Source: Candidatus Eiseniibacteriota bacterium
Lineage (GTDB): Bacteria; Eisenbacteria; RBG-16-71-46
Length of the DNA stretch: 64,000 nt
NCBI GenBank assembly: GCA_036505355.1
Contig: DASXTP010000102.1
Location: 84 to 64,083 of the forward strand
Direction of reading: 5' to 3'
Part shown: positions 1 through 64,000 of the stretch, one piece after another
How the letters are laid out: each line of letters starts with the position of its first letter
Position numbering within the stretch: position 1 is the stretch's first letter
Notes under the pieces: model-generated
The model's database searches: none
Told to the model about the DNA's origin: nothing
What the model saw: only the letters and a program-made list of their open reading frames with translations
Translations under genes and position numbers: made by a program

Positions 1-796
1 CCGCCCGCCACAAGTTGGCCGGCCAGCCGAACGAAAGCCCGCGCACGCCACTCTCCCACGCAGAGACATCGGGCGGCGGCGTGGCGGACGTCGTGGCGTC
101 CCAGGGGTCGGGCCCGGCGAGCACCGAATAGGCCAGCGCCACGTCGCCGGCATGTCGGGCGAAGATGCCGACCTGGTCGAGCGACGAGCCGAAGGCGACC
201 AGCCCATAGCGCGAGAATCGGCCGTACGTCGGCTTGAGGCCGAACACGCCGCAGAAGGCGGCGGGCTGACGCACCGACCCCCCGGTGTCCGAGCCCAGGC
301 CGAGCGGCGCGAGCCCGTAGGCGACCGCCGCCGCCGGTCCGCCGCTCGAGCCGCCGGGGACGCAGGCCAGGTCGTAGGGATTCCGGGTTGGCCCGTAGCA
401 GCTGAACTCGGTGGAGGACCCCATCGCGAACTCGTCCATGTTTCCCTTGGCGGTGATCACGGCGCCAGCCGCCCGCAGGCGCCGGATCACCGTGGCGTCG
501 TAGGGCGGCCGATATCCGGCCAGGATCCGCGACCCGCAGGTCGTCGGGTAGTCCGTCGTGCACAGGTTGTCCTTGACCACCACCGGCACGCCGCGGAGCG
601 GGCCCCTGGGCGTGCTTCGCGCCGCCGCCGCACGCGTCGCCGGGTCGGCGTGGACCACGGCGTGCACGGCCTCTTCCCACGCCCGTGCCGGCCCCTCCCA
701 GCCCGATTCCACGGCCGCCATGGGCTCGGCCTCGCCGCGGGCCACGCGCCCGGCCAGCCCCGAGGCCGAGAGCCGCCACAGCCGGTCGGCGTTCAC
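1..796 (-). CDS. gatA: Glutamyl-tRNA(Gln) amidotransferase subunit A, N-terminal part (gene runs off the window start)
   Basis: Own minus-strand translation from GTG at 796 gives [22 protein letters not shown]...[10 protein letters not shown]...[13 protein letters not shown]...[25 protein letters not shown], the amidase signature. The GTG overlaps the gatC stop (GTGA). Absent from the ORF track because no stop lies in the window. Confidence 0.85.
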
Positions 797-1092
797 GGAT
801 TCAGGTTCTCCACCACCGGAGGGACGAGAAAGAAGTCGCGCTCGCGATCGGGCGAGGCGGCGAGCGCCGCGTCGGCCGACAAGCGCCGCCCGTCGGGCAC
901 GTCGTCGCGCAGCGCGGCGTCGGCCGGGGCGAACGAGGTCGGCTCGCAGCCTTCCAGGTCGAGCCGATCGAGCGCCGCCGCGAAATCGAGGACCGCCGAA
1001 AGCTCGCCGGCCGTGCGGTCCAGGTCTGCCTCCTCGATCCGCAGCCGTGCCAGATGGGCGATACGGGTCACCTCGTCGCGGCTAATGGGCAT
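793..1092 (-). CDS. gatC: Glutamyl-tRNA(Gln) amidotransferase subunit C
   Basis: 99-aa ORF starting [24 protein letters not shown], typical of GatC. It sits immediately upstream of gatA and is coupled to it. Confidence 0.85.
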
Positions 1093-3307
1093 CGGGGCCT
1101 CCGGTCAGGAACCGACCCAGCACCTTGCGGACTCGCGGGCCGAACCGCACCGTGAACTTGAGATCTTCCCCACCTCCCTCGGCGGCGATCACCACCCCGC
1201 GACCGAAGCTCTCATGGAACACTTCGCGCCCCAGGGTGTGAGCCAGCGAAGCGGGCGTGCGATAGGCGGGGCCCGAGGCGTCGGCACCGTCTCTTCGCGC
1301 CGCCCCCGACCGTTGCCGACCTTCCCACGCGCCCGGGATGCGCGTCGTGCTCCACGAGGCGGGAAGGGACTCTTCGCGATCCAAGATCTCCTCGGGGATC
1401 TCGTCGACGAATCGGGACACCTGACCGCCCTGGGCGGCCGGCCCGGTTCCCGCCGCGAAGCGCCGACGCAGCGCCGCGGCCGTGAGCAGCACCTCGTCGC
1501 GAGCCCGGGTGAGCGCCACGTAGAACAGGCGCCGCTCCTCCTCCAGCTCCTGGGTGCTCTCGAGCGCCGAGCCGTGGGGCATGAGTCCCTCCTCGAGGCC
1601 CGCGATCACCACCGCCGCGAACTCCAGCCCCTTGGCGTTGTGGGCGGTGAGCAACAGCACCCGATCGGCGTCTTCCTCGAGCCGGTCCACGTCCGCCACC
1701 AGGGCGGCCTCGGCCAGGAACGCCGCTAGGCCCAACTCCGCCCCCGTCGCCTCGAACTGGGTCGCCGAGGCGATCAGCTCCTCGAGGTTGGCACGCCGAT
1801 CGACGGCCTCGGCTTCCGCTCGATCCTCGACCATCGCCTGGAGGTATCCGGACCGCTCCAGACAGCGTCGCAGGAGGAGATCCACCGGGTCCACCGCGTG
1901 ACGCCTCAGGTCGTCGATGACCTCGAGGAACGCCGCGGCTCCGGTGGCCGCCCGCCCGAGCTCGCCGTCTTGCAGCAGGGCGCGCAGTGCCTCGACCGGA
2001 TCGGCGACCCCCGCCATCAGCCGCTGCTCGATCCGAGCCCGGACGGCCTCGCCCAGGCCGCGGCGCGGGGTATTGACGACTCGCCAGAAGGCGGCCCGGT
2101 CGGCGGGATTGGCCACCACGCGCAGGTAGGCCATGATGTCCTTGACTTCCCGGCGCTGGTAGAAGGCCACACCGCCCACGACCTCGTACCGCAATCCGCG
2201 GTGACGCAGCTCGGTCTCGAGGGCTCGCGACTGGGCGTTGGTCCGGTAGAGCACCGCGCAATCGCTCAGTCGGGCGTCACGACGCCGCCATCTTTCCTCG
2301 AGATACCCGCAGATCCGCCGCGCCTCGTCCACTTCGTCGGCGGCCAATACGAACTTGAGCCGCGGTCCATTCTCCCGCTCGCACCACAGTCGCTTGCCCT
2401 GGCGCGCCCGATTGTGGGCGATCACCGCGTTGGCGGCGTGCAGGATGTTTCCGGTGGAGCGATAGTTCTGCTCCAGCCGCACCACCGTCGCCCCCGGGAA
2501 CTTCTGCTCGAAGTCGAGGACGTGAGCCAGGTCGGCTCCACGCCAGCCGTAGATCGACTGGTCGTCGTCCCCGACGACGAACACGTTGCCGTGCCCGCTC
2601 GCCAAGGAGGCCACCAAGCAGAACTGGGCGTGGTTGGTGTCCTGGTACTCGTCGACCAGCACGTGCTCGAACCGCTTCGCGTAGCGGTCGACCACTTCGG
2701 GATGCTGCAACAGACGCACCGTCTCGCCGATCAGGTCGTCGAAGTCGAGCGCCGATTGGCGCCGGAGCGTCTCCTGGTAGAGCCCGAAGCACTCGGCCAC
2801 CTGGCGCTCATACGGGCTCACCGCGACACGCGCCGCCTCCTCGGGAGAGACCAGCGCGTTCTTGGCGTCCGAGATCTTGGCCAGCAGGTCGCCGACCCGG
2901 AACGACGCGTCGGGCAACTTCAGGCGCCGGATCACGTCGCGCAGAACGCTCTCCTGATCCTCCCGGTCGTAGACGCTGAACCCCGCCGGCCACCACGCCC
3001 CCGGGACGCGCCCCGCCTCGCGGCGCAGGATGCGCAACCCGGTGCCGTGAAAGGTGCCGATCCACAGGCGCTCCGCCGCTTCCCCCACCGCGCGCACGAT
3101 CCGCTCCCGCATCTCGCGCGCCGCCCGGTTGGTGAAGGTGAACGCCACCACCGCCTCGGGCCGCACGCCGCGCTCGATCAGCCGAGCGACCCGGGCCGTG
3201 AGGACCCGGGTCTTGCCGCTTCCGGCCCCCGCTACCACCAGCACCGGGCCGGTCTCGTGCTCGACCGCGGCGCGCTGTGCGGAGTTCAGTTCTGGAATGG
3301 GTCTCAA
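1082..3307 (-). CDS. uvrD: ATP-dependent DNA helicase, UvrD/PcrA family
   Basis: 741-aa ORF with SF1 helicase motifs GAGSGKT, VDEYQDTN, VGDDDQSIYGWRGA, QNYRS and TAHNAKGLEF. The start codon is TTG at 3307. Confidence 0.9.
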   Translation of the reverse strand: MRPIPELNSAQRAAVEHETGPVLVVAGAGSGKTRVLTARVARLIERGVRPEAVVAFTFTNRAAREMRERIVRAVGEAAERLWIGTFHGTGLRILRREAGRVPGAWWPAGFSVYDREDQESVLRDVIRRLKLPDASFRVGDLLAKISDAKNALVSPEEAARVAVSPYERQVAECFGLYQETLRRQSALDFDDLIGETVRLLQHPEVVDRYAKRFEHVLVDEYQDTNHAQFCLVASLASGHGNVFVVGDDDQSIYGWRGADLAHVLDFEQKFPGATVVRLEQNYRSTGNILHAANAVIAHNRARQGKRLWCERENGPRLKFVLAADEVDEARRICGYLEERWRRRDARLSDCAVLYRTNAQSRALETELRHRGLRYEVVGGVAFYQRREVKDIMAYLRVVANPADRAAFWRVVNTPRRGLGEAVRARIEQRLMAGVADPVEALRALLQDGELGRAATGAAAFLEVIDDLRRHAVDPVDLLLRRCLERSGYLQAMVEDRAEAEAVDRRANLEELIASATQFEATGAELGLAAFLAEAALVADVDRLEEDADRVLLLTAHNAKGLEFAAVVIAGLEEGLMPHGSALESTQELEEERRLFYVALTRARDEVLLTAAALRRRFAAGTGPAAQGGQVSRFVDEIPEEILDREESLPASWSTTRIPGAWEGRQRSGAARRDGADASGPAYRTPASLAHTLGREVFHESFGRGVVIAAEGGGEDLKFTVRFGPRVRKVLGRFLTGGPDAH

Positions 3308-3578
3308 GGGCGTGGCTCTTCCCCGTCGCGAGGGTCGGCGGCGTGGTCGACCGGCAATCTAGCCCATGGCCGCCGCGACCGTCCACACGCGGGGGTGAGC
3401 CCACGGCACGCCAACCCTCGCCTTGCTACACCCGAACGCCCCTTACGCGCATGCGGTCACTTTTCGGCCGAGGATCTCGGTCACGCCTATGACCAGGTTC
3501 ATGAAGGGACCTTTGGAGCGCTGCGAACGCTTGGTATAAGGGAGGTCAACACGCCCCGGGGAGGCACACCGTGAGCGC

Positions 3579-5114
3579 CTACTCGTTGTCCCAGGAGAGA
3601 GAGCGACAAACACCGGTCCCCTCCTGGGGTGGCTGGAGCACGTAGTGGGCTGTGACGGCGATGTCGAGCGTGGCGCGGCTGCCGCGGATTGCGACCTCCA
3701 CCCGGTCCACCAAGGCGAGGACGACCCGGCGTCGGGTCTCGAACGAGAGCGGGCCGGCGTCCAGCCGCCGGTTGAGCGCGGCCAGCAGCACCCCTGCCGC
3801 GTCCAGGCGGCCCTGCGCCTCCCGAGCCCGAGCGCCAGCATCCTCCAGGGTGACGAGCTCGGCGGCCAGCGCCTCCCGCTCCTGGCGGGCCAGGTCGAGG
3901 TCGCGCTCGGCTTCGCCGTCGGTGATGAGGCCGCGCCGGTGCAGGGCGATGGTGCGCTCGCGCTCGGCGTCCTTGCCGGCGAGCTGCTTCCTCAGGTCCC
4001 GGAGGCGCTTGGTGGCGAAGGCCTGCTCACTGCGGCCGAGGGTCTGCTTGCGAGCCAGCTCCGCGACCGCGTCGTTCGGGTTGCGCACGATGGTCTCGCA
4101 GTCCTTCCAGATCGCCGCCTCCAGCGCGTCCGCGCGCAGCTGGCGCGCCGGGTGCCGGCCGGTGCACCGGTAGACCGGGTTCGACCCGCCGCCCCCGATC
4201 AGCCGCCGGCCGCACGCCGCGCACCGTAGGACACCCCTCAGTAGGAAGTCCCGCCGACAGTTGCGCTTCGAGTTCGAGAAGTTCCGGGCCAGCCCCGCCT
4301 GGGCCGCTTGCCAGGTCGCCCCGTCCACGATCGCGGTGCACTCGCTCTGGATGATTTTGCCTCCTGCGCGCTTGCGGCGCGGCCCCCAAACGCGGAGCCC
4401 GCGATAGGTCGGGTTCCGCGCGATCCGCCGCACGCTGCACGACGCCCAGCGGCTGTCGCTGCCCTTGGGGGCACGAATGCCGGTGGCGTAGAGCCGGTCC
4501 GCCACCGTCTGGCTGCTGGCGCCGCCGCCGATCATCTCGAAGATCATCCGGACCACCGCTGCGGGACTCACGGTGCTGCCGGGCAGCGGCGTCTCGTCGG
4601 GGACCAGCTTCTTCTCGGCGCTCAGCACATACCCGTAGGGCACGTGGCCGGCGGCGTGGTAGCCCTCGCGCGCCCGGCGATGCAGACCGGCGGTGGTCCT
4701 CGCGACGATGTTGCAGCGCTCCAGCTCGGCCACGCTGGCCAACGTGCTGATGAGGAACCGGCCCGGCGCCGTCGTCGAGTCGAACGGCTCCGCCGCGCAG
4801 AGGATCTCGACCCCGGCCGCCTCCAGCGCCTGGATCGCGGTCAGGGTCACGAGCGTGCTGCGGCCGAGGCGGTCCAGCTTGTAGGTGACCAGCTTGGTGA
4901 TGCGGCCGGCCCTCGCGTCCTCCAGCAGGCGACGCCCCGCCGGCCGATCCTCCAGGCGCGTGGTCCCGGTGATCTCGTCCTCGTAGACGCTCGGCTCCGC
5001 CAGGCCGTGGCGCTCGCAGAAGCGGACGCACTCGGCCCGCTGCGTGGCGAGGCCGCCGCCCTGGTCCTCGGTGCTGGTCCGCAGGTAGCAGGCGATCCCC
5101 GGCTTGTCGCTCAT
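3579..5114 (-). CDS. Large serine recombinase (resolvase/invertase N-domain, recombinase domain, zinc ribbon, coiled coil)
   Basis: IACYLRTSTEDQ catalytic-Ser region, YKLDRLGRS, zinc ribbon CAACGRRL..YRCTG, long Arg/Glu/Ala-rich coiled-coil tail. Start moved from the track value 5237 to ATG 5114 (MSDKPG), which overlaps the upstream ORF stop as ATGA. Confidence 0.85.
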   Translation of the reverse strand: MSDKPGIACYLRTSTEDQGGGLATQRAECVRFCERHGLAEPSVYEDEITGTTRLEDRPAGRRLLEDARAGRITKLVTYKLDRLGRSTLVTLTAIQALEAAGVEILCAAEPFDSTTAPGRFLISTLASVAELERCNIVARTTAGLHRRAREGYHAAGHVPYGYVLSAEKKLVPDETPLPGSTVSPAAVVRMIFEMIGGGASSQTVADRLYATGIRAPKGSDSRWASCSVRRIARNPTYRGLRVWGPRRKRAGGKIIQSECTAIVDGATWQAAQAGLARNFSNSKRNCRRDFLLRGVLRCAACGRRLIGGGGSNPVYRCTGRHPARQLRADALEAAIWKDCETIVRNPNDAVAELARKQTLGRSEQAFATKRLRDLRKQLAGKDAERERTIALHRRGLITDGEAERDLDLARQEREALAAELVTLEDAGARAREAQGRLDAAGVLLAALNRRLDAGPLSFETRRRVVLALVDRVEVAIRGSRATLDIAVTAHYVLQPPQEGTGVCRSLSWDNE

Positions 5115-5290
5115 GGCTTCCCCCGCAGCTGCTGCTGGTAGAGCATCAATCCGTCCAGCACGATGCTGCTCTGGTCGCGCCCCTCGCGGGCACCCTGCAG
5201 CCGCAACCACTTCCTCACGCGGCCCGGCAACGTGCACCGGACTTTCGCGGGATGGTCCCGGCGCGGCGGCCGACCCAGCTTCCTAGCCAT
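5111..5290 (-). CDS. Small ribbon-helix-helix (CopG-like) DNA-binding protein coupled to the recombinase
   Basis: MARKLGRPPRRDHPAKVRCTLPGRVRKWLRLQGAREGRDQSSIVLDGLMLY fits a beta-strand/helix/helix RHH pattern. Its stop overlaps the recombinase ATG. The start is chosen at an internal ATG of track ORF 5111..5353. Confidence 0.5.
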   Translation of the reverse strand: MARKLGRPPRRDHPAKVRCTLPGRVRKWLRLQGAREGRDQSSIVLDGLMLYQQQLRGKP

Positions 5291-5602
5291 TGGCCTTTCC
5301 CTCGTTCTCGGCCGCGCGCTTCCGCGCTTTCTCGGCGGCCACTGCCGCCTCAATCATCGAGTCCTGCGCTTGGTCGAACCGCCGCCGGATCGCAGCCTGG
5401 GACAGGTGGCGGGTCTTCCGGTGCTGCTTGCGGCTTCCCATATCACTTCCTCCTTCCGGGGCCTCGGGGCCCTGGAAGAATTATGCCTCGCACGCCGCTC
5501 GCGCGCTCCGACTATGTTCACAGAGCGGGACTCTGGTTCTAGGAGCGGCCCACCCGTGGTAGCTTCCGGCCCTACGCTCCAACCTGCCCACAGGAGGCCG
5601 TC

Positions 5603-5977
5603 ATGATCACCAAGCGATTCCTCTACGTCTGTGCGGGGCTCCTGTGCCTCGCGCTGCGACATGACCCGGCCGCGCGGGCAGATGCACAATCTCGGGTCGT
5701 CGTCGAATGCGCCTCGGCTGGGCCTGGAAAGGAGCGTTGGGCAGTCATTGGTCGGCGCCTCTATCGGATCGTGTCGCCGGTGCCAGTAAGCAGCCGGAGC
5801 ATTCTAAGTAGCACATCTTTTGACCACGTCACGCGAGATCCGGTCCCGGGCTCGGCCAGGATTGTTGCCTGTGGTTCGTGGGCCGTCGTTCTGGAAAACG
5901 GCGAGATCTGGGATTGCGCGGGTCGAGAAGGCTGGGTGCTCGCTGGGCGCTTCGGCACTCATGAGCGGACGAGATAG
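5603..5977 (+). CDS. Small secreted protein, paralog 1 of a tandem trio
   Basis: Signal-peptide-like N-terminus MITKRFLYVCAGLLCLAL, shared with the next two ORFs. AGGAGGCCGTC precedes the ATG. C-terminal motif VVLENGEIWD resembles NGDVY of the paralogs. Confidence 0.5.
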   Translation: MITKRFLYVCAGLLCLALRHDPAARADAQSRVVVECASAGPGKERWAVIGRRLYRIVSPVPVSSRSILSSTSFDHVTRDPVPGSARIVACGSWAVVLENGEIWDCAGREGWVLAGRFGTHERTR

Positions 5978-6047
5978 TCGTCATCGGGCCCCCACCCCCC
6001 ACACAACAGTCCACGTTCGGCAGTCTGCCCCAAGCCTGGAGGCCGTC

Positions 6048-6272
6048 ATGTTCGCCAAACGCTTCTTCTACGTCTGCGCGGGGCTGCTCTGCCTCGCGCT
6101 CGCCTATCACCTGGGGGCCAGGAGCGCGACGGCACAGGCCACCAAGACCCAGATCGCAACCGCTACTGGAGGGAGCTCTTGTCTCGTGATTCTCGCCAAT
6201 GGCGATGTATACAGGGACGCGTCTGGCGACGGCACGCGATGGGTGAAGGCCGTGAACGTGTTCACGCCCTGA
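6048..6272 (+). CDS. Small secreted protein, paralog 2
   Basis: Internal ATG at 6048 of track ORF 5820..6272. N-terminus MFAKRFFYVCAGLLCLALAYHLGARSATAQA, then LANGDVY...VNVFTP. GGAGGCCGTC precedes the ATG. Confidence 0.6.
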   Translation: MFAKRFFYVCAGLLCLALAYHLGARSATAQATKTQIATATGGSSCLVILANGDVYRDASGDGTRWVKAVNVFTP

Positions 6273-6383
6273 CCGCTACCGAACCGGGGCAGGCTGCTAC
6301 GCTGGGCCGGTACCAGGGGGGGCAGGCCCTTCGACCTCCCGGACCGCCGCACCTGCCGGCCCGGTCCGAACCTGGAGGCGGTC

Positions 6384-6689
6384 ATGTTCGCCAAGCGATT
6401 CTTCTACGTCTGGGCGGGGCTGCTGTGCCTGGCGCTTGCCTACCACCTCGGAGCCCAAAGCGCTGTGGCGCTGGATCGCGATGGTCCAACCGCCGTCGGC
6501 CTGGTGGTCTACCCTGACGCTATGGGCGAGAGCCAGTGGTATGCGCTGGCTTCAAACGGCGACGTATATCATGTCACCAACCGCACCGGGTCTTGGGGCA
6601 AGAACTCGAACATCTTTTCCCCACACCCCCCGGCAAAGCTACCGTTGTCCGAGATACTTCCGGCGAAGACTCCGGGCAGCAAGCGGTAA
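6384..6689 (+). CDS. Small secreted protein, paralog 3
   Basis: N-terminus MFAKRFFYVWAGLLCLALAYHLGAQSAVA, then SNGDVYHV...SNIFSP. GGAGGCGGTC precedes the ATG. Confidence 0.6.
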   Translation: MFAKRFFYVWAGLLCLALAYHLGAQSAVALDRDGPTAVGLVVYPDAMGESQWYALASNGDVYHVTNRTGSWGKNSNIFSPHPPAKLPLSEILPAKTPGSKR

Positions 6690-6703
6690 CAGGCCACGTT
6701 GAA

Positions 6704-7375
6704 ATGCTTATCTCTTTGCTCGCGGGCCTCGCTCTGGCAGCGGTGATGTTTCTCCATGCTGTGCGTGTTAGGTGGATCGAGCGTTTTCGCGAGGCGCATG
6801 CCGATGCCCTTAGCGTGTTGGTCACCGTGCTGGCCACGTTCTGCGGCGTTGCCTGGGCGATCACGTGGACTGATATGGCCACCGATCAGCGTGAACGCCG
6901 AACAGTGGCCCGCCTGCTGGCCGTGGCTTCGCAGGAAATGTTCGTCGGGGCCGCGGATATCGCAATGGACCTGGGGGCGGCACCAAACCAAAGGGGAGCG
7001 CCGCCGGCCGATCCTTCGGTCTTCGGAGCTGTGCTGGAGAATGAAATCGTACTGAAGCACATGACCGATGCGGCACTGGGGAGGACGCAACGGCTTCGTG
7101 TCGTATATGCCAGGGCAAGACGGGACAGCGCAATGGAACGCACCGGGCAGACTCTTCTGCAACTGTCTGAGTTATTGAAGGCGGAGAGCCAGTATCAGAG
7201 CGGCCGGCACGACCGGCGCTGGCTCGCGCTGCAAATGAATCGCTCGGACTCGCTGAGGTGGAAACGTCTTGCGGAAACATTTAGGGCGGAAACGTTTAAG
7301 GAGGGCGTCCTCCACGAGTTTGGAATCGACCGCTACATGGAATTGGTCGACCGATTGTGGCAGTCGGGTTGGTAG
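6704..7375 (+). CDS. Two-TM membrane protein with helical cytoplasmic domain (unknown family)
   Basis: Start chosen at ATG 6704 (MLISLLAGLALAAVMFLHAV = TM1; LSVLVTVLATFCGVAWAITW = TM2), followed by a charged helical domain. The segment is visibly lower in GC: a hand count of 6701-6760 gives 33/60 G+C. Confidence 0.55.
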   Translation: MLISLLAGLALAAVMFLHAVRVRWIERFREAHADALSVLVTVLATFCGVAWAITWTDMATDQRERRTVARLLAVASQEMFVGAADIAMDLGAAPNQRGAPPADPSVFGAVLENEIVLKHMTDAALGRTQRLRVVYARARRDSAMERTGQTLLQLSELLKAESQYQSGRHDRRWLALQMNRSDSLRWKRLAETFRAETFKEGVLHEFGIDRYMELVDRLWQSGW

Positions 7376-7596
7376 TGACGAAGGGGCCGCCGTCGCCGGC
7401 CAGGGCACCGTGCTCATCGTCTGCCCCCGACCTCTGGTCCGCGCGACCCGGCGACCGGCCTTTCTGGCCCATCCTTGGAGTTCGATTCCGAGCGCACCAG
7501 CTCTTGGTGCCTGTACACGGTCTTCACGGCGATCCGGCCGGCGGCGAGCCAGGCCATGGCGACCGCAACCGCCGGGCTTTTAGCACTGAGGAGGCG

Positions 7597-8346
7597 ATGA
7601 TGGCAGGCATGTCATGGTCGGAGGCAGTCGAAGTGATCCAGCCGCATGTGGTTCGCATCTCGACTCCCCAGGGCTCAGGAACCGGGTTTCTCATCTCGAA
7701 CGGCCGCAATAACACAGTCTGCGGTATCGCGACCGCGGCTCACGTGATCGATCACGCTCACTACTGGGAAGAGCCGATCCGGATCGATCACATAAGTTCG
7801 GGCAAGTCTCTTGTAGTCAGGGAGGACGACCGGGCCCTGTTTCTCGACTCGAACCGTGACACGGCAGCCATTCTGTTCGATCGTGGCGAGCTGCCGATGC
7901 CGGCCGATGCGCTTCCACTGGTACCTAAGGCCATGTTCCTGATGGTGGGCAACAGGATTGGGTGGCTCGGCTTCCCGGCCATACCTGCCGCCAGCCTTTG
8001 CTTCTTCTCGGGGGACGTCAGCGCGTGGCTCGGGGAGCAGACAGCGTACCTTGTCGATGGTGTGGCGATCAATGGCGTGAGCGGTGGTCCCGCCTTTCAT
8101 ATTGTGGAGACCGATCCGGGGGCCATCGTGATCGTCGGTGTGGTTTCGTCATACGTACCAAACCGGGCTACGGGCGAGGTGCTACCGGGGCTCTCTATTG
8201 TCAGGGACGTGTCGCAGTTCCACGAGTTGGCCCCGACGTTTGCATCGCTCGACGAAGCCCAAGAGGCTCAGCCGCCTGCGGATGCGCCGCCGCCCAAGCC
8301 CGAGAGTCAGGGCCTCGGGGAAACACCAGCGAGGCGTGCTACCTGA
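7597..8346 (+). CDS. Cytoplasmic trypsin-like (S1/Trypsin_2-type) serine protease
   Basis: Start at ATG 7597 after GAGGAGG. Catalytic-triad contexts appear in His-Asp-Ser order: TAAHVIDH, NRDTAAILF, INGVSGGPAF. No signal peptide. Confidence 0.75.
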   Translation: MMAGMSWSEAVEVIQPHVVRISTPQGSGTGFLISNGRNNTVCGIATAAHVIDHAHYWEEPIRIDHISSGKSLVVREDDRALFLDSNRDTAAILFDRGELPMPADALPLVPKAMFLMVGNRIGWLGFPAIPAASLCFFSGDVSAWLGEQTAYLVDGVAINGVSGGPAFHIVETDPGAIVIVGVVSSYVPNRATGEVLPGLSIVRDVSQFHELAPTFASLDEAQEAQPPADAPPPKPESQGLGETPARRAT

Positions 8347-8361
8347 GCCTGATCCGCCGTC

Positions 8362-8817
8362 CTACGTGCCACCACGGTCACCGCTTCCCGTGCCGTCCGT
8401 GGTCCAGCTCTGGCTCCAGCCGCGACCGGCAATGGTCCAGGCCTGCACGATGGCGCGGTCCAGCATGGCTTCGATCCGCTCCGCGCTCTGACCCACCAGC
8501 CGAGGCGCCAGGCCACAGACGATCCGCCCCAAGCACTTCGCCAGCAGTTCCTCGTACTGACCAACGATCCAGGCCGCGTCCTCGATCGAGACGAGCCCCT
8601 CCTGCTGCGGCTGGGGGGTCTGCTGCTGTCCACCGAGCCGGGGCCTAATATTCTCGTTCCAAGCTCGGTCCGCCGCGGCAAAGTCAATCTTCCCGTCCGG
8701 GAACACGGCCCCATCCAAGTGCCCTCGCGCGACCGCCCGCCGCACGCTCTCGTGGGTCCCCCCAGGGAGACCCCGGCCTCGCCGGTCCCGCGCGTACGCC
8801 CTAGCGCTCCCCCTCAT
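8362..8817 (-). CDS. Small phage-type HTH protein (terminase-small-subunit-like or regulator-like N-terminus)
   Basis: Only the last 151 codons of track ORF 8362..9774 look real. ATG 8817 is preceded by GAGGGGGG. AYARDRRG..THESVRRAVARGHLDGAVFPDGKIDFAAADRAWNENI matches the HTH pattern common at N-termini of phage small DNA-binding or packaging proteins. Confidence 0.45.
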   Translation of the reverse strand: MRGSARAYARDRRGRGLPGGTHESVRRAVARGHLDGAVFPDGKIDFAAADRAWNENIRPRLGGQQQTPQPQQEGLVSIEDAAWIVGQYEELLAKCLGRIVCGLAPRLVGQSAERIEAMLDRAIVQAWTIAGRGWSQSWTTDGTGSGDRGGT

Positions 8818-8994
8818 GCCCCCCTCATCAGCGCCCGGCTGTCGGCTGCCTTGCCCCGCGGGCTGTGCCTGGCCACATTTCGCCCGTCGCCGGGACCCGC
8901 GCCTCGTTGGACGGGGGAGGACCCGCAAATCGTACGGTGGTACCATTGACAAGCCGTTCTCCCTGCCGCTGCACTCCCAACGTCGGAGGCCGTC

Positions 8995-9495
8995 ATGCGC
9001 ACTCACCTCACCTCGCTTCTGGTCGTTCTCGCCGGTGCGTCCGTCCCGGTAGCGGTCCATGCGACCGACGTCGTCTATGCCCTCACCGGATCGGCGACCA
9101 CGATCGTCTGTCCGCCGGAAGAGTGCACCTCGGGCGTGACGACGACCGGCAGCCTCACGGCCGGTTCTGTGCCCCCGGGGGCGCCGACGGCCGGTGATTT
9201 CCGGCTCGATCTTGCTTGGATTCTGCAGCCCACCGACCCGTGCCGCGCGCGGGGCGCAGACGGCACACTGACGATCAACTGGAGCGACGGCACCATCACC
9301 GTCGCAAGCGTCACCGGGCGGTTCCGCGATTCCAAGCCGGCACTCTTCGTGTCCGGCAGGGTCGGTGCCGGTTCGACCGGAAGCATCTATCAACCAGGGG
9401 ATCCTTGCAGGAGCGTGGTCAACGCCCTCCCAGAAGACCCGTGCGTTGCCGGCACGGTCGCGGTCACCGGAGAGGTCGAACTCCGCACGAAGTAG
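8995..9495 (+). CDS. Secreted Cys-containing protein (unknown family)
   Basis: Signal peptide MRTHLTSLLVVLAGASVPVAVHA. Same GGAGGCCGTC-ATG initiation context as the tandem trio. Confidence 0.55.
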   Translation: MRTHLTSLLVVLAGASVPVAVHATDVVYALTGSATTIVCPPEECTSGVTTTGSLTAGSVPPGAPTAGDFRLDLAWILQPTDPCRARGADGTLTINWSDGTITVASVTGRFRDSKPALFVSGRVGAGSTGSIYQPGDPCRSVVNALPEDPCVAGTVAVTGEVELRTK

Positions 9496-9692
9496 TCGGA
9501 GTCCGCCCGGGGTGGTCAACAGCCGCTTCACGTGCGCATTCCCCCGCACGAATCGCGTGACTTCCCGCCGCAAAGTGAGTCCCGGGGCACCGCGCGGAGC
9601 GGCAGCCGGCCCCGGGGCGCGCGCACCGATGACGCTCGTGGCTGCACGAGCGCGGAGACCGGACGATGCCATCCGGCCGATGCGCGTGGCTA

Positions 9693-9875
9693 TCAATGGG
9701 ATTCCATAGCGGAAGTCCAAAAGATCAACTCGTGCGTCGTGCGCGAGCGCCCATCCAGCTTCCGAGTGAGCCAATCCTCAATGCGCCGCATCTCCTCGAA
9801 GTCGCCGACGCCCTCGATCGCAACACCGAAGTCACGCTTGATCCGCCGCTCCACGGATGTAGCCTGACCGGTCAT
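9693..9875 (-). CDS. Hypothetical small protein
   Basis: 60-aa ORF whose ATG overlaps the stop of the upstream ORF (ATGA at 9872-9875). Mostly G/C third positions. Confidence 0.35.
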   Translation of the reverse strand: MTGQATSVERRIKRDFGVAIEGVGDFEEMRRIEDWLTRKLDGRSRTTHELIFWTSAMESH

Positions 9876-10555
9876 GCGGCCTCCTCGATGATCTCGATCA
9901 CCGGATCACGGCCGCGAGAGCTGCGACCAAGGATTATTTCCCGCGCCCATCCCAAGCCGACCTCGTGCTCGCTGCCCACCTCCCAGACCTGACCAGCGAA
10001 GCCGACGATGGATTTGAGCACCCGGATACGACAGCGCTTCAGCGGTTCGACGGGCAGCGCTGGTGCCGGAGGGGGCGCCGACGGTGCGACCGGCCGCTTC
10101 GATCGCTCGACGACTTCGAGGGCCTCGCGGCGCTCACGAGCCAACCGCTCGCGTCGCGCAATCACTCGCGGATCGTCGTTGTCGGCGATCGTGGCTCGGC
10201 CGCGGTGTAGAAGATTACGCCCCAAGAACTCGTCCACCAGGACACTTTCGCCGACGACGCCGAGGCGACAGCCACCGGGCGCAGCCGGATCGGCAACGAT
10301 CACGGGGCTCGTCAGCGTGACTCTCAATCGGGGCGCCCTGGCGAGCTCCCGCTCCTGCTCGCGCTGCTCGGCCTCGGCGCGGAGGCGATCGCCCAACAGC
10401 GCGCCGGGCGGCTCGGTCGTCAGTATCGGCAACGGCGATTTCCCGATGCCCTCCACGCCCTCGTGCCGAGCCTGCCGCGATGCGAGCAGCGGTTCGGTCG
10501 CGTCCAGAGAACGCCACCGTCGTTCCTCTTCAGCGTACGGCCGGATCCAGCTCAT
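9872..10555 (-). CDS. Hypothetical protein (element backbone)
   Basis: 227-aa ORF in the same minus-strand operon, coupled to the downstream small ORF. No recognisable motifs. Confidence 0.45.
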   Translation of the reverse strand: MSWIRPYAEEERRWRSLDATEPLLASRQARHEGVEGIGKSPLPILTTEPPGALLGDRLRAEAEQREQERELARAPRLRVTLTSPVIVADPAAPGGCRLGVVGESVLVDEFLGRNLLHRGRATIADNDDPRVIARRERLARERREALEVVERSKRPVAPSAPPPAPALPVEPLKRCRIRVLKSIVGFAGQVWEVGSEHEVGLGWAREIILGRSSRGRDPVIEIIEEAA

Positions 10556-10585
10556 GCTTGCCTCCTTGCTTGGTGCTCGCAGCGA

Positions 10586-11221
10586 TCACCGCTCAGGGAC
10601 GTTTCTCCTCCACGTCTCTTCTACTTCGCGCCTCAGATTCGGCGCCCATTCCCTTCGGACCACGGTCCGCGCCAGCGAGAGCCATCGCAGCTTGGCCGGC
10701 AGCCTCACGGTGCGGCGGAAGAGGTAGAGCAGCGTTGATCGCAGCTTCCCCGGCTGCTGTTGAAAGACTCCAACCTTCGGCACGATGTAGCTGCGGATCG
10801 CGCCTCTGCGACTCCGGCCCGCCGTGGTGCTCGGGAACAATCGCTGGAACCAGAAGCGGGGCGGAATACTGGATCGTGGCGATGGCCGCGCGCCCACCGG
10901 GATCGCGACGTTCTGGCCGACGAAACCGGTGCGCTCACCGCCTTCCTCATAGTGGGGGAGGAGCAAGCGCTCTCGCTGGCCGACAGCGACCGTGGTATTC
11001 AACCGGAACGGCGTGGCCCTCGGCTTGATGACCGCGACCTGCCGCCGGACGAACTCTTTGCGGACCAGGAAGCCGCGCTCGAGCTGGGCTCGTTCCTCGC
11101 GCTGGACCGCGTCGGCGGTACGGTTCAACGCGTTCGAGAGGGCGTAGGAAAACCTCTTCTGCCCCTTTCGCAGACCCAACAGGACCCGAGCGCTATTCGT
11201 ACTGACCTTGATCTGAATCAT
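10586..11221 (-). CDS. Hypothetical protein; faint resemblance to phage head-tail/morphogenesis proteins (not reliable)
   Basis: Start moved to ATG 11221 (MIQIKVSTNSARVLLGLRKG) after GAGAGGGGG. First ORF downstream of the iteron array. Confidence 0.5.
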   Translation of the reverse strand: MIQIKVSTNSARVLLGLRKGQKRFSYALSNALNRTADAVQREERAQLERGFLVRKEFVRRQVAVIKPRATPFRLNTTVAVGQRERLLLPHYEEGGERTGFVGQNVAIPVGARPSPRSSIPPRFWFQRLFPSTTAGRSRRGAIRSYIVPKVGVFQQQPGKLRSTLLYLFRRTVRLPAKLRWLSLARTVVRREWAPNLRREVEETWRRNVPER

Positions 11222-11392
11222 GCAGCCCCCTCTCGGTGCCGCCCCGTGCGACGACCGCCTCCACTCCTGGAGCGGTCCAGGGCCGGCGATCGTCCCGGTG
11301 CTAGGGTCGGCGGCCGCTGGTTCATCGGCGAACCCGGCGCGTGCCACGACGACCGCATCAGGCTTATTGTCGTTGCGACACCAACCGCCGCT

Positions 11393-11570
11393 GGTTTCCG
11401 CCTGCCTGGCGTTTCCGCCGCCGTTCCGCCCCCCTTAAGGGGGAGGCGGAATGGCGGAACGGAAGCGGTACCGCCTGGTTCCGCCTGCTTTCCGCCTGGT
11501 TTCCGCCTGCCTTTCCGCCTTGTTTCCGCCTGATCGGGTTTCCGCCAAGTTTCCGCCAGGGGTTTGCCGC
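11393..11570. repeat. Iteron array: at least 10 direct TTTCCGCC/GTTCCGCC copies plus 2 inverted copies flanking a CCCCCTTAAGGGGG palindrome; putative replication origin
   Basis: Direct copies start at 11395, 11412, 11423, 11478, 11489, 11500, 11512, 11523, 11539 and 11550, with a degenerate copy at 11561. Inverted GGCGGAA copies at 11445 and 11453. The palindrome at 11430-11443 is centred on TTAA. Spacing is mostly 11-12 bp. Confidence 0.75.
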
Positions 11571-11579
11571 AGGAGGGCA

Positions 11580-13502
11580 TCATTCCTCCGGCTCGGGGTC
11601 GCCGGCCGGTCGGTTCGTGGGGGCGTAATAGCCCCGCCGCGGCCGGTCGATCACCCGAAGGACATCGGTCATACGCTTGAGGGCGCGCTCGATCGACCTC
11701 GCTGGCAGGGGTGGGGCCTCGGCCGCGGCGGCCGCGATGATCCACTTGGCGGGGCTGGCCCCCTTCTCGACCAGGTACTTCAGCACGAAGTCTTCGGCCC
11801 GCTCGGTGGTGGTCTCGCCCTCGTCGACGGATCCCTCCCCGGTCAGGACGATCGGGGCATCGGGGCCTGCGGTCGTGTAGCGGATTCTGAGACTGGCGCG
11901 CTCGCCGTCCCGCCGCTTCACCTGGACCAGGTCCATGAGCCCCCGGGCCGGCTGGGACGCAACCCACACGGTGCTGGCCTGGGTGCTGAAGGCCACACTT
12001 CCATGCACGAGGTGCAGCTTCGCCAGGTGCCCGTCGGAGGCCGGCTTCCGCAGATGGCCGATCAGCGCGAAGGTGGTGTCGTAGTCCCGCCGGAGCCGAA
12101 ACAACGTCGCATACACTGCCGCCACCGCCCCCGCGTCGTTCCCATCGATCCCGGCGAACACCTGCTGCACCGAGTCGAACACCACCAGCAGTGGCCGGTG
12201 GGCGCCCAGCTCGTACTCGATCCGCTGCAGCCCCTCGGCCGTCGTGAGGTTCACGCCCTGTTGTGAGGCCACCCGCAGCTGGTGGTGCGGGGCACCGAGG
12301 CGCAGGTAGAGGCGCGACACCTCGCGCACCGATTGCTCCTCGTCGAACACCAGCACCGGCCCGGCCCTGGCCACCTGGATACCGCACCAGGCGCCGCCCG
12401 TGGCCACCGCCATCGCCAGCGCCGCGATCGTCGTGGACTTGCCGATCCCCCCGTCGCCGGGGGCCAGGGCGATGTCCCCCTCGGCCAACCAGCCCGGCAC
12501 GATCCACGGCACCGCGGGAATCCCCGCGTCCCGGATCGTGGCGAGGTCCAGGTACTCCACCTGGGGCGCGTCGGGCTTCTTCTCCGCTGCCCATCGGGGC
12601 GCGGCCGCGACCAGCGCATCGAGCCGAGCGCGGCGTTCGCCGGTCGGGACGGGGCCGAGCCAGTCCACCAGGTCGGAATGCTCCCCGAGGTCCGAGAACC
12701 GCACCGTGCGGATGTCGTAGGTGCCGACCGCCGCTAGCGATGCAGCCTCCGCTCGGCCGTGGGCTCGGCCGGCGGAGTCGTGGTCCTCGAAGACCACCGC
12801 CGCCGCGGCCCCACGAAGCTGCTCGGCGTGGCCCGGGGTCCACTTGGGGGCTCGGCCGTCCTCCGAGGCGCCACCGACGTTGCACGTGCCCGGCAGGCCC
12901 AGGGCGATCAGCGCGTCGACGACGCGCTCGCCCTCGCCGATGTAGACGGTCCCGCCGGAGCGCGCCGCTTCGATCACGGCCGCGGCGTTGTAGAGCAGGG
13001 CCCGGGTGTCGGGCTTGGCGAAGCCCCTCGGCAGGTCGCGCGGCCAGCACCACTCGCCAGCGTTCCAGTACTGGCGTTGCAGCTTCACGGTCTTGCCGTG
13101 GCGCAGGTGGCGCACCACTCGTAGCACCGGGGTGCCCGCCGCGTCGCGATAGTCGTGGTGGACGACCTCGGTGCTCGGGCTCGCGCCGTCGCCGTTGTGC
13201 GAAGGGGCGCCGCCGAGGATCAGGTCGCGATCCGCGTCCGTGGCACCCAGCTCCTCGAGCATCAGCGGCAGCGCGGCGGCCGGCCCGCACACCTGGCACG
13301 CGGCGATCACCAGTACCTGGTCGCCCGCGCGGGCGTCGGCCGAGGGCTTGAGATCGTCGTGGAGGCAGCAGCAGAACTTGAACGCTGTGTGGCCAGGGTT
13401 CCAGACGACGCGCTTCCGCGCACGGATCAGAAGCTCCGCGAACCGCTCCAGGCCCGCGCTCAACGAGGCTCCGCGCGGTCGATGGCGATGTCGGCGAGCC
13501 AA
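11580..13502 (-). CDS. Bifunctional primase-helicase (CHC2-like zinc finger, Toprim, AAA_25/RepA-like ATPase, C-terminal wHTH-like tail)
   Basis: CCCLHDDLKPS...CQVCG resembles the DnaG zinc finger CPFHxxxTPS...C.GCG. Toprim motifs VYIGEGERVVDAL and FEDHDSAG. Walker A PGDGGIGKST in an AAA_25-like context. The track start is TTG 13502; TTG 13463, overlapping the upstream stop as TTGA, is an equally likely start. Confidence 0.85.
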   Translation of the reverse strand: MARRHRHRPRGASLSAGLERFAELLIRARKRVVWNPGHTAFKFCCCLHDDLKPSADARAGDQVLVIAACQVCGPAAALPLMLEELGATDADRDLILGGAPSHNGDGASPSTEVVHHDYRDAAGTPVLRVVRHLRHGKTVKLQRQYWNAGEWCWPRDLPRGFAKPDTRALLYNAAAVIEAARSGGTVYIGEGERVVDALIALGLPGTCNVGGASEDGRAPKWTPGHAEQLRGAAAAVVFEDHDSAGRAHGRAEAASLAAVGTYDIRTVRFSDLGEHSDLVDWLGPVPTGERRARLDALVAAAPRWAAEKKPDAPQVEYLDLATIRDAGIPAVPWIVPGWLAEGDIALAPGDGGIGKSTTIAALAMAVATGGAWCGIQVARAGPVLVFDEEQSVREVSRLYLRLGAPHHQLRVASQQGVNLTTAEGLQRIEYELGAHRPLLVVFDSVQQVFAGIDGNDAGAVAAVYATLFRLRRDYDTTFALIGHLRKPASDGHLAKLHLVHGSVAFSTQASTVWVASQPARGLMDLVQVKRRDGERASLRIRYTTAGPDAPIVLTGEGSVDEGETTTERAEDFVLKYLVEKGASPAKWIIAAAAAEAPPLPARSIERALKRMTDVLRVIDRPRRGYYAPTNRPAGDPEPEE

Positions 13503-13708
13503 TGCGCCAGATGTTGGAGGACGTCGTCCGGGAGCGCCGCGGTCAGCGAGATCCCGTCATGGGGGCCGCCGACCGCCGTGAGCGTCAGCTCCACCGCGGG
13601 CTGGTCCGGGGTGCCGCAGGTGTCGCACAGCCGATACTCCAGATCGACGTGACGCGCCGGGTCAATCGGTTGGTTGTTGCGAGGGCCGTCCCTGGCCGGC
13701 GTCGTCAT
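13460..13708 (-). CDS. Hypothetical small protein upstream of the primase-helicase
   Basis: 82-aa ORF containing CDTCG. Its stop overlaps the candidate primase start, and its ATG overlaps an upstream ORF stop (ATGA at 13705-13708). Confidence 0.4.
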   Translation of the reverse strand: MTTPARDGPRNNQPIDPARHVDLEYRLCDTCGTPDQPAVELTLTAVGGPHDGISLTAALPDDVLQHLAHWLADIAIDRAEPR

Positions 13709-14014
13709 GGGTGGTGCTCTTGATCGGCGGCGGGATGCTGCGGGGAGAGCTGGGGATCAGCGGTGGGGACGGGGTCGCGGAGGATGGCTTCGAGGGCAGC
13801 CACCACCTGCGGCACGCGCTGCGGATCGGGTGCGTGGCGCGGCTCGATTCGAAGCTGCGGTGCTCGTCTCCTGTGGCCCCTGCTGCCCAAACAGAACCTC
13901 CCGACAAAAGACAACGACCAGGTCGATGGCTTCTTCCATCTCGATCCATCGCACCCAGCCGTTCCATTGCCGGGAGTCCAAAGTCCATTCGCAGCTCGCG
14001 GGCGAGCCCCGCGT

Positions 14015-14215
14015 CTAATCGCTCGTCGGTATCCTCCGCACCAGTTTCCGAACTTCGGCCCATTCGGGCTTAGACAGCGCCCTTTGGACTCTCAGCGCCG
14101 TCACCCGCCACACCCGCTCGCCAGCGAGGTACCGCTGCACCGTCGCCGGACCAACCTCGGCATCGGCGGCCAGGCGTCGCAGGTCCATCAGATCCAGTTG
14201 GAGCTCGTTGCTCAT
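14015..14215 (-). CDS. Small HTH DNA-binding protein (Cro/excisionase-like), first gene of the minus-strand replication operon
   Basis: Only the last 66 codons of track ORF 14015..14875 are taken. MSNELQLDLMDLRRLAADAEVGPATVQRYLAGERV, preceded by GAGGAGAGAG before ATG 14215. Confidence 0.5.
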   Translation of the reverse strand: MSNELQLDLMDLRRLAADAEVGPATVQRYLAGERVWRVTALRVQRALSKPEWAEVRKLVRRIPTSD

Positions 14216-14247
14216 GGCTCTCTCCTCTGACTGCCGACTTTGCCTGA

Positions 14248-14829
14248 AAGCTGCGCCGTCCGCTGCAACTATTTTGTCCTCTGGAGCAGAGCGCTCACGA
14301 CACGGCCATCGATTCCGCCCGCGCTGGCAGAGGGCGGCGTGGCACTCTGCCGAGCCGATGCGACCGCACCAGACTTTGTCGCTCGCTCTCCCACCTCTCC
14401 GATCACGCCCTGCCCGATGGACTGGTTTCGCTGGCCGCCGCGAGCCGGGCCACCACCGCCGAGCTACTGGCTGTGCTGGCCGAAGTCGACCGGCGGCAGC
14501 TGTACGTCGAGGCGGGCTACCCATCGATATTGACGTACTGCGTCCTCGAGCTGCGGATGGCCGAGGATGCCGCCGAGGAACGAATCGATGTGGCCCGAGC
14601 CGCCCGGCAGTTCCCGGGCATCTTCGAAGCCGTGGCAGAGGGCCGGCTGCACCTGAGCGCCGTCGTCCTACTGGCTCCCTACCTGACCCAAGAGAACGCC
14701 GACGAGCTCTTGGCGGCGGCCGCGGGCAGGACCGAGCGGGAGATCGAGGAACTGGTGGCCCAGCGATTCCCACGCCCGCAGGAGCCGCAGGAGAGGCTGC
14801 CGGCTTCACCATCGCGGGCGGAGGAGTAA
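14248..14829 (+). pseudogene. Truncated DUF222-type N-terminal domain of an HNH endonuclease family gene (no HNH domain, no canonical start)
   Basis: Open frame from the stop at 14245-14247 reads LSDHALPDGLVSLAAASRATTAELLAVLAEVDRRQLYVEAGYPSILTYCVLELRMAEDAAEERIDVARAARQFPGIFEAVAEGRLHLSAVVLLAPYLT. This matches the DUF222 pattern. It stops about 135 residues in, before any HNH motif. The only start-like codon is an internal GTG at 14473. Confidence 0.5.
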
Positions 14830-14903
14830 CTCGCGCCGGGCGAGCTCCATGTGCCCCCAGTGGCCCCGGCGGCACGCGAGGGGGCCGTTTCGGATCCTCG
14901 ACC

Positions 14904-17900
14904 TCAGAACTCCGGACCGATGGTGAAGTGCCAGCGGGGCTCGCTCGTCTCCACCAAGTCGGTGGCCCAGGCCATGTCCAGCTTGAGGATGAAGAAGTAC
15001 ACCGCGGTCCGCACTCCGGTGCCGAATCCGAACATCAGGTCCCGCAGGTGGCGCCGGCCGTCCACCTGCTCGCTCACGCGCACCGCCTCGCCGCGGTCCC
15101 ACGCGAACCCGGCGTCGGCAAACACCGCCCCCCTCAGGTTGAATACCCCGAGCGGAACCGGACCCACCACCCCCAGCTGCTGGATGAAGGGGAAGCGCAG
15201 CTCGGCGTTGACCAGCGCGACGCGTGAGCCGGTCGAATCGAAGTCGGAGTAGCCACGGATGGTGGAAAACCCGCCGACGCGGAACACCTGTGGATCCCGA
15301 CCTTCGCTGTACCCGCCGAGGAAACGCCCGGCGAAGGTGTAGCCATGGGTGAGGTCCCAATACCGCCGCATGTCGAAGGTGACGGTGCGGTAGGCCAGGC
15401 CATTGTCGAACCACGAGAACGACGGGCTGAAGGTCAGGTTGTAGCGCTGACCGTTCACCGGGCCATAGTATCCGAACAGCGTGTTGTCCCCGATCAGCGA
15501 GATCTGGGGAGAGCTCACCGAACGGAACTCCCTGCCGGTCTCGAAGAACTGATCGTCGAAGAAGGTTCGTTCGACGAACATCTGCGCGTACCCGAGATCC
15601 ATCCTTCGGAAGCGGTCGAACGGGTAGGACGACTGGAGGGTGAGGCCGAAATTGCGGTCCGAGAACAGGCGCGGCGTGCCGAGCTGCTCGCCCAGGGTCG
15701 TAACCTGGGACTCGAAGTAGTTCTTGAAATGAAACACCCCGAAGGCCAGATCCCAGCGCCGGGGCAGGTAGTTGTAGATCACCAAGGCGTTGGTCTCGGA
15801 GAACGAGTTGGTGAACACGTCCGTCGACACGTAGACCGTGTGGTTCCCAAGAAAATCGCTGAGCAGGAACTGGGAAGTGCCGACGAAGCCAAAGCTCGAG
15901 GCATAGAAGCTCCCCCCGGCATAGTCGGGCGTCAGTCGCGGCCGATACGGCGTGGGCCTCTGCGACAGCACGGAATCCGAGACGGCGAACGGGCCCCCGC
16001 GCTCGACCAAGGGGCTCAACGTGGGCAGTCTCGGCACGGTGTCCGCCTCGCCCGGGAACCGCGACACGTAGCCGGGGCCCCAGGGCCGGGGCCCAAGCCG
16101 CGGCGGTACAACGGCGGCGCTGTCGGCATGCGTCCGCCGGTCCTCCCTCGGCATCAGTTCGGTCGCAGCCGATCGTAGCGTGTCGGGCATCGCCAGGCTG
16201 TCCGGCCAGGCTCCGGCAAGCGCTCCGTGGGTGGTCCCGGGGGCCACGCTATCCTCGAGGGCGGCGTGGGCACCCTCGAGCGTCAGAACGGCCTGGGGCG
16301 ACTGGCGCCGCAGGCGTTCCAGGACCGGGTCCAGGGACAGCGGTTCCTTGACCGCGAAGACGTCGAAGCCGCCGCGGTTGAACGCCGAAAATACCAGGCG
16401 GTCGTTCTGACGCGACCAAGACAGGCTTGCGACCCCACCCTGTACGTCGGTGAGCTGGATGATCGAGGCGTCCCGGACGTCGTAGAGGAAGATGTTCGAT
16501 GCGCCGCCGCGATCGGAAATGAAGGCCAGCTTGTTGCCATCGGGCGACCAAGCCGGGGACCGATCGTCACCGTGGGTGTCTACCACCGGGCGGATCGAGC
16601 CGCTCCCCAGATCGAGGTCGAACAGCCCATAGGCGCCGAAGCCGTTCTCGCGTCGCTGCGGGTGAAGCACCACCGGCGCCAGGCGATCGGAAGAGAAGGT
16701 GAGGGTTCGCCCGTCGGGCTTCCAGGCCGGCTCCTTCTCGTCGTAGGTGTCGTCGGTGAGCCGGGTGATCGCGCGATCGCGCAGCCCGACCAACCACAGA
16801 TCCGAACGACCCTCGCGCACGCCGACCACCACCAGCGAGTCGCCGACCGGCGACCAGGCGGGGTAGTAGAGCGCCTCGCAGCCGACGTCGATGCGCTGCA
16901 GGATCCTGCCATTCTTGGCCGAGACCACGTACAGCACGTCGCGTCCTCCGCTCTTCACCGCGAGCCCCAGCCGCCGGCCGTCCGGAGACCAGGTCAGGGA
17001 GCTGCGGAACGAGGGAATCGATTCGAACTGCACGTTCCGCTCCCCGCGAATCACGCGGCGCAAGACCTTCCCGTCGAAGGCGGACATGATGTAGACATCC
17101 GTGTACTGGCGGCGGTCCGAGAAGAATGCGATCCGATCCCCTTGAGGAGAAACGGCCGGCGCGGTGTTGAGGTTGCTTTCGTCCCGACGGTGGTCGGTGA
17201 GCCGACGCGCGAACCGTTCGGGGTCTTCCTTGGTGGCCACCGTCGGCCAATACCGTTTCTTCAGCCACTCGCGCCATTGCTGGTCGAACTTCTCCACCGG
17301 CGTCCCGACGCTGCGCTGGAACGCCCCCTCGAAGCTGTGCATCGCCCGGATGCGCTGCAGCAGGTCGCGCAGGCGCTCGTCCCCAAAGCGGTCGACCAGG
17401 TATCCGAGAGCCGATTGGCCCTGCTTGTAGACGATGTACCCGCCGGAATACCGGAGCGGCGGCAGGTAGCCGGCGATGGCCCCGTCGCGCAGGAACATCT
17501 CGGCGTTCGGTTCCATCCCCAGCGAGAAATACTCGGCCAACCCCTCGGCGAACCACAGCGGCACCTGGTAAAAGCTCTGGCGCCCGATCAAGGAACCGGC
17601 CGAGCCGCCATAGATCAGGTCGAACATGAAGGCATGGGTGAGCTCGTGAACGACCACGTGACGAAGATCCTCGTACGAGCCCGTGAACGGCAGCACCACG
17701 CGGTTGCGCAACAGCTCGGTGAAGCCTCCGGTGCCCGCGTCGATCAGCTCGGGAGTGACGTTGGTCTGGGCGAAGTCGTTGTGGGAGCCGTAGAGGACGA
17801 TGGGCACGCGACGGCCCAGCGTGTGCCCCATGCGCGCGCTGAGCATCCCGTTGGTCTTCTCGGCGAGATCGAGCACCCGCCGCGCGAGGCTGTCGAGGCC

Positions 17901-18059
17901 GGTGTAGAAGTAGACCTCGAAATGGTCGGAGGTGATGGAGCGCCAGTCGTAGCGGCGATACTGCACCTTGTTCTGGCCGAAGTACTGCGCCTCCACCCGT
18001 CCGGCGCCCCCGACCAGCAGTAGCAGCACGGCCCAGGCCGCACACCCCGTCCACCGCAT
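14904..18059 (-). CDS. Outer-membrane fusion protein: signal peptide, HExxH peptidase-like domain, TolB/PD40 beta-propeller repeats, C-terminal Omp85/D15-type beta-barrel
   Basis: Start reassigned to ATG 18059 (MRWTGCAAWAVLLLLVGGAGRVEAQ); the 1962-aa track ORF is read-through. VVHELTHAF motif. PD40-like blades SPQGDRIAFFSDR, WSPDGRRL, WKPDGRTLTFSSDR, WSPDGNKLAFISDR. Barrel ends RWHFTIGPEF (terminal Phe beta-signal). Confidence 0.85.
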   Translation of the reverse strand: MRWTGCAAWAVLLLLVGGAGRVEAQYFGQNKVQYRRYDWRSITSDHFEVYFYTGLDSLARRVLDLAEKTNGMLSARMGHTLGRRVPIVLYGSHNDFAQTNVTPELIDAGTGGFTELLRNRVVLPFTGSYEDLRHVVVHELTHAFMFDLIYGGSAGSLIGRQSFYQVPLWFAEGLAEYFSLGMEPNAEMFLRDGAIAGYLPPLRYSGGYIVYKQGQSALGYLVDRFGDERLRDLLQRIRAMHSFEGAFQRSVGTPVEKFDQQWREWLKKRYWPTVATKEDPERFARRLTDHRRDESNLNTAPAVSPQGDRIAFFSDRRQYTDVYIMSAFDGKVLRRVIRGERNVQFESIPSFRSSLTWSPDGRRLGLAVKSGGRDVLYVVSAKNGRILQRIDVGCEALYYPAWSPVGDSLVVVGVREGRSDLWLVGLRDRAITRLTDDTYDEKEPAWKPDGRTLTFSSDRLAPVVLHPQRRENGFGAYGLFDLDLGSGSIRPVVDTHGDDRSPAWSPDGNKLAFISDRGGASNIFLYDVRDASIIQLTDVQGGVASLSWSRQNDRLVFSAFNRGGFDVFAVKEPLSLDPVLERLRRQSPQAVLTLEGAHAALEDSVAPGTTHGALAGAWPDSLAMPDTLRSAATELMPREDRRTHADSAAVVPPRLGPRPWGPGYVSRFPGEADTVPRLPTLSPLVERGGPFAVSDSVLSQRPTPYRPRLTPDYAGGSFYASSFGFVGTSQFLLSDFLGNHTVYVSTDVFTNSFSETNALVIYNYLPRRWDLAFGVFHFKNYFESQVTTLGEQLGTPRLFSDRNFGLTLQSSYPFDRFRRMDLGYAQMFVERTFFDDQFFETGREFRSVSSPQISLIGDNTLFGYYGPVNGQRYNLTFSPSFSWFDNGLAYRTVTFDMRRYWDLTHGYTFAGRFLGGYSEGRDPQVFRVGGFSTIRGYSDFDSTGSRVALVNAELRFPFIQQLGVVGPVPLGVFNLRGAVFADAGFAWDRGEAVRVSEQVDGRRHLRDLMFGFGTGVRTAVYFFILKLDMAWATDLVETSEPRWHFTIGPEF

Positions 18060-18178
18060 ACGGGTCTCCCTTTCTCGATCCACGGCCCCCGAAGTACCCT
18101 TACATACCACGTCGGACTCCGCCGGTTCAGACAAACTTTCGTCACCCCTCGGGGCACCGCATGGCACCCGCCCCGGGC

Positions 18179-21100
18179 TCAGTACTCCCAACGGGCCTTG
18201 AGGTTGACGTTGAAGTCCGGGGCCGAGGAGGGAGTGGTGCTGCCGGCGGTCTGACGCTTCTGGGTGAGCTGACTCGTGATGTAGAAGAACCGACTCAGCC
18301 GGTACTCGGCCTCGATGTCGCGCTCGATCGGGTTCACATCGGTGCCCGAAAGCACCGAGCTTCCGGTTCCGGGCAGAAGCTGTCGGTAGCGCACGGCCAG
18401 CTGGCTGTTGAGCTGGCTGCCCACGCCGAGGATCACGCCGCCTTGCCCCAGCAGCCCACCCGATTGCCGCGCGATCTCCCACTCGGTGAGGTAACCGCGA
18501 AACGCCTTGGACAGCTCCGACGAGAGCTGGCGGTTGATGGCCTGCGTCAGGTAACTGTCCGCGGGGTCCTTGAGCGCCACCGTCTCGCCCTGGACGAAGC
18601 GCCCGACGGTCAGCTCCCGCAGGATCTGCGCCTCGTCGAGGGCGTCCGGCTCGCTCGCCAGCTCGACCGCCGGCCGGCTCGAACGACCGCGGATTCGGAC
18701 CGTGATGGTCTGCGGCTGGGGCCGAACCGGCGGGCCGGTCGGCGAATCGAACGCCTGACTCGGCACCAGGCGGGTGGTGGCCTCGGCATCCACTACCGGA
18801 TCCACGCCGCCCACGTTGTCGAAGGTCAGGGCGGCCCGTTTCACGGTGAAGCGGTTGCTGAGGAAGTAATACGTGCCGCGGAGCGCCTCCATGTCGCCGA
18901 AGATCAGCAGCTGCTCCGGGCTCTGCTCGATGTTGAGGTCGGCGCTGAACTCGATGTCGCCGTCGGACGGCTGCCAATGCAGATTGTCGTTGGCGTGCAC
19001 CTGGAGGTGGTAGGTCCAGAACAGGGGCTGGGTGCTCGCGGCCACCTGCTGGACCTCGGTCTGTCGGGTGAAGTCGTAGAGGATCACCGCGCGCCGGATC
19101 TCGACATTGTCGCTGGTCACGCGCGGCACCGTATGACCGCCGATCCGGGGCCCGTTGGTGACCTTGAAGTCGCCGTCGAAGCGCGCCGCGTACACCCCGG
19201 GCTCCAACGCCGCGACGTCGCGCATCGAGAGGTCGAACGAGTAGCCGGCCAGCCCGGCGCCCCGCAGGTTCACGACCCCGTGGGCCGCCACGCGCCCGGG
19301 CTCGCCTTGTCGGGTGCGCTGGATCGCGGTCAAGGTGTCGAGCGTCACCCGCGACTCTCCCAGCGTGAGCCGCGCCGTGACGTCCTGCAGCACCTCCTCC
19401 CGTCCGGCCAGTCGCAGGCGACCCTCGCGAAGTCGCGCGGTGCCGTGCAGCGCCGGCTTCTGAGGGGTGCCGGAAACCTCGGCATCGATGCTGAAGCGGC
19501 CGGCCGCCGAGCCGATCTGCGGCACGAACAGCGGGAGCAGGCCCAAGTCGCCGTCGGGGTAATCCAGGCGCCACGACATCGGCGCTTCCGGCAGCCTTAG
19601 GGACTGGCCGAACGCGAGCTGGAACGGCATCTCTCCCACGATCGTCGACGTCACGCCGCCGCGCGTCAGCTTGAGCTCCCGCACCTGTAGGCGCTCGTCG
19701 CGAAGCTCGGCCTTCACCGCGACCTGGTCCGCGGTGTAGTTCCGCCAGCCGAGCGCGCGGCCGTCCACCTCCAGTTGGAGCTCCGGGTGTGCCGGTCGGC
19801 CGGCGACCTCGAGGGTGCCGCTCAAGCGCCCGCGCCAGCCTTGAGCCGGTGGGGTGAACTGCCCGAGATGATCCACCGGTAACCCCTGCGCGCTCAAGGT
19901 GCCCTGCCAACGAGACGCCCCCGCGAGCCACCGCACCACGCCCGCTGCGGTCAGGGTGTCGGGCCACGTCCGGGTCGTCCCCTCGATTCGGCCCGAGCCG
20001 CGCAGGGTCCCGCCCTGAACGCCGAGCACCAACTGTCGGACCTCGAAGCGCGAAGGACCGCCGCCGAGCGAGAGCGCGAGCGAGTCGGCGCGGTGGTCCT
20101 GGTACGCCGGGGCGCGGCACGCGGCGCTCAGCTCCCAACGCGGATCGCTCTCCGCGCCGGTCACGCGCAACTCTCCCCCGGCTCGTCCTTCGAGCCTCCA
20201 TTCGGCCGGCAGCCCGATACGGGCCAGCTCCACGTCTTGGGCCGTGGCGTGCCAGTCGTGCCAGCCCCCGGGGGCGGCCCAGCGTCCCGACATCTCGAGG
20301 CGCGCGGTCCCGTCGGCAGCCGTGAGCCGCTCGAAGGTCACGCCTCGCGCATCCCCCGAGAGTCGCATCGGCGGGCTGGCCACCCAGTGAAACTGACTGC
20401 TCTGCGCGCTGGCGCGCTCGGCCCCGAAGCTCCAGCCGCGGTCGTTCCACCCGGTCCCGCCGGCCAGCGCCACCACCGTGTCGCCCGCCCAGGCTTCGAG
20501 CGCAGGAAATCCCAGCGATCGGTCCCCGAGATGCAATGGGGTGGCGAGGCTGTCGAAGTGGATCCCCAAGAACACGAGCTGCTCGAGCCGCGCCCGCGCG
20601 GTGAGGTCCGGGACCGGGAGGAGGCGGCCCTGAATTTCGCTCAGCGTCCAGCGCGCCGACTGCGCCCCGAACCACCGGGTCGCAGCACCCGAGAGCGTGC
20701 CCGTGACGTCGAGGGCGCCCTCGTGTCCGGTCACCGCACCGGCTCCGGCAACCAGCGAGCCTTGGATGCCGGTGGCCCGGCCATCGGGCCACTCATCGAG
20801 CGGGAAGCGGGCCACCGTGTAGACGCCTCGCCAAGCACCCTCGTCCACGGCGCCCGTCAGCGTCAGCTCGCCGCCGCGGCGAAACGCGCGCACCCGGAAG
20901 CTGTCGGCGCCGATCGGGCGGAAGTCCACGGCGACCACGGCGCTGTCGGTACGCCACCCCGCCCACTCGGAGCTGCCCAGCCGTGCGGCCAGCTGGGAGT
21001 GGTTGTGGTCGCGCGAGTCCACGCGGTACTTGAACCTTCCGTGCAGCCGGCCGGCCGGCCAACCGGCGATGCCGATCACGGACCAGCGTGCCGGATCCAC

Positions 21101-22264
21101 GCCGGTCGCGAGCCCGCCCACTTCCCAGCCTCGGCGGGACCAGCTGAGCTGACCGTCCAGGGCCCCGGCGGCGGAGTGCCCGCGCAGCGGCGCCAGGGTG
21201 AGACGCCCCGACTCCCACTGGAACTCGCCATGGCTCTCGAGCGGCAGGTCGGCCCACACCGCGCGCGACTCGAACGAACCCCGCCACCCCGTCCCTCCGC
21301 GGGCGCTCAGGCGCACGCGGCCCTCGCCCGTGACGTCGAGCGTTTGGTTGCGGAACACCGCGGCGAGCCACGCCCACCGCACGCGCTGGATCTCGGCCTC
21401 GACCCTTCGCTCTCCCGCCTCACGCGGCCACGAGGCTCGACCCCGCAGCTCCAGATCGGGGCTCTTCAGCTCACGCACCTCGAGCTGCACACTGTCCGCC
21501 ACCGACACCCCCCCCGCGAACCGCTCAAGCCTCAGCCCATAGGGGCCCCGCTTCCAGGTCAGGGATCGGACGTCTACCCGCGTCGGGCCCCCGGTGGCCG
21601 CGGTGGCGTCGAGGTCGAAGTCCTCGACCCCTTCGCGCGTTCCGTCGATCCGGACGTCCCCATCTCGGATCCGCAGGCTGAAGTCGAAGCCGCGCGAGGC
21701 ACGGCGCCCCGGGCCCGGGCGCCAGGTCGGAAGCCGTAGCCGTCCATCGGCACCCCGTCTCAGGTGAACGATCGGCCGATCCAGCTCGATCACGATCGCG
21801 CCGCGCCGCCCGGCGAACAAGTCCCAGGTCGAATACCGCAACCTCATCGACCGCGCTTCGAGCAGGACCGGCCCGTCGCGGAACTGCACCTGCGGCGAGA
21901 TCACGTCCACCGTGGCCAGCGGGTTACCCCGCACCGCTTTCACCTTCAGCACCACGTCGCTCCGAGACATCAGAGTCTGGTTGATCCTCCCGGACAGCTC
22001 GCGCGCCGCCCATTCGGTGTGGTTCCATAGGTAATAGGCCCCGCCGAACAGGGACACCGCCGTCAGCCCGATCCCCGACAGCACCACCACGATCGCCAGC
22101 TGGCGGACCGTCCAGCGCACCGGCCTGCGGATCGGAGCCGGTACGTGGTCGACCGCTTCCTCGACTGCCTGGTCCATCCGCTCGACGGCATGCTCGACCG
22201 TATGCTCGAGCTTCTCGACCAGGGTCTCGGGGCGATCCGGCGATGGTTCCTTGGGCGTCGTCAT
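18179..22264 (-). CDS. tamB: TamB-like translocation and assembly module protein (AsmA/DUF490 family)
   Basis: 1361 aa with an N-terminal membrane anchor (LAIVVVLSGIGLTAVSLFGGAYYLW), a long beta-rich body and a C-terminus ending FNVNLKARWEY. Directly downstream of an Omp85 gene. Confidence 0.8.
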   Translation of the reverse strand: MTTPKEPSPDRPETLVEKLEHTVEHAVERMDQAVEEAVDHVPAPIRRPVRWTVRQLAIVVVLSGIGLTAVSLFGGAYYLWNHTEWAARELSGRINQTLMSRSDVVLKVKAVRGNPLATVDVISPQVQFRDGPVLLEARSMRLRYSTWDLFAGRRGAIVIELDRPIVHLRRGADGRLRLPTWRPGPGRRASRGFDFSLRIRDGDVRIDGTREGVEDFDLDATAATGGPTRVDVRSLTWKRGPYGLRLERFAGGVSVADSVQLEVRELKSPDLELRGRASWPREAGERRVEAEIQRVRWAWLAAVFRNQTLDVTGEGRVRLSARGGTGWRGSFESRAVWADLPLESHGEFQWESGRLTLAPLRGHSAAGALDGQLSWSRRGWEVGGLATGVDPARWSVIGIAGWPAGRLHGRFKYRVDSRDHNHSQLAARLGSSEWAGWRTDSAVVAVDFRPIGADSFRVRAFRRGGELTLTGAVDEGAWRGVYTVARFPLDEWPDGRATGIQGSLVAGAGAVTGHEGALDVTGTLSGAATRWFGAQSARWTLSEIQGRLLPVPDLTARARLEQLVFLGIHFDSLATPLHLGDRSLGFPALEAWAGDTVVALAGGTGWNDRGWSFGAERASAQSSQFHWVASPPMRLSGDARGVTFERLTAADGTARLEMSGRWAAPGGWHDWHATAQDVELARIGLPAEWRLEGRAGGELRVTGAESDPRWELSAACRAPAYQDHRADSLALSLGGGPSRFEVRQLVLGVQGGTLRGSGRIEGTTRTWPDTLTAAGVVRWLAGASRWQGTLSAQGLPVDHLGQFTPPAQGWRGRLSGTLEVAGRPAHPELQLEVDGRALGWRNYTADQVAVKAELRDERLQVRELKLTRGGVTSTIVGEMPFQLAFGQSLRLPEAPMSWRLDYPDGDLGLLPLFVPQIGSAAGRFSIDAEVSGTPQKPALHGTARLREGRLRLAGREEVLQDVTARLTLGESRVTLDTLTAIQRTRQGEPGRVAAHGVVNLRGAGLAGYSFDLSMRDVAALEPGVYAARFDGDFKVTNGPRIGGHTVPRVTSDNVEIRRAVILYDFTRQTEVQQVAASTQPLFWTYHLQVHANDNLHWQPSDGDIEFSADLNIEQSPEQLLIFGDMEALRGTYYFLSNRFTVKRAALTFDNVGGVDPVVDAEATTRLVPSQAFDSPTGPPVRPQPQTITVRIRGRSSRPAVELASEPDALDEAQILRELTVGRFVQGETVALKDPADSYLTQAINRQLSSELSKAFRGYLTEWEIARQSGGLLGQGGVILGVGSQLNSQLAVRYRQLLPGTGSSVLSGTDVNPIERDIEAEYRLSRFFYITSQLTQKRQTAGSTTPSSAPDFNVNLKARWEY

Positions 22265-22271
22265 GCGGTCC

Positions 22272-24212
22272 TCAAAACGACGGCCCGATGGCGAACTGGA
22301 GTCGGGGCGGTGAGCTCGAGGGGCGCAGACGCCACGTGAAGTCCAGCCGCAGCGGTCCGATTGGCAGATTGGCCCGCGGGCCGAGCCCCGCCACGTAGCG
22401 GACCGCGTTCACGTCGGATTCATCGGCCGAGACCCACAGCTCGCGGGCTCGGATGTGCTCCGGCCGCGCCCACACGTTTCCCGCATCCACGTACGCTTCG
22501 ATCCCCAACGGACCGAGGAAGGGAAGACGCAGCTCGGTGGGCACCCTCATCTCGACGCTGGCCTGCAACACCACCAGCCCGCCCGACGGATGGATCGAGT
22601 TCTCGTCGTGCCCGCGAATCGAGTTGACGCCCCCGGTGCGGAAGCGCTCCTCCAGGGGCACCCGCGCCACCTCGGGGTCCACCACCAGGGTATCCGAGAA
22701 CTTGGGCCGTGGACCGAACGGGTCAATGATGCCGCCGCGCGCGCGGGTGGCCAAGGTCCAGCCGTTCGGCAGCGGCGTGTACCACGAAGCGATCATCTCC
22801 GAGCGCCAGAAGCTGCTGCTGCCGCTCAGGGGGCCACCGGCGACCTCCGCGCTCACCGAGACGGCCGAGCCGCGGGCTGCGTTGAACGGGTTGTCGCGGA
22901 TGTCCCGCTCCAGCCCCAAACCCAGGCTGTGGGTGGTGTACTTCGGCACGATCACCGTGTCCGGGCGCGCGGGATCCAGGTCCCCGGCGAGGATCTCGAG
23001 ATCCTGGTTGGCGAAGATGTTCTTTTGCGTCAGGGTCAGGCGGGTGAAGCGGTTCAGCTCCCGTCGGAGCTGGAGGTTCACGTCCTTGAACTCCTGACGC
23101 ACGATCCAGCGCGGATCGGCCCGGTCGTCGTGGCGCTCGTACAGCGGGGTCACCTGCCCGCGCGTGCGGGAGCGCAGCAGCCATGGCTCGAGCAAGGTCG
23201 CGCTCAGGTTCCAGCGCTGGAACTTGCCGTCGCCGTAGAAGGTCAGCAGCGAGCCGACCGCTCCCTGCTGGCCCCAGCCCAGCAGGTTTCGATGCCCCCA
23301 CTCCCCGGTCAGGCGAAAGCGCTCGTCGGTGCCGCTGCCGATGCCCGCGTCGACCCAGCGCGGCTTGCGCTCGCGCAGCCGGATCTCGAAGTTCATCAAC
23401 GTCCGGGTCGAATCCGGCACCGGCTCGATCTGGACCTGGCTGAACAACCCGCTTTCATAGAGCCGCTCCTGGGACCGCACCACCCGGGACCACTGATAGG
23501 GGGCGCCGCTCCGAATCGCCAGCTCGCGCCGGACCAACGACTCGCGGACCCGGGCGCGTCCCTCGATATCGATCTTCCCCACCTGGTAGCGGACGCCCTC
23601 TTGAACGTCGTAGCGCACCCGCACGCGCAGCGATTCCGGCACCTCGCGCACCGCCGAGCCCGTGACCTGCGGTCGGAATCCCCGCTCCTGGTATAGGCTC
23701 GTGATCACCAGGGTGTCGAGCTGGAGGTAGGCCGGATCGAAGGCCCGACCGGGGCGCGCCCAGAGCTTGCGTCGCAGGTCCTTCTCCGCCACCGAAGCCA
23801 CGCCGCCGAACTCCACGAAGCGAACCTTGGATGGCTCGCCCTCGTGGACCAGGAACAGCACATCGACCTCGTCCCTCTGGCCGCTCGACGCCACCCGGTA
23901 CTCCACGGTCGCGTCGAGGTAGCCGTGGTGGCGATACAGATCCGCGATCGCCGTCACATCCGAGAGCAGGTAGTCGCGCCGAAGCACCGGCCGTTCTCGC
24001 CACGGCCAAAGCGACGGATTCTTGGTCTTCATCACCCGCTCGATCGCGCCGGCGCCCAAGTGTCGGTGGCCATCGATCCGCACCGAGGCGATGATCTTGA
24101 GCTCCTGGAGCAGCTCCTCCTGGGACCGTGCGATGTCGGGAGCGATCGTCGCCGCCGTCATGAAGCCCACCGCGATCCCCCTGCGCAAGCCGCTAAGGCG
24201 GACTCGGCGCAA
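22272..24212 (-). CDS. Omp85-family outer membrane protein assembly factor (TamA/BamA-like, short POTRA region)
   Basis: 646 aa with a signal peptide, about 270 aa of POTRA-like repeats and a barrel from about RKPRWVDAGIGSG to the terminal RLQFAIGPSF. It lies downstream of rseP, as bamA does in E. coli, but is paired with tamB. Confidence 0.85.
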   Translation of the reverse strand: MRRVRLSGLRRGIAVGFMTAATIAPDIARSQEELLQELKIIASVRIDGHRHLGAGAIERVMKTKNPSLWPWRERPVLRRDYLLSDVTAIADLYRHHGYLDATVEYRVASSGQRDEVDVLFLVHEGEPSKVRFVEFGGVASVAEKDLRRKLWARPGRAFDPAYLQLDTLVITSLYQERGFRPQVTGSAVREVPESLRVRVRYDVQEGVRYQVGKIDIEGRARVRESLVRRELAIRSGAPYQWSRVVRSQERLYESGLFSQVQIEPVPDSTRTLMNFEIRLRERKPRWVDAGIGSGTDERFRLTGEWGHRNLLGWGQQGAVGSLLTFYGDGKFQRWNLSATLLEPWLLRSRTRGQVTPLYERHDDRADPRWIVRQEFKDVNLQLRRELNRFTRLTLTQKNIFANQDLEILAGDLDPARPDTVIVPKYTTHSLGLGLERDIRDNPFNAARGSAVSVSAEVAGGPLSGSSSFWRSEMIASWYTPLPNGWTLATRARGGIIDPFGPRPKFSDTLVVDPEVARVPLEERFRTGGVNSIRGHDENSIHPSGGLVVLQASVEMRVPTELRLPFLGPLGIEAYVDAGNVWARPEHIRARELWVSADESDVNAVRYVAGLGPRANLPIGPLRLDFTWRLRPSSSPPRLQFAIGPSF

Positions 24213-25584
24213 CCTGGCCCTCCTGGGGGGCCCTATCGAGCGCCCGCTGTCGTTGCAGCAGGCGGAGCGGGTCGTTGGCCAGGATGACGATGAATAACGT
24301 CCCGATCACCACCAGACCCACCTTCTGGTACCGCAGGTAGGCACGCGCGGAGAGGGCCTGGCCGCGCACCGCCTGAACCAGCGCCAACGCGATGTGTCCG
24401 CCGTCCAGGACCGGGATGGGAAGCAGGTTGAACGCCATGATGGCGATGTGGATCATCGCCAGGAACTGCAGATACGCATCGAAGCCGCGCTTCGCCTGTT
24501 CGCTGGCCGCCTGGGCGATGAACAGTGGACCACCCAGGTACTCTCGGTAGTAGAGCGGCCGCGTGAGCGTCAGCCACATTCCGCCGTACACGTTGACTAC
24601 CAGGGCACCGGTGGCGCGAAAGCCGAGAGCCAGTGATTTCAGCGGGGAATGTCGTTCGACGAAGACCCCGGAGCGCGGCGCCTCGATGCCGATCCGGGCG
24701 TCCACCGACCCGCGGCGGCCTTCGGGGTTGATCGGAATCACGATCAGCTCGAAGGTGCGACCACCACGCTCCACCCGGAGCCGCACCGGCTGATCGACCC
24801 GGCCGCGCAGCGCGACCGGCAGCTCGTCCCAGGCCCGGACCGGCCGCCCGTTGACGGCCAGGATCCGGTCACCTTCCTTGAGCCCCGCCTTATAGGCCGG
24901 CATGCCGGTGACCACGCCGCCGACGACCGGGGGATCGGGGGGCCGGCGAAGACCCAGGAGCAGCGGCTCGCGCTGCTCGGGCGTCAGCGAGAACTGCAGC
25001 ACCGAATCACGGCGGGCCACCGATAGCGTCACCGGTTCGGACTTGGGATGCTTCGAAGCGGTGAGGAAGATGCCGATCCAGCTCGTTACCGGCTGTCCGG
25101 CGACGTCGATCACGCGGTCCCCTTCGCGTAGGCCCAGCCGGTGGGCGAGGCTCGAGTCTGCGACCGGACCCAGCACGTTGGGATGATCCGGGTAGGTGAC
25201 ACCGACCATCCCCACCGACACCATCACCAGGAACGCAGTCACCAGATTGGCCGCTGGGCCTGCGGCGGCGATCAGCAGACGTCCCTGCCAAGGATGCGAT
25301 AGGAACTGCTCGGGCCCGGTGGGCATCGATCCGTCCTCGGCCGGGCTGTCGCCGGCCATCTGGACGTATCCGCCGAGCGGAACCCAGGAGAGACGGTATT
25401 CGGTCTCGCCGCGCGTCACCCGCAGGAGGGCGGGCCCGAATCCGAGCGAGAACTTCAACACCTTGACGCCCCGCCACTTGGCGACCAAGAAGTGCCCCAG
25501 CTCGTGGACGAAGATGACCAGGCCGAGCAGCACGACCCCGGGAAGAATCAGGTTCCAGATCACGCCCAACTCCTTGGATGGCAA
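24193..25584 (-). CDS. rseP: Site-2 protease RseP (M50 zinc metalloprotease with PDZ domains)
   Basis: HELGHFLVAKW (HExxH), PDZ-like segments, C-terminal NLLPIPVLDGGH. Confidence 0.9.
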   Translation of the reverse strand: MPSKELGVIWNLILPGVVLLGLVIFVHELGHFLVAKWRGVKVLKFSLGFGPALLRVTRGETEYRLSWVPLGGYVQMAGDSPAEDGSMPTGPEQFLSHPWQGRLLIAAAGPAANLVTAFLVMVSVGMVGVTYPDHPNVLGPVADSSLAHRLGLREGDRVIDVAGQPVTSWIGIFLTASKHPKSEPVTLSVARRDSVLQFSLTPEQREPLLLGLRRPPDPPVVGGVVTGMPAYKAGLKEGDRILAVNGRPVRAWDELPVALRGRVDQPVRLRVERGGRTFELIVIPINPEGRRGSVDARIGIEAPRSGVFVERHSPLKSLALGFRATGALVVNVYGGMWLTLTRPLYYREYLGGPLFIAQAASEQAKRGFDAYLQFLAMIHIAIMAFNLLPIPVLDGGHIALALVQAVRGQALSARAYLRYQKVGLVVIGTLFIVILANDPLRLLQRQRALDRAPQEGQVAPSPP

Positions 25585-25745
25585 TGCGCTCGCGAAAGGT
25601 ACGCCGCGTCTCTCGGAGCGTCAAGCCACGGCGCCCAAAGAGCATGGCGGATCGGCCCCAGACAGTATTGGCCCCGCACTTCCCGCCAGCCCGGCTGTCG
25701 GCATTTCCGTTCCTTGACGAGGTCCCTCCAGATCGGCAGCAGATT

Positions 25746-26864
25746 TCATGCCGCCTCCCCGCGCTCCGCCAACACCTCGTGATACGCGGCCAGGGTCCGC
25801 TCGACCGTGCGCGCGATGTGGAACTCGCGGACCGATCCTCGCGCGCGTTCCGCCCAATCTTGTCGCGATTCCGCATCGGCCAGCGCCTCGAGCAACGCGC
25901 CGGCCAGCGCGTGCGGGTTGCGGCCCGGCACCAGCCGCCCGGTGCGCCCGTCCTCGACGATCTCCGGCACCCCGCCGACCGCGGTCGCCACCACGGGGAT
26001 TCCCAGCGCCTGCGCATCCAGCAGCGACGTACACAGACCCTCGAGGAAGGACGAAAGAACGAACAGGGTGAACTGGCGCATCAGCGCGTGCGCATCGGCC
26101 CGGAAGCCGAGCAGATGGACGGCCGACTCGAGCTTGAGCTCGGCCCGGCGGCGCTCGAGCGGGACCCGGCATTCACCCTCTCCCAGCCAAACGAAATGCA
26201 CGTCGGGACGCCGGGCGAGCACCTCGGCCGCCGCCAGCAAAAGGTCGGCGTGGTTCTTGTGCGGGGCGAGAGCCGCCACCGTGCCGAGGATCGGCGCTCC
26301 TGCCGGTGCGCCGATCAAGGACCGGAGGTCGGGCCCGGGTGGTGGATCGGGGAACTCGGTGCCGCTCGGTACCCACAGCAGCTTGTGCGTCGGGACGCCG
26401 CTGCGGCGCATGACCTCCAGCACGCCGCGACTGATGCACAGGTAGCGGTCCACCGGCAGCCGATACTTGATCGCACTCAGCGGATTCCTGGCGACTCGAA
26501 AATCCACCCGCCGCGACACCAGCACCGCGGGGACCCCCGCCAGCCGAGCGGCGGGGACCCCCACCGCGTGCGCATGCGCACTGTGCGCGTGCGCCACTCG
26601 CACACCCCAAGCGCGAAGGTGGGCCACCGCGCGTACCGCGGCGCCGACGTCCCACTCCGAACGGGGCCGCCACTCGGCCGCTTCGAACCCGGCGGCCCGC
26701 GCTCGGTCGAGCAGCGGCCCGCGCGGGGCGAGCAGCCGCGAGTCCACACCGCGGTCCCTGAGGCCATGCATCAGCAGCAGGACCTGTGCTTGGCCGCCGC
26801 GCCAGTCGCGCCCGGTGTCCAGGTGGGCGACTCGCAGGCAGGCGTCCCTCACCTCCGACGTCAT
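25746..26864 (-). CDS. Glycosyltransferase family 4 (GT-B)
   Basis: C-terminal EGLCTSLLDAQALGIPVVATAVGGVPEIVEDGRTGRLV, a typical GT4 EX7E region. Confidence 0.8.
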   Translation of the reverse strand: MTSEVRDACLRVAHLDTGRDWRGGQAQVLLLMHGLRDRGVDSRLLAPRGPLLDRARAAGFEAAEWRPRSEWDVGAAVRAVAHLRAWGVRVAHAHSAHAHAVGVPAARLAGVPAVLVSRRVDFRVARNPLSAIKYRLPVDRYLCISRGVLEVMRRSGVPTHKLLWVPSGTEFPDPPPGPDLRSLIGAPAGAPILGTVAALAPHKNHADLLLAAAEVLARRPDVHFVWLGEGECRVPLERRRAELKLESAVHLLGFRADAHALMRQFTLFVLSSFLEGLCTSLLDAQALGIPVVATAVGGVPEIVEDGRTGRLVPGRNPHALAGALLEALADAESRQDWAERARGSVREFHIARTVERTLAAYHEVLAERGEAA

Positions 26865-27670
26865 GGCGCGGTTTCCGGTCCGGCCTCCGAGTCGTCATTC
26901 CCCTCGGCCCGGTGCGGCTCCGCCCACAGCTCGCCGTACTTGAGCAGCACCTGGGTGGCGGCCAGCGCGCACACCAGCAGGCCACGCGAGCCGTCCAAGA
27001 AGCCCGCCTGGAGCACGTACATGCGAACGAACCGCGCCGGGGGGCGAAGCACCAGGTCGACCCACCTCGCCCGACGGCCGCCACGCCTCGCCCGCTCCGC
27101 CCCCGCCGCCGCATAGCGCACCAGCTTCTGCCGGCACTCGCCCCAGGTCTCGTAGCTCAGGTGCTCGATCGCGCCGGGGAGCTCGGCGATCCCGCCGTTC
27201 ACGATCGCACGTTCGTGAACCGGGGCTTCGTCGAAGCGCACGGCCGAGCGCCGGAACAAGCGCAGGATGCGCTCCCCGCCCCAGCCGCAGTGGCGAATCC
27301 GGCGGCCGAGGAACCAGGTGCGACGCTCCATGCGGTAGCCTGCCGGAGTGTCCGGCCGCATCGCTTCTCCCACCGCTCCCCGCACCGCCCGCTCGGCCAC
27401 CGCATCCAGGCGCTCGTCCGCATCGAGCCACAACACCCAGTCCTCGCGGCAATGATCGAGCGCGAACTGCCGCTGGCGGCCGAACCCATCCAGCGCCCGC
27501 GTCAACACTCGAGCCCCGTTCCGCGCCGCCACCTCCGGGGTCCCGTCCGTGCTGCCCGAGTCCACCACCACCAGCTCGCGGGCGAAGCTCAGCGTCGGCA
27601 ACAGCGCGGCCAGACGCGGAGCCTCGTTATGCGCGAGCAGCAGGACGGATAGCGGTAACCGGTCGTTCAT
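26861..27670 (-). CDS. Glycosyltransferase family 2
   Basis: LSVLLLAHNEAPRLAALLPTLSFARELVVVDSGSTDGT and WLDADERL (DxD-like). 4-nt overlap with the GT4 gene. Confidence 0.8.
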   Translation of the reverse strand: MNDRLPLSVLLLAHNEAPRLAALLPTLSFARELVVVDSGSTDGTPEVAARNGARVLTRALDGFGRQRQFALDHCREDWVLWLDADERLDAVAERAVRGAVGEAMRPDTPAGYRMERRTWFLGRRIRHCGWGGERILRLFRRSAVRFDEAPVHERAIVNGGIAELPGAIEHLSYETWGECRQKLVRYAAAGAERARRGGRRARWVDLVLRPPARFVRMYVLQAGFLDGSRGLLVCALAATQVLLKYGELWAEPHRAEGNDDSEAGPETAP

Positions 27671-27700
27671 GGACCTCGAGGCCGCCGAACCCCGGCCGGC

Positions 27701-28858
27701 TCACGCCCGCACCGCCTGATGCCGCGCGGTTTCGCGAGCCCAGGCGTCCCAATGGGCGAGTTGTGCCAGCGATTCGACGGCCTCCACGCGGTGGGAATCG
27801 AGAACTCGGCCGACGATCTCCGGCACCTGGACAAGAGCGACCTGCCCGCCGAGGAACGCATCGACCGCCACCTCGTCGGCTGCGTTCAACACGCAAGGGG
27901 CGGTTCCCCCGGTGCGGCCGGCCGCCAGCGCCAGATCGTACCCCGGATGCCGACCGGGCGGGATCGGCTCGAACTCGAGGCCGGCCAGCGGCAGGGCCGG
28001 AAGCCGGGCCCCCGGGCCCTCCCAGCGCTCCGGCCACGTGATTGCCAACTGGATCGGCAGCCGCATGTCGGCCGCGGCCGCCTGCGCGACCAGCGCGCCG
28101 TCCCGGAACTCGACCAGCGCATGCACGCGAGCCTCCCGATGGAGCACCGCTTCGAGCTGCCCCCATCCGAGATGGAACAGGGCCTCGGCCTCGATCATCT
28201 CGAGCCCCTTGTTGAACAGCAGGGCCGAATCCACGGTGATCCTTGGGCCCATGTCCCACACCGGATGAGCCAGTACTTCCGCGGGCGTGGCGCGACGCCA
28301 GTCCGGATGATCGCGTAACGCCCCGCCCGAGGCGGTCAGGATCAGCCGGACGACTTCGTTCGCCGGTCGCCCCCCCAAACACTGGAGCGCGGCACTGTGC
28401 TCGCTGTCCACCGGCACCAGCTCGCCACCGTGCGCCAGCGCCGCCCGCACCAAAGGCCCGCCCACCACCAACGTCTCCTTGTTGGCGAGCGCCAACCGCC
28501 GTCCCTGCTCGAGCGCGGCCAGGGACGCACCCAGACCGGCGGCGCCGACGATGCCGTTCAACACCACGTCACAATCGACGTCGACCACCAAGCGCGCCGC
28601 CGCGCCCTCGCCGAGGTGGAGCCGCGCCCCGGGTGCCGCGTCCGTCAGCTCCGCGCGCGCGCGCGCGACATCGTCCGGTTGCTCGAGCGCCAGAGCCTCC
28701 GGCCGCAGTCGTCTGGCCAGTCGGGCCAGCGCCTGCGCCGAGCGCCGGGCCGCCAGCGCCACCACCTGGATCCGTCCCGGGTGACGGTCCGCCACTTCGA
28801 GCGCTCGGGCGCCGATCGATCCGGTCGCCCCCAGCAGCATCAGGCGCTTCGGTTTCAT
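27701..28858 (-). CDS. dxr: 1-deoxy-D-xylulose 5-phosphate reductoisomerase
   Basis: LLGATGSIG NADPH motif, LANKETLV, VDSEHSA, NKGLEMIEA. Confidence 0.9.
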   Translation of the reverse strand: MKPKRLMLLGATGSIGARALEVADRHPGRIQVVALAARRSAQALARLARRLRPEALALEQPDDVARARAELTDAAPGARLHLGEGAAARLVVDVDCDVVLNGIVGAAGLGASLAALEQGRRLALANKETLVVGGPLVRAALAHGGELVPVDSEHSAALQCLGGRPANEVVRLILTASGGALRDHPDWRRATPAEVLAHPVWDMGPRITVDSALLFNKGLEMIEAEALFHLGWGQLEAVLHREARVHALVEFRDGALVAQAAAADMRLPIQLAITWPERWEGPGARLPALPLAGLEFEPIPPGRHPGYDLALAAGRTGGTAPCVLNAADEVAVDAFLGGQVALVQVPEIVGRVLDSHRVEAVESLAQLAHWDAWARETARHQAVRA

Positions 28859-29808
28859 GGCACCCGGAACACGACCAGCAGCAGGTAGTAATAAACGGTC
28901 GGAGCGGCGAAATAGAGGCTGTCGAAGCGGTCGAGCACGCCCCCGTGCCCGGGAATCAGGTCCGACGAATCACCGTGCCGGGCGTCGCGCTTGAGCAGCG
29001 ATTCGACCAAGTCGCCGACCTGCGCGAAGATCCCTACCAGCAGTCCCAGTGCCGCGGCATCGCCAGTCCGCAGGAACGGCGCGAACCAGGCCCGAGCCAC
29101 GAACGCCGCGACCAACGCCAGTGCCAAGCCGCCCAGCGCTCCTTCCACCGACTTGCGCGGTGAGATCCGGGTCCACGGCCGCGTGCGGCCCAAGAACCGA
29201 CCGACCACATAGGCGCCGGTGTCGCAGCTCCAGGTCACGAAGAACGCGAGCAGCACATAGGCCGCCCCCTCCCCGTAGCCGGTGCCGGCGCGCCACGGCA
29301 GCTCGCGGAGCAGGATCAAGTGCGCCGACAACCATCCCACGTAGAGCACACCCAAGCAGGTCACCGCGATATCGTCGACCCGCTGCCGAGCCTCGGGTCG
29401 ACGCAGCTCGAGGGCAAGCACCAAGAGCAGCACCGAGGTCACCAGGAACTCCACGTGCGGGACTCGGGGCTGGTAGCAGATCCACAACAAGACCAGCGCC
29501 GAGGCGACCCCCAGGCGCCGATAGGGACGCAACCCGCGGCCCCGCATCATGCGATAGAACTCGATCAGTCCGAGCGTGACCTGGACCCCGACCAGCAGCC
29601 AGAACGCCACCCCGCCGGCACCGGCGAGCAGCACCAGCAGGGGCACGAACGCCACCCCGCTGATCACGCGCAGCGCCAGCGCCCGGGACGACGGCTTCGC
29701 CGCGGACCCCGCTTCGGGTTCCGATCGGGCGGGATCGGCGACCGACACGGATCCGACCCCGGTGGCGTCGGCGGCCGCTGGATCGGCCAACGGGCGGTCG
29801 GCAGGCAT
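28855..29808 (-). CDS. cdsA: Phosphatidate cytidylyltransferase
   Basis: Multi-TM protein with signature SLLKRDARHGDSSDLIPGHGGVLDRFDS. Start moved to ATG 29808 so it does not run through uppS. Confidence 0.8.
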   Translation of the reverse strand: MPADRPLADPAAADATGVGSVSVADPARSEPEAGSAAKPSSRALALRVISGVAFVPLLVLLAGAGGVAFWLLVGVQVTLGLIEFYRMMRGRGLRPYRRLGVASALVLLWICYQPRVPHVEFLVTSVLLLVLALELRRPEARQRVDDIAVTCLGVLYVGWLSAHLILLRELPWRAGTGYGEGAAYVLLAFFVTWSCDTGAYVVGRFLGRTRPWTRISPRKSVEGALGGLALALVAAFVARAWFAPFLRTGDAAALGLLVGIFAQVGDLVESLLKRDARHGDSSDLIPGHGGVLDRFDSLYFAAPTVYYYLLLVVFRVP

Positions 29809-29822
29809 GGGTCCGGTGCGCC

Positions 29823-30566
29823 TCAATCGACGCGTCCGAAGCGGCGCTCGCGCCCTTGGTAGTCGGCGACCGCCTGATAGAGGTGTCGGCGCCGGAAGTC
29901 GGGCCACAGCGTGTCCGTGATCCAGAGCTCGGTATAGGCGAGCTGCCACAGCATGAAGTTCGAGATTCGCATCTCGCCGCTGGTTCGGATCAGGAGATCC
30001 GGGTCAGGCAGTCCGGCGGTGGAGAGATACGTGGCGAACAGCGCCTCGTCCAGTCGCGCCGGAACGAACCGCTCCGCTTCGTGATCCCGCAGCAGGCGTC
30101 TCAGCGCGTCGACGATCTCGGCCCGTCCGCTGTAGGAGAGAGCCAAGTTGAGCAGCAAGCCCGAGCAGCCGGACAGATAGTCCTGGGTCTCGTCGATCGT
30201 CGCGAGCACGGCCGTGGGCAGATCCTCGCGCCGGCCGATGATCTGCAGCCGAACGTTGTTCCGGCGCAGCTCTTCCCGCTCCCGGCGCAGCGTCTGGCGC
30301 AGGATCGCCATCAACGCCTGGACTTCCCGTCGCGGCCGTCTCCAGTTCTCGGTCGAGAACGTGTAGAGCGTCAGCACCTCGACGCCAAGGGCCATACAAC
30401 CACGCACCACCTCCCGCACCGATTCGCGCCCCGCCCGGTGCCCCATCATGCGCGGGACGCCGCGTGCCCTCGCCCAGCGGCCGTTGCCGTCCATGATGAT
30501 GGCGATGTGCCGCGGCAGGTTACCGCGGCCGAGGAGCGCCTCGGGGGTGAGTGCGCGGGCCGACAC
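29823..30566 (-). CDS. uppS: Undecaprenyl diphosphate synthase
   Basis: HIAIIMDGNGRWA, RTSGEMRISNFMLWQLAYTELW. Confidence 0.9.
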   Translation of the reverse strand: MSARALTPEALLGRGNLPRHIAIIMDGNGRWARARGVPRMMGHRAGRESVREVVRGCMALGVEVLTLYTFSTENWRRPRREVQALMAILRQTLRREREELRRNNVRLQIIGRREDLPTAVLATIDETQDYLSGCSGLLLNLALSYSGRAEIVDALRRLLRDHEAERFVPARLDEALFATYLSTAGLPDPDLLIRTSGEMRISNFMLWQLAYTELWITDTLWPDFRRRHLYQAVADYQGRERRFGRVD

Positions 30567-30607
30567 CGATCCTCCTACTCAGGCGGCCGAGTCTCCGCCG
30601 GTCGGGA

Positions 30608-31165
30608 TCAGACCTCCATCACCTCGGCGGTCTTCTTCTTCAGGAGCTCGTCCACCAGACCGATGTAGCGATCGGTGAGCTTCTGGACGTCCGCGATCAG
30701 GCGCTTGGCGTCGTCTTCCGACCTCGCGCCCGCGTCCTGCTGGTGCTTGACGTCCTTGTTGATGTCGTGCCGGATCTGCCGGATGTGCACGCGCCCCTCC
30801 TCGGCCAGCTTGGCCACCAGCTTGACCAGGTCCTTGCGCCGCTCTTCGGTCAGCGGCGGGATCGGGATACGGACCACCGCCCCGTCGTCGGTCGGGTTCA
30901 AGCCGAGCTCCGACTGCTGGAGGGCACGGCAAATCGCCCGGAGCAGCGATCTGTCCCAGGGCTGCACGATCAGCAGTCGCGTTTCGGGAGCGCTGACCTG
31001 GCCCACTTCCTTGAGGGAGACCTGCTGGCCATAGGCTTCGACGCGGATCGTGTCCAGCAGCGCCGCACTGGCCTTGCTGGTGCGAATTCCCGACAGTTCG
31101 CGCCGCACGCCCTCGAGGGCCTTCTTCATTCGCTCCTCGGCGTCGACCAGCGTCTTGTCGGCCAT
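30608..31165 (-). CDS. frr: Ribosome recycling factor
   Basis: Start at ATG 31165 (MADKTLVDAEERMKKALE); 185 aa; IPIPPLTEERRKDLVK. Confidence 0.9.
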   Translation of the reverse strand: MADKTLVDAEERMKKALEGVRRELSGIRTSKASAALLDTIRVEAYGQQVSLKEVGQVSAPETRLLIVQPWDRSLLRAICRALQQSELGLNPTDDGAVVRIPIPPLTEERRKDLVKLVAKLAEEGRVHIRQIRHDINKDVKHQQDAGARSEDDAKRLIADVQKLTDRYIGLVDELLKKKTAEVMEV

Positions 31166-31167
31166 CG

Positions 31168-31884
31168 TCACGCCTCCCCCACCGTGGTCCCCACCGGCTC
31201 GCCCTGCACCACGCGAAGCAGGTTTCCCCGCCGGCCCGCATTGAACACTACCATTGGAAGGCGGTTGTCCATACACAACGAGATCGCGGTCGAGTCCATC
31301 ACCTTGAGGCCGCGGCGCAGGACGTCCATGTAGCTGATGTGGGGGAAAAATGTGGCGTCCGGCACGCGCACCGGGTCCTCGCTGTAGACGCCGTCCACCT
31401 TGGTGGCCTTGAGGACCACGTCACAGCCGATCTCGACCGCCCGCAACGCGGCCGCGGTGTCGGTGGTGAAGTATGGGTTCCCGGTGCCGGCCGCCAGGAT
31501 CACGATTCGACCCTTCTCGAGGTGCCGCACGGCGCGCCTCCGGACGTACGGCTCGCAGACCCGCGTCATCTCGATGGCCGACATGACGCGGGTGTCGCTG
31601 CCGCGCATCTCGAGGAAGTGCTGCAGCGCCAGGCTGTTGATCACCGTGGCCAACATGCCCATGTGGTCCGCGCCGACCCGGTCCATGCCGCGTGCGCTGA
31701 CCGCGAGCCCACGGAAGATGTTGCCGGCGCCCAGCACGATCCCCATTTGGACGCCCAGCGCGTGCACGTCGCGGATCTCGTCGGCGAGGCCGGCCATGAT
31801 GCTCTCGTCGATCCCCTGCGCTGCCGGACCTGCCAGGATCTCCCCGCTCAGCTTCAGTAGGATGCGCTGGAAGCGAGCCACCAC
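31168..31884 (-). CDS. pyrH: UMP kinase
   Basis: [40 protein letters not shown]. The start is one of the GTGs at 31890, 31884 or 31881, just after the tsf stop. Confidence 0.9.
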
Positions 31885-31886
31885 CG

Positions 31887-32483
31887 TCACTCCTGACCGA
31901 GGCGGAAACGGGCGAAGCGGCGGATCACGATGTTCTCTCCGGTCTTGGCGGCCGCCTCGCGGACCACGTCGGCAACGCTGCGCTGGTCGTCGCGGATGTA
32001 GGACTGCTCGACCAGGCACACCTCGGCGAAGAACTTCTCCAGCTTCCCCTGGACGATCTTCGCCAGCAGGGCCGCCGGTTTGCCCTGGGCCGCGAGCTGC
32101 GAGGCGAAGATCTCGCGCTCCTTGTCCACCCGATCGGCCGGCACGTCCTCACGCCGCACGAACTCGGCCCCCGCGGCCGCCACCTGCATCGCGATGTTCC
32201 GCACCAGATCCCCGAATTCCGGGGTCAGCGCGACGAAATCGGTCTCGCAATTCACTTCTACCAGAACGCCGACGCGGTGACCCGGATGGATGTAGCTGTC
32301 GACTCGTCCCTCGAGGGCGGTGCGCGCAGCGCGCTGCTCGGCCTTGGCGGCCCCGCTGCGGCGCAGCACGTCCACGGCCTTGTCCAGATCGCCGCCGACG
32401 TCGGTCAGCGCTCGCTTGCACTCCATCATTCCGGCTCCGGTTCGTTCCCGGAGCTGCTTCACCAGATCCGCGGTGATCTGCAT
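31887..32483 (-). CDS. tsf: Elongation factor Ts (short form)
   Basis: [25 protein letters not shown]-terminal UBA-like motif; 198 aa. Confidence 0.9.
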
Positions 32484-32506
32484 CGCCCTCCCTCGCTTCG
32501 TTCGAA

Positions 32507-32538
32507 CGCCCGCCTGCGCCCAAAGGCACAGGCGGGCG
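32507..32538 (-). promoter_or_regulatory. Perfect 10-bp stem hairpin between rpsB and tsf (possible attenuator or processing site)
   Basis: CGCCCGCCTG (32507-32516) pairs with CAGGCGGGCG (32529-32538) across a 12-nt loop. No U-tract. Confidence 0.35.
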
Positions 32539-32561
32539 ACCGCCCAGCTCGTCGATGGGGG

Positions 32562-33359
32562 CTAACGGACGGTGGCCGTCGGCGTCGCCTCACCCTCGGT
32601 GTCCACGCCCTCGCCCCCGAACGAGACCGTCTCCTGATCGCGGCCTTCGAGCGCCGTGGCCCGGGCCGCGATCACCGTGTCCGCCACGAGAGACGTGAAC
32701 AGCCGGATGGCGCGGATGGCGTCATCGTTGCCCGGGATCGGATAGTCGATCACGTCGGGATCGCAGTTCGTGTCGACGACCCCGACGATCGGTATGCCGA
32801 GGCGATTGGCCTCGGCCACGGCGATCTTCTCCTTCTTGGTGTCGATGACGAACACGATGGCCGGGAGCCCCGGCATCTCCTTGATGCCGGCAAAGGCGAA
32901 CTCCAGTCGTTGGCGCTCGCGCGACAGCCGCGAGACTTCTTTCTTGGCGAGCTTCTCGAAGGTGCCGTCGGAGGCCATGCGATCCAGGTCCTTGAGCCGC
33001 TTGATGCTGGAGCGGATGGTCTTGAAGTTGGTCAACATTCCGCCGAGCCAGCGCTCGGTGACACAGAACATGCCGCAGCGGGCGGTTTCCTCGGTCACGA
33101 CCTGCTTGGCCTGCTTCTTGGTTGCCACGAACAGGACGTGGCCGCCGCCCCGCACCGCCTTCTCCAGGACCTCCCGCGCCTCCTGAGCGCACTTGAGCGT
33201 CTTTTGCAGGTCGATGATGTAGATCCCGTTGCGCTCCATGAAGATGAATCTCTTCATCTGAGGATTCCAGCGCCGGGTTTGGTGCCCGAAGTGGACGCCC
33301 GCCTCGAGCAACCCTTTCATGGTGAGTTCCGCCACCGAGTACCTCCTCCGGGGTTCCAT
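32562..33359 (-). CDS. rpsB: 30S ribosomal protein S2
   Basis: [24 protein letters not shown]. The exact start is uncertain within the first 15 codons. Confidence 0.9.
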
Positions 33360-33470
33360 CCGCCGCCTTCGTCCCCACCGCGTGGCGCGCTGACCCGGAA
33401 GGCCTGATCCCCTCCGAGACCCCTGGCGCCCTGGACAAGGCGTGTGTGATGAACGGCCGAGAGCCGCGGT

Positions 33471-33863
33471 CTAGCGCTTGCTGAACTGGAACCGCTTGCG
33501 GGCGCCCGGCTGTCCGTACTTCTTTCGCTCCTTCATGCGCGCGTCACGCGTCAACAGGCCCTCGCGGCTGAGCTGGGGTCGCAGCCCTTCGTCTTCGCAC
33601 GCCAACGCCCGAGCCACTGCCATGCGGAGCGCTCCCGCCTGCCCGGTGAGTCCCCCGCCGCGAACACGACCGACCATGTCGAACTTGTGCCCCGTGTTGG
33701 TGACCAACAGGGCCTGCAGGGCGTGCTTGACCAGCGATTCCCGTCTCAGATACTCGGCCAGGGCCCGCTGGTTCACGGTGTGCTTGCCGGTGCCGGCCAC
33801 CAGCCGCACCCGCGCCACGGCCTCCTTGCGCCGCCCGGTTCGAATCGCGCCCATGGGTGGCAT
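33471..33863 (-). CDS. rpsI: 30S ribosomal protein S9
   Basis: GRRKEAVARV...KYGQPGARKRFQFSKR C-terminus. Confidence 0.9.
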   Translation of the reverse strand: MPPMGAIRTGRRKEAVARVRLVAGTGKHTVNQRALAEYLRRESLVKHALQALLVTNTGHKFDMVGRVRGGGLTGQAGALRMAVARALACEDEGLRPQLSREGLLTRDARMKERKKYGQPGARKRFQFSKR

Positions 33864-33883
33864 GTTCGGGTCGATCTCCTTCC

Positions 33884-34318
33884 TTAGAACTCCGGCTCCC
33901 AGGAGGCCGGTTGCTGCGCCGCGTGCGGATGGTCTGCGCCCGCGTACACCTTGAGCTTCTGGATCATCGCGCGACCCAACTTGGTCTTGGGCAGCATGCC
34001 GCGCACCGCCTGCATCACCACTCGCTCCGGATGCTTCTCCATCAGCGTCCCGATCGACGTCCAGTACGCCCCGCCCGGGTACATGGTGTGCCGAAAGTAG
34101 CGCTTGTCCCGCGCCTTGTTGCCGCTCAGCGCTACCTTTCCGGCGTTGATCACGATGACGTGGTCTCCGACGTCCAGGTGCGGGGTGAACATCGGCTTGT
34201 GCTTTCCCTTGAGCGCCGTTGCTACCTGGCTCGCCAGCCGCCCCAGCGTCTTGCCCGAGGCGTCCACCAGTAGCCAGCGACGTTGGATTTCGCTCGGCCG
34301 GGCCGAGTAAGTCTTCAT
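33884..34318 (-). CDS. rplM: 50S ribosomal protein L13
   Basis: Start at ATG 34318 (MKTYSARPSEIQRRWLLVDASGKTLGRLAS). Confidence 0.9.
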   Translation of the reverse strand: MKTYSARPSEIQRRWLLVDASGKTLGRLASQVATALKGKHKPMFTPHLDVGDHVIVINAGKVALSGNKARDKRYFRHTMYPGGAYWTSIGTLMEKHPERVVMQAVRGMLPKTKLGRAMIQKLKVYAGADHPHAAQQPASWEPEF

Positions 34319-34434
34319 GGACTCCTCATGCGGGGGTTCCACCGGAGCGGGCGCGCGCGCCAAACGACCCCTCGAGGCTCCGCTCGGGTCGCGGGACACC
34401 GCGAAGGGCCGCCGCTAGTGCCAAGAAACGCCGC

Positions 34435-34464
34435 ACGCTAGCACGATGGCTCGAAATCTGTCAA
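34435..34464 (-). promoter_or_regulatory. Sigma-70-like promoter candidate for rplM-rpsI
   Basis: The minus strand reads TTGACA (34464..34459), an 18-nt spacer, then TAGCGT (34440..34435), about 117 nt upstream of the rplM ATG. Confidence 0.35.
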
Positions 34465-34498
34465 ACGGGATTTGGTCCGGCGTCCGACCTGGACCGGG

Positions 34499-35092
34499 TC
34501 ACGCGAACTCCTGCAATACCTGGCGCAGGCGGGCCAGCGGCAGCCCCACCACGTTGGAATAGTCGCCGTCGATGCGCTTCACGAACTGGGCTGCCAGACC
34601 CTGGATCGCATAGGCTCCGGCCTTGCCGAGGGGTTCGCCGGTCGCTACGTACGCTTCCAGCTCCTCGCGCTCGAGCCGCAGGAGCTGCACCCGGGTGCAT
34701 TCCGTCGCGGTTCGCCGCTCGCCCTGGTGATAGACCGCGAGGCCGGTCCACACTTCGTGAGTACGTCCGTGGAGGAGCCGCAGCATCTCGAGCGCCTCGT
34801 CACGGTCCTGAGGCTTGCCGAGCCGCCGACCCCGCACCACCACCACCGTGTCGGCTCCGACGACCACGCTCCCGGGATGGCGTGCCCCCACTCGGCGCGC
34901 CTTCTCGAGGGCGAGCGCCCGCACCCCGTGCCGTGCCTCTGCCGATGCCGGCCACGGTCGGTCGGGACCCGGATCGACCACGGTGAAAGCCAGCCCCACC
35001 TGACGCAGCAGCGCCACCCGACGCGGCGAGGCGGAGGCCAGCGCCAGCGGGCTCCTGCCGGCCCAGAACAAAGACGCCCCTGCCCCCTTCAC
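34499..35092 (-). CDS. maf: Maf-like nucleoside triphosphate pyrophosphatase
   Basis: LASASPRRVALLRQVG, GKAGAYAIQG. Start taken at GTG 35092, overlapping the dtd stop (GTGA). Confidence 0.8.
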   Translation of the reverse strand: MKGAGASLFWAGRSPLALASASPRRVALLRQVGLAFTVVDPGPDRPWPASAEARHGVRALALEKARRVGARHPGSVVVGADTVVVVRGRRLGKPQDRDEALEMLRLLHGRTHEVWTGLAVYHQGERRTATECTRVQLLRLEREELEAYVATGEPLGKAGAYAIQGLAAQFVKRIDGDYSNVVGLPLARLRQVLQEFA

Positions 35093-35550
35093 CCGTCCCC
35101 CGTGGCGCCTGCAGGGCTCTCGAGACACAGCGTGACCGGTCCGTCGTTGACGAGTTCGACCTGCATGTGCTCCCGGAACGCCCCGCGCTCGACCGGGACG
35201 CCCTCGGCGGCCAGCGTCCCGCAGAAGCGCTCGAACAGCCCCCGTGCCTGCTCGGCGGGCGCGGCTCGCGTGAAGTCCGGACGACGGCCGTGTCGCGCAT
35301 CGCCGTACAGGGTGAACTGCGGCACCACCAGCGCCCCACCCCGTACCTGGCCCAGGTCGAGGTTGAGCCGTCCGGCGGAATCGGCGAACAGGCGGAGCCC
35401 GGCGGTCTTGCGAGCCAGCCAGTCGGCGGCTGCAGCGTCGTCGGTGTCGGTCGCGCCGACCAAGATGAGGAGACCCGCGCCGATCTCGCCGATCACGCAG
35501 CCATCCACCGTCACCCGCGCGCGGGTGACCCGCTGCACCAGCGCCCTCAT
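35089..35550 (-). CDS. dtd: D-aminoacyl-tRNA deacylase
   Basis: MRALVQRVTRARVTVDG, VPQFTLYGD. Confidence 0.9.
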   Translation of the reverse strand: MRALVQRVTRARVTVDGCVIGEIGAGLLILVGATDTDDAAAADWLARKTAGLRLFADSAGRLNLDLGQVRGGALVVPQFTLYGDARHGRRPDFTRAAPAEQARGLFERFCGTLAAEGVPVERGAFREHMQVELVNDGPVTLCLESPAGATGDG

Positions 35551-35629
35551 GCCCGCATACCCGTCCGACCGGCCACGTCGACCCGCGCCGCGCCCTCCGC
35601 GAAGTCGTCTAGGCCGCCGTGCCGCTGGC

Positions 35630-37834
35630 TCACGCTTCGCCGCTGGCGCGCCGGGGAGCCCGTGCCGGCCGCAGCAAGCGCTGGCGCCGTTCGACGCGCG
35701 TGACGCCCTTGACCTTGCGGATCGCCGTCATGATCTCCTGGAGCTTGGCGAGATGGGCGACCTCGACCACGAACATACCCTTCGCCGTCTTGTCCTCGCT
35801 CGCCATGCCGGCGGTGCGGACGTTGACCTGCGAGGCGGCGATCGCCTTGGCGATGTCGGCCAGCAGGGAGGTGCGGTCCTGGCCATACACGACTAGGCGC
35901 ACCGGGAACGTCTCCCCGCGGCGCGCGTCCCACTCCACCGCCACCTTGCGCTCCGGCGGTACGCGCTGGTCGAAGGTGTTCGGGCAGTCCTGCCGATGAA
36001 TCGAGACCCCGCGGCCTTGGGTGACTACGCCGGTCACGCGATCGCCCGGCACCGGCTGGCAACATCGCGCGAAGTGCATCATCACGTTGTCGAGACCCTG
36101 GATCCGCACTCCGCCGGTCGGGCGCCGCCCGAACCCGATCGCCTCCAGCGGCCGCTTGGTCAGCTTCTCCGCCAGGCTCTCCTTCTCCGGGGACAGCTTG
36201 CGTACGATCTGGGTCAGCGACAGTTGCCCCTCGCCGAGCCGCGCATGGAGCTGATCTCGGTCCGCGCACCCGAGGTCGAGCGCCAGCTCGGCCAGCTCCG
36301 GGTCGGCGACGCGGCGTCGGAGCCGCTTCAGCTCGCGTTCGAGCATCTCACGCCCCAACGCGACGCTATCCTCGAGGCGCTGCTGCCGCAGCCAATGCCG
36401 CACCTTGCTGCGCGCCCCGGGAGTCCGAAGGAACTTGAGCCAATCTTCGTGCGGCTGGGCCTGGTTTGAGGTGATGACCTCCACCATGTCCCCGTTGCGC
36501 AGCACGTGGCGCAGCGGCACGAGCTCCCCGTTGACCCGCGCGCCGACGGTGCGCTGACCCACTTGGGTGTGGACCAAGAACGCGAAGTCCAGCGCCGTCG
36601 ACCCCTTGGGCAGCCGCTTGAGCTCGCGCCGCGGCGTGTAGACGAAGACCTCCTCCTGGTAGAGCGCGGTGCGCAGGAAGTCCATGTACTCGTCGGTGCT
36701 CGCCGTGCTCGGCCAATCGGCCGTTTGGGCGACGAATCCTCCCAGCTTGGCGTCGAGCTCGGCGTCGACACGCCCCCCCTGCTTGTACACATAGTGGGCG
36801 GCGATCCCGGTTTCAGCCGTGCGGTGCATTTCCCAGGTCCGGATCTGCACCTCGACCAGCTCCCCGTCGTCGGTCAGCACGGTGGTGTGCAGCGACTGGT
36901 ACATGTTGCTCTTGGGGGTGGCGATGTAGTCCTTGAACCGGTCGTCCACCGGCGTGAAGGTGTCGTGGACGACGCCCAACGCCCGGTAGCAGTCGTTGCG
37001 GCTGTGGGTGAGGATGCGGAGCCCGAACAGGTCCTGAATCTTGTCGAGCTCCTTCCCGTCGTGCATCTTGAGGTAGATGGAATGGAAATGCTTGGGACGC
37101 CCGGTCACCTCGGCCTTGATCGCCGCACCTTTCAACGCGTCCACCAGCTTCCGCTTCACGCCCTGCACGAAGGCCTCCCGCTCTTCGCCCCGAGCGCGGA
37201 TGCTCTCCACCAGCAGACGGTAGGCCTCGGGATCGAGCACCTTGAGGCTCCAGTCCTCGAGCTCGCGTTTGATGCCCGCCATCCCCAGGCGATGAGCCAG
37301 CGGAGCGTAGATGTCACGCGTCTCGGCCGCGATCCGCTGCGCCCGTTCGGGGGCGAGGAACTCGAGGGTACGCATGTTGTGCAGCCGGTCGGCCAGCTTG
37401 ATGAAGATCACCCGCAGGTCACGCGACATCGACAGCAGCATCTTGCGGAAATTCTCGGCCTGCTCGGCCTCCCGGCTGTCGAAGTGCAGGCCGGAGAGCT
37501 TGGTCACGCCCTCGACCAGGCTGGCGACTTCGCGCCCGAACCGTTTCTCGACGTCTTCCGGCGTGATCGCCGTGTCCTCGACCACGTCGTGCAGCAACGC
37601 CGAGCAAGCCAGCGTGGTGTCGAGCCGGGCGTCCAACAGGTCGAGCAGGATGCGGCAGACCTCGACCGCATGGGAGATGAACGGGTGTCCGGATTCGCGA
37701 CGCTGATCGCCGTGGGCCGCGGCCGCGAAATCGAAGCACGCCACGACGCGGTCCCGATCGACCCTCGGGGCGCGTCCCTCGAGCTCGGCCGCCAAGGCGG
37801 CCCGCAGCTCGGCCTGGGCGCCGGGAGGGTTCAC
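35630..37834 (-). CDS. relA: Bifunctional (p)ppGpp synthetase/hydrolase
   Basis: HD domain (LLHDVVEDT), RelA/SpoT synthetase core (YQSLHTTV), TGS and C-terminal ACT-like region; 734 aa. Confidence 0.9.
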   Translation of the reverse strand: MNPPGAQAELRAALAAELEGRAPRVDRDRVVACFDFAAAAHGDQRRESGHPFISHAVEVCRILLDLLDARLDTTLACSALLHDVVEDTAITPEDVEKRFGREVASLVEGVTKLSGLHFDSREAEQAENFRKMLLSMSRDLRVIFIKLADRLHNMRTLEFLAPERAQRIAAETRDIYAPLAHRLGMAGIKRELEDWSLKVLDPEAYRLLVESIRARGEEREAFVQGVKRKLVDALKGAAIKAEVTGRPKHFHSIYLKMHDGKELDKIQDLFGLRILTHSRNDCYRALGVVHDTFTPVDDRFKDYIATPKSNMYQSLHTTVLTDDGELVEVQIRTWEMHRTAETGIAAHYVYKQGGRVDAELDAKLGGFVAQTADWPSTASTDEYMDFLRTALYQEEVFVYTPRRELKRLPKGSTALDFAFLVHTQVGQRTVGARVNGELVPLRHVLRNGDMVEVITSNQAQPHEDWLKFLRTPGARSKVRHWLRQQRLEDSVALGREMLERELKRLRRRVADPELAELALDLGCADRDQLHARLGEGQLSLTQIVRKLSPEKESLAEKLTKRPLEAIGFGRRPTGGVRIQGLDNVMMHFARCCQPVPGDRVTGVVTQGRGVSIHRQDCPNTFDQRVPPERKVAVEWDARRGETFPVRLVVYGQDRTSLLADIAKAIAASQVNVRTAGMASEDKTAKGMFVVEVAHLAKLQEIMTAIRKVKGVTRVERRQRLLRPARAPRRASGEA

Positions 37835-39540
37835 GGGACGCGCAGCTCTCGGAGCCGCAACTGGACCCGCGTCTCACCCATCCACTCGTTGCGCTCCGGC
37901 ACGAACGTCATCTCACAACGTCCCGACCGGGCCAGGTCGTCGGCACGGCTCGCCAGCCCAAAGCCGATCGCTTCCCGCATGCCGGTCGCGTCTCGCGCCC
38001 CCAGACGCAGGTGCTTGCCGCCCCCGACCAGGGCTACCGAGTCGATCGACACCCCGGCGCGGAAGACCGGCTCGGGATTCTCCAGCCCATGGGGCCCCAG
38101 ACGCTCGAGCCAGTCGACCAGATTCGGGTCGCACTCGGCGAGGGTCACGTCGGCGTCGATCTCGAGGCAGGGGGCCGCGCTCTCCGGATCGAAGCGCTCG
38201 CCGACGAGCTGCTCGAGCCGCTCTCGGAGCTCCGGCAGCCGCTCGCGGGAGACCACCATTCCCGCGGCGAAGGCGTGGCCGCCATACGTTTCCAGCAGAT
38301 CCGCGCAACCGTCCAGCACCCGCGTCAAGTCGACGCCCGGCACGCTGCGCCCCGAGCCCCGGCCGAGTCGCCCCTCCAGCGCCACCAGAACGGTCGGTCG
38401 CCGGAAACGTTCCACCAGCCGCGAGGCGACGATGCCGAGCACGCCCGGATGCCAGGCCTCCGACCACAACAGGATCGACGCGCACCGCGGCCAGCCGAGC
38501 TCCGATGGAACGCGCTCTAAGGCCTCGCGCGCCACCATTTCGTCCAAGGCACGGCGGCGGCGATTGTCGTCGTCCAGGCTCTCGGCCAGGGCCGCGGCGG
38601 AGCCTGCCTCGCGAGCCAACAGCAGTCGCAGCGCATGCTCGGCGTGTCCCATGCGGCCTGCCGCGTTCATGCGCGGCGCCAGCACGAACGCCGCCTGCCC
38701 GCCGGTGATGCGCTTGCCCGTCAGCCCGGCCACCTCGATGAGCGCGCGCAACCCGGGACGGCTGGTCCGATTCAGGGACTCCAGACCGAGGCGGGCCAAT
38801 GCGCGGTTCTCGCCGACCAGCGGCACCACGTCCGCGATCGTGCCCAGCGCCACGACATCCAGAAACTCGTCGGCCCGACCCCGATCGCCGCGGCGCCCGA
38901 GCAGCGCCTCGACGAGCTTGAACGTCACGCCCACGCCGGCCAGCGACTTGAACGGGTAGGGGCAGTCGCGCCGATGGGGATCCACCACCGCCGCCGCGGC
39001 CGGCAGCCGAGGGCCGGGCTCATGATGGTCGGTCACCACCGTCTCGATGCCGAGTCCCGACGCATACTCGACGGCATCCGTCGCGGTGATGCCGCAGTCC
39101 ACGGTGACGATCAGCGAGCAACCAAGCGCCGCCGCTTGGTCCACCGCCGCGGCCGAGAGACCGTAGCCGTCGCGGGTGCGATGCGGAACGCGCGGATGCA
39201 CCTCCGCACCGAGGTCGCGCAAGGCGGTGGTCAGAACGAAGGTCGCGGTGATGCCGTCCACGTCGTAGTCGCCTTGCACCAGAATGCGCTCGCCGTCCGC
39301 GATCGCCCGCTCGATGCGCGCGACTGCCCGGTCGAGGTCCTGGAGCAGGAACGGGTCATGGAGCTGCTCGAGCGACGGCTCCAGGAATCGTCGCGCGGAC
39401 GCCGACGAGTCGTGGCCGCGGTTCACCAGCACGTGGGCAGCCGCAAGCGGAGCACCCAGCTCGCCGGCCAGATCGCGCGCCCGGTCGGGGTCGTGCCGCG
39501 GGTGGAGAACCCACTGGGCAACGGTCGGCGGGGCGAGCAT
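37831..39540 (-). CDS. recJ: Single-stranded-DNA-specific exonuclease RecJ
   Basis: DHH motifs DYDVDGITA and VVTDHHEP, plus a DHHA1 region. 4-nt overlap with relA. Confidence 0.9.
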   Translation of the reverse strand: MLAPPTVAQWVLHPRHDPDRARDLAGELGAPLAAAHVLVNRGHDSSASARRFLEPSLEQLHDPFLLQDLDRAVARIERAIADGERILVQGDYDVDGITATFVLTTALRDLGAEVHPRVPHRTRDGYGLSAAAVDQAAALGCSLIVTVDCGITATDAVEYASGLGIETVVTDHHEPGPRLPAAAAVVDPHRRDCPYPFKSLAGVGVTFKLVEALLGRRGDRGRADEFLDVVALGTIADVVPLVGENRALARLGLESLNRTSRPGLRALIEVAGLTGKRITGGQAAFVLAPRMNAAGRMGHAEHALRLLLAREAGSAAALAESLDDDNRRRRALDEMVAREALERVPSELGWPRCASILLWSEAWHPGVLGIVASRLVERFRRPTVLVALEGRLGRGSGRSVPGVDLTRVLDGCADLLETYGGHAFAAGMVVSRERLPELRERLEQLVGERFDPESAAPCLEIDADVTLAECDPNLVDWLERLGPHGLENPEPVFRAGVSIDSVALVGGGKHLRLGARDATGMREAIGFGLASRADDLARSGRCEMTFVPERNEWMGETRVQLRLRELRVP

Positions 39541-39680
39541 TTCAGCGGATCCCCAGCGGAACGGAAGGGTAGGAGCGCACTTCGAAAAGTCACGCTATCA
39601 GCGCGATGAAGCGGGGGTCAAGGCACGCGACCCAAGGGTCCGGCTCCTGGCCCGCCCGCCGGGCGCCGGCAACGCGACGA

Positions 39681-39712
39681 CGCCCCCGCACCCGCTTCGC
39701 GGGGCGGGGGCG
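39681..39712 (-). terminator. GC-rich hairpin just 3' of RNase P RNA
   Basis: The plus strand reads CGCCCCCGCACCCGC-TTCG-CGGGGCGGGGGCG, a stem with one bulge. No clear U-tract. Confidence 0.35.
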
Positions 39713-39721
39713 CGAGTGCAA

Positions 39722-40117
<396 letters not shown>

Positions 40118-40136
<19 letters not shown>

Positions 40137-40561
40137 CCCAGGACCTTGTCGAGCGTCTCGTTCACCAATCGATCCGCCCGCACGTTCTCCTCCCGCGGCA
40201 CGGCGACGAACCGGACCTCACCCGCTGCGGCCACCGCGCGCCGCGCGGACGCGTGGAGCGGCTTCAAGCCCAGGTTCTTCACCTTGTACTCGCCGGTCAT
40301 CTGCCGGACCACCAGCTCGGAATCCAGGCACACGACCAGGGGCCGCGCCGCGAACCGCGCCGCGGATTCGAGGCCGGCGAGCAGGCCCCGGTACTCGGCC
40401 ACGTTGTTGGTCACCGTCCCCACGAACTCGCCCCGCGCCTCGACCTCGCGGCCATCGGGATCGAGCAGGACGTAGCCGTAGGCGCCGGGTCCCGGGTTGC
40501 CGCGCGACCCGCCGTCACAGCGCAGGGTCCAGGCACCGGGCACGACCTCTCGCATCGGCAC
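40118..40561 (-). CDS. rnhA: Ribonuclease HI
   Basis: CDGGSRGNPGPGAYG, NNVAEYRGL, DSELVVRQM, ENVRADRL, consistent with DEDD catalytic-residue contexts. Confidence 0.85.
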
Positions 40562-40645
40562 ACACTACCCGAGGACCTTGGCCCTCTCAAGGACGAGAAC
40601 CAACGCGAACCGGATCGGCGACCCGGGGGGCGGGGCGTCCCGCCG

Positions 40646-42601
40646 TCACGCCGCGGCCAGCGGACTCGACCGCAAGGCGTTGCGTACCGTGGTCAGCAGG
40701 CGGTCGGGGGTGAAGGGCTTCTGCAGGAAGCCGCTCCCCGATTCCATGCCCGGATCCGCCGCCGTGTCCCCGGTGTACCCCGACATGCAGAGGATGATCA
40801 GCTCCGGCCGCCGGGCGCGAAGCTGTCGGGCGAGCTCCCGTCCGTTCATTCCGGGCATTACGACGTCGGTCAGCAGCAAATGGATCGGGTCCCGATGCTC
40901 CTCGGCGATGGCGAGGGCGTGGGGCCCGTCGGGGGCCTCCAAAACCGTGTAGCCGGCCCCTTCCAAAATTTCGCGGACCAGGGCCCGGACCGCCTCCTCG
41001 TCCTCCGCCACCAACACCGTCTCACGACCGCCCTCGGAGCCGTCGAGGTCCGCCTCTCCGTCCACCGGCCGAACCCGGTCCAGGACTCCGGGCCAGTAGA
41101 CCCGGAACGTCGTTCCCCGCCGCGGCTCGCTGGCCACTTCGATATGCCCCTCGTTCTGTTTGACGATCGCGTAGACGGTGGCCAAGCCGAGACCCGTTCC
41201 CTTTCCCTGTTCTTTGGTGGTGAAGAAGGGCTCGAAGATGTGGGCCAGGGTTTCCGCCTCCATGCCTAGTCCCGTGTCGCTCACCTTCAGCATCACCTGG
41301 GGGTTCGAGCTGCCGCTTCCGTTGGAGCGGTCGCTCCCCAACTCGACGTTGGCGGTCTCGATGGTGAGACAGCCGCCTTGCGGCATGGCGTCGCGGGCGT
41401 TGAGGGCGAGATTCATCATCACCTGCTCGATCTGGGTGCGGTCGGCCTTGACCCGTCTCAACCCCGGATCGAGCATGACCACCAGCTCGATGTCCTCGCC
41501 AATCACGCGTTCGAGCAGGCGGATCATGCCCCTCACGATCGTATTGAGGTCGAGCACGCTCAGCTCGAGCACCTGCTTGCGGCTGAAAGCCAGCAGTTGC
41601 TTCGACAGCGAGGCGCAGCGCTCGGCGGCATCTCGGATCTTCTCGACGCCCTCGCGCATCGGCCCCGGAGCCTCCAGCCCCCGAATCAGGTTCGTGCTGT
41701 ACGTGAGGATGACCGTCAGCAGATTGTTGAAATCGTGGGCGACTCCGCCCGCCAGCCGGCCCAGCGCCTCCATCTTCTGCGACTGTCGGACCTCTGCCTC
41801 CTGGGCGCGGTCGGTGATGCCACGGATGGCGATGGCGATGTGGGCCCCGAATACGGTCAGCAGACGGGCGTCCTCCGAAGTGAACGGAGGCCCGCCGTCT
41901 TGGCGGCTCACGTTGAGAACCCCGATGACGTCGGTGCGCGCCACCAGCGGCACGCATAGGGCCGTGGCGATGCTCCGACCCGGTTTGAGCTCGGACGGGA
42001 AGCGGCGCTTCATCTCGCGCGGGTCGAGAACCAGGGGCTGCCGATGCTGAGCGACCCAACCCGAGACCCCTTCGCCGAGGCGGACACGAGCATCGCGAAT
42101 GAATCCTGCGTCGCGGCCGGAGACCGCCCGACAGCGGAGCTCCCCCGGTGGGTCCTCGATCAGCATGATCGAAGATTCCTCGGCCCCGATCGCGCTCCTC
42201 ACGTGGTCGGTCAGGGTCTCGAGCACGGCGTCGAGGTCGATTTGCATGCCGACCTGTGTCATGCCCTCGAACAGCGACGACAATCCGGCGAGACGCGACC
42301 GCAAGACCTCCTCGCCGAGCTGCGCCCGGAACAGCTCCGCCCGCAGGTGCTGCATCTGGGATTGCTTGATCAGCACGTACAGGCAGAACAGCGCGACCAG
42401 CGCGCACAGGCCCCCGACCAAGACGGGGCGTGTGCCCACCGCCGGCAGCCGCTCCGCCACGTCGCCCGGGTTCTCGGACAGGGTGAGGGCGACGACGGCC
42501 AGACCGAGCGCCGCCAGCAGCAGCGCAGCGAGTCCCCACATCCACAAGTTGTGCCGATCGAGCCGCTGCAGCCGCGACTCGACTTCCTTCTCGGGCGCCA
42601 T
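40646..42601 (-). CDS. Hybrid sensor histidine kinase (2 TM, GAF, HisKA, HATPase_c, receiver)
   Basis: H-box LAGGVAHDFNNLL, N-box MNLALNARDAM, G-boxes DTGLGM and GTGLGL, C-terminal receiver VLVAEDEE..LLLTDVVMPGMNG. Confidence 0.85.
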   Translation of the reverse strand: MAPEKEVESRLQRLDRHNLWMWGLAALLLAALGLAVVALTLSENPGDVAERLPAVGTRPVLVGGLCALVALFCLYVLIKQSQMQHLRAELFRAQLGEEVLRSRLAGLSSLFEGMTQVGMQIDLDAVLETLTDHVRSAIGAEESSIMLIEDPPGELRCRAVSGRDAGFIRDARVRLGEGVSGWVAQHRQPLVLDPREMKRRFPSELKPGRSIATALCVPLVARTDVIGVLNVSRQDGGPPFTSEDARLLTVFGAHIAIAIRGITDRAQEAEVRQSQKMEALGRLAGGVAHDFNNLLTVILTYSTNLIRGLEAPGPMREGVEKIRDAAERCASLSKQLLAFSRKQVLELSVLDLNTIVRGMIRLLERVIGEDIELVVMLDPGLRRVKADRTQIEQVMMNLALNARDAMPQGGCLTIETANVELGSDRSNGSGSSNPQVMLKVSDTGLGMEAETLAHIFEPFFTTKEQGKGTGLGLATVYAIVKQNEGHIEVASEPRRGTTFRVYWPGVLDRVRPVDGEADLDGSEGGRETVLVAEDEEAVRALVREILEGAGYTVLEAPDGPHALAIAEEHRDPIHLLLTDVVMPGMNGRELARQLRARRPELIILCMSGYTGDTAADPGMESGSGFLQKPFTPDRLLTTVRNALRSSPLAAA

Positions 42602-42638
42602 GCGCGGGCCTCCGTGGGGGGTATCCCACCCCGCTCGG

Positions 42639-44144
42639 TTATCGGCGGCGCACCGAAGGTCCTGAATCCTGCGTAGGGGAGCCCGCGCGGCGCTCCTCGG
42701 TTCTCGGAGCCGTCGCGGCGTCCGGCTCCAGCCATCCCGCCCGCTCGAGACCGGCCCAGGCGTCGCGCTCGCCGCGGCGCATCAGCTCCCGCGCGGCCGC
42801 CGGATCGAAGCTGTAGAGGCCGCCCGGCAGCACGCGGTCCGGCTCGACGACGCAGATCCGTGCCGGCTCGAGCCCGCCCGAGGCGTTTCGGCCCGGGGTC
42901 CGCGTCCAACCCACCGGAAGCGAGCGCAGCTCGGTCTGGAGATCGCGCCAGTTGGCGAGCTCGATCAGCCGGGCACCCAGCTCGAGCGTATTGAGCTCAC
43001 GCGGTGGACGCGGCGGCCCCGAGCTGGGCGAGACCAGGACGACGAGGATTGCGTCCGCGTCATCGGCCAGCACGACCCGCAGCGGCTGGTTCGAGAACAC
43101 GCCCCCGTCGACGTAGTCGTGGGCTCCGATCCGCACCGGCTCGAATACCGCGGGAATCGCCGACGAGGCCACCACCGCTTCCACCACCTCGGCGCAGGTG
43201 CGCATCCCTTTGATCTCCCCCACCGTGTCCTCGATCCGCGCCCGGAAGTGCGGCGTCACGTCCGTCCAGTTGACGAAGAAGCACAGTCGCCCGCTGTCGG
43301 CTGCGCAGGCGCTGATGATCAGGTGCGTGGCGGGATCGGTGAGGCGCCGCGCTTCGGGATCGGCTTCGGACACCAGGTGCTCGATCAGCCGACGGCGTGC
43401 CGCGTTCCCCCATAGGGCGCGGCCCTTCGTCTCGGGAAGCAGTCGCACGAACCCGTCGCGCAGCCAATCTCCGGCCCGCCCGGGGCGGTTGGCCAGCCAC
43501 ACCACCAGCGCCACCAGCAGCACCGTGGCACTGAAGCGATGCGGCCACGGGATGCCCGCCCCCCAGGTGAGCAGGTGCAGGAGCGCCCACGCCAGGAGCC
43601 CGCGTCCCCCCCAGCGGTGCAAACGCCGCGGATCGGTGTGGGGCGTGAGTCGGGCCAGCCAATCGTCCGCGTGTGGCGAGAGCACTGCCATCGCCGCCCC
43701 GAAGGCCACCACCAGCAGCCACGCCAGCACGTCGAGCAGCACCGATGACAGGTCCCCGGTCGGGGCCCGCATCCCGAGCAAACGGGGTAGGCTGGTCTCG
43801 TGCGAGCCCGCCACGGCCAGCAACGCCTGGGTGGCGGCGAACAGGGCCAGGAACAGACCGGCGGCCCGCAGCGCCAGGGCGGCGCGTCGCATGCCGATGC
43901 TCGAGGAGCGCAGGTGCTCCCAGACGCGGCTCAGGGGCTCAGCGCGGAACTCGTTCGCCATCCACAGCACGGCGTTGATCGCTCCCACCGACACGCCCGC
44001 CACGATCGCCGGCCGAATCCCGGCGCGTTCGAGCACGCGGAGCACGCCGGCTTCGTACGCGCCCATCGCACCGCCGCCCGAGAGCACCAGGGCCAGCCGG
44101 CGATGGGGGAAGTCCCGCCTCAACCCGCGCGGCGTTCGGGTCAC
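42639..44144 (-). CDS. Patatin-like phospholipase with central multi-TM insertion
   Basis: LSGGGAMGAYEAGVL (oxyanion), GVSVGA (GxSxG), YVDGGVFSN (catalytic Asp). Hydrophobic helices lie between the motifs. Start taken at GTG 44144 to avoid running through the upstream gene; uncertain. Confidence 0.7.
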   Translation of the reverse strand: MTRTPRGLRRDFPHRRLALVLSGGGAMGAYEAGVLRVLERAGIRPAIVAGVSVGAINAVLWMANEFRAEPLSRVWEHLRSSSIGMRRAALALRAAGLFLALFAATQALLAVAGSHETSLPRLLGMRAPTGDLSSVLLDVLAWLLVVAFGAAMAVLSPHADDWLARLTPHTDPRRLHRWGGRGLLAWALLHLLTWGAGIPWPHRFSATVLLVALVVWLANRPGRAGDWLRDGFVRLLPETKGRALWGNAARRRLIEHLVSEADPEARRLTDPATHLIISACAADSGRLCFFVNWTDVTPHFRARIEDTVGEIKGMRTCAEVVEAVVASSAIPAVFEPVRIGAHDYVDGGVFSNQPLRVVLADDADAILVVLVSPSSGPPRPPRELNTLELGARLIELANWRDLQTELRSLPVGWTRTPGRNASGGLEPARICVVEPDRVLPGGLYSFDPAAARELMRRGERDAWAGLERAGWLEPDAATAPRTEERRAGSPTQDSGPSVRRR

Positions 44145-44175
44145 CGCGGGCCCCGAACCGCCGCGCCGGAAGGGC

Positions 44176-44934
44176 TCAGGCGGAGGCGGCCTCGGGCGGC
44201 CAGACCAGCAAACGCCCGCACCCGTCGCACGACAGCACGCGGTCGGCGCGTCGCGCCGCCTGCAAAACCTGGGGTGGCTGCCCGCGGAAGCAGCCCCCGC
44301 AGGCACCCTTGAGGATCGGCACCACCGCCCGCCCGTCCCGCGAGGCACGGATCCGCTCGTAGCGGGTGCGGGTCGCCGCGGGGAGAGCTTCCATCAGCTT
44401 GGCGCGCTCGGCATCGAGCGCTTCCGCCTGCCGGCGCTCGGACTGGTCCTCCAACCCGAGGCGCTGCAGCCGACCCGCCGCCTCGGCTTCCACCACCGCT
44501 AGCGCCCGCTCCGCCTCGGGTCGCTCGCGCTGGAACTGCTGCTCCTGTTCCATCAACAGCAGCAGCTCGGTCTCGCGGTCCGAGCGCCGCGTCCGCACCC
44601 CCGCGATCTCGTGGAGCAGGGCCGTATACTCCTCGTTCTTCTTGATCAGCGGCAGCTGGCCCTGGTACTTGCGCTCCTCGGCCAGCAGCGTCTCGATGTC
44701 CTTCTCGAGTTGACGATGCTTCAACTGGAGATCGGCGATCTGCCGCTTGAGCGTCTCGGTGCGCGCGCGCTCGCCGCCGAGCCCGGCTTCGATCGCGCGA
44801 CGCTGCTCCGGGTAACGGGCGATCGACGCCCCCAAGAGCACCAGACGCTCGTCCAGGCCGCGCAGGGCCCACAGCGTCTCGAGCTCCCCGGTCACGCGGC
44901 CACCCAAACGAACCGGGGATGCCTCGAAAGACAT
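44176..44934 (-). CDS. Coiled-coil protein with C-terminal C4 zinc ribbon (COG1579/DUF164-like)
   Basis: Start at ATG 44934. Long heptad-rich region, then CGGCFRGQPP...SCDGCGRLLVW. Confidence 0.7.
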   Translation of the reverse strand: MSFEASPVRLGGRVTGELETLWALRGLDERLVLLGASIARYPEQRRAIEAGLGGERARTETLKRQIADLQLKHRQLEKDIETLLAEERKYQGQLPLIKKNEEYTALLHEIAGVRTRRSDRETELLLLMEQEQQFQRERPEAERALAVVEAEAAGRLQRLGLEDQSERRQAEALDAERAKLMEALPAATRTRYERIRASRDGRAVVPILKGACGGCFRGQPPQVLQAARRADRVLSCDGCGRLLVWPPEAASA

Positions 44935-45142
44935 CCCCGGCTGCTGCGGCGCGTTCCCGAGGCCGCGCCTCGACACGGGCCCGCGCTCTCGCGCGGCCCG
45001 GCACACCGGCTCGCTCCCGTTCGGCCCCGCTCGGGGGACCGGATCGCCATCGCCTGCTCCCTCACGTGCTCGCCCCGAAGCCCCGCGCTCCACCGCCCGC
45101 CACCGCCGTCGGCCCGGCGTCCGGTTGGGTTCGACTTCGAGA

Positions 45143-45218
45143 TGGTGGGCGGAACAGGACTTGAACCTGTGACCCCCTGGTTGTGATCCAGGTGCTCTGC
45201 CAGCTGAGCTATCCGCCC
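45143..45218 (-). tRNA. tRNA-Val (anticodon CAC), CCA encoded
   Basis: Reverse complement GGGCGGATAGCTCAGCTGGCAGAGCACCTGGATCACAACCAGGGGGTCACAGGTTCAAGTCCTGTTCCGCCCACCA folds as a canonical cloverleaf: acceptor GGGCGGA/TCCGCCC, anticodon loop ATCACAA. Confidence 0.9.
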
Positions 45219-45284
45219 CAATCCGCGCTGCGCTCCAGCCCCAGGCGACACCGAATCGACGGGCCGCCGCACCGGCTGGGTTCT

Positions 45285-45358
45285 TGGGCCCACCTGGATT
45301 CGAACCAGGGTCTTACCGGTTATGAGCCGGCCGCTCTGGACCGCTGAGCTATGGGCCC
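45285..45358 (-). tRNA. tRNA with CAT anticodon (elongator Met, or Ile2 if lysidine-modified); CCA not encoded
   Basis: Reverse complement GGGCCCATAGCTCAGCGGTCCAGAGCGGCCGGCTCATAACCGGTAAGACCCTGGTTCGAATCCAGGTGGGCCCA. Cloverleaf with a G1-C72 pair, so not an initiator. Confidence 0.9.
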
Positions 45359-45399
45359 AGCGACGTGCGCCCATGGACCGCAGCGCTCAAAGCCGTGCG

Positions 45400-45429
45400 T
45401 TTCTAGCACCCGTCTCCAACGAGTGTCAA
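45400..45429 (-). promoter_or_regulatory. Sigma-70-like promoter candidate for the tRNA pair
   Basis: The minus strand reads TTGACA (45429..45424), an 18-nt spacer, then TAGAAA, about 40 nt upstream of the tRNA-CAT 5' end. Confidence 0.3.
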
Positions 45430-45544
45430 GAACCCGCATCGCGCCGCTCAGACGCCGTGAAGGCCGCTCGCAGCGACCGTGCCTACGAGACCCCGCGTCC
45501 AGGCACGCCCCCTCCCATCCGCTGGCCATCTCGTGGCTCGCCGA

Positions 45545-45566
45545 CGGCGCGGTCGATGCCGCGCCG
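45545..45566 (-). terminator. Hairpin immediately after the rpoD stop codon
   Basis: 8-bp GC stem (CGGCGCGG / CCGCGCCG) with a 6-nt loop. No U-tract. Confidence 0.3.
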
Positions 45567-45569
45567 CCG

Positions 45570-47408
<1,839 letters not shown>

Positions 47409-47412
47409 GGAT

Positions 47413-49176
47413 TCACGCGCTCAGTTCGCGAAGTGACCGTGCGATCTCGTCGATTTCGTGCATCAGCCGGGCCGCTTCGGCGTCCTCCACCGGCTGCTTC
47501 AGTCGATTCGTGCGTTCCTTCAACTCCTGCCGTAGCCGGCGCTCCACCAGCCGCTGCGCCGCCCCATGGACCACCGCCGTCCAGTCGATCCGCTCCGAGC
47601 CGGACGTGATCAGCTCGCGAGCCAGCGAGGCGGCGGGCTCCTGGTCGGGCAGTCCCGACTCGCCGCCCCACAGCCACGTCGCCAGCGACCGGCCGGCCGG
47701 ATCGCGAAAGTCCTCCGGGCTCACCCGTCCGCGGACTTCGGCCAGAACCCCTGGCACCCGCAACAGCCCTTGGAGCAGCGTCCGTTCCGGTCCATGTTCG
47801 AGCCGCCGTTGGTCGCGCACCGCGGCTCGCACTGGGGTTTCGATGCTCTCGCCGCCACGCCGTAGCGCCACGGCGCGGATCACGGCCTGTCGATACTCCT
47901 GGTTTTGTCCGCCCAGCACGGCGTCCGCCCGGTTGACGAACGATTCGAAGCGAATCGGATCGGAGATCGCCGTCGCCAGGCGTACCACCGCCTGGAGGGC
48001 CCGCTCGCGGGCCGCCTGTTCCGACTCGCCGGCCACCCGTCCGCCCCGCAGCAGGTGTCGCTGCACGAACTCGACCGGGTCGTAGGCGCCCGAGCGCAGG
48101 GCCCGCCAGCCGTCGGCCCCGCGGGTGCGCACCAGCGTGTCCGGGTCCTGGCCCTCCGGCAGATCCACCACCACCACGTCGAGCCCTTCGGCGAGCAAGA
48201 CCCCCAGCGAGCGCATCATGGCCTCGCGCCCCGCCGCGTCCCCGTCGTAGGTGAGGGCGACGCGCGCGACCTGCCGTTTGAGGATGCGCGCCTGCTCCAG
48301 CGTGAGCGCGGTCCCCGAGGTCGCCACCGTGTGCGTGAGGCCGGCCTGGTGGAGCGCGATGGCGTCGAAATAGCCCTCCACGATGATCAGCTCGCCGTCT
48401 GCGCCCACCGCGCGCCGCGCCTGCTCGAGCGCGAACAGGAACGAGCCCTTGTGATACACCGGGATCTCGGGCGAGTTGAGGTACTTGGGGGTTTCGTCTC
48501 CCAGCGCACGAGCGCCGAAGCCGACCACCGCGCCGCCGGGGGTCACCAGGGGGATCATCAGTCGATTGCGGAACCGGTCGTACCAACCGCTCCGCCCGGC
48601 GCTCCCCGGATCACGCCGCAGCGCCAAGCCCGCCTGGACCAGAAGCTCCCCCGAGACCCGACCGCCGAGCCGCTGGACCAGGTTCGCCCAGCCGTCCGGC
48701 GCCAAGCCCAGACGGAAGCGGCTGATCGTGTCGGTCGAGAGGCCGCGGCTTTCCAGGTAGCGGCGCGCCGCGAGCCCGCGCTGCGGATCCTCCAGCCACT
48801 GCACGTAGGCGCATGCCGCCCGCTCGAGCACATCGAGCAACGGCGCCCGCACGCCAGCCTCACCGGCGCGCCGCTCCGGAACCGGAATCCCGGCGCGGCG
48901 ACTCAGCAGCTCGACCGCCTCGAGGAAGCTCACCTTCTCGGTCTCCTGGACGAATCGGAACACGTCACCGCCGGCCTTGCAGCCGTGACAGTGGTAGAGT
49001 TGCCGCTCGGGGCTGACCGAGAACGACGGGGTCTTCTCGGCGTGAAACGGGCACAGCCCGACCCAGCTCCGGCCCGCCCGCTTGAGCTGGATGCTCTGGC
49101 CGACCAGCTCCACCAGGTCGCTCGCGGCGCGCACGCGCTCCACCCAATCGTCCGAGGGGCGCGCGCCCTGGGGCAT
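47413..49176 (-). CDS. dnaG: DNA primase
   Basis: Start at ATG 49176. Zinc finger [30 protein letters not shown], Toprim [12 protein letters not shown]. The track ORF N-terminal extension is discarded. Confidence 0.9.
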
Positions 49177-49193
49177 CGTCCGAGCCCGCACGG

Positions 49194-51551
49194 CTAGCAC
49201 AGCCTCGCCACGGTCACGCCCCGACCGCCCTCCCCGACCCGTCCCAGGCGCTGCTCGGCCACCTGAGGATGGCTCCGCAGGTGTCGCTCCACCGCCGCTC
49301 GCAACACGCCCCGCCCGATCCCGTGCACGACCCGCAGCTCGGCGAGCCCGGCCAGCATGGCGCGGTCGAGCCCGCGATCCAGCTGCGCCAGCGCCTCGTC
49401 GGCTTCCAGTCCCCGCAGATCCACCTGGATTGGCGGCGCCTCCTCGGGCACCGACCACTGGCCGTTCAGCGGCTGTGTCGTGGCCGGTCCGCCGCGGCCC
49501 GCGGCCAGCCGGCCGACCCGGCTCTGAATGGTGAAGCCGCCGCGCCGCAGCTGGACCCGCCCCTCGGCGTCCGGACCGCTCGCCACCTGGGCTTCGACGC
49601 CCAGGTCGATCACTCGCACCCAGCGGCCCGGCGCGAGCTCCTCGGCGCGCAGCGGGGCCAGATCCCTTGGCTCGGCGTCCGGCCCCCCGGACAGGTCCTC
49701 CGTCGCCCGTTCGATCCGCGTCATCTCGGCCTTGAGGTCAGCCGGCTCGTTCCGGGCGCGGGCCTCGCGGCGCGCCTCACGCTGCATCGTCTGCCACAGC
49801 TCGCGCGCCCGCGCCAACACGGCCTCGCTCTCGCGCGTGAGTCGTCGCCGCTCCGCCGCCAGCTCGCGGCGCGATGATTCCACCGCTTCGCGATGTCGCT
49901 CCGCCTCGGCCGTGGCGTCGATCCGCGCCTGCTCCAAGGCCGCGGCCTCGTCGCGGTGGCGGCGGACCGCCTCGGCCATGTCCGCCGTGAGACGCTCGAG
50001 CAGCTGCGTCGACTCCGGCGTCAGCGCGCGCGCTCGACCGAGCAACGCCGCCGGGAACCCCAGCCGCTCGGCGACCGCGAGGGCGTGGCTCGCACCCGGG
50101 ACGCCCCCCAGGAAACGGAACCGCGGTGTCAGGGTCTTGAGGTCGAACTCCAGGGAGCCGTTCACCAGCCCCGGCACCTCGCCGCTCAACCGCTTGAGCG
50201 TCGTCAGGTGCGTGGTCACCACACCCCACGCCCCACGCCGCGCGAAGTGCTCCACCAGGGCGCGGGCCAACGCCCCTCCTTCCTCGGGGTCGGTCCCGGC
50301 TCCCAGCTCGTCGCACAGCAGGACCGCCATCGGGCCTGCCGCATCGGCCATTCGCGCCAGCACCGCCAGGTGGGCCGCGAAGCTGGAAAGGCCCTCTTCC
50401 AACGATTGGGGATCGCCCAGGTCCACCATCAAGTCCCGAATCTCGGGCAGCGTGCTGTCCTCGCCAGCCGGCACCGGGAACGCGGCGTGGCTCAGGGCGA
50501 GGGCAAGCCCGACGGTCTTGAGCAGCACGGTCTTGCCGCCCATGTTGGGACCGCTCACGATCAGCAGGCGACCGCCGGCCCCGAGGCCCAGCTCGAGGTC
50601 GAGCGGGATCACCGCCTGATTCGCGCCGGCTCGTGCCGCCAGCAGCGGGTGACGAGCCGTCCGAAGTCGCAGGTGGTCGCCCCCCGGAGTCAGCGCCACC
50701 GCACCCAATACCCGGGCCCATCGCGCGCGGGCACGGAGCGTGTCCAAGTGGATAAGCGTGGCTTCGAGGTCGACCAGCATCCCGTGTCCGGCGGCCACGG
50801 CGGCCGCGAGCTCGCCTAGCACCCGCCGTTCCTCCAGCGCCGCGGCGGCGCGCAGTTCGATCAGGCGGTTGTTCTCGCCGCACGACTCGAGCGGCTCGAC
50901 CAGCAGCGAGCGCCCACTGTTGGACACGTCGTGGACGATGCCGCGCCGGCGCGGGAACGAGTCCGCCGGCACCATGGCCACGAAGCGGTCGACGTGGCGC
51001 GTGACGTAGGCTTCGGCGCCGAAGCGCTGGGCCCAGCGCTCGAGCTGAACTCCGAGACGTCGCTCGCCTTCGGTCAGCTCGCGGCGCAAACGCCGCAGCA
51101 GGGGAGAGGCCGCGTCCTGGACCGCTCCGTCGTCGTCCAGTGCCGCGGTAAGCTGCTCGCGCAAGCCCCTCGGCTGGCGCAGCTCTGCCACGCGCGCCGC
51201 CAGTCGCGGAAAGCGTTTCTGGCGCGCGGGATCGTCCCACGCCGCGACCGCGGCGGTGGCGGCGTCCAACCACCGTCGCACCTCCACCAACCCCCGGCCG
51301 TCGAGTCCCTCGACCGCCTCCCTTTCGAACACCTCCCGCAGCGAGCCCGGTCCGACGAAGCACCACTCTCCCGGCTCGTCGGTACACCGGATCGCCTCCC
51401 GGAGCCGCTCGATCTCGACTTCGCGCTCGGCGCGGTCCGCCATCGGCCGCCACTTGAGCAGAGCCTGGCGGGCGCCGTCCGACTCGGCGCGGTCGGCGAC
51501 CGCGGCAGTGACCTGGAAGAACTCGATCAGGTCGAGGGACCGATCGTCCAC
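49194..51551 (-). CDS. mutS2: Endonuclease MutS2 (MutS domain V ATPase plus C-terminal Smr)
   Basis: Walker A GPNMGGKTVLLKTVG. Smr domain VDLRGLEADEALAQLDRGLD...VVHGIGRGVLR. Start taken at GTG 51551 (VDDRSLDLIEF) downstream of the cvpA stop; the start is uncertain. Confidence 0.85.
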   Translation of the reverse strand: MDDRSLDLIEFFQVTAAVADRAESDGARQALLKWRPMADRAEREVEIERLREAIRCTDEPGEWCFVGPGSLREVFEREAVEGLDGRGLVEVRRWLDAATAAVAAWDDPARQKRFPRLAARVAELRQPRGLREQLTAALDDDGAVQDAASPLLRRLRRELTEGERRLGVQLERWAQRFGAEAYVTRHVDRFVAMVPADSFPRRRGIVHDVSNSGRSLLVEPLESCGENNRLIELRAAAALEERRVLGELAAAVAAGHGMLVDLEATLIHLDTLRARARWARVLGAVALTPGGDHLRLRTARHPLLAARAGANQAVIPLDLELGLGAGGRLLIVSGPNMGGKTVLLKTVGLALALSHAAFPVPAGEDSTLPEIRDLMVDLGDPQSLEEGLSSFAAHLAVLARMADAAGPMAVLLCDELGAGTDPEEGGALARALVEHFARRGAWGVVTTHLTTLKRLSGEVPGLVNGSLEFDLKTLTPRFRFLGGVPGASHALAVAERLGFPAALLGRARALTPESTQLLERLTADMAEAVRRHRDEAAALEQARIDATAEAERHREAVESSRRELAAERRRLTRESEAVLARARELWQTMQREARREARARNEPADLKAEMTRIERATEDLSGGPDAEPRDLAPLRAEELAPGRWVRVIDLGVEAQVASGPDAEGRVQLRRGGFTIQSRVGRLAAGRGGPATTQPLNGQWSVPEEAPPIQVDLRGLEADEALAQLDRGLDRAMLAGLAELRVVHGIGRGVLRAAVERHLRSHPQVAEQRLGRVGEGGRGVTVARLC

Positions 51552-51622
51552 GCTGCCTTCGTCCGGTGCCGCTTGTTGGCCGACGGGCGTCGCGGAAGCC
51601 GAATCGGTGAGGTTTGGACGGA

Positions 51623-52186
51623 TCAGGACTGCACCCTCTTGTTGCGCGCGGCGCGCGCTCGCTTCTCGGCCTTGAGGAAACCACGCCTGAGCCACGTGCT
51701 GCCGGGCAAGAAGCGCCCGCCGAGCGAACAAGCCTCAGCACCCCCCCGCATCAGGGGAACCACCACCCGGGTGCGCGCTACGGTATCGCCCAGCTCCCGC
51801 GCCGGCTTCAGCGCCAGCGCGGTCATCAGCACCAACGCCGTCACCACCGCCCCCAGCGTCGCCCCGACCGCGAACCCCGCGCCGCGATCGAGCCACCCGG
51901 CCGGGCCCGACTTGACCACCGCCCCCAAACGATCACCCCACCACTGGATCAGGGCCGCCACGGCCAGGCCCCCCAACCCAGCGACCACCCAGCGCAATGC
52001 AAGAAACGCCAGGGCCGGCTCTGCGCCTCGCCAATGCGCCGCGAGCCAGTGCCAAACCCAGCCCCCCGCCCAGGCTCCGAACAGCAGACCCAACACAACA
52101 AAAACCTGCGCGACCGTGCCGCGCAGGAATCCGTGGATCGCAAAAACCAGAATGAGGACCAGGATGCCCCAGTCCAGCCAGGTCAT
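51623..52186 (-). CDS. cvpA: CvpA-family membrane protein
   Basis: MTWLDWGILVLILVFAIHGFLRG, four hydrophobic helices, 187 aa. Confidence 0.7.
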   Translation of the reverse strand: MTWLDWGILVLILVFAIHGFLRGTVAQVFVVLGLLFGAWAGGWVWHWLAAHWRGAEPALAFLALRWVVAGLGGLAVAALIQWWGDRLGAVVKSGPAGWLDRGAGFAVGATLGAVVTALVLMTALALKPARELGDTVARTRVVVPLMRGGAEACSLGGRFLPGSTWLRRGFLKAEKRARAARNKRVQS

Positions 52187-52209
52187 GCCGAATCCCGGAT
52201 CCAGGTCCG

Positions 52210-52401
52210 CTAGCTCTCCTGACGACGGGCCAAGTTCTTCCGCTTGGCTGCGTTCAGCTTGCGCTTGCGCCGCTCGCTCGGCTTCTCGAAGTGCTGATGG
52301 CGTCGCAAGTCAGCCAGGATACCTGCCTTTTCACACTTCTTTTTGAAACGACGCAGGGCGCTTTCGAAGGACTCCCCTTCCTTCACCCTGATGCCCGGCA
52401 A
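52210..52401 (-). CDS. rpsU: 30S ribosomal protein S21
   Basis: [48 protein letters not shown]. Confidence 0.9.
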
Positions 52402-52536
52402 TAATTCTCCCCCCCTCCACTCAAATGCTCCGATTGGATCAATGGTCCAGAGGTGTGCACCGCCATGAATCAGATGCGCCGTGGGGTGATAGGGCGCAAA
52501 GTGGCACCAAGAGTTTATGGCCGCTGGCGCGGTCCG

Positions 52537-53277
52537 TCAAGCGGAGGTGGGACGAGCAGCCGGCGCGGCCAACACGCCAAAGGACCACCAGCTGGCCCAG
52601 GCCAGAGCCGCGGTCTCTGTCCTCAACCGAGCGTCGGACAATCGGATACGGCGAAACTCCAGGTCCGAGAGCTGACTCCGCTCCAATGACGTAAGGCCGG
52701 AGGCTGGGCCCACCAGACCTATGCACTCCCGGCCGTCCGGTCGTTGCCCACCCGCCCACGTCCCCCCTGGATCGGCGAGCCACCGCGTGGCGACTTCCGA
52801 AAGTCTCGAGATTGCCTCCGCAAGCGGGAGCGGGTCAAGGATTTGGAGCAGATGACAGCGCCGGGATTGCTTGAGAGCCGCCACCGCGAGCCTCTGCCAG
52901 CGGTTGATTCGGCCGGCGGAGCGCTCCCAAGCCTCCCGTTCGCAGTCGATGGGCTGGAACTCCGACACTCCGAGCTCTGCCAACTTCTCGACCAACCAAT
53001 CGGCCCGCTGCCCCTCGGGGGCACCGCACAGGACCACGGCCCGCCGATCCTCCGGCCTGTGCTCCAGAGTCTCGATCTCCGCTTCCAGCGGGCGCCCCGG
53101 GGTCAATCGCGCCGAGGCGAGCCACCCGCGTCCATCTGTGACCGTGACCCGATCTCCCGCTCGTGCCCGGCAGACACGCGCCAGATACCGGATCTCGGAC
53201 TCCGGCAGCTCGAGCCGGCCACCCGGCTTGCAGAGCTCCGGCACCCAAACGAACGAAGGAGCGGCGTCAGCCGGCAA
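52537..53277 (-). CDS. rsmE: 16S rRNA (uracil1498-N3)-methyltransferase
   Basis: RYLARVCRARAGDRVTVTDGRG PUA-like N-terminus and a SPOUT-like C-terminus GPASGLT..E. Classic position next to dnaJ. Confidence 0.75.
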   Translation of the reverse strand: MPADAAPSFVWVPELCKPGGRLELPESEIRYLARVCRARAGDRVTVTDGRGWLASARLTPGRPLEAEIETLEHRPEDRRAVVLCGAPEGQRADWLVEKLAELGVSEFQPIDCEREAWERSAGRINRWQRLAVAALKQSRRCHLLQILDPLPLAEAISRLSEVATRWLADPGGTWAGGQRPDGRECIGLVGPASGLTSLERSQLSDLEFRRIRLSDARLRTETAALAWASWWSFGVLAAPAARPTSA

Positions 53278-54415
53278 AGGCGTCCTTCACCCGCTCGAAC
53301 AGGCCGCGTCCTGGACGCGGCGGCTTCATGCCCTCGCTCTTGCCCAGCTCCTCCAGCAACTTGCGCTCGGATGCGCCGAGCTTCGGTGGCACCCAGACGA
53401 TCAAGTGTACCCTGAGGTCGCCGGTTCCGCCGTGCAGACCGGGCAGGCCCCTTCCCTTGAGCCGCTGGGTCCGGCCACCGGGGGTGCCGGCCGGCACGTC
53501 GAGTGCCGCTGGGCCATCGAGCGTGGGCACCTCGATACGTCCGCCGAGGGCCAATGTAACGAAGCTGATCGGCATCTCGAGCAACAGGTCGTTGCCGTCG
53601 CGCTCGAACAGCGGATGCGGCTTCTCCTCGATCAGCGCGATCAAGTCTCCGTTCGGTCCGCCCCGCGGGCCCGCGTCTCCCATGCCGCGCAGTGGGATGA
53701 AGTTGCCGCTCGCGACGCCCCGCGGGACACGCACCGAGATCGTTTCGGTCTCGGGGACCCGACCGTCCCCGCCGCAGGTGCGGCATGCCTCGCGCAAGAT
53801 ACGCCCCTCCCCACCACACCGGGGACACGGCGAGACGTTCACGAACTGTCCGAAGAACGACTGCTGCACGCGGCGGATCTGGCCTCGGCCTTGGCATTGA
53901 GGGCAGCTCGCTTCGCCGCTGCCGCCCCGCCCACCGCACGTATCACAAGCGCGCTGATGGCGGACGCGAATGCGCTTCTCCACCCCGGTCGCGATCTCCT
54001 CCAGGGTCAGCTTGAGGCGAATCTGCAGGTCATCCCCGCGCGCCGGCCCGCGACCGGTGCCGGCCCCAGCGCCGAACCAATCCTCGAAGCCACGGAAGTC
54101 GCCGCCGAAGTCGCGCATGAAGGCGCGCAGCGCGTCGGCCAAGTCGAAGCCGCTGAAGTCGAAGCCGCCGGCGCCGGTGCCGGCCCCGGACCCCACGCCC
54201 GCGTGCCCATACTGGTCGTAGCGCGCACGCTTCTGCGGGTCGCGCAGGATCTCGTAGGCTTCGGTCGCTTCCTTGAACCGATCCTCGGCTTCCTTGTCCC
54301 CGGGGTTGCGGTCGGGATGGTTCTCGAAAGCGATCTTGCGGTAGGCCTTCTTGATCTCCTCGTCGCCGGCTTGGCGCTGGACCCCCAGGACTTCGTAATA
54401 GTCGCGTCGCGGCAT
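53267..54415 (-). CDS. dnaJ: Chaperone DnaJ
   Basis: J-domain DYYEVLGV..HPDRN. Four CxxCxGxG repeats: CDTCGGRG, CPQCQGRG, CPRCGGEG, CRTCGGDG. Confidence 0.9.
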   Translation of the reverse strand: MPRRDYYEVLGVQRQAGDEEIKKAYRKIAFENHPDRNPGDKEAEDRFKEATEAYEILRDPQKRARYDQYGHAGVGSGAGTGAGGFDFSGFDLADALRAFMRDFGGDFRGFEDWFGAGAGTGRGPARGDDLQIRLKLTLEEIATGVEKRIRVRHQRACDTCGGRGGSGEASCPQCQGRGQIRRVQQSFFGQFVNVSPCPRCGGEGRILREACRTCGGDGRVPETETISVRVPRGVASGNFIPLRGMGDAGPRGGPNGDLIALIEEKPHPLFERDGNDLLLEMPISFVTLALGGRIEVPTLDGPAALDVPAGTPGGRTQRLKGRGLPGLHGGTGDLRVHLIVWVPPKLGASERKLLEELGKSEGMKPPRPGRGLFERVKDAFAG

Positions 54416-55066
54416 CTAGAGGTCGCTCCGCGTAGCGCCGCGGGCCACCACGACCCGTGCCGCGCGCAGCGGGCGCTCGCCCCGCCGGTACCCCTTGCGC
54501 GCCACCTGCACCACGCTGCCGGGTGTAGCGCCGTCCGGGGCATCCACCTCCAGAATCGCCTCGTGGAGGGCCGGATCGAAGGCTTGGCCCTTCGGGTCCA
54601 CCGGGACCACGCCCTCGCGCCGTAGGTAGTCCAGCGCACGGTTCACCACCAGGCTCACGCCCTGTACCCAGGGCTCCGGCGCTCCCGCCTGGCGCGCCGA
54701 GTCGAGCGCCCGCTCCAGATCGTCGACCATGCCGATGAGCTCGAGCAGGACCGCCTCCTCAGCCGCGCGACGTACCAGCTCGGACTCCCGCTGCGCCCGA
54801 CGACGGTAGTTCTGCAAGTCGGCCTCGGCCCTCAGCCAGCGATCCTTGTAGTCGATCGGCAGTTCGGCCGGCTCGCGGTCGACCGGCGGCGCCGCGGCCC
54901 CGGTCGCCCCGCCCTCTTCCTCCCAGCGGGAGACGCTTGCGGGCCCTTCGAGCGCCGGCGCCTCGCCGGCCCCGCCCACCACCGGGTCGTCGTTCGGCTC
55001 CGTGGCCATGGGCTCGGCCGGGGTCCGATCGGCAGGCTCGCGCATCTCGTGGATCTTGGATTTCAC
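54416..55066 (-). CDS. grpE: Nucleotide exchange factor GrpE
   Basis: RLRAEADLQNYRRRAQRE and C-terminal VVQVARKGYRRGERPLRAARVVV. Confidence 0.9.
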   Translation of the reverse strand: MKSKIHEMREPADRTPAEPMATEPNDDPVVGGAGEAPALEGPASVSRWEEEGGATGAAAPPVDREPAELPIDYKDRWLRAEADLQNYRRRAQRESELVRRAAEEAVLLELIGMVDDLERALDSARQAGAPEPWVQGVSLVVNRALDYLRREGVVPVDPKGQAFDPALHEAILEVDAPDGATPGSVVQVARKGYRRGERPLRAARVVVARGATRSDL

Positions 55067-55094
55067 GTCGTGTCCTCGCTCCGTACCCGGCCGG

Positions 55095-56135
55095 TCACAG
55101 GTATTCCGCTACCCGGCTGCCCACCGCTTCGACCAGGGCAATGACCCGCGCGTAGTCCATGCGCATCGGTCCCAGCACTCCGACCGCCAGTCGGATCGCA
55201 CCCGGCAGCGCGTAGCTGACCAGGCTGCACCCGCTCAAGGCCTGGTCTTCATCCACGGACACCCGGACCGCCGGCTGTCCCTCGACGCCCTCCACCATCA
55301 GCCGGCTCAGCGGCGGCCCAGTCTCCACCACGCGGAGCAACGGCTCCAACCGCCGGCTGTCGGCGAACTCCGGCTGGGCCGCGATGTTCCCGGCCCCGGC
55401 ACTGAACAACGCCGGGGTCGGCTGCCGGTTCCAGCCACTGCGGGCCGCCTGGGCCACGATCCGCACTGCCGTGTCCCGGGCCAGCATCGGGTCGGACCCC
55501 AACGCCACGCGCACCCGAGACATGTCCAGGCCAATCAGCCGCTCACGCAGCACCGCCGCCGCCTCGCCGAGCTCGCTGCGACCGAGCGGGCTCTCCAGCT
55601 CCAGCACCACGGTGCGCACCACGCCCCCGCCCAGGCTCAGCACCAGCAGGGCGCGCCCTGGATCGAGCGGCGCCAGCTCCAAGTTGGCGACCTTCTCACG
55701 GTCGAGCGAGGCGGCCACCGCCAGGCCGAGCTGGCGGGTGAGGCTCGAAAGCAGCCGCGACGCCTCGGCGAGCAGCTGCTCGACGTCGTGGGTCGACCGC
55801 CTGAGCCGCTCGTCGACCTCGCTCAGCAGCTCGCCCGGGATCTCGGCCGGCGTCAGCTCGGTGCGCACGTAGAAGGCGTAGCCCGAGGGGCTCGGCCAGC
55901 GTCCGGAGGAAGGGTGCTCCCGGGTCACCAGCCCCATCGCCTCGAGCTCCGCCAAGGCACTTCGGATGCTCGCCGACGACCAACGGATTCGGCGGAGCCG
56001 GCCTACGGCCTCCGAGCTCACGGGACGAGCGCTCTGGCCGTAGAGCTCCAGCAGACTCATGAAGATCTGCCGTTGTCGCTCGGTGAGGTCGGGATCGCTC
56101 CGCGCCACTCCGCCCGGAAACGCCGGTTGAGACAT
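55095..56135 (-). CDS. hrcA: Heat-inducible transcription repressor HrcA
   Basis: LTERQRQIFMSLLELY wHTH N-terminus; 346 aa; classic position upstream of grpE. Confidence 0.9.
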   Translation of the reverse strand: MSQPAFPGGVARSDPDLTERQRQIFMSLLELYGQSARPVSSEAVGRLRRIRWSSASIRSALAELEAMGLVTREHPSSGRWPSPSGYAFYVRTELTPAEIPGELLSEVDERLRRSTHDVEQLLAEASRLLSSLTRQLGLAVAASLDREKVANLELAPLDPGRALLVLSLGGGVVRTVVLELESPLGRSELGEAAAVLRERLIGLDMSRVRVALGSDPMLARDTAVRIVAQAARSGWNRQPTPALFSAGAGNIAAQPEFADSRRLEPLLRVVETGPPLSRLMVEGVEGQPAVRVSVDEDQALSGCSLVSYALPGAIRLAVGVLGPMRMDYARVIALVEAVGSRVAEYL

Positions 56136-56158
56136 GTCGAAGAGGCTACGGAACGCTT

Positions 56159-57418
56159 CTAAGACCTGTCAAATCCGAGCGCGCCTCGGTGCCCGCGTTC
56201 GGCGCTCGCCATCAACCAGGCAATCACGTCGTCGGCTACGAAGCGGTGGCACGCGGCGATCCGAAAACCGAACCGTGTGGCTTCGAGCCGCCCCGAGGCG
56301 ACGGCGCGGGCCAACGCGGCCCCATAGCGGCCGATCACTCCGCGCCAGAGGCGGTCGTCGTGATCGCGGGCGTCCAAACCGCTCGACAGCCTCAGACCCA
56401 GCATCACGATCTCGTCCGCGCTTGACCGTTCGCTCTCGGTCTCGAAGTCCGCGCACTCGCGGCCGTTGGCCAGCGCATCCGCCCAGGCTTCCATCGCGTA
56501 CCGATTGCCGTAGCGCGCCCCTCGCCACAGGCCGTGCGCCGAAGGTCCGAGCCCCACGTACTCACGACGCAGCCAGTACACCAAGTTGTGCCGGCATTCC
56601 TCGTTCGGACGACAGAAATTGGAGGTTTCGTAGCAGCCGTAACCGGCCGCGGCCAGCCGCTCGGTCAAGCCGTGGTAGAGGTCCGCCTCGAGTTCGGGAG
56701 GCGACGCCGGCACCTCCCGCCGATGCACCGCGTCGCCCAGCGGGGTTCCGGGCTCCGGAATGAAGGCGTAGGCGGACAGGTGCTCCGGCTCGAGAGCCAG
56801 CGCCACTTCCACCGTCTCGCCAAAGGAGCGCTCGGTGTGGCCGGGGAAGCCGAACATGAGGTCGAGAGAGACGCGCCGGAAGCCGTGCGCGCGGGCCAGG
56901 GCCATCGCCTGGCCGGGCCGCGCGGCGTCGTGCACGCGGCCGAGCCGGGCCAGCTCGACCGGGTGGAAGCTCTGGACCCCCATCGAGAGGCGGTTCACGC
57001 CGGCGCCGGCCCAGGCTTCGAGCAGCGCCGGCCGCACCGATTCGGGGTTGGCCTCGAGCGTGACCTCGGCCCCGCTCGCGATCTCGAAATGGTCTTCGAG
57101 CAGCCGCCACAGGCGGGCGAAGTGGCGGGCCGCCAGGGCGGACGGCGTGCCGCCGCCGAAGAACACCGAGGTGAACGCGCGACCCTGGGCCGCCGGCGCC
57201 CATCGCGACACTTCGCGTTCGAGTGCCTCGAAGTAGCGCTCGACCTTCGCGGCGGACAGCGAGCCCGACGAGAAATCGCAATACGCGCAGCGCACGGCGC
57301 AAAACGGGACGTGCACGTAGAGCCCGAGTCGAGCCTGGTCGCGCGCTTCGCGGCACGGACCCTCGAGGTCTGCCGGGGTCGCCCGGCCGGGCGGTGAGCC
57401 GGGAGCCGTCTTGAGCAC
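56159..57418 (-). CDS. hemW: Radical SAM heme chaperone HemW / HemN-like
   Basis: YVHVPFCAVRCAYCDF (CxxxCxxC), FFGGGTPS. Start taken at GTG 57418, downstream of the lepB stop. Confidence 0.85.
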   Translation of the reverse strand: MLKTAPGSPPGRATPADLEGPCREARDQARLGLYVHVPFCAVRCAYCDFSSGSLSAAKVERYFEALEREVSRWAPAAQGRAFTSVFFGGGTPSALAARHFARLWRLLEDHFEIASGAEVTLEANPESVRPALLEAWAGAGVNRLSMGVQSFHPVELARLGRVHDAARPGQAMALARAHGFRRVSLDLMFGFPGHTERSFGETVEVALALEPEHLSAYAFIPEPGTPLGDAVHRREVPASPPELEADLYHGLTERLAAAGYGCYETSNFCRPNEECRHNLVYWLRREYVGLGPSAHGLWRGARYGNRYAMEAWADALANGRECADFETESERSSADEIVMLGLRLSSGLDARDHDDRLWRGVIGRYGAALARAVASGRLEATRFGFRIAACHRFVADDVIAWLMASAERGHRGALGFDRS

Positions 57419-57432
57419 CGGGCTCGGCAGGC

Positions 57433-58047
57433 TCAGTGGATCACCTGGAAGATGCGATTCCAACGGGGCCAGTTGCGCTGGCCGTCCCAGGACCAATAGA
57501 GGAACATCGCGTGCCCTTTGACCAGGTCGAGGTCCAGGGTCCCCCAATAGCGGCTATCGTTCGAGTTGTCGCGGTTGTCTCCCATCATGAACAGCTCGCC
57601 CGGCCCGACCGTCTGGGGTCCGAAGTTGTCCCGGTAGTCGTAGCCGGCCGGGCGCACCGATGGGTCGGTGTGGATCACGTACGGCTCCTGCAGGGCCTTG
57701 CCTTCCACCAGCACTTGCTTGTTGCGCACCTCGACCGTCTGCCCACCGGTGGCGATGCAACGTTTGATGAAGTCCTTGCTCGGATCCTGCGGGAACTGGA
57801 ACACGATGACGTCGCGGGTGTGAGGCGGGCGCAGGCCGGGCAGCCGGATGTGCGTGAAGGGGATCTTGGGTCCGTACTCGAACTTGTTCACGAACAGGAA
57901 GTCGCCGACCAGCAGCGTGTCCCGCATCGATTCGCTCGGGATGCGAAAGGCCTGGATGACGAAGGCACGCAGGAACAACGTGAGCGCGAGAGCCCACAAC
58001 GCGGCCTCGAGGTACTCCCGCAGGATGGAACGGGGCTTGCGCGACAT
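57433..58047 (-). CDS. lepB: Signal peptidase I
   Basis: IPSESMRDTL (catalytic Ser box), GDNRDNSNDSRYWG. Confidence 0.9.
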   Translation of the reverse strand: MSRKPRSILREYLEAALWALALTLFLRAFVIQAFRIPSESMRDTLLVGDFLFVNKFEYGPKIPFTHIRLPGLRPPHTRDVIVFQFPQDPSKDFIKRCIATGGQTVEVRNKQVLVEGKALQEPYVIHTDPSVRPAGYDYRDNFGPQTVGPGELFMMGDNRDNSNDSRYWGTLDLDLVKGHAMFLYWSWDGQRNWPRWNRIFQVIH

Positions 58048-58059
58048 GGTTCCCCCTCG

Positions 58060-59877
58060 CTACCGGTCGACTTTGAGGACCGCCAAGAACGCCTCCTGAG
58101 GGATCTCGACGGTTCCGATCTGCTTCATACGTCGCTTGCCTTCCTTCTGTTTCTCGAGCAGCTTGCGTTTGCGAGTGATGTCGCCGCCGTAACACTTGGC
58201 GGTGACGTTCTTCCGCAGCGCTCCCAGCGTCTCGCGGGCGATTACCTTGTTGCCCAGGGCGGCCTGGATCGCGACCTGGAACATCTGCTTGGGGATGAGC
58301 TCCTTGAGCTTGGCGGCCAGGTCCCGTCCCCAGTCGTACGCCTTGTCCCGGTGGACGATGGCGGACAGCGCATCTACCGACTCCCCGTTCAGCAGGATAT
58401 CCAGCTTGACCATGTCGCCTTCCCGATATCCGTCGAACTCGTAGTCGAGCGACGCGAAGCCGCGCGACAAGGACTTCAGCCGATCATAGAAGTCGAGCAC
58501 GATCTCGGCCAGGGGCAAACGGTACGCCACCCGCGCCCGCTTCTCTTCGAGATAGTCCAGGCTGACGAAGATCCCGCGCCGTTCCTGGCACAGCTTCATG
58601 ATGTTGCCCAGGTATTCGGCCGGGGTCAGGACGTGAGCCGACACATAGGGCTCTTCCACCGACGCGATCTGCTGGGTCATCGGCATCCGGCTCGGGTTGT
58701 CCACCACCCGCAGCTCTCCATCTTCGAGTCGCACGTGGAATTCCACGCTCGGCGTGGTGGCGATGAGATCGATCTGGTACTCGCGGCGCAGCCGCTCCTG
58801 GACGATCTCCATGTGGAGCAGCCCGAGGAAGCCGCAGCGAAACCCGAAGCCCAACGCCACCGAGGTCTCCGGCTCGTACACCAGGGACGAATCGTTCAAC
58901 GTCAACCGGCTGAGCGCTTCCTTCAGCGGCTCGTACTGCTCCGAGTCGATCGGGTACAGTCCGGAGAACACCATCGATTTCACCTCGCGGAAGCCCGGCA
59001 AGGGCTCCAGGTCCCCACCGTCGGCGGCTCCGATGGTGTCCCCCACCCGCGCTTCGTGGACGGACTTCACCCCCGCCACGATGTAGCCGACCTGGCCGGC
59101 GTGGAGTCGATCCAGGGCTTCCAGCTTGAGGCGCAGGCGCCCGACCTCGGTCACCTCGTAGCGTCGGCCGGTCGACAGCAGCCGGATCGCGTCGCCGGCA
59201 CGCACCTCGCCATCCACCAGGCGCACCAGCGCCACCACACCGCGGTATTGGTCGAACTTCGAGTCGAAGATCAACGCCCGCAGCGGCAGGTCGAGACTCC
59301 CTCCGGGCGCGGGAATGTCCGAGATCACGCGATCGAGCAAGTCCTCGACGCCGAGCCCGGTCTTGGCGCTGATCCTCGCGCATCGCTCGGCCGGCACGCC
59401 GGTCGCATGCTCGATCTCGAGCGCCAGATCGTCCGGCCGCGCCACCGGCAGATCCACTTTGTTGATCGCCCCCACGATCGCCAACCCCTGCTCCCGCGCC
59501 AGAAAATAGTTCGACAGCGTCTGGGCCTCGATCCCTTGCGATGCGTCCACCACCAGGATCGCGCCTTCGCAAGCCGCCAGGCTCCGCGACACCTCGTAGG
59601 TGAAGTCGACGTGCCCCGGGGTATCGATCAGGTTGAGCTGGTAGACCTGTCCGTCCCGAGCCCGGTACTCCATGGCGATGGCGTGCGACTTGATCGTGAT
59701 GCCCTTCTCGCGCTCGAGGTCCATGTCGTCCAGCACCTGAGCCTTCATCTGCTGCGGGGGCAGGGTGCGAGTGATCTCGAGCAGCCGGTCGGCCAGCGTA
59801 CTCTTGCCGTGATCGATGTGAGCGACGATGCAGAAGTTCCGGATGCGGGCAAGCCGTGGGTCGGTCAAAACGCCCAC
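58060..59877 (-). CDS. lepA: Elongation factor 4
   Basis: [35 protein letters not shown]. The start is GTG 59877 or TTG 59868 (overlapping the upstream stop). The 928-aa track ORF is over-extended. Confidence 0.9.
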
Positions 59878-60608
59878 CCCAGGGAGATCCGCGCCCCTTG
59901 CGGAGGGTGAACGCCCTCGGGCAGGGCCGGATCGGTCTCGAACTCGGTCTCGAAATGGACGAAGTGAGCGTCCACGTAGGCGTCGACCAGGGCGTAGACG
60001 ATCAGCCCACCGAGCCACCATCGGCGCGTGACGGATTGGTCGAGCCGCGCGTTGTAGGCGGCAACGGCGGCGGAATAGGCGACTTCGTCGGACCCTTGGA
60101 GGGCGTCTGCCTCGTGGCTCAGGCGATCGAGCGCAGCCTCGTCGTCCACGAGCCCGACGATGAGCCCGATTTCGGCCCCCGCGATACCCACCCCCTTGAT
60201 CCACTGTCGATTGTGGAGTTGGCCCCAGCCCGGCACCACCAGGGACCGAAGCATCACCCAGCGCGGCTGATCGAGGGTCGCGACCTTGCGCGGCCCAGCC
60301 GCCCGGGTCGTTCCGGGCGGCAGCCCCTGCGGCGAGCGCGGCCACTGGATGACCTGCGAGCTGTCGGACGATCGCGGCGTCGGCGCGAGGGTCCCTGGGC
60401 TCACCGCGGTCCCGCCCGGCGGAGCCCGGCGGGCCGAATCCGCGGCTGCGCTCTCTGCTCGGCTCGTCGTGTCGCGAGGGGGCGCTGCCGGGGCGGCGGC
60501 GGGCGCGCGGGTCGCTTCCGCAATCGGGCCTCGGGGGCTCACGACGGGAAGCCCGTCGACCCATCCCTGGCCCGCCGCCACTCCCACCCCCACGGCCAGC
60601 CAGGCCAA
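59865..60608 (-). CDS. DUF5683-like membrane/periplasmic protein
   Basis: C-terminal [23 protein letters not shown]...[12 protein letters not shown] resembles the DUF5683 pattern. The start must lie below tRNA-Sec; TTG 60608 is chosen with low certainty. Confidence 0.55.
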
Positions 60609-60632
60609 AATGCCGATCCCGAGGCAAAACCT

Positions 60633-60730
60633 TGGCGGGAACGCGTGGGAATCGAACCCACCTCGGACGTGATGAACGCCCGACCGCAGGATTTGAAGTC
60701 CCCGGAGGCCACCAGACCCCATTCGCTCCC
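60633..60730 (-). tRNA. selC: tRNA-Sec (anticodon TCA), CCA encoded
   Basis: Reverse complement GGGAGCGAATGGGGTCTGGTGGCCTCCGGGGACTTCAAATCCTGCGGTCGGGCGTTCATCACGTCCGAGGTGGGTTCGATTCCCACGCGTTCCCGCCA. It has a 6-bp D-stem with a 4-nt loop (GGGGTC-TGGT-GGCCTC), anticodon loop CTTCAAA, a long 7-bp variable arm, a 5-bp T-stem and an 8-position acceptor with discriminator G. These are tRNA-Sec hallmarks. Confidence 0.8.
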
Positions 60731-61231
60731 GTCTTGCCATACGTGTCGCCAGTAATAACAGACCCTCGCGCACCGGCGCCAGTTGGCCCGGCGCGGCGGC
60801 GACGGCTTGCAGCCCCAGTTCCGCGCGGCCCGCACGTACAGACCATGAAAAGTGCCGGTAGGTTTTTCCGACCCGGGAAAATCGACCGAGATCACGCGGC
60901 TCACGGATCGCGAGAACCGACGTGATCTCCAGGCCTTCACACCGCGAGAGGGTCGCGGACGTCCACCTATCCCGCGGGGCGGTCGGCCGTTGTGATCCTT
61001 TGCAAAAAGACATCCGGCCCCGACCGGCCCGTTGGCATCGCCCTGGCCTATGTCCGACCCAGACCGGAGCGAAAGTCCGGGACGTGCGGGGATTCGGGCA
61101 TCCCTGGCGCGGTTCCCGGGGTCGCGGGCCTCCTTGCTCTCCCTCCCGGCGATTCTGGCTGCACCCGTTCGAGCAGGCCGCGTGTGCGTAGGTCGCGTCC
61201 CACGGCCACACAAAGGAAGGAGGACTCGTCC

Positions 61232-61816
61232 ATGCGACGGTCCAGGTCTCGCCAGTGGTCTCTTCAGGTTCCGCTTGCCATGGTGTGCTGTGCCCTGTTC
61301 CTGGCTTCGGCCGCAGTCGTCGGCGCGAACCCCAAGGACATCCCTGCCGGTTCGAAGCTCGCCTTCAACTTCAACATGATCGGCTATCCGGCCGGTCAGG
61401 CCTACAACGGCAACTGTGGCGAAGGCCACCGGATCTTCGTGAACCGGGAGGCCAACAATGCCCAGGTGGTGGTCACGAACTCCGGCAGCGGCTGGGAAAT
61501 CCAGGACTGCAACGCCACCCAGGACCACCGCGCCGTGCTGGCAACCAGCCAGGTGAGCAAGTACGACATCTACGTACGCATCCTGGGCAAGCCCGGCGGT
61601 CACATCAACATCTGCGCCGACGAGCTCGTCGACCCTCTAAGTCAGGAAACGCTGTGCCTCCTCGGCACCATCGACCTGACTCGCAGCAGCGGCCAGTCGA
61701 AGTTCCAGCTCGCGCCCTCGACGATGTTCGACGCCAGCCTCTTCGACATCCTCTGGACGGTGGACACGAACAAGGACTTCCGCATCGCCCAGTTCCGAGT
61801 CTACAGCCGCCCATAA
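61232..61816 (+). CDS. Secreted Cys-containing protein (unknown family)
   Basis: ATG 61232 after AAGGAAGGAGG. Signal peptide MRRSRSRQWSLQVPLAMVCCALFLASAAVVGA. 194 aa. Confidence 0.65.
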   Translation: MRRSRSRQWSLQVPLAMVCCALFLASAAVVGANPKDIPAGSKLAFNFNMIGYPAGQAYNGNCGEGHRIFVNREANNAQVVVTNSGSGWEIQDCNATQDHRAVLATSQVSKYDIYVRILGKPGGHINICADELVDPLSQETLCLLGTIDLTRSSGQSKFQLAPSTMFDASLFDILWTVDTNKDFRIAQFRVYSRP

Positions 61817-61840
61817 TCGAAGAACTCCAGCAGCCCCGCC

Positions 61841-61864
61841 GGCCCCGGCTCCCTAGCCGGGGCC
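61841..61864 (+). terminator. Perfect 10-bp stem hairpin downstream of the secreted-protein gene
   Basis: GGCCCCGGCT-CCCT-AGCCGGGGCC, followed by a second small hairpin CCGGGC-CTT-GCCCGG. No T-tract. Confidence 0.45.
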
Positions 61865-62192
61865 CCGGGCCTTGCCCGGCGCGGCGCCACCCGCCGGTCG
61901 CGTGCTTTCGTCCAAGCGGTCGCCGTTCCCTCCCCACCCGATGGGCTCCCCGCTTCCTATTGTCCCCCCCGACACGCCCCATCTGCTCCCTGCCGTGCCC
62001 TTCATGCAGAATGCCAACCCATTGCAGTCTGCGTAGATGCGCCTTCGTCCCGCCTACGAAATCACTATATCATCATAGTCTCTTGTAGTAGAGTTTCTAC
62101 TCGCTACAGCCATCTTCCAATGGCGCGGATGTAGAACTCCCTCGCAGGGCCGCGGCCCGCGCCTCCCTCCCGAACCCATCCCTAGGACTGCA

Positions 62193-64000
62193 ATGCTTCC
62201 GCTCGTAATGGGCCCCGACCCCGTCGTCACCCGTCGCGCCAGCCGGCCCGTGTCGCGCCTCCGCATTGCTGTCGCTGGCGGCTTCTTCCTCTCGGTCATG
62301 AGCGTGACCGCGTTCGCGCCGGACACGAGCTTCGCCGCCGATTCTCCCATCATCTTTACCGCCGTTGGGGACGTCCCCTATGGGGACTCCGAGGTCTCGA
62401 CCTTTCAAGGCGAGATCGAAGATCACAACGTCTATAGCCCGTCGGAATTCTTCGTCCACTTGGGGGACATCTTCAGCGGCAGCGAGAGCTGCGAGGAATT
62501 CCGCTATTCACGCGTCGCCGACATCATGCACATGCTGACGGTGCCGGCGTACGTCATTCCGGGCGACAACGAAACGACCGATTGCTCCAACCCCGGCTCG
62601 GGCTGGCAACTCTGGACCGAGTATTTCCTGCGCTTCGAGGACTATTTCTGCGGGACGCCGCTCACCGAGCGGCAGAGCGGACGGCAGGAGAACTTTGCCT
62701 TCGTCAAGAACGGCGTGCTGTTTTGCGGCATCAACCTGGTCGGCGGTACGAATGACAGCCAGATCCTGGAGGACGACGCCAATTGGGTGACGCAGCAGCT
62801 CCAGGCGAAGAAGCCCAACGTGCGAGCAGCGGTGGTCTTCGCTCAGGCCGGGCCGGGCTCCAACCATTCTATCTTCTTCGACCCGTTCACGACCGCGGCC
62901 TCCTCCTTTGCCAAACCCATCCTCTACCTCCACGGGGATGGACACTCGTGGTTGATGGATCGACCCCTGAGCGGCGCCCAGAACGTGCTGCGCGTGCAGG
63001 TCGAGCGGGCTGGAAACTCCCCACCGCTGCAGGTGACGGTCACGCTGGACACCACCAACCCCTTCCAGTTCAACCGCGATCCGTGGGCGTCGCACACCGC
63101 ATACAACCGGCCGCCGTGCGTCAATGCAGGCCCCGACAAGAGCATCGCGCTGGGACAAAGCGTCACTCTCTCGGGCGCGGCGACGGACAACTGGGTGCCC
63201 TACAACCCGCCCCGCCTCACCTATAGCTGGAGCAAGACGAGCGGCCCAGGGACCGTCACCTTCTCCGCACCCAGCGCGCTTGCGACCTCGGCGAGCTTCA
63301 GCGCCGGCGGCACCTACGTGCTGCGGCTGACGGTCAACGACACCGCGCTCTCGGGAACCGACGACGTGACCGTGGTGGTCGGCAGCTCCGGCACCAACCA
63401 GCCGCCGGTGGCGACCAACGATACCTACGAGGTCGAGACCGACTTGACGTTGAGCGTCACCGCCCCGGGCGTGCTTGCCAACGACTCCGATCCGGAGGGC
63501 GCCCCGCTCACGGCCGCCATGGTGACTCAACCCAGCCACGGCACGCTCTCGCTCGCCAGCAACGGCTCCTTCACCTACACCCCCGCCGCCGGATATTTCG
63601 GCCCCGACGGCTTCACCTACCGGGCGAACGACGGCCTGGCGTCCAGCAACACCGCCACGGTCACGATCAACGTCGGGATCCGATTCGCCACCTTTGCCGC
63701 CAGCCACGACGCCCGGGTCAGTCTCAGCTCACCGACGAGCAACTACGGTACCAGCAGCACGCTGCGGGTCCAGGGCGGCTCCTCCGCCCTCAACAGCTAC
63801 CTCAAGTTCGACGTCAACGTGGGCCCGGTGACGGCCGCGACCTTGCGGCTGTACGTGACCGACGCGAGTCCCGACGGTGGCTCGGTGCACTCCGCGGCCA
63901 ACACCTACGTCGGGAGCACCACGGCGTGGACCGAGACCGGCATCAACTGGAACAATGCTCCGCCCATCTCGAGCCCGGCGCTCGATGCCGCCGGGGCGGT
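62193..64000 (+). CDS. Large secreted multidomain protein: calcineurin-like metallophosphoesterase, PKD/Ig-like, cadherin-like/bacterial Ig and DNRLRE-like domains (runs off the window end)
   Basis: Own translation from ATG 62193 is open to position 64000. Motifs FTAVGDVPYG, FFVHLGDIFSG, YVIPGDNE, LHGDGHSW; then VNAGPDKSIALGQSVTLSGAATD..YSWSKTSGPGTVTFS; then PPVATNDTYEVETD..ANDSDPEGAPLTA..GSFTYTPAAGYFGPDGFTYRANDG; then SPTSNYGTSSTLRV..YLKFDV. Track ORF 62508..63707 (-) is its antisense shadow. Confidence 0.8.
   Translation, partial: MLPLVMGPDPVVTRRASRPVSRLRIAVAGGFFLSVMSVTAFAPDTSFAADSPIIFTAVGDVPYGDSEVSTFQGEIEDHNVYSPSEFFVHLGDIFSGSESCEEFRYSRVADIMHMLTVPAYVIPGDNETTDCSNPGSGWQLWTEYFLRFEDYFCGTPLTERQSGRQENFAFVKNGVLFCGINLVGGTNDSQILEDDANWVTQQLQAKKPNVRAAVVFAQAGPGSNHSIFFDPFTTAASSFAKPILYLHGDGHSWLMDRPLSGAQNVLRVQVERAGNSPPLQVTVTLDTTNPFQFNRDPWASHTAYNRPPCVNAGPDKSIALGQSVTLSGAATDNWVPYNPPRLTYSWSKTSGPGTVTFSAPSALATSASFSAGGTYVLRLTVNDTALSGTDDVTVVVGSSGTNQPPVATNDTYEVETDLTLSVTAPGVLANDSDPEGAPLTAAMVTQPSHGTLSLASNGSFTYTPAAGYFGPDGFTYRANDGLASSNTATVTINVGIRFATFAASHDARVSLSSPTSNYGTSSTLRVQGGSSALNSYLKFDVNVGPVTAATLRLYVTDASPDGGSVHSAANTYVGSTTAWTETGINWNNAPPISSPALDAAGA

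Follow-up and report, generated by a model that had tools for sequence, protein, structure and literature searches.

An integrative element of 10.8 kb (10,798 bp; positions 3594-14391) resides in the genome of an uncultured bacterium of Candidatus Eisenbacteria, within the window of 64,000 nucleotides analysed here. Its own large serine recombinase has inserted it at codon 8 of a gene of the HNH-endonuclease family, which persists as a remnant. The element combines an integrase, a primase-helicase with an adjacent putative origin, an orphan small-terminase-like (TerS-like) gene and cargo, in line with a sequence-only reading that had proposed a replicative integrated element in the satellite size range. 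We lean, with modest confidence, towards classifying it as a phage satellite of the PICI type that uses a serine integrase.

Insertion site and attachment architecture

The flanks of the foreign block are uvrD (1082-3307, minus strand) and a gene encoding a peptidase/PD40 fusion (14904-18068, minus strand), which had been taken for an Omp85 fusion but in which Pfam finds no Omp85 domain. That the block between them is foreign, as had been supposed, is borne out by related genomes: in ~17 loci of Candidatus Eisenbacteria MAGs the orthologues of both flank genes are adjacent, with a gap of 110-320 bp, which identifies the block as an insertion, and none of these loci carries any of the block genes. 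The earlier extent of ~11.6 kb has to be reduced to 3594-14391, the remainder of the interval being the split, 3'-truncated target gene and the uvrD promoter region with its conserved promoter-like motif (3340-3385). The target remnant is located in the short spacer that separates two conserved core genes of Candidatus Eisenbacteria.

The ends of the element are formed by the P' arm of attP (GGAGAGAGAGCGACAAACACCGGT; 3594-3617), which overlaps the last recombinase codons, and the P arm (ACCAGACTTTGTCGCTCGCTCTCC; 14368-14391). Together they constitute a 24-nt inverted repeat with 20 of 24 positions matching; 200 shuffles of 300 x 300 nt reached at most 19. A CA dinucleotide adjoins each arm (3592-3593 on the left, 14392-14393 on the right), and attL and attR, which the sequence-only reading had marked for definition, could be assigned. 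Inverted arms abutting CA fit the attP of serine integrases, in which pseudo-palindromic half-sites of roughly 25 bp surround a central dinucleotide (PMC3783163).

The B half-site of attL (3571-3593, plus strand) is the 5' end of the target gene: a GGAGG Shine-Dalgarno sequence is followed by a GTG start, 7 codons and the crossover CA (3592-3593) of codon 8 (MSAYSLS-H). The remainder of the gene forms the B' half-site of attR (14392-14832, plus strand); it lacks a start codon, and its translation, an N-terminal domain of the HNH-endonuclease family, begins at codon 8 and breaks off prematurely at residue 152. In-silico excision, joining 3571-3593 to the sequence from 14394 onwards, restores the Shine-Dalgarno sequence, the GTG and the first 8 codons (MSAYSLSH, continuing as LSD); the restored start, MSAYSLSHLSD, conforms to the family consensus MxxYSLSHLSD, and YxLxH occurs near the N-terminus in 100 of 119 family members. 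More than 399 homologues match the target at 56-70% identity, among them entries named ‘HNH endonuclease, partial’, and a full-length relative contains the HNH motif (L079); no database protein exceeds 70% identity to the restored target, and no empty allele was found. Homology of the family to REP13E12/DUF222 is hinted at by PF02720 matches in 2 of 20 members (E 0.006).

Gene content of the element

Every ORF examined in the element is open. The integrase gene at the left edge (3579-5114, minus strand; 511 aa, ATG at 5114), whose last 4 codons and stop are in flanking DNA, was correctly recognised as a large serine recombinase (Pfam: Resolvase 5e-33, Recombinase 5e-17, Zn_ribbon_recom 1.5e-7). 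The protein matches serine integrases in the PDB, shares ~33% identity with phage integrases and matches 705 phage records; judged by these similarities, it is of phage type. It is translationally coupled to a 59-aa gene (5111-5290, minus strand), the stop of which overlaps the recombinase start (ATGA). This coupling had been predicted; the accompanying ribbon-helix-helix label is tentative, Pfam, PHROG and other profile searches giving no family match; size and position make the 59-aa protein a candidate regulator or recombination directionality factor.

At the opposite end, a minus-strand operon begins, as described earlier, with a 66-aa gene (14015-14215), which is also called in the independent Logan contig L001. 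Its helix-turn-helix assignment comes down to a single weak family match (HTH_31, E 0.044), and it is a putative regulator by size and position. An 82-aa ORF (13460-13708, minus strand), likewise called in L001 and lacking significant matches in family searches, overlaps by 4 nt the gene for a primase-helicase of 627 aa (11580-13463, minus strand), which comprises a Toprim-type N-terminal primase region and a C-terminal AAA_25 (RecA/DnaB-like) helicase. From the Zn-finger/Toprim/AAA_25 architecture claimed before, AAA_25 (Pfam, 2.3e-27) and the primase/helicase character (phrog_239 primase/helicase, 1.4e-14; phrog_6088 primase, 2e-10; tblastn match to a phage ‘primase DnaG/twinkle’) are confirmed; Pfam calls neither Toprim nor Zn-finger. 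The protein is a mosaic, its N-terminal half being 62% identical to P0012 and its C-terminal half 68-69% to phage DnaB-N/AAA_25 proteins, and its relatives are located in small integrase islands. Directly 3' of the gene, where it had been placed before, lies the iteron array (11395-11557, plus strand), a putative replication origin with 11 TTTCCGCC iterons that ends 22 nt from the helicase stop and accounts for 11 of the window's 21 KTTYCGCC matches. The (G/T)TTCCGCC copies follow each other as 3 direct copies, the palindrome CCCCCTTAAGGGGG, 1 inverted copy and 7 direct copies at an 11-nt period; arrays are equally placed 3' of related helicase genes in L004, L060, L063 and L002.

Two genes for which the sequence-only reading had proposed profile searches against small-terminase and head-tail families proved to be phage-derived. 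The 211-aa protein (10586-11221, minus strand) matches phrog_1924 over its full length (E 1e-15), a family that carries the nominal label ‘minor tail protein’. It is 35% identical to a protein of Bordetella phage PY223 encoded just upstream of a phrog_57 TerS and the large terminase (TerL), the phrog_1924/TerS pair opening the packaging module of this phage; its only other homologue is in a prophage tail region. Its structure model failed (pLDDT 35), and both structure predictions made were unusable. The 151-aa protein (8362-8817, minus strand), which has an N-terminal HTH-type motif, is small-terminase-like by transitive homology: its direct match to a terminase small subunit reaches only E 0.006, but it has 202 homologues in a representative library, and 27 of 40 aligned homologues match phrog_57 ‘terminase small subunit’ (best 2e-26) and 7 of 40 phrog_141. 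Its closest full-length relatives have no phrog_57 match, a full-length alignment exists to a phrog_57 member (P0289, 4-127; phrog_57 5.8e-21), and strong conservation with TerS proteins is limited to the N-terminal HTH-like 60 residues. At 151 aa it is shorter than the phage homologues (185-213 aa). An ORF of 666-697 aa follows the TerS-like homologue in 8 of 9 IMG/VR phage contigs; no large terminase follows 8362-8817, making the gene an orphan, and the closest TerS-like homologue elsewhere likewise lacks a subsequent TerL. On this indirect evidence, the product appears to be a divergent small-terminase-like protein.

The plus-strand cargo (5603-8346 and 8995-9495) is of lower GC (0.61-0.66). 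It comprises (i) three paralogous small ORFs (5603-5977, 6048-6272 and 6384-6689) with signal-peptide-like N-termini, which form the 109-nt repeat family D1, share the N-terminus M.AKRFFYVCAGLLCLALAYHLGA in the aligned proteins and have no family matches; (ii) a predicted membrane protein (6704-7375) with no match in Pfam, PHROG, NCBIfam or PADLOC; (iii) a trypsin-like serine protease (7357-8346, likely start ATG at 7597) with a Trypsin_2 match just under the Pfam cut-off (E 6.8e-6) and weak PADLOC matches to defence-associated proteases (LmuA 5e-6, RT-Protease_XI 1e-4); and (iv) a 166-aa ORF (8995-9495) with a signal-peptide-like N-terminus and no family match, whose start context GGAGGCCGTCATG is common to the paralogous cargo ORFs (repeat D5). 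Two coupled minus-strand ORFs of 227 aa (9872-10555) and 60 aa (9693-9875) gave no match in Pfam, PHROGs, NCBIfam, PADLOC or tblastn to phages; in total, five ORFs of the element have no assignable function.

Profile searches detected no capsid, portal, tail, TerL, relaxase or T4SS genes, as had been noted from the sequence, and no lysis genes, no remnants of any of these, no partition genes and no plasmid Rep family. A six-frame search of the element against related phage contigs gave no TerL, portal or capsid remnants. JGI metagenome contigs do not contain the exact P'-arm 24-mer, nor does IMG/VR contain a degenerate arm consensus; the excised form or circular junction anticipated earlier was not found, nor was a helper phage or a second or sibling copy.

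Known satellites and alternative explanations

The PICI model of SatelliteFinder has a median size of 9.5 kb and five core functions (PMC10085698). The 10.8 kb element resembles PICIs and SaPIs in having an integrase at one edge, its own primase-replicase with an adjacent origin, an orphan small terminase and accessory cargo, and in lacking tail, holin, portal and TerL; like ‘Type B’ PICIs, it has four of the five core functions. This is a likeness of gene content, with no demonstrated sequence homology to described PICI families, and the element differs in its serine rather than tyrosine integrase, in its host from an uncultured phylum and in that no capsid-morphogenesis gene was detected. 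The SaPI gene order that had been invoked does not apply: putative regulator and integrase are at opposite ends instead of being divergent neighbours, and unknown ORFs and opposite-strand cargo separate TerS from the replication module. Nor would a satellite with a serine recombinase be a novelty, being preceded by PLEs, VEIMEs (PMC9618062), SatelliteFinder PICIs (PMC10085698) and phiRv1. SatelliteFinder treats serine and tyrosine integrases as exchangeable and calls PICIs in 66% of mycobacterial genomes (PMC10085698). The PLEs of Vibrio cholerae, whose integrase is a serine recombinase (PMC9618062), are satellites that integrate by such an enzyme and replicate autonomously after helper infection, but they are ~18 kb, Vibrio-specific and ICP1-dependent, and the likeness seen is that of recombinase class. 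Marine VEIMEs (PMC9618062) are likewise environmental and uncultured, with tyrosine or serine integrases (91% serine in module 3 elements), primase/helicases, TerS homologues and regulators; they belong to another phylum, and their packaging is shown by recovery from virus particles, whereas the present element is known from its integrated form alone. The island on Logan contigs L060/L061 carries a Toprim/AAA_25 primase-helicase (40% identical over 80% of the length) with repeats directly 3' of it and an orphan TerS-like gene without a TerL-sized ORF; it differs by its tyrosine integrase, by repressor-like HTH, HTH_3 and HTH_17 proteins beside the integrase (the canonical PICI order) and by a TerS from other PHROG families (phrog_2538).

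phiRv1, an element of ~10 kb in Mycobacterium tuberculosis, encodes capsid, protease and terminase. It shares with the present element the size class, a serine integrase at the edge and a repeated target, here a multi-copy HNH-endonuclease-family gene. The prophage-like elements phiRv1 and phiRv2 use a serine integrase and insert in the REP13E12 repeat (Bibb & Hatfull 2002, via PMC9317374; PMC1931498), so that genes named ‘partial REP13E12 repeat protein’ mark the junction (PMC9317374; PMC1931498). Among the genes of phiRv1 are some by which virus-like particles are produced (PMC9317374); the present element has none of these.

Three other explanations were weighed. As the main rival, the element may descend from a temperate phage with a serine integrase that lost its genes from TerL through lysis, unrelated plus-strand genes taking their place; integrase, replication module, phrog_1924 gene and TerS would then be a remnant that may excise but is not adapted to a helper. 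We consider this unlikely but worth retaining: the lower-GC cargo occupies precisely the place that TerL, portal, capsid and tail genes take after TerS in related phages, the C-terminal half of the helicase has a 68% identical counterpart on a phage contig with portal and capsid (L004), TerS is shorter than its phage homologues, and siblings were not recovered. However, the six-frame search gave no pseudogene fragments, all retained genes are intact, the att arms are well preserved, and TerL is also missing after the closest TerS-like homologue; the compact island in which a related primase-helicase is accompanied by an orphan TerS points to a design that recurs, not to a single deletion event.

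Still less probable is a self-replicating, integrated-plasmid-like element that moves by transformation, vesicles or another route without phage parasitism, the 151-aa and 211-aa proteins serving as DNA-binding or regulatory proteins instead of packaging. The restricted conservation of the former, the varied genomic contexts of phrog_1924, which has no established function, and the failure to identify a pac or cos site would suit such an element; the phage-type integrase, the full-length alignment to P0289, the joint occurrence of both phage-derived families where a phage packaging module begins and the missing partition, relaxase, T4SS and plasmid Rep functions speak against it. A non-mobile, lineage-specific block of core genes deserves practically no credence: the element's overall GC is near that of the rest of the window (0.680 versus 0.692) and its integrase and helicase genes have a host-like GC3, but the data contradict it through empty sites in all close relatives, an exact att architecture whose excision restores the interrupted gene, and a content of integrase plus replication module.

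Proposed life cycle

For a PICI-type satellite with its own integrase, origin and orphan TerS and without virion genes, hijacking of a helper phage is the most likely way of spreading, and we infer helper-dependent induction and packaging in the following manner: A signal, probably helper infection or induction, would lift repression of the minus-strand operon that begins with the 66-aa gene. The recombinase may then join attL and attR at the CA dinucleotide, with a directionality factor that the element could encode itself, as the coupled 59-aa protein, or receive from the helper, as PLEs do. Excision would restore the target frame and release the element as a 10.8 kb circle, with an attP that extends into the 3' end of the recombinase gene. 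Binding of the primase-helicase to the iterons just downstream of its own gene would amplify the circle, and the orphan TerS-like protein, perhaps together with the phrog_1924-like protein, may steer the helper TerL to package satellite DNA into helper capsids. The plus-strand cargo of secreted peptides, membrane protein and protease is presumably accessory and may aid the host or counter phages. Within the literature searched, such elements have no precedent in the host phylum, and the choice of target is newly described, with a parallel in phiRv1.

Boundaries of the insertion and its attachment sites

The junction between uvrD and the fusion gene was compared across 53 related loci. In ~17 Eisenbacteria MAGs, an orthologue of the gene at 18179, the fusion gene and uvrD follow one another in this order, the stop of the fusion gene lying just 110-320 bp from where uvrD starts; these are the empty junctions that the sequence-only reading had proposed to look for, and the block genes are absent from all of them. 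Upstream of uvrD, the MAG spacers share a conserved promoter-like motif, GTGGACGGTCGCG...GGCTAGATTGC, and the window has kept it at ~3340-3385, which implies that native DNA reaches at least 3385. Across the spacers of the related loci L006-L057, the motif takes the form GTGGACGGTCGCG...(T)TTCGGCTAGATTGCGG, with a GC-rich hairpin preceding it in several MAGs. The proposal of a foreign block at 3308-14900 (~11.6 kb) thus stands as to its foreign nature but not as to its exact size, as the element occupies 3594-14391 and measures 10,798 bp. An insertion hotspot at the same junction, considered because of a 2.6-6 kb gap in a more distant Eisenbacteria clade, was rejected: the gap holds mainly one host-like gene of ~780-1000 aa on the same strand rather than mobile DNA.

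The top inverted repeat between the two edges pairs 3594-3617 (P' arm, GGAGAGAGAGCGACAAACACCGGT) with 14368-14391 (P arm) at 20/24 positions, the maximum in 200 shuffles of 300 x 300 nt being 19. A CA dinucleotide adjoins each arm (3592-3593 and 14392-14393). The attP sites of serine integrases are pseudo-palindromes whose half-sites of ~25 bp flank the central dinucleotide at which crossover occurs (PMC3783163), and the edges, as judged from their sequence, fit such a site divided into attL and attR; the predicted attP is ACCAGACTTTGTCGCTCGCTCTCC-CA-GGAGAGAGAGCGACAAACACCGGT and the predicted attB is GTGAGCGCCTACTCGTTGTCC-CA-CCTCTCCGATCACGCCCTGCCC. Direct repeats, which are not expected for a serine integrase, were considered as att sites and none was found above chance. 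When the outer flanks are joined in silico across one CA, an ORF emerges with a GGAGG ribosome-binding site, a GTG start and the product MSAYSLSH/LSDHALPDGL..., the slash marking the junction; the left target piece covers 3571-3593, and the right piece (14392-14832) has no start codon of its own. The inverted arms, the abutting CA, the restored family start and the startless right piece together indicate that the element entered codon 8 of the target gene, and the arms and the restored frame define both attL and attR, as had been proposed. Almost certainly, the element was placed at this defined site by its own serine integrase.

This integrase is a 511-aa large serine recombinase with Pfam matches to Resolvase (E 5e-33), Recombinase (5e-17) and the zinc ribbon (1.5e-7); it matches serine integrases in the PDB, and a single-protein scan of IMG/VR returned no relatives. 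The features of a large-serine-recombinase element are present, namely the catalytic domains, ~24-bp inverted half-sites at CA and the restored attB. The 3' end of the integrase gene runs through the left att site, with the final four codons and the stop inside flanking DNA; in a circular form, the integrase would acquire ~31 extra residues. The stop of a 59-aa gene overlaps the integrase start. The coupling of these two genes had been recognized correctly, but the RHH assignment of the smaller one is only putative, the protein being RHH-sized without a family match; by position only, it is a candidate recombination directionality factor.

The exact 24-mer of the P' arm has no match in JGI metagenome contigs, nor has a degenerate arm consensus in IMG/VR, and the circular junction anticipated as a sign of excision was not found in the JGI metagenome contigs or IMG/VR collections searched. 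Database and metagenome/virus searches returned neither an empty allele nor a sibling copy of the element, so that present-day mobility is only putative. A 100%-identical contig occurs in dataset SRR11743100.

Target gene family and flanking genes

A database search with the restored target protein returned >399 homologues at 56-70% identity, many of them in Eisenbacteria and many on short contigs, and almost all begin with MxxYSLSHLSD. Y4 and D11 are invariant in an alignment of 20 sequences, and YxLxH is found near the start of 100/119 family members, some of which are named 'HNH endonuclease, partial'. The window copy is a 3'-truncated remnant that breaks off at residue 152, and 75 bp separate its end from the stop of the fusion gene. 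The Pfam label DUF222 was considered for the target and set aside: the window copy is without a match. In L079, a locus of Candidatus Eisenbacteria (GCA_016223045.1, 6001-8731), an IS110-family transposase splits the same N-domain gene after residue 161, and the downstream 273-aa piece bears the HNH motif. Together, the element and the IS110 insertion suggest that genes of this HNH family are recurrent docking sites for mobile DNA.

Because the G+C content of the window is so high (68-70%), GC3 frame analysis was used to sort real genes from spurious ORFs. The left flank (1082-3307, minus strand) is a UvrD helicase gene; in one Eisenbacteria MAG (L009:14076-15046), its orthologue is broken by ~1 kb (alignment residues 252 / 224), possibly through insertion, an intein or misassembly. 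On the right lies the fusion gene (14904-18068, minus strand); the nearest relatives of its product, 57-78% identical in amino acids, are from Candidatus Eisenbacteria MAGs. The gene's earlier label 'Omp85' had to be abandoned, as Pfam gives Peptidase_MA_2 and PD40 beta-propeller repeats without an Omp85/Bac_surface_Ag domain; the C-terminal ~350 residues have no Pfam assignment. A 1962-aa ORF at 14904-20792 was dismissed as a high-GC artefact, two genes meeting near 18100. A tRNA-SeC gene (anticodon tca) lies at 60633-60730, and tRNA-Val and tRNA-Met genes within 45143-45359; none adjoins the element.

Replication module, terminase-like gene and cargo

At the end far from the integrase, a 66-aa gene (14015-14215, minus strand) opens the minus-strand operon as described by the sequence-only reading; its HTH character is represented by a single signal, HTH_31 at E 0.044. 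It is followed by ~300 nt without a confident gene and then by an 82-aa ORF coupled to the primase-helicase gene (11580-13463, minus strand). The 627-aa primase-helicase matches AAA_25 (2e-27), primase/helicase PHROGs and, in tblastn, 'primase DnaG/twinkle'. It is a mosaic: the N-terminal half is 62% identical to proteins of small tyrosine-integrase islands, and the C-terminal half resembles DnaB-N/AAA_25 proteins at 68-69% identity, one of which is encoded on a portal- and capsid-bearing phage contig. A helicase-alignment scan of metagenome contigs, on the Walker-A pattern, gave distant relatives only (25-37%) among the matches listed. The iteron array noted directly 3' of the helicase gene was recovered 22 nt past its stop, the same layout being found in relatives. 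Its repeats are TTTCCGCC; 11 of the 21 KTTYCGCC matches in the window fall within 163 bp, with an 11-nt period, around the palindrome CCCCCTTAAGGGGG. Differing iteron-like arrays lie directly behind related helicase genes in L004:4428-4620 (a phage contig, TTGGCACAA ~9 times with an 11-nt period) and in the related loci L063:3713-3852, L002:11481-11609 and L060. Judging from this gene order, the layout with a putative origin behind the helicase is a family trait, and the distinct arrays at the same position support a putative origin matched to its own helicase.

Downstream, the 211-aa protein (10586-11221, minus strand) matches phrog_1924 over its full length (E 1e-15). The profile check proposed for it returned the PHROG label 'minor tail protein', but in Bordetella phage PY223 the homologue is encoded immediately upstream of a phrog_57 small terminase (TerS) and the large terminase (TerL). 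The sole other homologue found sits in a prophage tail region, and an IMG/VR single-protein scan returned no relatives. Coupled ORFs of 227 and 60 aa are separated by a plus-strand ORF from the 151-aa gene; the 227-aa protein has no match in phages. The genes past the helicase on phage contig L004 show no homology to the window's 211-, 227- and 151-aa proteins.

The 151-aa protein (8362-8817, minus strand), shorter than its phage homologues, has 202 homologues in a representative library. Its suspected kinship with small terminases is carried by these homologues, 27/40 of the aligned ones matching phrog_57 'terminase small subunit' (best 2e-26) and 7/40 phrog_141, whereas its own match is weak (E 0.006). 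In 8/9 IMG/VR phage contigs, an ORF of 666-697 aa comes next after the TerS homologue, ahead of portal-sized and head-sized ORFs; behind the window gene, a cargo gene ends in convergent orientation, and Pfam, PHROGs and a six-frame search detected no TerL in the element. The closest homologue (P0144, at L091:71-1979) is likewise not followed by a TerL; the next gene, convergent and non-phage, encodes a secreted protein of 387 aa whose C-terminal tail is of the T9SS type. P0144 is possibly a further orphan TerS, placed at the edge of an element. A PDB profile search with the TerS-family alignment gave no match, and AlphaFold yielded models of insufficient quality for a fold search, both for the 211-aa protein (pLDDT 35, from a 2-sequence alignment) and for the 151-aa protein (pLDDT 51, from a single sequence).

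The cargo is encoded on the plus strand throughout and has a lower GC content (0.61-0.66). Three tandem paralogous small ORFs (5603-6689) share a near-identical signal-peptide-like N-terminus (MFAKRFFYVCAGLLCLALAYHLGA), and a secreted-type 166-aa ORF (8995-9495) has the ribosome-binding-site/start context common to the paralogues; searches found no homologues or family matches for these four. The remaining cargo includes one membrane protein and one trypsin-like protease, the latter weakly similar to defence-associated proteases in PADLOC, where the cargo has no further matches, and unmatched among plasmids.

Possible readings: satellite, prophage or integrative replicon

A phage-satellite lifestyle is the best-supported reading of the element and a reasonably probable one. 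In its favour, the element covers four of the five core functions that SatelliteFinder sets for PICIs (integrase, a candidate regulator, primase-replicase and small terminase), lacks the forbidden virion genes and fits in size and relatives (PMC10085698). Like PICIs and SaPI-type islands (10-15 kb), the element has an edge integrase and a corresponding size, its own primase-replicase (AAA_25 and primase PHROGs) with iterons in the place of a cognate origin, and TerS without TerL. In the SatelliteFinder model, either a serine or a tyrosine integrase may fill the role (PMC10085698). PICIs have one or more regulators or AlpA beside the integrase, whereas the only candidate here, the HTH_31 protein, is encoded at the opposite end. 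Capsid, portal, TerL and tail genes, which the sequence-only reading had not seen either, are unmatched in Pfam, PHROGs and NCBIfam, as are lysis genes, and relaxase, T4CP and T4SS are unmatched on any ORF in Pfam and NCBIfam. Nor was a capsid-morphogenesis or size-redirection gene, a holin or a head-tail connector detected; Type B PICIs also lack the capsid-morphogenesis gene (PMC10085698), and PICIs lack tail, holin, portal and connector genes, as does the element, with the caveat of the 'minor tail protein' label. The relatives include an island (L060:1-9638/L061, Logan SRR25547212 / SRR25547166) in canonical PICI order: tyrosine integrase, repressor-like HTH, HTH_3, HTH_17 and a Toprim/AAA_25 primase-helicase (40% identical to that of the window over 80% of its length), then TGGCCCGAAC repeats and a 156-aa TerS-like protein (phrog_2538, 8e-9), with no ORF big enough for TerL. 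A Zeta-toxin-like gene precedes its integrase, and at the end of the contig is a fragment of a serine recombinase. The related loci L063-L065 also combine primase-helicase, HTH_17 and tyrosine integrase.

The main rival is a deleted prophage, since the cargo lies exactly where a virion module would be expected. Such a history is rather unlikely: a six-frame tblastn that compared 3300-15000 with 1001 ORFs taken from related phage and island contigs gave matches to none but the helicase, the 211-aa protein and TerS, and no remnants or pseudogenes of virion or lysis genes were found. A non-phage integrative replicon appears less likely still. No helper phage was identified, and 6.3 kb of element DNA, compared with 50,697 phage records, gave no nucleotide match.

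For a phage satellite, use of a serine recombinase is not new, contrary to what had been supposed: PLEs are serine-integrase satellites, and such recombinases are encoded by 91% of module 3 elements among marine VEIMEs (PMC9618062). Among mycobacterial genomes, 66% have PICI calls by SatelliteFinder (PMC10085698). What is new is the phylum, att sites resolved in full, an attP that overlaps the 3' end of the integrase gene itself and a target at the conserved beginning of an HNH gene family; a full-text literature search for Eisenbacteria with satellites or prophages returned no Eisenbacteria paper among the top matches. A parallel is phiRv1, which encodes a serine recombinase and is inserted within a REP13E12 repeat, with partial REP13E12 genes at the junction (PMC9317374, PMC1931498). 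The target of the element is likewise a multi-copy HNH-endonuclease family, its link to DUF222/REP13E12 being weak (2/20 members, E 0.006); the capsid, protease and terminase genes of the phiRv1 type were not detected in the element.

Tentatively, the element may belong to a family of satellites with serine integrases for which the opening, highly conserved YSLSHLSD codons of multi-copy selfish HNH genes would be dispersed landing pads, the same strategy as that of phiRv1 with REP13E12 in mycobacteria. The predicted attP/attB pair is fully specified and, with the new large serine integrase, directly testable in vitro, and the cargo (secreted peptides, membrane protein and trypsin-like protease) is a candidate source of host-benefit or anti-phage functions. 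The satellite reading would extend PICI-like elements to an uncultured phylum. The landing-pad reading, if true, would also provide the first satellite-helper system inferred for Candidatus Eisenbacteria and, with its parallel to phiRv1/REP13E12, would point to an old or repeatedly evolved partnership, spanning distant phyla, of DUF222-like HNH genes with phage-derived elements that carry serine integrases.

Follow-up and report, generated by a model that had tools for sequence, protein, structure and literature searches.

It is known that integron cassettes serve as a reservoir of anti-phage genes (10.1101/2024.07.02.601719; 10.64898/2026.03.17.712381): cassettes first regarded as of unknown function proved to confer phage resistance, both in mobile integrons (BRiCs) and in sedentary chromosomal integrons. 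The cassettes tested in this literature include no protease. Proteases act in other described defences; in the protease-effector modules, a trypsin- or caspase-like protease that works with Pepco, EACC1, an MBL-fold nuclease or an alpha/beta-hydrolase is either fused to a sensor such as Avs or Hachiman or controlled by one, and is accompanied by a conserved adjacent pro-effector (PMC12642450, PMC12799240). Lamassu LmuA-protease, the DRT class XI RT-protease and PDC-S45 also carry protease domains, and the cellular proteases HtrA, DegP, DegQ and DegS (MEROPS S1C) display a chymotrypsin fold with a His-Asp-Ser triad and a GxSGGP motif. Lit, carried by the Escherichia coli e14 element, is a zinc metalloprotease triggered by the T4 Gol peptide and targeting EF-Tu; this solo, element-borne cytoplasmic enzyme switches on abortive infection when it cleaves its conserved host target.

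The locus compared here with these systems lies in the window, i.e., the whole stretch of 64,000 nucleotides that was analysed, which holds an integrative element with large serine recombinase and primase/AAA_25 helicase genes. A preliminary description had presented positions 6704-8346 as compositionally foreign cargo of such an element, encoding a protein with two transmembrane segments (2TM) and a serine protease that together formed a candidate defence module. The cargo assignment agrees with our results, and translation reproduced both ORFs, their coordinates and the spacer between them (Table 1). The segment is compositionally distinct as claimed, its 62.3% G+C (window average 69.0%) lying below the value of 99.5% of equal-sized windows; the underlying hand counts were exact for the two low-GC stretches (33/60 and 37/60), whereas the control stretch contains 48/60 and not 49/60. 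Likewise, GC3 is 0.69 in the 2TM ORF and 0.71 in the protease gene, versus 0.87-0.92 in uvrD, the recombinase and the primase-helicase. The spacer has a host-like G+C content, and therefore the two low-GC ORFs do not form one continuous block. The neighbours of the protease gene in the window are a tandem gene family and the orphan ORF, with no cassettes among them. We also asked whether the low-GC block of 5.4-8.4 kb might in its entirety be an array of cassettes, and this was rejected, as attC-like sites are absent between the three small paralogous genes and before the 2TM ORF.

Table 1. Features of the two-ORF segment and its flanks (window coordinates).
Feature	Position	Strand	Basis or remark
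Orphan 2TM ORF, 223 aa	6704..7375	+	translation
Spacer, 221 nt	7376..7596	.	host-like G+C, 70%
tRNA T-loop-like motif (in spacer)	7477-7499		
Degenerate cassette R' box TTTAGCA (in spacer)	~7577-7583		
Protease Shine-Dalgarno GAGGAGG	7588-7594		
Signal-less S1 (HtrA-like fold) serine protease, 249 aa	7597..8346	+	Trypsin_2 match, triad
Catalytic codon His49	7741-7743	+	
Catalytic codon Asp88	7858-7860	+	
Catalytic codon Ser162	8080-8082	+	
Eroded attC remnant	8341..8384	+	local alignment to attC behind L029

The product of the 2TM ORF carries two N-terminal hydrophobic helices, confirming the earlier observation (Kyte-Doolittle, residues 1-23 and 31-56), and the rest of the protein is all-helical and charged. 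Its codon-position G+C of 0.65/0.46/0.69 corresponds to a coding-like pattern; the ORF starts 14 nt past the stop codon of the small gene before it, one of three paralogous small secreted-protein genes located directly upstream, and no Shine-Dalgarno sequence precedes it. Searches in Pfam, PADLOC, PHROGs and NCBIfam produced no match, no homologue other than the protein itself was found among 5.8 billion proteins, and no similarity was detected in the ~150 protease-bearing loci. The single-sequence AF2 model (pLDDT 49.7) was unusable, being too poor for a fold search. Judged by its sequence, this ORF appears as an orphan unrelated to the protease unit, with no demonstrable tie to it.

Regarding the protease, the public gene call begins one codon later (248 aa), and the start is sound because homologues have the same length and no hydrophobic stretch is present at the N-terminus. 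The protein matches Pfam Trypsin_2 with 28.3 bits (cut-off 27.6), and the triad residues His49, Asp88 and Ser162 (GVSGGP) do not vary among 20 homologues, in full agreement with the trypsin fold, intact triad and lack of a signal peptide described beforehand (Pfam, alignment, non-hydrophobic N-terminus). The family is uniform, with ~220-260 aa (typically ~248 aa) comprising the protease domain and a short tail. In the AF2 model (pLDDT 79.5) this tail is disordered, and the best Foldseek matches were the protease domains of DegS, DegP and HtrA (TM ~0.6, E ~1e-9, 17-22% identity); the sequence search of solved structures retrieved no relative. Grouping with Deg/HtrA enzymes had been named in advance as evidence against a defence role, and the result is divided: the nearest solved folds are indeed of this type, whereas the protein is devoid of their PDZ domain and export signal. 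No PDZ match was obtained in Pfam and the chain ends 35 residues past the protease domain; as it has no PDZ domain, signal peptide or membrane anchor, the enzyme is therefore predicted to be cytoplasmic, as was proposed. Unlike HtrA, DegP, DegQ and DegS, it adds family-specific motifs beyond the fold (HYWEEPIRIDH, LCFFSG and GVVSAYVPNRATG) and a conserved, Pro-rich C-terminal tail of 35 aa ending in RRAT.

The defence-finder and remote-homology checks suggested for both proteins returned nothing for the 2TM protein, and for the protease, apart from HtrA-type folds, weak and partial PADLOC matches to LmuA (2e-6), RT-Protease_XI (7e-5) and PDC-S45 (3e-4). The likeness to these three systems is confined to the protease domain, where matches cover residues 12-78, 17-168 and 4-57, respectively, while the models are much longer; moreover, profile searches found no LmuB/C-like or reverse transcriptase neighbour or domain beside the window protease. 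With the protease-effector modules it shares the trypsin fold and, in a number of relatives, a location beside defence genes, while execution by proteolysis is a mechanism that we propose; in contrast to them, it is a bare 248-aa enzyme with no sensor domain and no conserved partner. Pepco and EACC1 effectors comprise ~115 aa versus 223 aa for the 2TM ORF, which matches no family.

The structure of the gene in related loci resembles that of integron cassettes. An attC site is an imperfect inverted repeat (R''-L''...L'-R') of about 57-141 nt located directly 3' of the cassette ORF. Among 130 distinct protease loci, an attC R'' box (..CTAAC) containing the protease stop codon was found in 13 at a score >= 12 and in 16 at >= 10, a value reached by 0/650 shuffles; this is a home-made consensus-plus-pairing score and not the IntegronFinder model. 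Sites were evaluated by this score and by their single-strand folds because MAFFT misaligned the variable-length 3' arms (no covariance model). Folded as ssDNA, attC sites form hairpins, with z = -4.7 (L003), -7.0 (L029), -2.6 (L016) and -3.3 (L009), and a GTTRRRY core lies <= 60 nt 5' of the start in 21/114 loci, compared to 5.9% in shuffles. Intact homologous attC sites in L029, L003, L078 and others begin on the protease stop codon. The L003/L072 array contains > 30 same-strand cassettes and 16 strict attC sites, and in L107 the gene is also part of a cassette array; in such arrays the protease is a one-gene cassette whose boundaries enclose its ORF only. The family shares with phage-resistance cassettes the promoter-less single ORF bounded by GTTRRRY and an attC hairpin, as well as its presence in same-strand arrays, with unrelated attC sequences in different hosts. 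At the sequence level, these data establish the protease family at large as a single-ORF integron cassette in many loci.

The window copy differs from the phage-resistance cassettes in lying outside an integron and in having lost its attC, and is presented here as a candidate known from its sequence. Its R'' box has mutated from ACCTAAC to ACCTGAG, and therefore the protease stop is TGA and not TAA. The 40 nt following this box resemble the centre of the L029 attC (33/41 identities, score 29), whereas shuffled sequences scored 15.8 +/- 2.6 and 0/500 were as high. No attC hairpin is left in the window copy (z = -1.46, no better than shuffles), and no attC-like sites were found within window positions 1-16000. 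On the 5' side, the canonical GTTRRRY core is replaced by the degenerate box of Table 1; by eye, CTTTTAGCACTGAGGAGG of the window lines up with GTGTTAGGTGGACTGTTGGAGGAGG of L078. According to blastn, DNA homology of the window to ~150 loci is confined to 7587-8344, starting at 7587/7588. Since the attC is not intact, the cassette origin of this copy is drawn from the 40-nt remnant together with phylogeny, in which its closest relative is the attC-bearing copy of L029. The window gene is most likely a decayed cassette with eroded ends, spanning roughly 7575-8385.

A total of 2690 protease homologues were obtained, and the family, with thousands of environmental members and no experimental annotation, is scattered over at least 10 phyla from soil and sediment; the gene is present in 56/185,579 species genomes. 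Phylum labels change 19 times on the protease tree, compared to 20.5 times when shuffled, the GC3 of the gene varies between 0.31 and 0.71 among hosts, and is below that of the neighbouring genes in L001, L012 and L011, the three clearest loci; these features demonstrate, as far as sequence can, horizontal spread of the gene. Furthermore, proteins from different phyla retain 60-85% identity despite saturated synonymous divergence (dN 0.13-0.29, dS saturated), establishing strong purifying selection from the substitution pattern. Such conservation is unusual for arms-race proteins and counts against a defence reading. A clade of 10 Acidobacteriota (Thermoanaerobaculia and unclassified members, 100% support) has inherited the gene vertically. 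The tblastn searches of 50,697 cultured phage and 72,556 plasmid records revealed no relatives.

The defence-island setting suggested beforehand is partly reflected in these loci: relatives recur beside defence genes and mobile elements, with at least 16 of ~125 loci having RM, DISARM, Gabija, Abi, PDC-S37 or DUF4238 genes within ~3 kb, an uncontrolled raw count that includes many contigs too short to judge. Type I RM genes were found in L001, L084, L085 and L120, type III RM in L012, L023, L024 and L102, and Dcm/Vsr in L016; DISARM DrmD was identified in L013 (E = 6.5e-201), PDC-S37-like helicase-nuclease in L026/27 and L064, an AbiJ-like gene 16 nt upstream of the protease in L021, AbiTii, McrA-HNH and DUF4062 in L012, and DUF4238, which alone gives protection against T7 (PMC9122126), in the viral contig L069. 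In L035, GajA (E = 9e-217) begins ~90 nt past the attC of the protease cassette, placing a defence gene next door to the family as occurs among phage-resistance cassettes. IS481 elements are present at L017, L031 and L117, and in L070 the protease adjoins a CI/S24 repressor. Other settings are of the housekeeping type: after ruvCAB (L005), after groESL (L007) and near ribonucleotide reductase (L065). Within the Acidobacteriota clade, most copies lie directly behind an AmpG-like muropeptide permease; in six loci the protease is encoded 43-127 nt downstream of, and in the same orientation as, this AmpG-family MFS permease (TIGR00901, E = 2.6e-83; 280 bits, below the NCBIfam cut-off of 350).

The co-occurrence of the two genes elsewhere had been set beforehand as the test of a module, and they do not co-occur: the 2TM protein is absent beside the ~150 protease loci, so the proposed two-gene module was not borne out. 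Neighbours of the protease differ nearly everywhere across loci, all-against-all neighbour clustering gave no partner common to the mobile branch of the family, and neighbours with TM segments are not above background (20/65 loci versus 29% of all ORFs). An analogous, non-homologous TM partner was also considered and discarded in view of this lack of TM-neighbour enrichment. It is highly improbable, in our estimation, that the 2TM protein is a membrane effector or anchor cleaved or controlled by the protease, as a partner evolving too fast to be recognised. Such a module would fit the adjacency, common strand and similarly low GC3 of the two ORFs, the established principle of protease-activated membrane effectors (PMC12642450), and the arrangement in L011 (Planctomycetota, beside an AAA_25 gene), where a protein of 217 aa, with a TM segment at the N-terminus and an otherwise helical chain, is encoded 190 nt downstream of the protease. 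Against it stand the lack of any homologue of the 2TM protein in the databases searched, the 221 nt of 70% G+C between the ORFs, DNA homology that stops at the protease ribosome-binding site, the unenriched TM neighbours, the single-ORF cassette state of the gene in arrays, and a 2TM ORF that has no Shine-Dalgarno sequence and directly follows the upstream small-gene block; known modules, moreover, use a sensor-fused protease and a small, conserved, directly adjacent effector (PMC12642450), neither of which is found here. The window element and that of L011 were also examined as relatives, and tblastx displayed no common backbone.

Two further explanations dispense with the 2TM protein. A housekeeping or stress protease, serving quality control or peptide recycling in the cytoplasm and acting for example on AmpG-imported material, with integrons circulating the gene like any other adaptive accessory gene and no role in phage conflict, is in our view unlikely, even if it would account for the vertical clade with its six permease-linked loci, the ruvCAB and groESL settings, the HtrA/Deg-like fold and a purifying selection that fits a conserved cellular substrate. 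However, the gene is rare, patchy across phyla and of foreign composition in L001, L012 and L011, and therefore unlike a core function; in addition, the mobile branch holding the window copy has no conserved metabolic neighbour, members recur beside RM, Abi, Gabija and DISARM genes, and the AmpG match falls under its cut-off. Large integron arrays frequently contain toxin-antitoxin cassettes, and a protease serving the cassette or element itself, either as an addiction-type toxin or as a degrader of a host defence or repressor protein for the benefit of the element or a helper phage, would agree with the mobile platforms on which the gene is found (integron arrays, the integrative element of the window, viral contigs and IS-flanked loci), with the CI/S24 repressor adjoining the L070 copy and with a Fic cassette in the L072 array. 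This we regard as improbable, considering that the cassette leaves no room for a small antitoxin-like ORF, that the phage and plasmid records contain no relative, and that one clade has inherited the gene stably and vertically, which speaks against its being purely selfish.

The reading we favour, to which we give slightly better than even chances, is that the segment holds two unrelated cargo pieces, the protease being a decayed integron cassette that encodes a stand-alone conflict or defence enzyme. It builds on the demonstrated fold and triad, solo status, cassette structure in relatives and repeated placement beside defence genes. In such a scenario, a promoter-less single-ORF cassette, whose relatives were captured and moved by integrons across soil and sediment phyla, would have been inserted among the cargo of a small integrative element and have lost its attC. 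The protease may act alone as a conflict- or defence-type, abortive-infection-like enzyme, possibly held inactive by its substrate specificity or by the conserved tail, and upon an infection or stress signal it would cleave a conserved protein of the host or of the invader. Lit would be the closest functional analogy for this mechanism, with the difference that Lit belongs to the zinc metalloproteases and its trigger and target are established, whereas the window protease is a serine enzyme. More specifically, the gene might represent a new stand-alone anti-phage (abortive-infection) system distributed by integrons as a one-gene cassette, with the Pro-rich tail as a latch or docking element, a proposal that we advance tentatively and with some doubt. 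Observations counting against a defence reading include the housekeeping loci, the vertical AmpG-linked clade, the weak PADLOC matches and the lack of relatives in the cultured phage and plasmid records.

Because it is an integron cassette recurring beside restriction, DISARM, Gabija and Abi genes, the protease, small and easy to clone, is a concrete candidate for a new defence function carried by a single gene. To our knowledge, every described protease-based defence requires both a sensor and a pro-effector, and therefore a bare protease acting alone would be a simpler design. Under the favoured reading, the cargo region of this satellite-like element would be a patchwork of separate acquisitions and not an operon, which corrects the annotation of the window.

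A search of public sequencing data for RNA evidence retrieved a single run containing the window stretch, and this run is of soil metagenome DNA. Finally, the spacer carries a tRNA T-loop-like motif (Table 1) that is not called as a tRNA by ARAGORN or Rfam and has non-canonical T-stem pairing; it occurs once in the window and was considered as an att remnant.

The new information on the protease gene of the window is that it represents an integron cassette with a single gene, widespread and strongly conserved; the DNA around its relatives (loci with L numbers) is the decisive feature for what this gene is. At L003 and L004 the gene is one of a series of small ORFs on the same strand, each of which has behind it a nearly identical element of 75 nt (CCTAAC...GTTAGGC). 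The extension of the L003 locus, L072, is a large array of over 30 cassette genes, all on one strand, with 16 strict attC candidates (attC, the cassette recombination site) and contents typical of cassettes (Fic, glyoxalase, GyrI-like, nucleotidyltransferase, YkuD and Rce1-like); no integrase was seen within 26 kb. The protease attC of relatives begins inside the last codons of the gene, GCC ACC TAA C, which serves at once as '..A T stop' and as the R'' box. A consensus-plus-pairing score anchored on the protease stop codon was at least 12 in 13 of 130 distinct loci and at least 10 in 16, a value reached by none of 650 shuffled flanks. These sites are found family-wide, in copies 53-78% identical to the window protein, and have widely different sequences, as attC sites in general do. 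Folded as ssDNA, the sites of L003, L029 and L016 pair end to end (z = -4.7, -7.0 and -2.6, respectively), that of L009 forms its inner stem (z = -3.3), and those of L001 and L012 are eroded. Further, the 5' boundary core GTTRRRY was located within 60 nt of the protease start in 21/114 loci, against 5.9% in shuffles.

The window gene is the fossil of a cassette of this kind, now residing in a satellite-like element. At its end it reads GCT ACC TGA G in place of GCC ACC TAA C, and the following 40 nt match the centre of the L029 attC (33/41; alignment score 29 against 15.8 +/- 2.6 for shuffles, with 0/500 as high). The L'' arm and 3' half of this remnant are gone, and ssDNA folding revealed no hairpin there. 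Upstream of the gene, CTTTTAGCACTGAGGAGG aligns with GTGTTAGGTGGACTGTTGGAGGAGG of L078 as a degenerate R' box. The tree of the proteins places the window copy beside its nearest relative, the Vicinamibacteria copy of L029, a MAG locus whose protease cassette is split by an insertion of ~1.7 kb (Table).

Table. Features of the window and of loci encoding protease relatives; defence and mobile neighbours are genes within ~3 kb of the protease.
Sequence	Feature	Position	Strand	Remark
Window	uvrD	ends 3307		One flank of integrative element
Window	Large serine recombinase	3579-5237		Resolvase, Recombinase and Zn_ribbon_recom domains
Window	Three small paralogous signal-peptide genes	5603-6689	+	Cargo region
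Window	2TM ORF, 223 aa	6704-7375	+	Cargo region
Window	Spacer, 221 nt	7376-7596		Between 2TM and protease ORFs
Window	tRNA-like motif	7477-7499	+	In spacer
Window	Protease ORF, 249 aa	7597-8346	+	Cargo region
Window	Open frame, 470 aa	8362-9774	-	
Window	ORF matching phrog_1924	10586-11347	-	
Window	Primase/AAA_25 helicase	11580-13502		Part of integrative element
Window	Omp85-type gene	stop at 14904		Other flank of integrative element
L029	Protease, residues to ~53	4175-4317		
L029	Insertion	4318-6000		
L029	Protease, remainder	6001-6585		
L029	Intact attC	6580-6663		
L072	Cassette array	1-20618		
L001, L084, L085, L120	Type I restriction-modification (RM)			
L012, L023, L024, L102	Type III RM			
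L016	Dcm and Vsr			
L013	DISARM DrmD and methylase			DrmD, E = 6.5e-201
L035	Full-length Gabija GajA	6718-8804		E = 9e-217
L026/27, L064	PDC-S37-like helicase-nucleases			
L022	AAA_21/Ppl-like ATPase			
L021	AbiJ-like protein			16 nt upstream of protease, matching low GC3
L012	AbiTii, McrA-HNH, DUF4062			DUF4062-like protein at 7126-7971
L069	DUF4238			In viral contig
L070	CI/S24 repressor			
L017, L031, L117	IS481 transposases			
L039, L047, L048, L049, L051, L057	AmpG-permease-linked protease loci	about 4700-6000		

The preliminary description had joined the protease to the neighbouring 2TM ORF as a low-G+C, two-gene candidate defence module. Its observations were confirmed in every detail. 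The low G+C was borne out (62.3%, below 99.5% of equal-sized windows, in a window of ~69%), with a GC3 of 0.69-0.71 in both ORFs against ~0.9 in genes of the core and of the element backbone. Since the spacer between them is host-like, at 70% G+C, the ORFs are separate low-GC blocks, so that the cargo amounts to a mosaic whose pieces were acquired separately. The two predicted hydrophobic helices are present at residues 1-23 and 31-56 of the 2TM protein, and its codon pattern is coding-like; the ORF has no Shine-Dalgarno and, starting 14 nt past the preceding small gene, abuts the upstream small-gene block. Searches of 5.8 billion proteins with the whole length and with residues 95-223 returned only the protein itself, and nothing resembling it was detected by tblastn and phmmer in ~150 protease loci (encoding contigs, 56 species genomes, 3 viral contigs and 80 metagenome contigs). 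When positions 6500-8600 of the window were compared with all loci by blastn, matches were confined to 7587-8344, i.e., the ribosome-binding site and protease ORF. Thus, the two ORFs are not a pair, and a two-gene module is not supported; defence-type cargo is plausible for the protease alone. An analogous, unrelated membrane partner is unlikely, as adjacent same-strand ORFs with a hydrophobic segment occur in 20/65 loci against 29% of all ORFs there; all-against-all clustering of neighbouring ORFs yielded no partner common to the branch holding the window copy.

The protease itself is as originally described, a trypsin-fold enzyme (Trypsin_2 match; His49, Asp88 and Ser162 invariant) devoid of a signal peptide. 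Its family is compact: the best 120 of 2690 matches are all 61-85% identical and ~245-260 aa long, and at 50% identity the matches fall into 651 clusters with a cut-off of E <= 1e-3, or 185 with E <= 1e-30, nearly all stand-alone. The proline-rich tail ending RRAT is disordered, yet conserved. The nearest structures to the AF2 model (pLDDT 79.5) are the protease domains of DegS/DegP/HtrA (TM ~0.6, 17-22% identity), whose PDZ domain is missing here, and miscellaneous viral trypsin-like proteases are also near. The family occurs in just 56 of 185,579 species genomes, all environmental MAGs, and in none of the cultured phages or plasmids of the collections searched. Compared with 12 relatives, the window copy has a dN of 0.13-0.29, with a dS that exceeds 1.8 or is not computable. 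Protease GC3 ranges from 0.31 to 0.71 and falls below that of neighbours at L001, L012 and L011, the three loci where this is clearest. The high protein identity is thus due to strong constraint acting over a long divergence rather than to a recent sweep.

Regarding function, at L012 the protease lies in a densely packed defence island (AbiTii, McrA-HNH, Type III RM), and at L035 GajA starts ~90 nt past the attC of the protease cassette, so the Gabija genes may be the next cassette of the same array. DUF4238, another neighbour, by itself gives protection against T7 (PMC9122126), and it is documented that integron cassettes act as a reservoir for anti-phage genes (10.1101/2024.07.02.601719; 10.64898/2026.03.17.712381). 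Trypsin-like proteases repeatedly serve as the executioners of defence systems, where they are sensor-fused and paired with conserved pro-effectors (PMC12642450), whereas the window protease lacks both. Given the defence neighbours, the cassette reservoirs and the lack of sensor or pro-effector, we favour a stand-alone conflict/defence enzyme, which would act on a conserved target and may stay latent until triggered. The main rival, a housekeeping or stress enzyme, draws on protease loci behind ruvCAB and groESL, and on a vertical, AmpG-linked clade. Phylum labels are near-random on the protease tree (19 changes; shuffled mean 20.5), with the exception of this clade, which has full support and comprises 10 Acidobacteriota (Thermoanaerobaculia and unclassified). 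In it, 8 members have a common downstream gene and 6 carry an AmpG-family permease 43-127 nt upstream of the protease on the same strand; this muropeptide-permease-like neighbour may point to some connection with cell-wall recycling in the branch.

Some minor observations concern individual loci. L026 and L027, from two MAGs of one study labelled Acidobacteria and Chloroflexi, have an identical protease and PDC-S37-like neighbour, reflecting either a binning artefact or very recent transfer. The 281-aa DUF4062-like protein of L012 ends 30 nt before the protease and has a similarly, and unusually, low GC3 (0.40 vs 0.39), and the two may form a local pairing. Within the element of the window, one ORF has a match in phrog_1924 ('minor tail protein'; E = 2.2e-15), apart from which no structural genes were recognisable. 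In the spacer, GGAGTTCGATTCCGAGCGCACCA, occurring once in the window, resembles a tRNA T-loop and 3' acceptor end; it has non-canonical T-stem pairing, is called by neither ARAGORN nor Rfam, and could stem from the decay of an att site left by an older insertion, or be due to chance. Lastly, a 470-aa open frame converging on the protease gene is probably over-long, given its lack of a family match and weak codon-position pattern (0.74/0.60/0.72), and its last codons cross the attC remnant.

What the first reader, a model, noticed from the sequence alone, without database searches (positions are those of the whole stretch)
11393..11570. Helically phased TTTCCGCC iteron array around a TTAA-centred palindrome, directly 3' of the primase-helicase gene
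At least ten direct copies of TTTCCGCC/GTTCCGCC start at 11395, 11412, 11423, 11478, 11489, 11500, 11512, 11523, 11539 and 11550, with a degenerate copy at 11561. The right-hand block is spaced 11-12 bp apart, so the sites lie on one face of the helix. Two inverted copies (GGCGGAA at 11445 and 11453) and the 14-bp palindrome CCCCCTTAAGGGGG (11430-11443) sit between the two direct-repeat blocks. The array fills the whole gap between the primase-helicase stop (11580) and the next gene start (11221). Iterons flanking a meltable centre next to the rep gene is the classic origin arrangement of iteron plasmids and SaPI-type satellites. Here the only A/T-rich spot is the TTAA core, which is unusual. 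The track ORFs across it (11341..11628 + and 11451..12266 +) are artefacts of the repeat.
Basis: partly seen in the sequence, partly recalled or inferred. Interest (0 to 1): 0.7.

Follow-up and report, generated by a model that had tools for sequence, protein, structure and literature searches.

The report
Replication origin beside a primase-helicase gene
The repeat array is real and is very probably the replication origin of a small integrated mobile element, read by a DNA-binding tail on the neighbouring primase-helicase; the layout is familiar from phage satellites, but the helicase type and the G/C-clamped centre are not.

Summary
Twelve of the 29 TTCCGCC sites in the 64-kb window lie in 11396-11557: ten direct and two inverted, around CCCCCTTAAGGGGG (11430-11443). 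About 0.04 would be expected there by chance.

The origin reading is supported by comparison. Ten independent relatives of the helicase carry an iteron array at or just after the helicase stop codon. Eight of them, like the window, show one plan:
- 3-7 direct repeats at about 11-bp phase
- one or two inverted copies
- a short TA-centred palindrome, mostly clamped by C and G runs
- two or three more direct copies

The repeat sequence differs between relatives, and so do the neighbouring genes and the recombinase type. Only the helicase is constant. Its C-terminus is predicted to fold as a winged helix. Position 5 of the recognition helix tracks the repeat sequence.

This matches the origin plan described for SaPI and PICI satellites. 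Two things differ. The helicase here has a RecA fold like RSF1010 RepA (superfamily 4), not superfamily 3. No AT-rich unwinding region is present; only a G/C-clamped TTAA core.

One claim needs correcting: the array fills only the helicase-side half of the gap. I rate it a new variant of a known kind, of moderate interest. Nothing has been tested functionally.

The parts
11580..13502 (-). Gene for a three-part replication protein: an N-terminal Zn-finger/TOPRIM-like primase region (about residues 1-310), a RecA-fold AAA_25 helicase (about 320-555) and a C-terminal winged helix (about 564-628). The true start may be 13463, giving 627 aa, which is the length of the database copy P0001.
   Evidence: Pfam AAA_25, E 2.3e-27. 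PHROG primase/helicase families 239, 6088 and 906. Foldseek best match is the RSF1010 RepA hexameric helicase 1g8y. Predicted structure of residues 315-640. P0001 length. The primase assignment rests on the PHROG hits plus CxH..CxxC, EGE and DxD motifs read by eye; the N-terminal region has no Pfam or PDB sequence hit.
11619..11813 (-). Coding region of the C-terminal winged-helix domain (residues 564-628). The recognition helix ARSIERALKRMTD is residues 601-613, at 11664-11702. This is the proposed iteron reader.
   Evidence: AlphaFold2 predicts helix-strand-helix-helix-strand-strand with pLDDT 82-95. Foldseek hits are all winged-helix domains, with TM-score 0.6-0.8. Conservation across 47 relatives shows a fixed scaffold (R602, R606, A607, L608, L611, R623, G624, Y626) and variable positions 601, 605, 609 and 610.
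11478..11557 (+). Helicase-proximal iteron block: seven direct copies of (G/T)TTCCGCC, which read GGCGGAA(A/C) on the helicase sense strand. Spacings are 11, 11, 12, 11, 16 and 11 bp. The block ends 22 bp from the helicase stop codon. A degenerate copy lies at 11468-11475.
11445..11459 (-). Two inverted iterons, 8 bp apart, on the helicase side of the central palindrome.
   Evidence: A tightly spaced inverted pair (8-9 bp) occupies the same position in L050, L055, L046, L051 and L056. In L053 and L054 the script found only one inverted copy; a second, degenerate copy 8 bp away is my reading of the sequence.
11430..11443 (.). Central palindrome CCCCCTTAAGGGGG: a G/C clamp around a 4-bp TA core. 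This is the proposed initiation or melting centre.
   Evidence: Equivalent C-run/TA/G-run elements occur in L046, L050, L053, L001, L003, L004, L015 and L026. A motif of this kind occurs in the 390-nt zone around the helicase stop (40 nt before to 350 after) in 11 of 38 non-redundant loci, against 0.027 expected per 390 nt.
11395..11430 (+). Distal iteron block: three direct copies at 11395, 11412 and 11423, on the far side of the palindrome and opposed to the inverted pair.
11405..11478 (.). Long imperfect inverted repeat formed by the opposed iterons plus the palindrome. It could form a cruciform or hairpin.
   Evidence: Arms of 26 nt, 81% complementary. As single-stranded DNA the free energy is -29.6 kcal/mol, z-score -5.2, and 0 of 200 shuffles fold as well.
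11222..11394 (.). Repeat-free half of the intergenic gap, with a mild GC dip at 11350-11389. It probably holds the expression signals of the next gene. A role in unwinding is not excluded.
   Evidence: No sigma-70 or terminator consensus was found.
10586..11221 (-). Next gene downstream, 211 aa, phage structural-like. It is not part of the origin; it marks the boundary.
   Evidence: PHROG 1924 'minor tail protein', E 1e-15. It is 35% identical to hypothetical proteins of Bordetella phages. It is absent from the relatives that share the helicase-array module.
7257..7293 (+). Possible second, small cluster of the same iteron (GGTGGAAAC, TGCGGAAAC, GGCGGAAAC) in the opposite orientation, 4.1 kb away.
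   Evidence: My rough estimate is about 0.02 such clusters expected by chance. Function unknown.

Best explanation
The stretch 11395-11570 is the vegetative replication origin of a roughly 11-kb integrated element, which runs from the serine recombinase gene at 3579-5237 to about 14.9 kb. The product of the adjacent gene is both initiator and replicative helicase.

**Proposed steps (all inferred, none shown).**
1. The C-terminal winged helix of the protein reads the 7-8-bp iteron GGCGGAA(A).
2. The block of 11-bp-phased direct iterons next to the gene collects subunits on one face of the DNA.
3. The opposed iteron pairs on either side of the CCCCCTTAAGGGGG core position two helicase rings facing each other.
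4. DNA is opened at or beside the TA core. The surrounding imperfect palindrome may extrude as a hairpin or cruciform, which would give the ring-shaped helicase the single strand it needs.
5. The protein's own N-terminal primase domain starts synthesis.

**What is shown.** The repeat anatomy; its conservation at this position in relatives; the helicase and winged-helix folds, as predictions; and the co-variation of iteron sequence with the recognition helix.
For: 1. **Local enrichment.** Twelve of 29 window matches fall in 162 bp, where about 0.04 are expected.

2. **Arrays in relatives.** Ten independent relatives of the helicase (35-73% identical over the helicase and tail) carry an iteron array that starts within about 25 nt after the helicase stop or overlaps the last codons.

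| Locus | Iteron | Centre |
|---|---|---|
| L050 | GGCGGAA / GTCGGAA | CCCCTTTAGGGG |
| L053 | GGCGGAA | CACCCCTTTAGGGGTG |
| L054 | GGCGGAA | CATATG |
| L055 | GACGGAA | CCTATAAGG |
| L046 | YGGCAG | CCCCCTATAGGGGG |
| L001 | TGTCGGC | C-rich stem, TAC, G-rich stem |
| L003 / L011 | TTGGCACAA | C8, TAC, G8 |
| L051 | TGGCCCGAA | CCCCTATAGAG |
| L056 | TGGCCCAA | contig ends before the centre |
| L057 | TCGGGGAAGTC | no palindrome identified |

Sources. The first eight loci show the full plan. The 11-bp phase recurs in all loci except L057.

3. **Only the helicase is constant.** Neighbouring genes differ, and none of the window's other proteins except the recombinase is found in these loci. 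Recombinases are of serine or tyrosine type, or absent. The small upstream proteins of the four loci that share GGCGGAA are not homologous.

4. **The tail is a winged helix**.

5. **Specificity tracks the recognition helix.** Position 5 of the recognition helix is E or D in all six loci whose iteron ends in GGAA: the window, P0013, P0010, P0018, P0019 and P0020. It is H, N or K in the five loci whose iterons differ: P0002, P0003, P0004, P0016 and P0017. P0002 is the closest relative (71-73% identical) yet has both a different residue and a different iteron. P0016 and P0017 have identical helices and the same iteron. Across 47 relatives this position is among the most variable, on a conserved scaffold.

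6. **More distant relatives.** About a dozen more distant AAA_25 loci (24-47% identical) also carry 5-10-copy arrays right after the helicase stop.

7. **Published precedent.** Self-loading Rep helicases have their origin immediately 3' of their gene, made of short iterons read by a C-terminal winged helix, with at least two iterons on each side in opposite directions (PMC9371898; PMC6092414; the related SCCmec Cch2, PMC7581432; pRN1, PMC4234260).
Against: - No functional test exists for any member of this helicase subfamily. No cultured phage or plasmid relative was found at E 1e-5.
- There is no AT-rich unwinding region, so where the DNA opens is unknown.
- Ring helicases of this fold normally need a loader and single-stranded DNA. 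Self-loading is shown only for superfamily 3 Rep proteins.
- The residue-iteron correlation rests on 11 loci that are not fully independent.
- A small HTH protein with a TVQRY motif occurs upstream in two of the GGCGGAA loci, the window and L050, and could contribute to binding there.
- L004 (38% identical) has the palindrome but no clear iterons.
Confidence: 0.8

Rival explanations
1. The array is an operator or terminator region. In this reading, the sites are bound by a transcription regulator (a small HTH protein of the element, or the helicase tail acting as an autoregulator). This binding controls read-through from the replication gene into the downstream structural-like genes, and the G/C hairpin serves as the terminator.
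For: The array lies between two co-directional genes. The palindrome is a stable G/C hairpin. A small HTH gene lies upstream in the window (14018-14215), with a look-alike in L050. HTH_17 genes precede the helicase in L046, L051, L054 and L055.
Against: No T-run follows the hairpin and no terminator or promoter consensus was found. Upstream small proteins are not homologous among loci that share the same iteron. Downstream genes are unrelated between loci, while the array is constant. Ten to twelve phased sites plus opposed pairs is far more than an operator needs, and it matches the known origin plan. Regulation and origin function could also coexist.
Confidence: 0.07
2. The array is a packaging signal (pac or cos-type) recognised by a small terminase subunit. 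It lies at the junction between the replication and structural modules.
For: In phage L003 the array lies just upstream of small genes followed by a probable large terminase, portal and capsid genes. In the window the next gene is phage structural-like. Terminase-binding sites are often phased repeats.
Against: In L001, L050, L053, L054 and L057 the genes after the array are not structural; they include a methyltransferase, an HTH_Crp regulator, a reverse-strand gene and an HNH protein. The array overlaps the helicase 3' end in L054 and L055. Iteron sequence co-varies with the helicase tail. No terminase gene was detected in the window element.
Confidence: 0.04
3. The array is a centromere-like partition site of the plasmid R1 parC kind: two blocks of about 11-bp repeats around a core, bound by a small adaptor protein.
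For: The 11-bp phasing and the two blocks flanking a core resemble parC. This comparison rests on my own knowledge of the R1 system.
Against: No ParM-, ParA- or ParR-like gene was found in the element. The element is integrated and carries a recombinase. The array follows the helicase gene in every relative.
Confidence: 0.03
4. The repeats are arm-type binding sites for the element's recombinase or an excision factor.
For: A large serine recombinase gene lies in the same element at 3579-5237.
Against: The array is about 6 kb from the recombinase gene and from either element end. Serine integrases do not use arm sites (established knowledge). Relatives with tyrosine integrases, or with no integrase nearby, have the same array next to the helicase.
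Confidence: 0.01

Closest known systems
SaPI/PICI replication origins with self-loading Rep or Pri-Rep helicases (Staphylococcus SaPI1, SaPI5, SaPIbov1; E. coli EcCICFT073)
   Same: The origin lies immediately 3' of the rep gene. It has 6-12 short iterons (5-8 bp), with at least two on each side of a centre pointing in opposite directions. A C-terminal winged-helix domain of the helicase reads them. Primase is sometimes fused to the helicase. The element is integrated (PMC9371898, PMC6092414).
   Different: SaPI and PICI Reps are superfamily 3 (AAA+) 3'-to-5' helicases. This one has a RecA-fold AAA_25 helicase whose best structural match is RSF1010 RepA. The SaPI/PICI centre is an AT-rich region; here it is a 14-bp G/C-clamped palindrome with a 4-bp TA core. 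The integrase is a large serine recombinase. Helper-phage dependence is unknown.
Bacteriophage P4 alpha protein with ori and crr
   Same: A single polypeptide carries a bacterial-type primase, a helicase and a C-terminal winged helix that binds octamer repeats (as summarised in PMC4234260). There are two repeat clusters, ori and crr (my own knowledge). The second small iteron cluster at 7257-7293 and the duplicated array in L001 recall this arrangement.
   Different: The P4 alpha helicase is superfamily 3. The iteron sequences and origin layouts differ. Whether the window's second cluster matters is untested.
RSF1010 (IncQ) RepA helicase and oriV
   Same: It is the closest solved fold for the helicase domain. 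The origin uses iterons plus hairpin-forming palindromes (ssiA, ssiB) that become priming signals once unwound (PMC4234260 summary).
   Different: In RSF1010 three separate proteins do the work: RepC binds 20-bp iterons, RepA unwinds and RepB' primes. An AT-rich stretch is also present. Here one protein carries all three modules and the iterons are 7-8 bp.
T7 gp4-type primase-helicase
   Same: The domain order is the same: zinc finger, TOPRIM primase, then a ring helicase of superfamily 4. For the window protein this rests on motifs read from the sequence plus the PHROG hits.
   Different: As far as I know, gp4 has no origin-binding domain and does not choose the origin. The window protein adds a winged helix and has a cognate iteron array.
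pRN1 ORF904 and SCCmec Cch2 replication modules
   Same: The origin or binding site lies directly downstream of the helicase gene. It has a stem-loop (pRN1), or direct plus inverted repeats (Cch2). pRN1 ORF904 has a C-terminal winged helix (PMC4234260); Cch2 binds specifically just downstream of its own gene (PMC7581432).
   Different: Both are superfamily 3 helicases. pRN1 has no iterons. They occur in archaeal or staphylococcal hosts.

Membership tests
PICI/SaPI-type origin | The origin lies immediately 3' of the replication initiator/helicase gene | tested here: met
   The first iterons lie 22 bp from the stop codon. The same holds in ten relatives.
PICI/SaPI-type origin | Six to twelve short (5-8 bp) iterons | tested here: met
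   Twelve exact TTCCGCC copies.
PICI/SaPI-type origin | At least two iterons on each side of the centre, pointing in opposite directions | tested here: met
   Copies at 11413 and 11424 on the + strand face copies at 11445 and 11453 on the - strand.
PICI/SaPI-type origin | An AT-rich region at the centre as the melting site | tested here: not met
   The centre is CCCCCTTAAGGGGG. No 30-bp window in 11200-11620 falls below 57% GC.
PICI/SaPI-type origin | The initiator is a superfamily 3 (AAA+) helicase with a C-terminal winged helix | tested here: not met
   The winged helix is present. The helicase, however, is RecA-fold AAA_25, closest to RSF1010 RepA, RadA and DnaB.
PICI/SaPI-type origin | The rep-ori segment drives autonomous replication, and Rep binds its cognate ori specifically | not testable with these tools
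   This needs a gel-shift assay and a plasmid maintenance assay.
Classical iteron plasmid origin (pPS10, RK2, F or R6K type) | 17-22-bp iterons bound by a dedicated dual winged-helix initiator, with DnaA boxes and an AT-rich unwinding element | tested here: not met
   The iterons are 7-8 bp. No Rep_3-type initiator was found among the element's proteins. There is no AT-rich element.
IncQ (RSF1010) replicon | Separate RepC iteron binder, RepA helicase and RepB' primase, with ssiA and ssiB hairpins | tested here: inconclusive
   The helicase fold matches RepA and a hairpin-forming palindrome is present. The three functions are fused here, and no RepC or RepB' homologue was detected.
P4 alpha-type primase-helicase-winged-helix initiator | Primase, superfamily 3 helicase and C-terminal winged helix in one chain, with two iteron clusters (ori and crr) | tested here: inconclusive
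   The domain order and the winged helix fit. The helicase class does not. A possible second cluster lies at 7257-7293.
Plasmid R1 parC-type centromere | Phased repeats next to genes for a partition NTPase and an adaptor protein | tested here: not met
   No partition genes were found in the element.

The most novel reading that the evidence does not exclude
These loci define an undescribed class of self-loading initiator-helicases built on a superfamily 4 (RepA/DnaB-fold) motor.
- A C-terminal winged helix reads short 11-bp-phased iterons placed just after the protein's own gene.
- The usual AT-rich unwinding element is replaced by a G/C-clamped, TA-centred mini-palindrome flanked by opposed iterons.
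- That palindrome would act as the loading or priming device: cruciform or hairpin extrusion would present an identical hairpin on both strands, a one-piece equivalent of RSF1010 ssiA and ssiB.
- N-terminal modules are swapped freely on this chassis: TOPRIM primase, Prim-Pol, or a DnaB N-domain that would recruit host primase.
Probability: 0.35. Interest if true: 0.65.

Novelty: new variant of a known kind. Interest (0 to 1): 0.45.

Why it matters
Origins that sit just after a helicase gene and are read by that helicase's own tail are well described, but only for superfamily 3 helicases (SaPI Rep, P4 alpha, pRN1, SCCmec Cch2).

If the reading here is right, the same solution arose on a RecA-fold ring helicase, the kind that in bacteria normally needs a separate initiator and loader. 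It would also work without an AT-rich region in roughly 70% GC genomes. That raises a concrete, testable question: how does such a helicase get onto DNA at a G/C-clamped four-base TA core?

There are practical uses too:
- The module (gene plus about 180 bp) is a compact candidate replicon for high-GC bacteria.
- The iteron and recognition-helix pairs give a small natural specificity code.
- The anatomy is a simple rule for annotating origins in roughly a hundred uncultured phage and satellite lineages (97 clusters at E 1e-30).

Tried and rejected
- **Rfam, permissive scan of 10.5-14.5 kb.** Only sub-threshold hairpin look-alikes (microRNA models at 17-29 bits against gathering scores of 65-89). 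No known RNA.
- **Promoter and terminator consensus scan of 11000-11800.** Nothing found.
- **tblastn of the helicase plus tail against cultured phages and PLSDB plasmids.** No match at 1e-5. Only weak AAA_25 hits at E up to 1, such as mycobacteriophage primase/helicases and Yersinia phage P744.
- **Sequence search of the whole protein and of the N-terminal 310 aa against PDB, and Pfam on the N-terminal region.** Only weak RadA hits for the helicase and nothing for the N-terminus.
- **Genome-collection and metagenome scans with the helicase alignment.** These returned mostly distant AAA_25 relatives. The window's own genome was not recovered, so the host taxon remains unknown beyond 'roughly 70% GC diderm with TamB'.
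- **L046 as a sister element.** I first took it for one because it has a 211-aa gene and a trypsin gene downstream. tblastn showed that no cargo is shared, so only the helicase-array module is common.
- **tblastx between loci.** Composition-driven noise in high-GC DNA; discarded.
- **Literature searches** for AAA_25 with iterons, RepA-like helicase with winged helix, and self-loading helicase with GC-rich origin found no description of this family.
- **Missing DNA.** Two relatives, P0005 and P0007, could not be read because no DNA was held.
Full report
**1. The observation**

Exact TTCCGCC occurs 29 times in the 64-kb window on both strands, and 12 of these lie in 11396-11557. Ten are on the + strand (11396, 11413, 11424, 11479, 11490, 11501, 11513, 11524, 11540, 11551) and two on the - strand (11445, 11453).

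Shuffled sequence gives 17.1 ± 4.2 matches for the whole window. The 17 matches outside the array are therefore the chance number, while about 0.04 would be expected inside it.

Tandem Repeats Finder reports a period of 11 over 11471-11532. Spacings in the right-hand block are 11, 11, 12, 11, 16 and 11. The phasing is real within sub-blocks, but the 16-bp step puts the last two copies about half a turn out of register.

The palindrome CCCCCTTAAGGGGG (11430-11443) is the centre of a longer imperfect inverted repeat made by the opposed iterons, with 26-nt arms that are 81% complementary. As single-stranded DNA it folds at -29.6 kcal/mol, z-score -5.2.

- The array occupies only the helicase-side half of the 357-bp gap. 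The stretch 11222-11394 is repeat-free.
- The 'degenerate copy at 11561' is weak.
- A better degenerate copy at 11468-11475 was missed.
- The lowest 30-bp GC content in the gap is 57%, so there is indeed no classical AT-rich element.

**2. The neighbourhood**

The gene at 11580-13502 on the - strand encodes a three-part protein. Its start is possibly 13463, which would match the 627-aa database copy.

- **N-terminal third.** It hits phage primase and primase-helicase PHROGs. Read by eye, it carries a CxH...CxxC zinc motif and the EGE and DxD motifs of TOPRIM. It has no Pfam or PDB sequence match, so 'primase' is probable rather than shown.
- **Middle.** Pfam AAA_25, E 2.3e-27. The predicted structure of residues 315-640 (mean pLDDT 79) is closest to the hexameric replicative helicase RepA of RSF1010, followed by RadA, DnaB, KaiC and RecA. 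This is a RecA-fold ring helicase of the superfamily 4 kind.
- **Last 80 residues.** They fold as helix-strand-helix-helix-strand-strand with pLDDT around 90. They match only winged-helix domains in the PDB, with TM-score 0.6-0.8.

The element around this gene has lower third-position GC than its flanks. On one side it is bordered by a large serine recombinase gene (3579-5237) next to uvrD. On the other it is bordered by a peptidase/beta-propeller gene and tamB.

The next gene downstream of the array (10586-11221) resembles a phage 'minor tail' family and hypothetical proteins of Bordetella phages. No capsid, portal, terminase or partition gene was detected. The element looks like a satellite or a reduced prophage, but I could not decide which.

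**3. Comparative evidence: the array belongs to the helicase**

A database search found relatives that share the helicase and tail (35-73% identical) but carry different N-terminal modules: the DnaB N-domain, Prim-Pol with PriCT_1, an NrS1-type polymerase domain, or TOPRIM. I fetched DNA for ten independent relatives. Each has an iteron array at or just after the helicase stop, and eight show the full plan below.

Read on the helicase sense strand, the plan is:
1. Three to seven direct short repeats at about 11-bp phase, starting within about 25 nt of the stop codon or overlapping the last codons.
2. One or two inverted copies, usually only 8-9 bp apart.
3. A short palindrome with a TA-rich centre, mostly clamped by C and G runs.
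4. Two or three more direct copies.

The repeat unit differs between loci:

| Locus (protein) | Iteron | Centre |
|---|---|---|
| window | GGCGGAA(A) | CCCCCTTAAGGGGG |
| L050 (P0013) | GGCGGAA / GTCGGAA | CCCCTTTAGGGG |
| L053 (P0010) | GGCGGAA | CACCCCTTTAGGGGTG |
| L054 (P0018) | GGCGGAA | CATATG |
| L055 (P0019) | GACGGAA | CCTATAAGG |
| L046 (P0002) | YGGCAG | CCCCCTATAGGGGG |
| L001 (P0003) | TGTCGGC | CCCCGCCCCC-TAC-GGGGGCGGGG |
| L003 / L011 (P0004) | TTGGCACAA | C8-TAC-G8 |
| L051 (P0016) | TGGCCCGAA | CCCCTATAGAG |
| L056 (P0017) | TGGCCCAA | contig ends before the centre |
| L057 (P0020) | TCGGGGAAGTC | no palindrome identified |

What surrounds the module varies:
- a phage with portal and capsid genes (L003)
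- elements with tyrosine integrases (L051, L054, L055)
- a methyltransferase, an HTH_Crp gene or an HNH gene downstream

None of the window's other proteins except the recombinase is found in these loci. The small proteins encoded upstream of the four loci that share the GGCGGAA iteron are not homologous to one another. The only constant neighbour of the array is the helicase with its winged helix.

About a dozen more distant AAA_25 loci (24-47% identical) also show 5-10-copy repeats right after the helicase stop.

**4. Specificity**

In the model the recognition helix is ARSIERALKRMTD, residues 601-613. Across 47 relatives the scaffold is conserved: R602, R606, A607, L608 and L611, and in the wing R623, G624 and Y626. 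Positions 601, 605, 609 and 610 are among the most variable.

Position 605 tracks the iteron:
- It is E or D in all six loci whose iteron ends in GGAA (window, P0013, P0010, P0018, P0019, P0020).
- It is H in P0002 (GGCAG), N in P0003 (TGTCGGC), and K in P0004, P0016 and P0017 (TGGCACAA, TGGCCCGAA, TGGCCCAA).

The closest relative of the window protein, P0002, differs in both the residue and the iteron. Relatives at 46-63% identity share both. P0016 and P0017 have identical helices and the same iteron.

The sample is small and not fully independent. It is nevertheless the pattern expected if the tail reads the repeats.

**5. The central palindrome is a family feature**

A motif of a C-run, a short TA-rich core and then a G- or C-run occurs in the 390-nt zone around the helicase stop (40 nt before to 350 after) in 11 of 38 non-redundant loci. 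The background rate is 0.027 per 390 nt. Several near-misses exist as well.

The motif is independent of the iteron sequence and of the N-terminal module. It is therefore presumably seen by the helicase part or by the host, or it acts through DNA structure. I cannot say which.

Three possibilities, all inferred:
- a very confined melting point held by G/C clamps
- cruciform or hairpin extrusion that gives a ring helicase single-stranded DNA to load on
- an identical hairpin on each unwound strand that serves as a priming signal, like ssiA and ssiB of RSF1010 (as summarised in PMC4234260)

**6. Mechanism proposed**

The array is the element's replication origin, and the adjacent gene product is its initiator, helicase and probably its primase.
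1. Winged-helix tails bind the iterons.
2. The phased proximal block concentrates subunits.
3. The opposed pairs around the core set two rings against each other.
4. The core or its surrounding palindrome opens.
5. Priming follows.

Shown: the anatomy, its conservation, the fold predictions and the co-variation. Inferred: binding, loading, opening and priming.

**7. Rivals**

- **Regulatory operator or terminator.** Not excluded as an additional role. It does not explain twelve phased sites that follow the helicase through unrelated contexts, and no terminator or promoter consensus is present.
- **Packaging site.** It fits the position in L003 but not in the other loci, and the window element has no terminase.
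- **Partition site.** There are no partition genes.
- **Recombinase arm sites.** Contradicted by the variety of recombinases.
- **Known RNA families.** None match.

**8. Comparison with what is known**

The layout matches the published SaPI/PICI origin: iterons immediately downstream of rep, read by the Rep C-terminal winged helix, with at least two on each side of the centre pointing in opposite directions (PMC9371898, PMC6092414). Related cases are P4 alpha, pRN1 ORF904 and SCCmec Cch2 (PMC4234260, PMC7581432).

Two defining features of that family are not met:
- Those helicases are superfamily 3 (AAA+), whereas this one has a RecA fold.
- Their centre is AT-rich, whereas this one is a G/C-clamped 4-bp TA core.

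So it works like a PICI origin but is not a member of that protein family. The protein's domain order is that of a T7 gp4-type primase-helicase with an origin-reading tail added. The helicase fold is that of RSF1010 RepA, with the jobs of RepC and RepB' fused on.

I found no description of this family in the searchable literature and no cultured phage or plasmid relative at E 1e-5. An exhaustive profile-free search finds 97 clusters at E 1e-30 and 519 at E 1e-10, and most of the listed matches extend through the winged helix.

**9. Verdict**

I rate it a new variant of a known kind.

Interest is moderate. A specialist would expect an origin at this position. The helicase class, the missing AT-rich element and the conserved G/C-clamped palindrome are worth an experiment.

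Noticed in passing
window 7257-7293 (+): Three copies of the same iteron (GGTGGAAAC, TGCGGAAAC, GGCGGAAAC), 13-15 bp apart. They are oriented opposite to the main array, 4.1 kb away, near the 3' end of ORF 6536-7375. This may be a second binding cluster, as with P4 ori and crr, or chance (my rough estimate is about 0.02 such clusters expected).
   Followed up: partly
L001 7140-7260 and 9480-9610 (also both ends of L002): The whole array of about 130 bp, including the palindrome, is duplicated in inverted orientation on both sides of the helicase gene, and the aligned copies are about 91% identical. The 3-nt TAC loop keeps the same absolute orientation in both copies, although everything around it is inverted.
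   Followed up: partly
Proteins P0002-P0020: One helicase-plus-winged-helix chassis carries interchangeable N-terminal modules: TOPRIM-like, DnaB N-domain, Prim-Pol with PriCT_1, or an NrS1-type polymerase domain. Conversely, P0011, P0012 and P0014 share the window's N-terminal domain but have a different helicase and C-terminus.
   Followed up: partly
38 related loci, zone from 40 nt before to 350 nt after the helicase stop: A motif of a C-run, a TA core and then a G- or C-run (for example CCCCCCTTATACCCCCC in L010, CCCCCCTAAAGGGGGG in L026, CCCCTATAGGGGG in L015) is strongly enriched after the iteron arrays, even in distant relatives with unrelated iterons. Its role is unexplained.
   Followed up: partly
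window 14018-14215 (-): A 66-aa helix-turn-helix protein (motif TVQRYLAG) is hidden in the 3' end of a spurious 286-aa Arg/Pro-rich ORF. A similar unannotated 67-aa ORF ends at the helicase start codon in L050 (about 2441-2641).
   Followed up: partly
window 3579-5237 (-): A large serine recombinase (Resolvase, Recombinase and zinc-ribbon domains; PHROG 95 integrase, E 2e-93) lies next to uvrD and probably marks one end of the element. The attachment sites and the other boundary (about 14.9 kb) were not determined.
   Followed up: no
window 7357-8346 (+): A trypsin-like peptidase gene, convergent with the structural-like genes, has weak PADLOC hits (LmuA, RT-protease, PDC-S45). It may be defence-type cargo.
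   Followed up: no
window 8362-9774 (-) and 9872-10555 (-): Two co-directional genes of 470 and 227 aa lie downstream of the 211-aa tail-like gene. Neither has a hit in Pfam, PHROGs, NCBIfam or PADLOC.
   Followed up: no
L053 3866-3954: The contig ends in a Nextera/Illumina adapter sequence followed by poly-A. This is adapter contamination in a public metagenome assembly.
   Followed up: no
window 60633-60730 (-), 45143-45359 (-): tRNA-SeC, and a tRNA-Val/tRNA-Met pair. Together with tamB (18179-22264) and roughly 70% GC, they point to a high-GC diderm host. The taxon was not identified.
   Followed up: no
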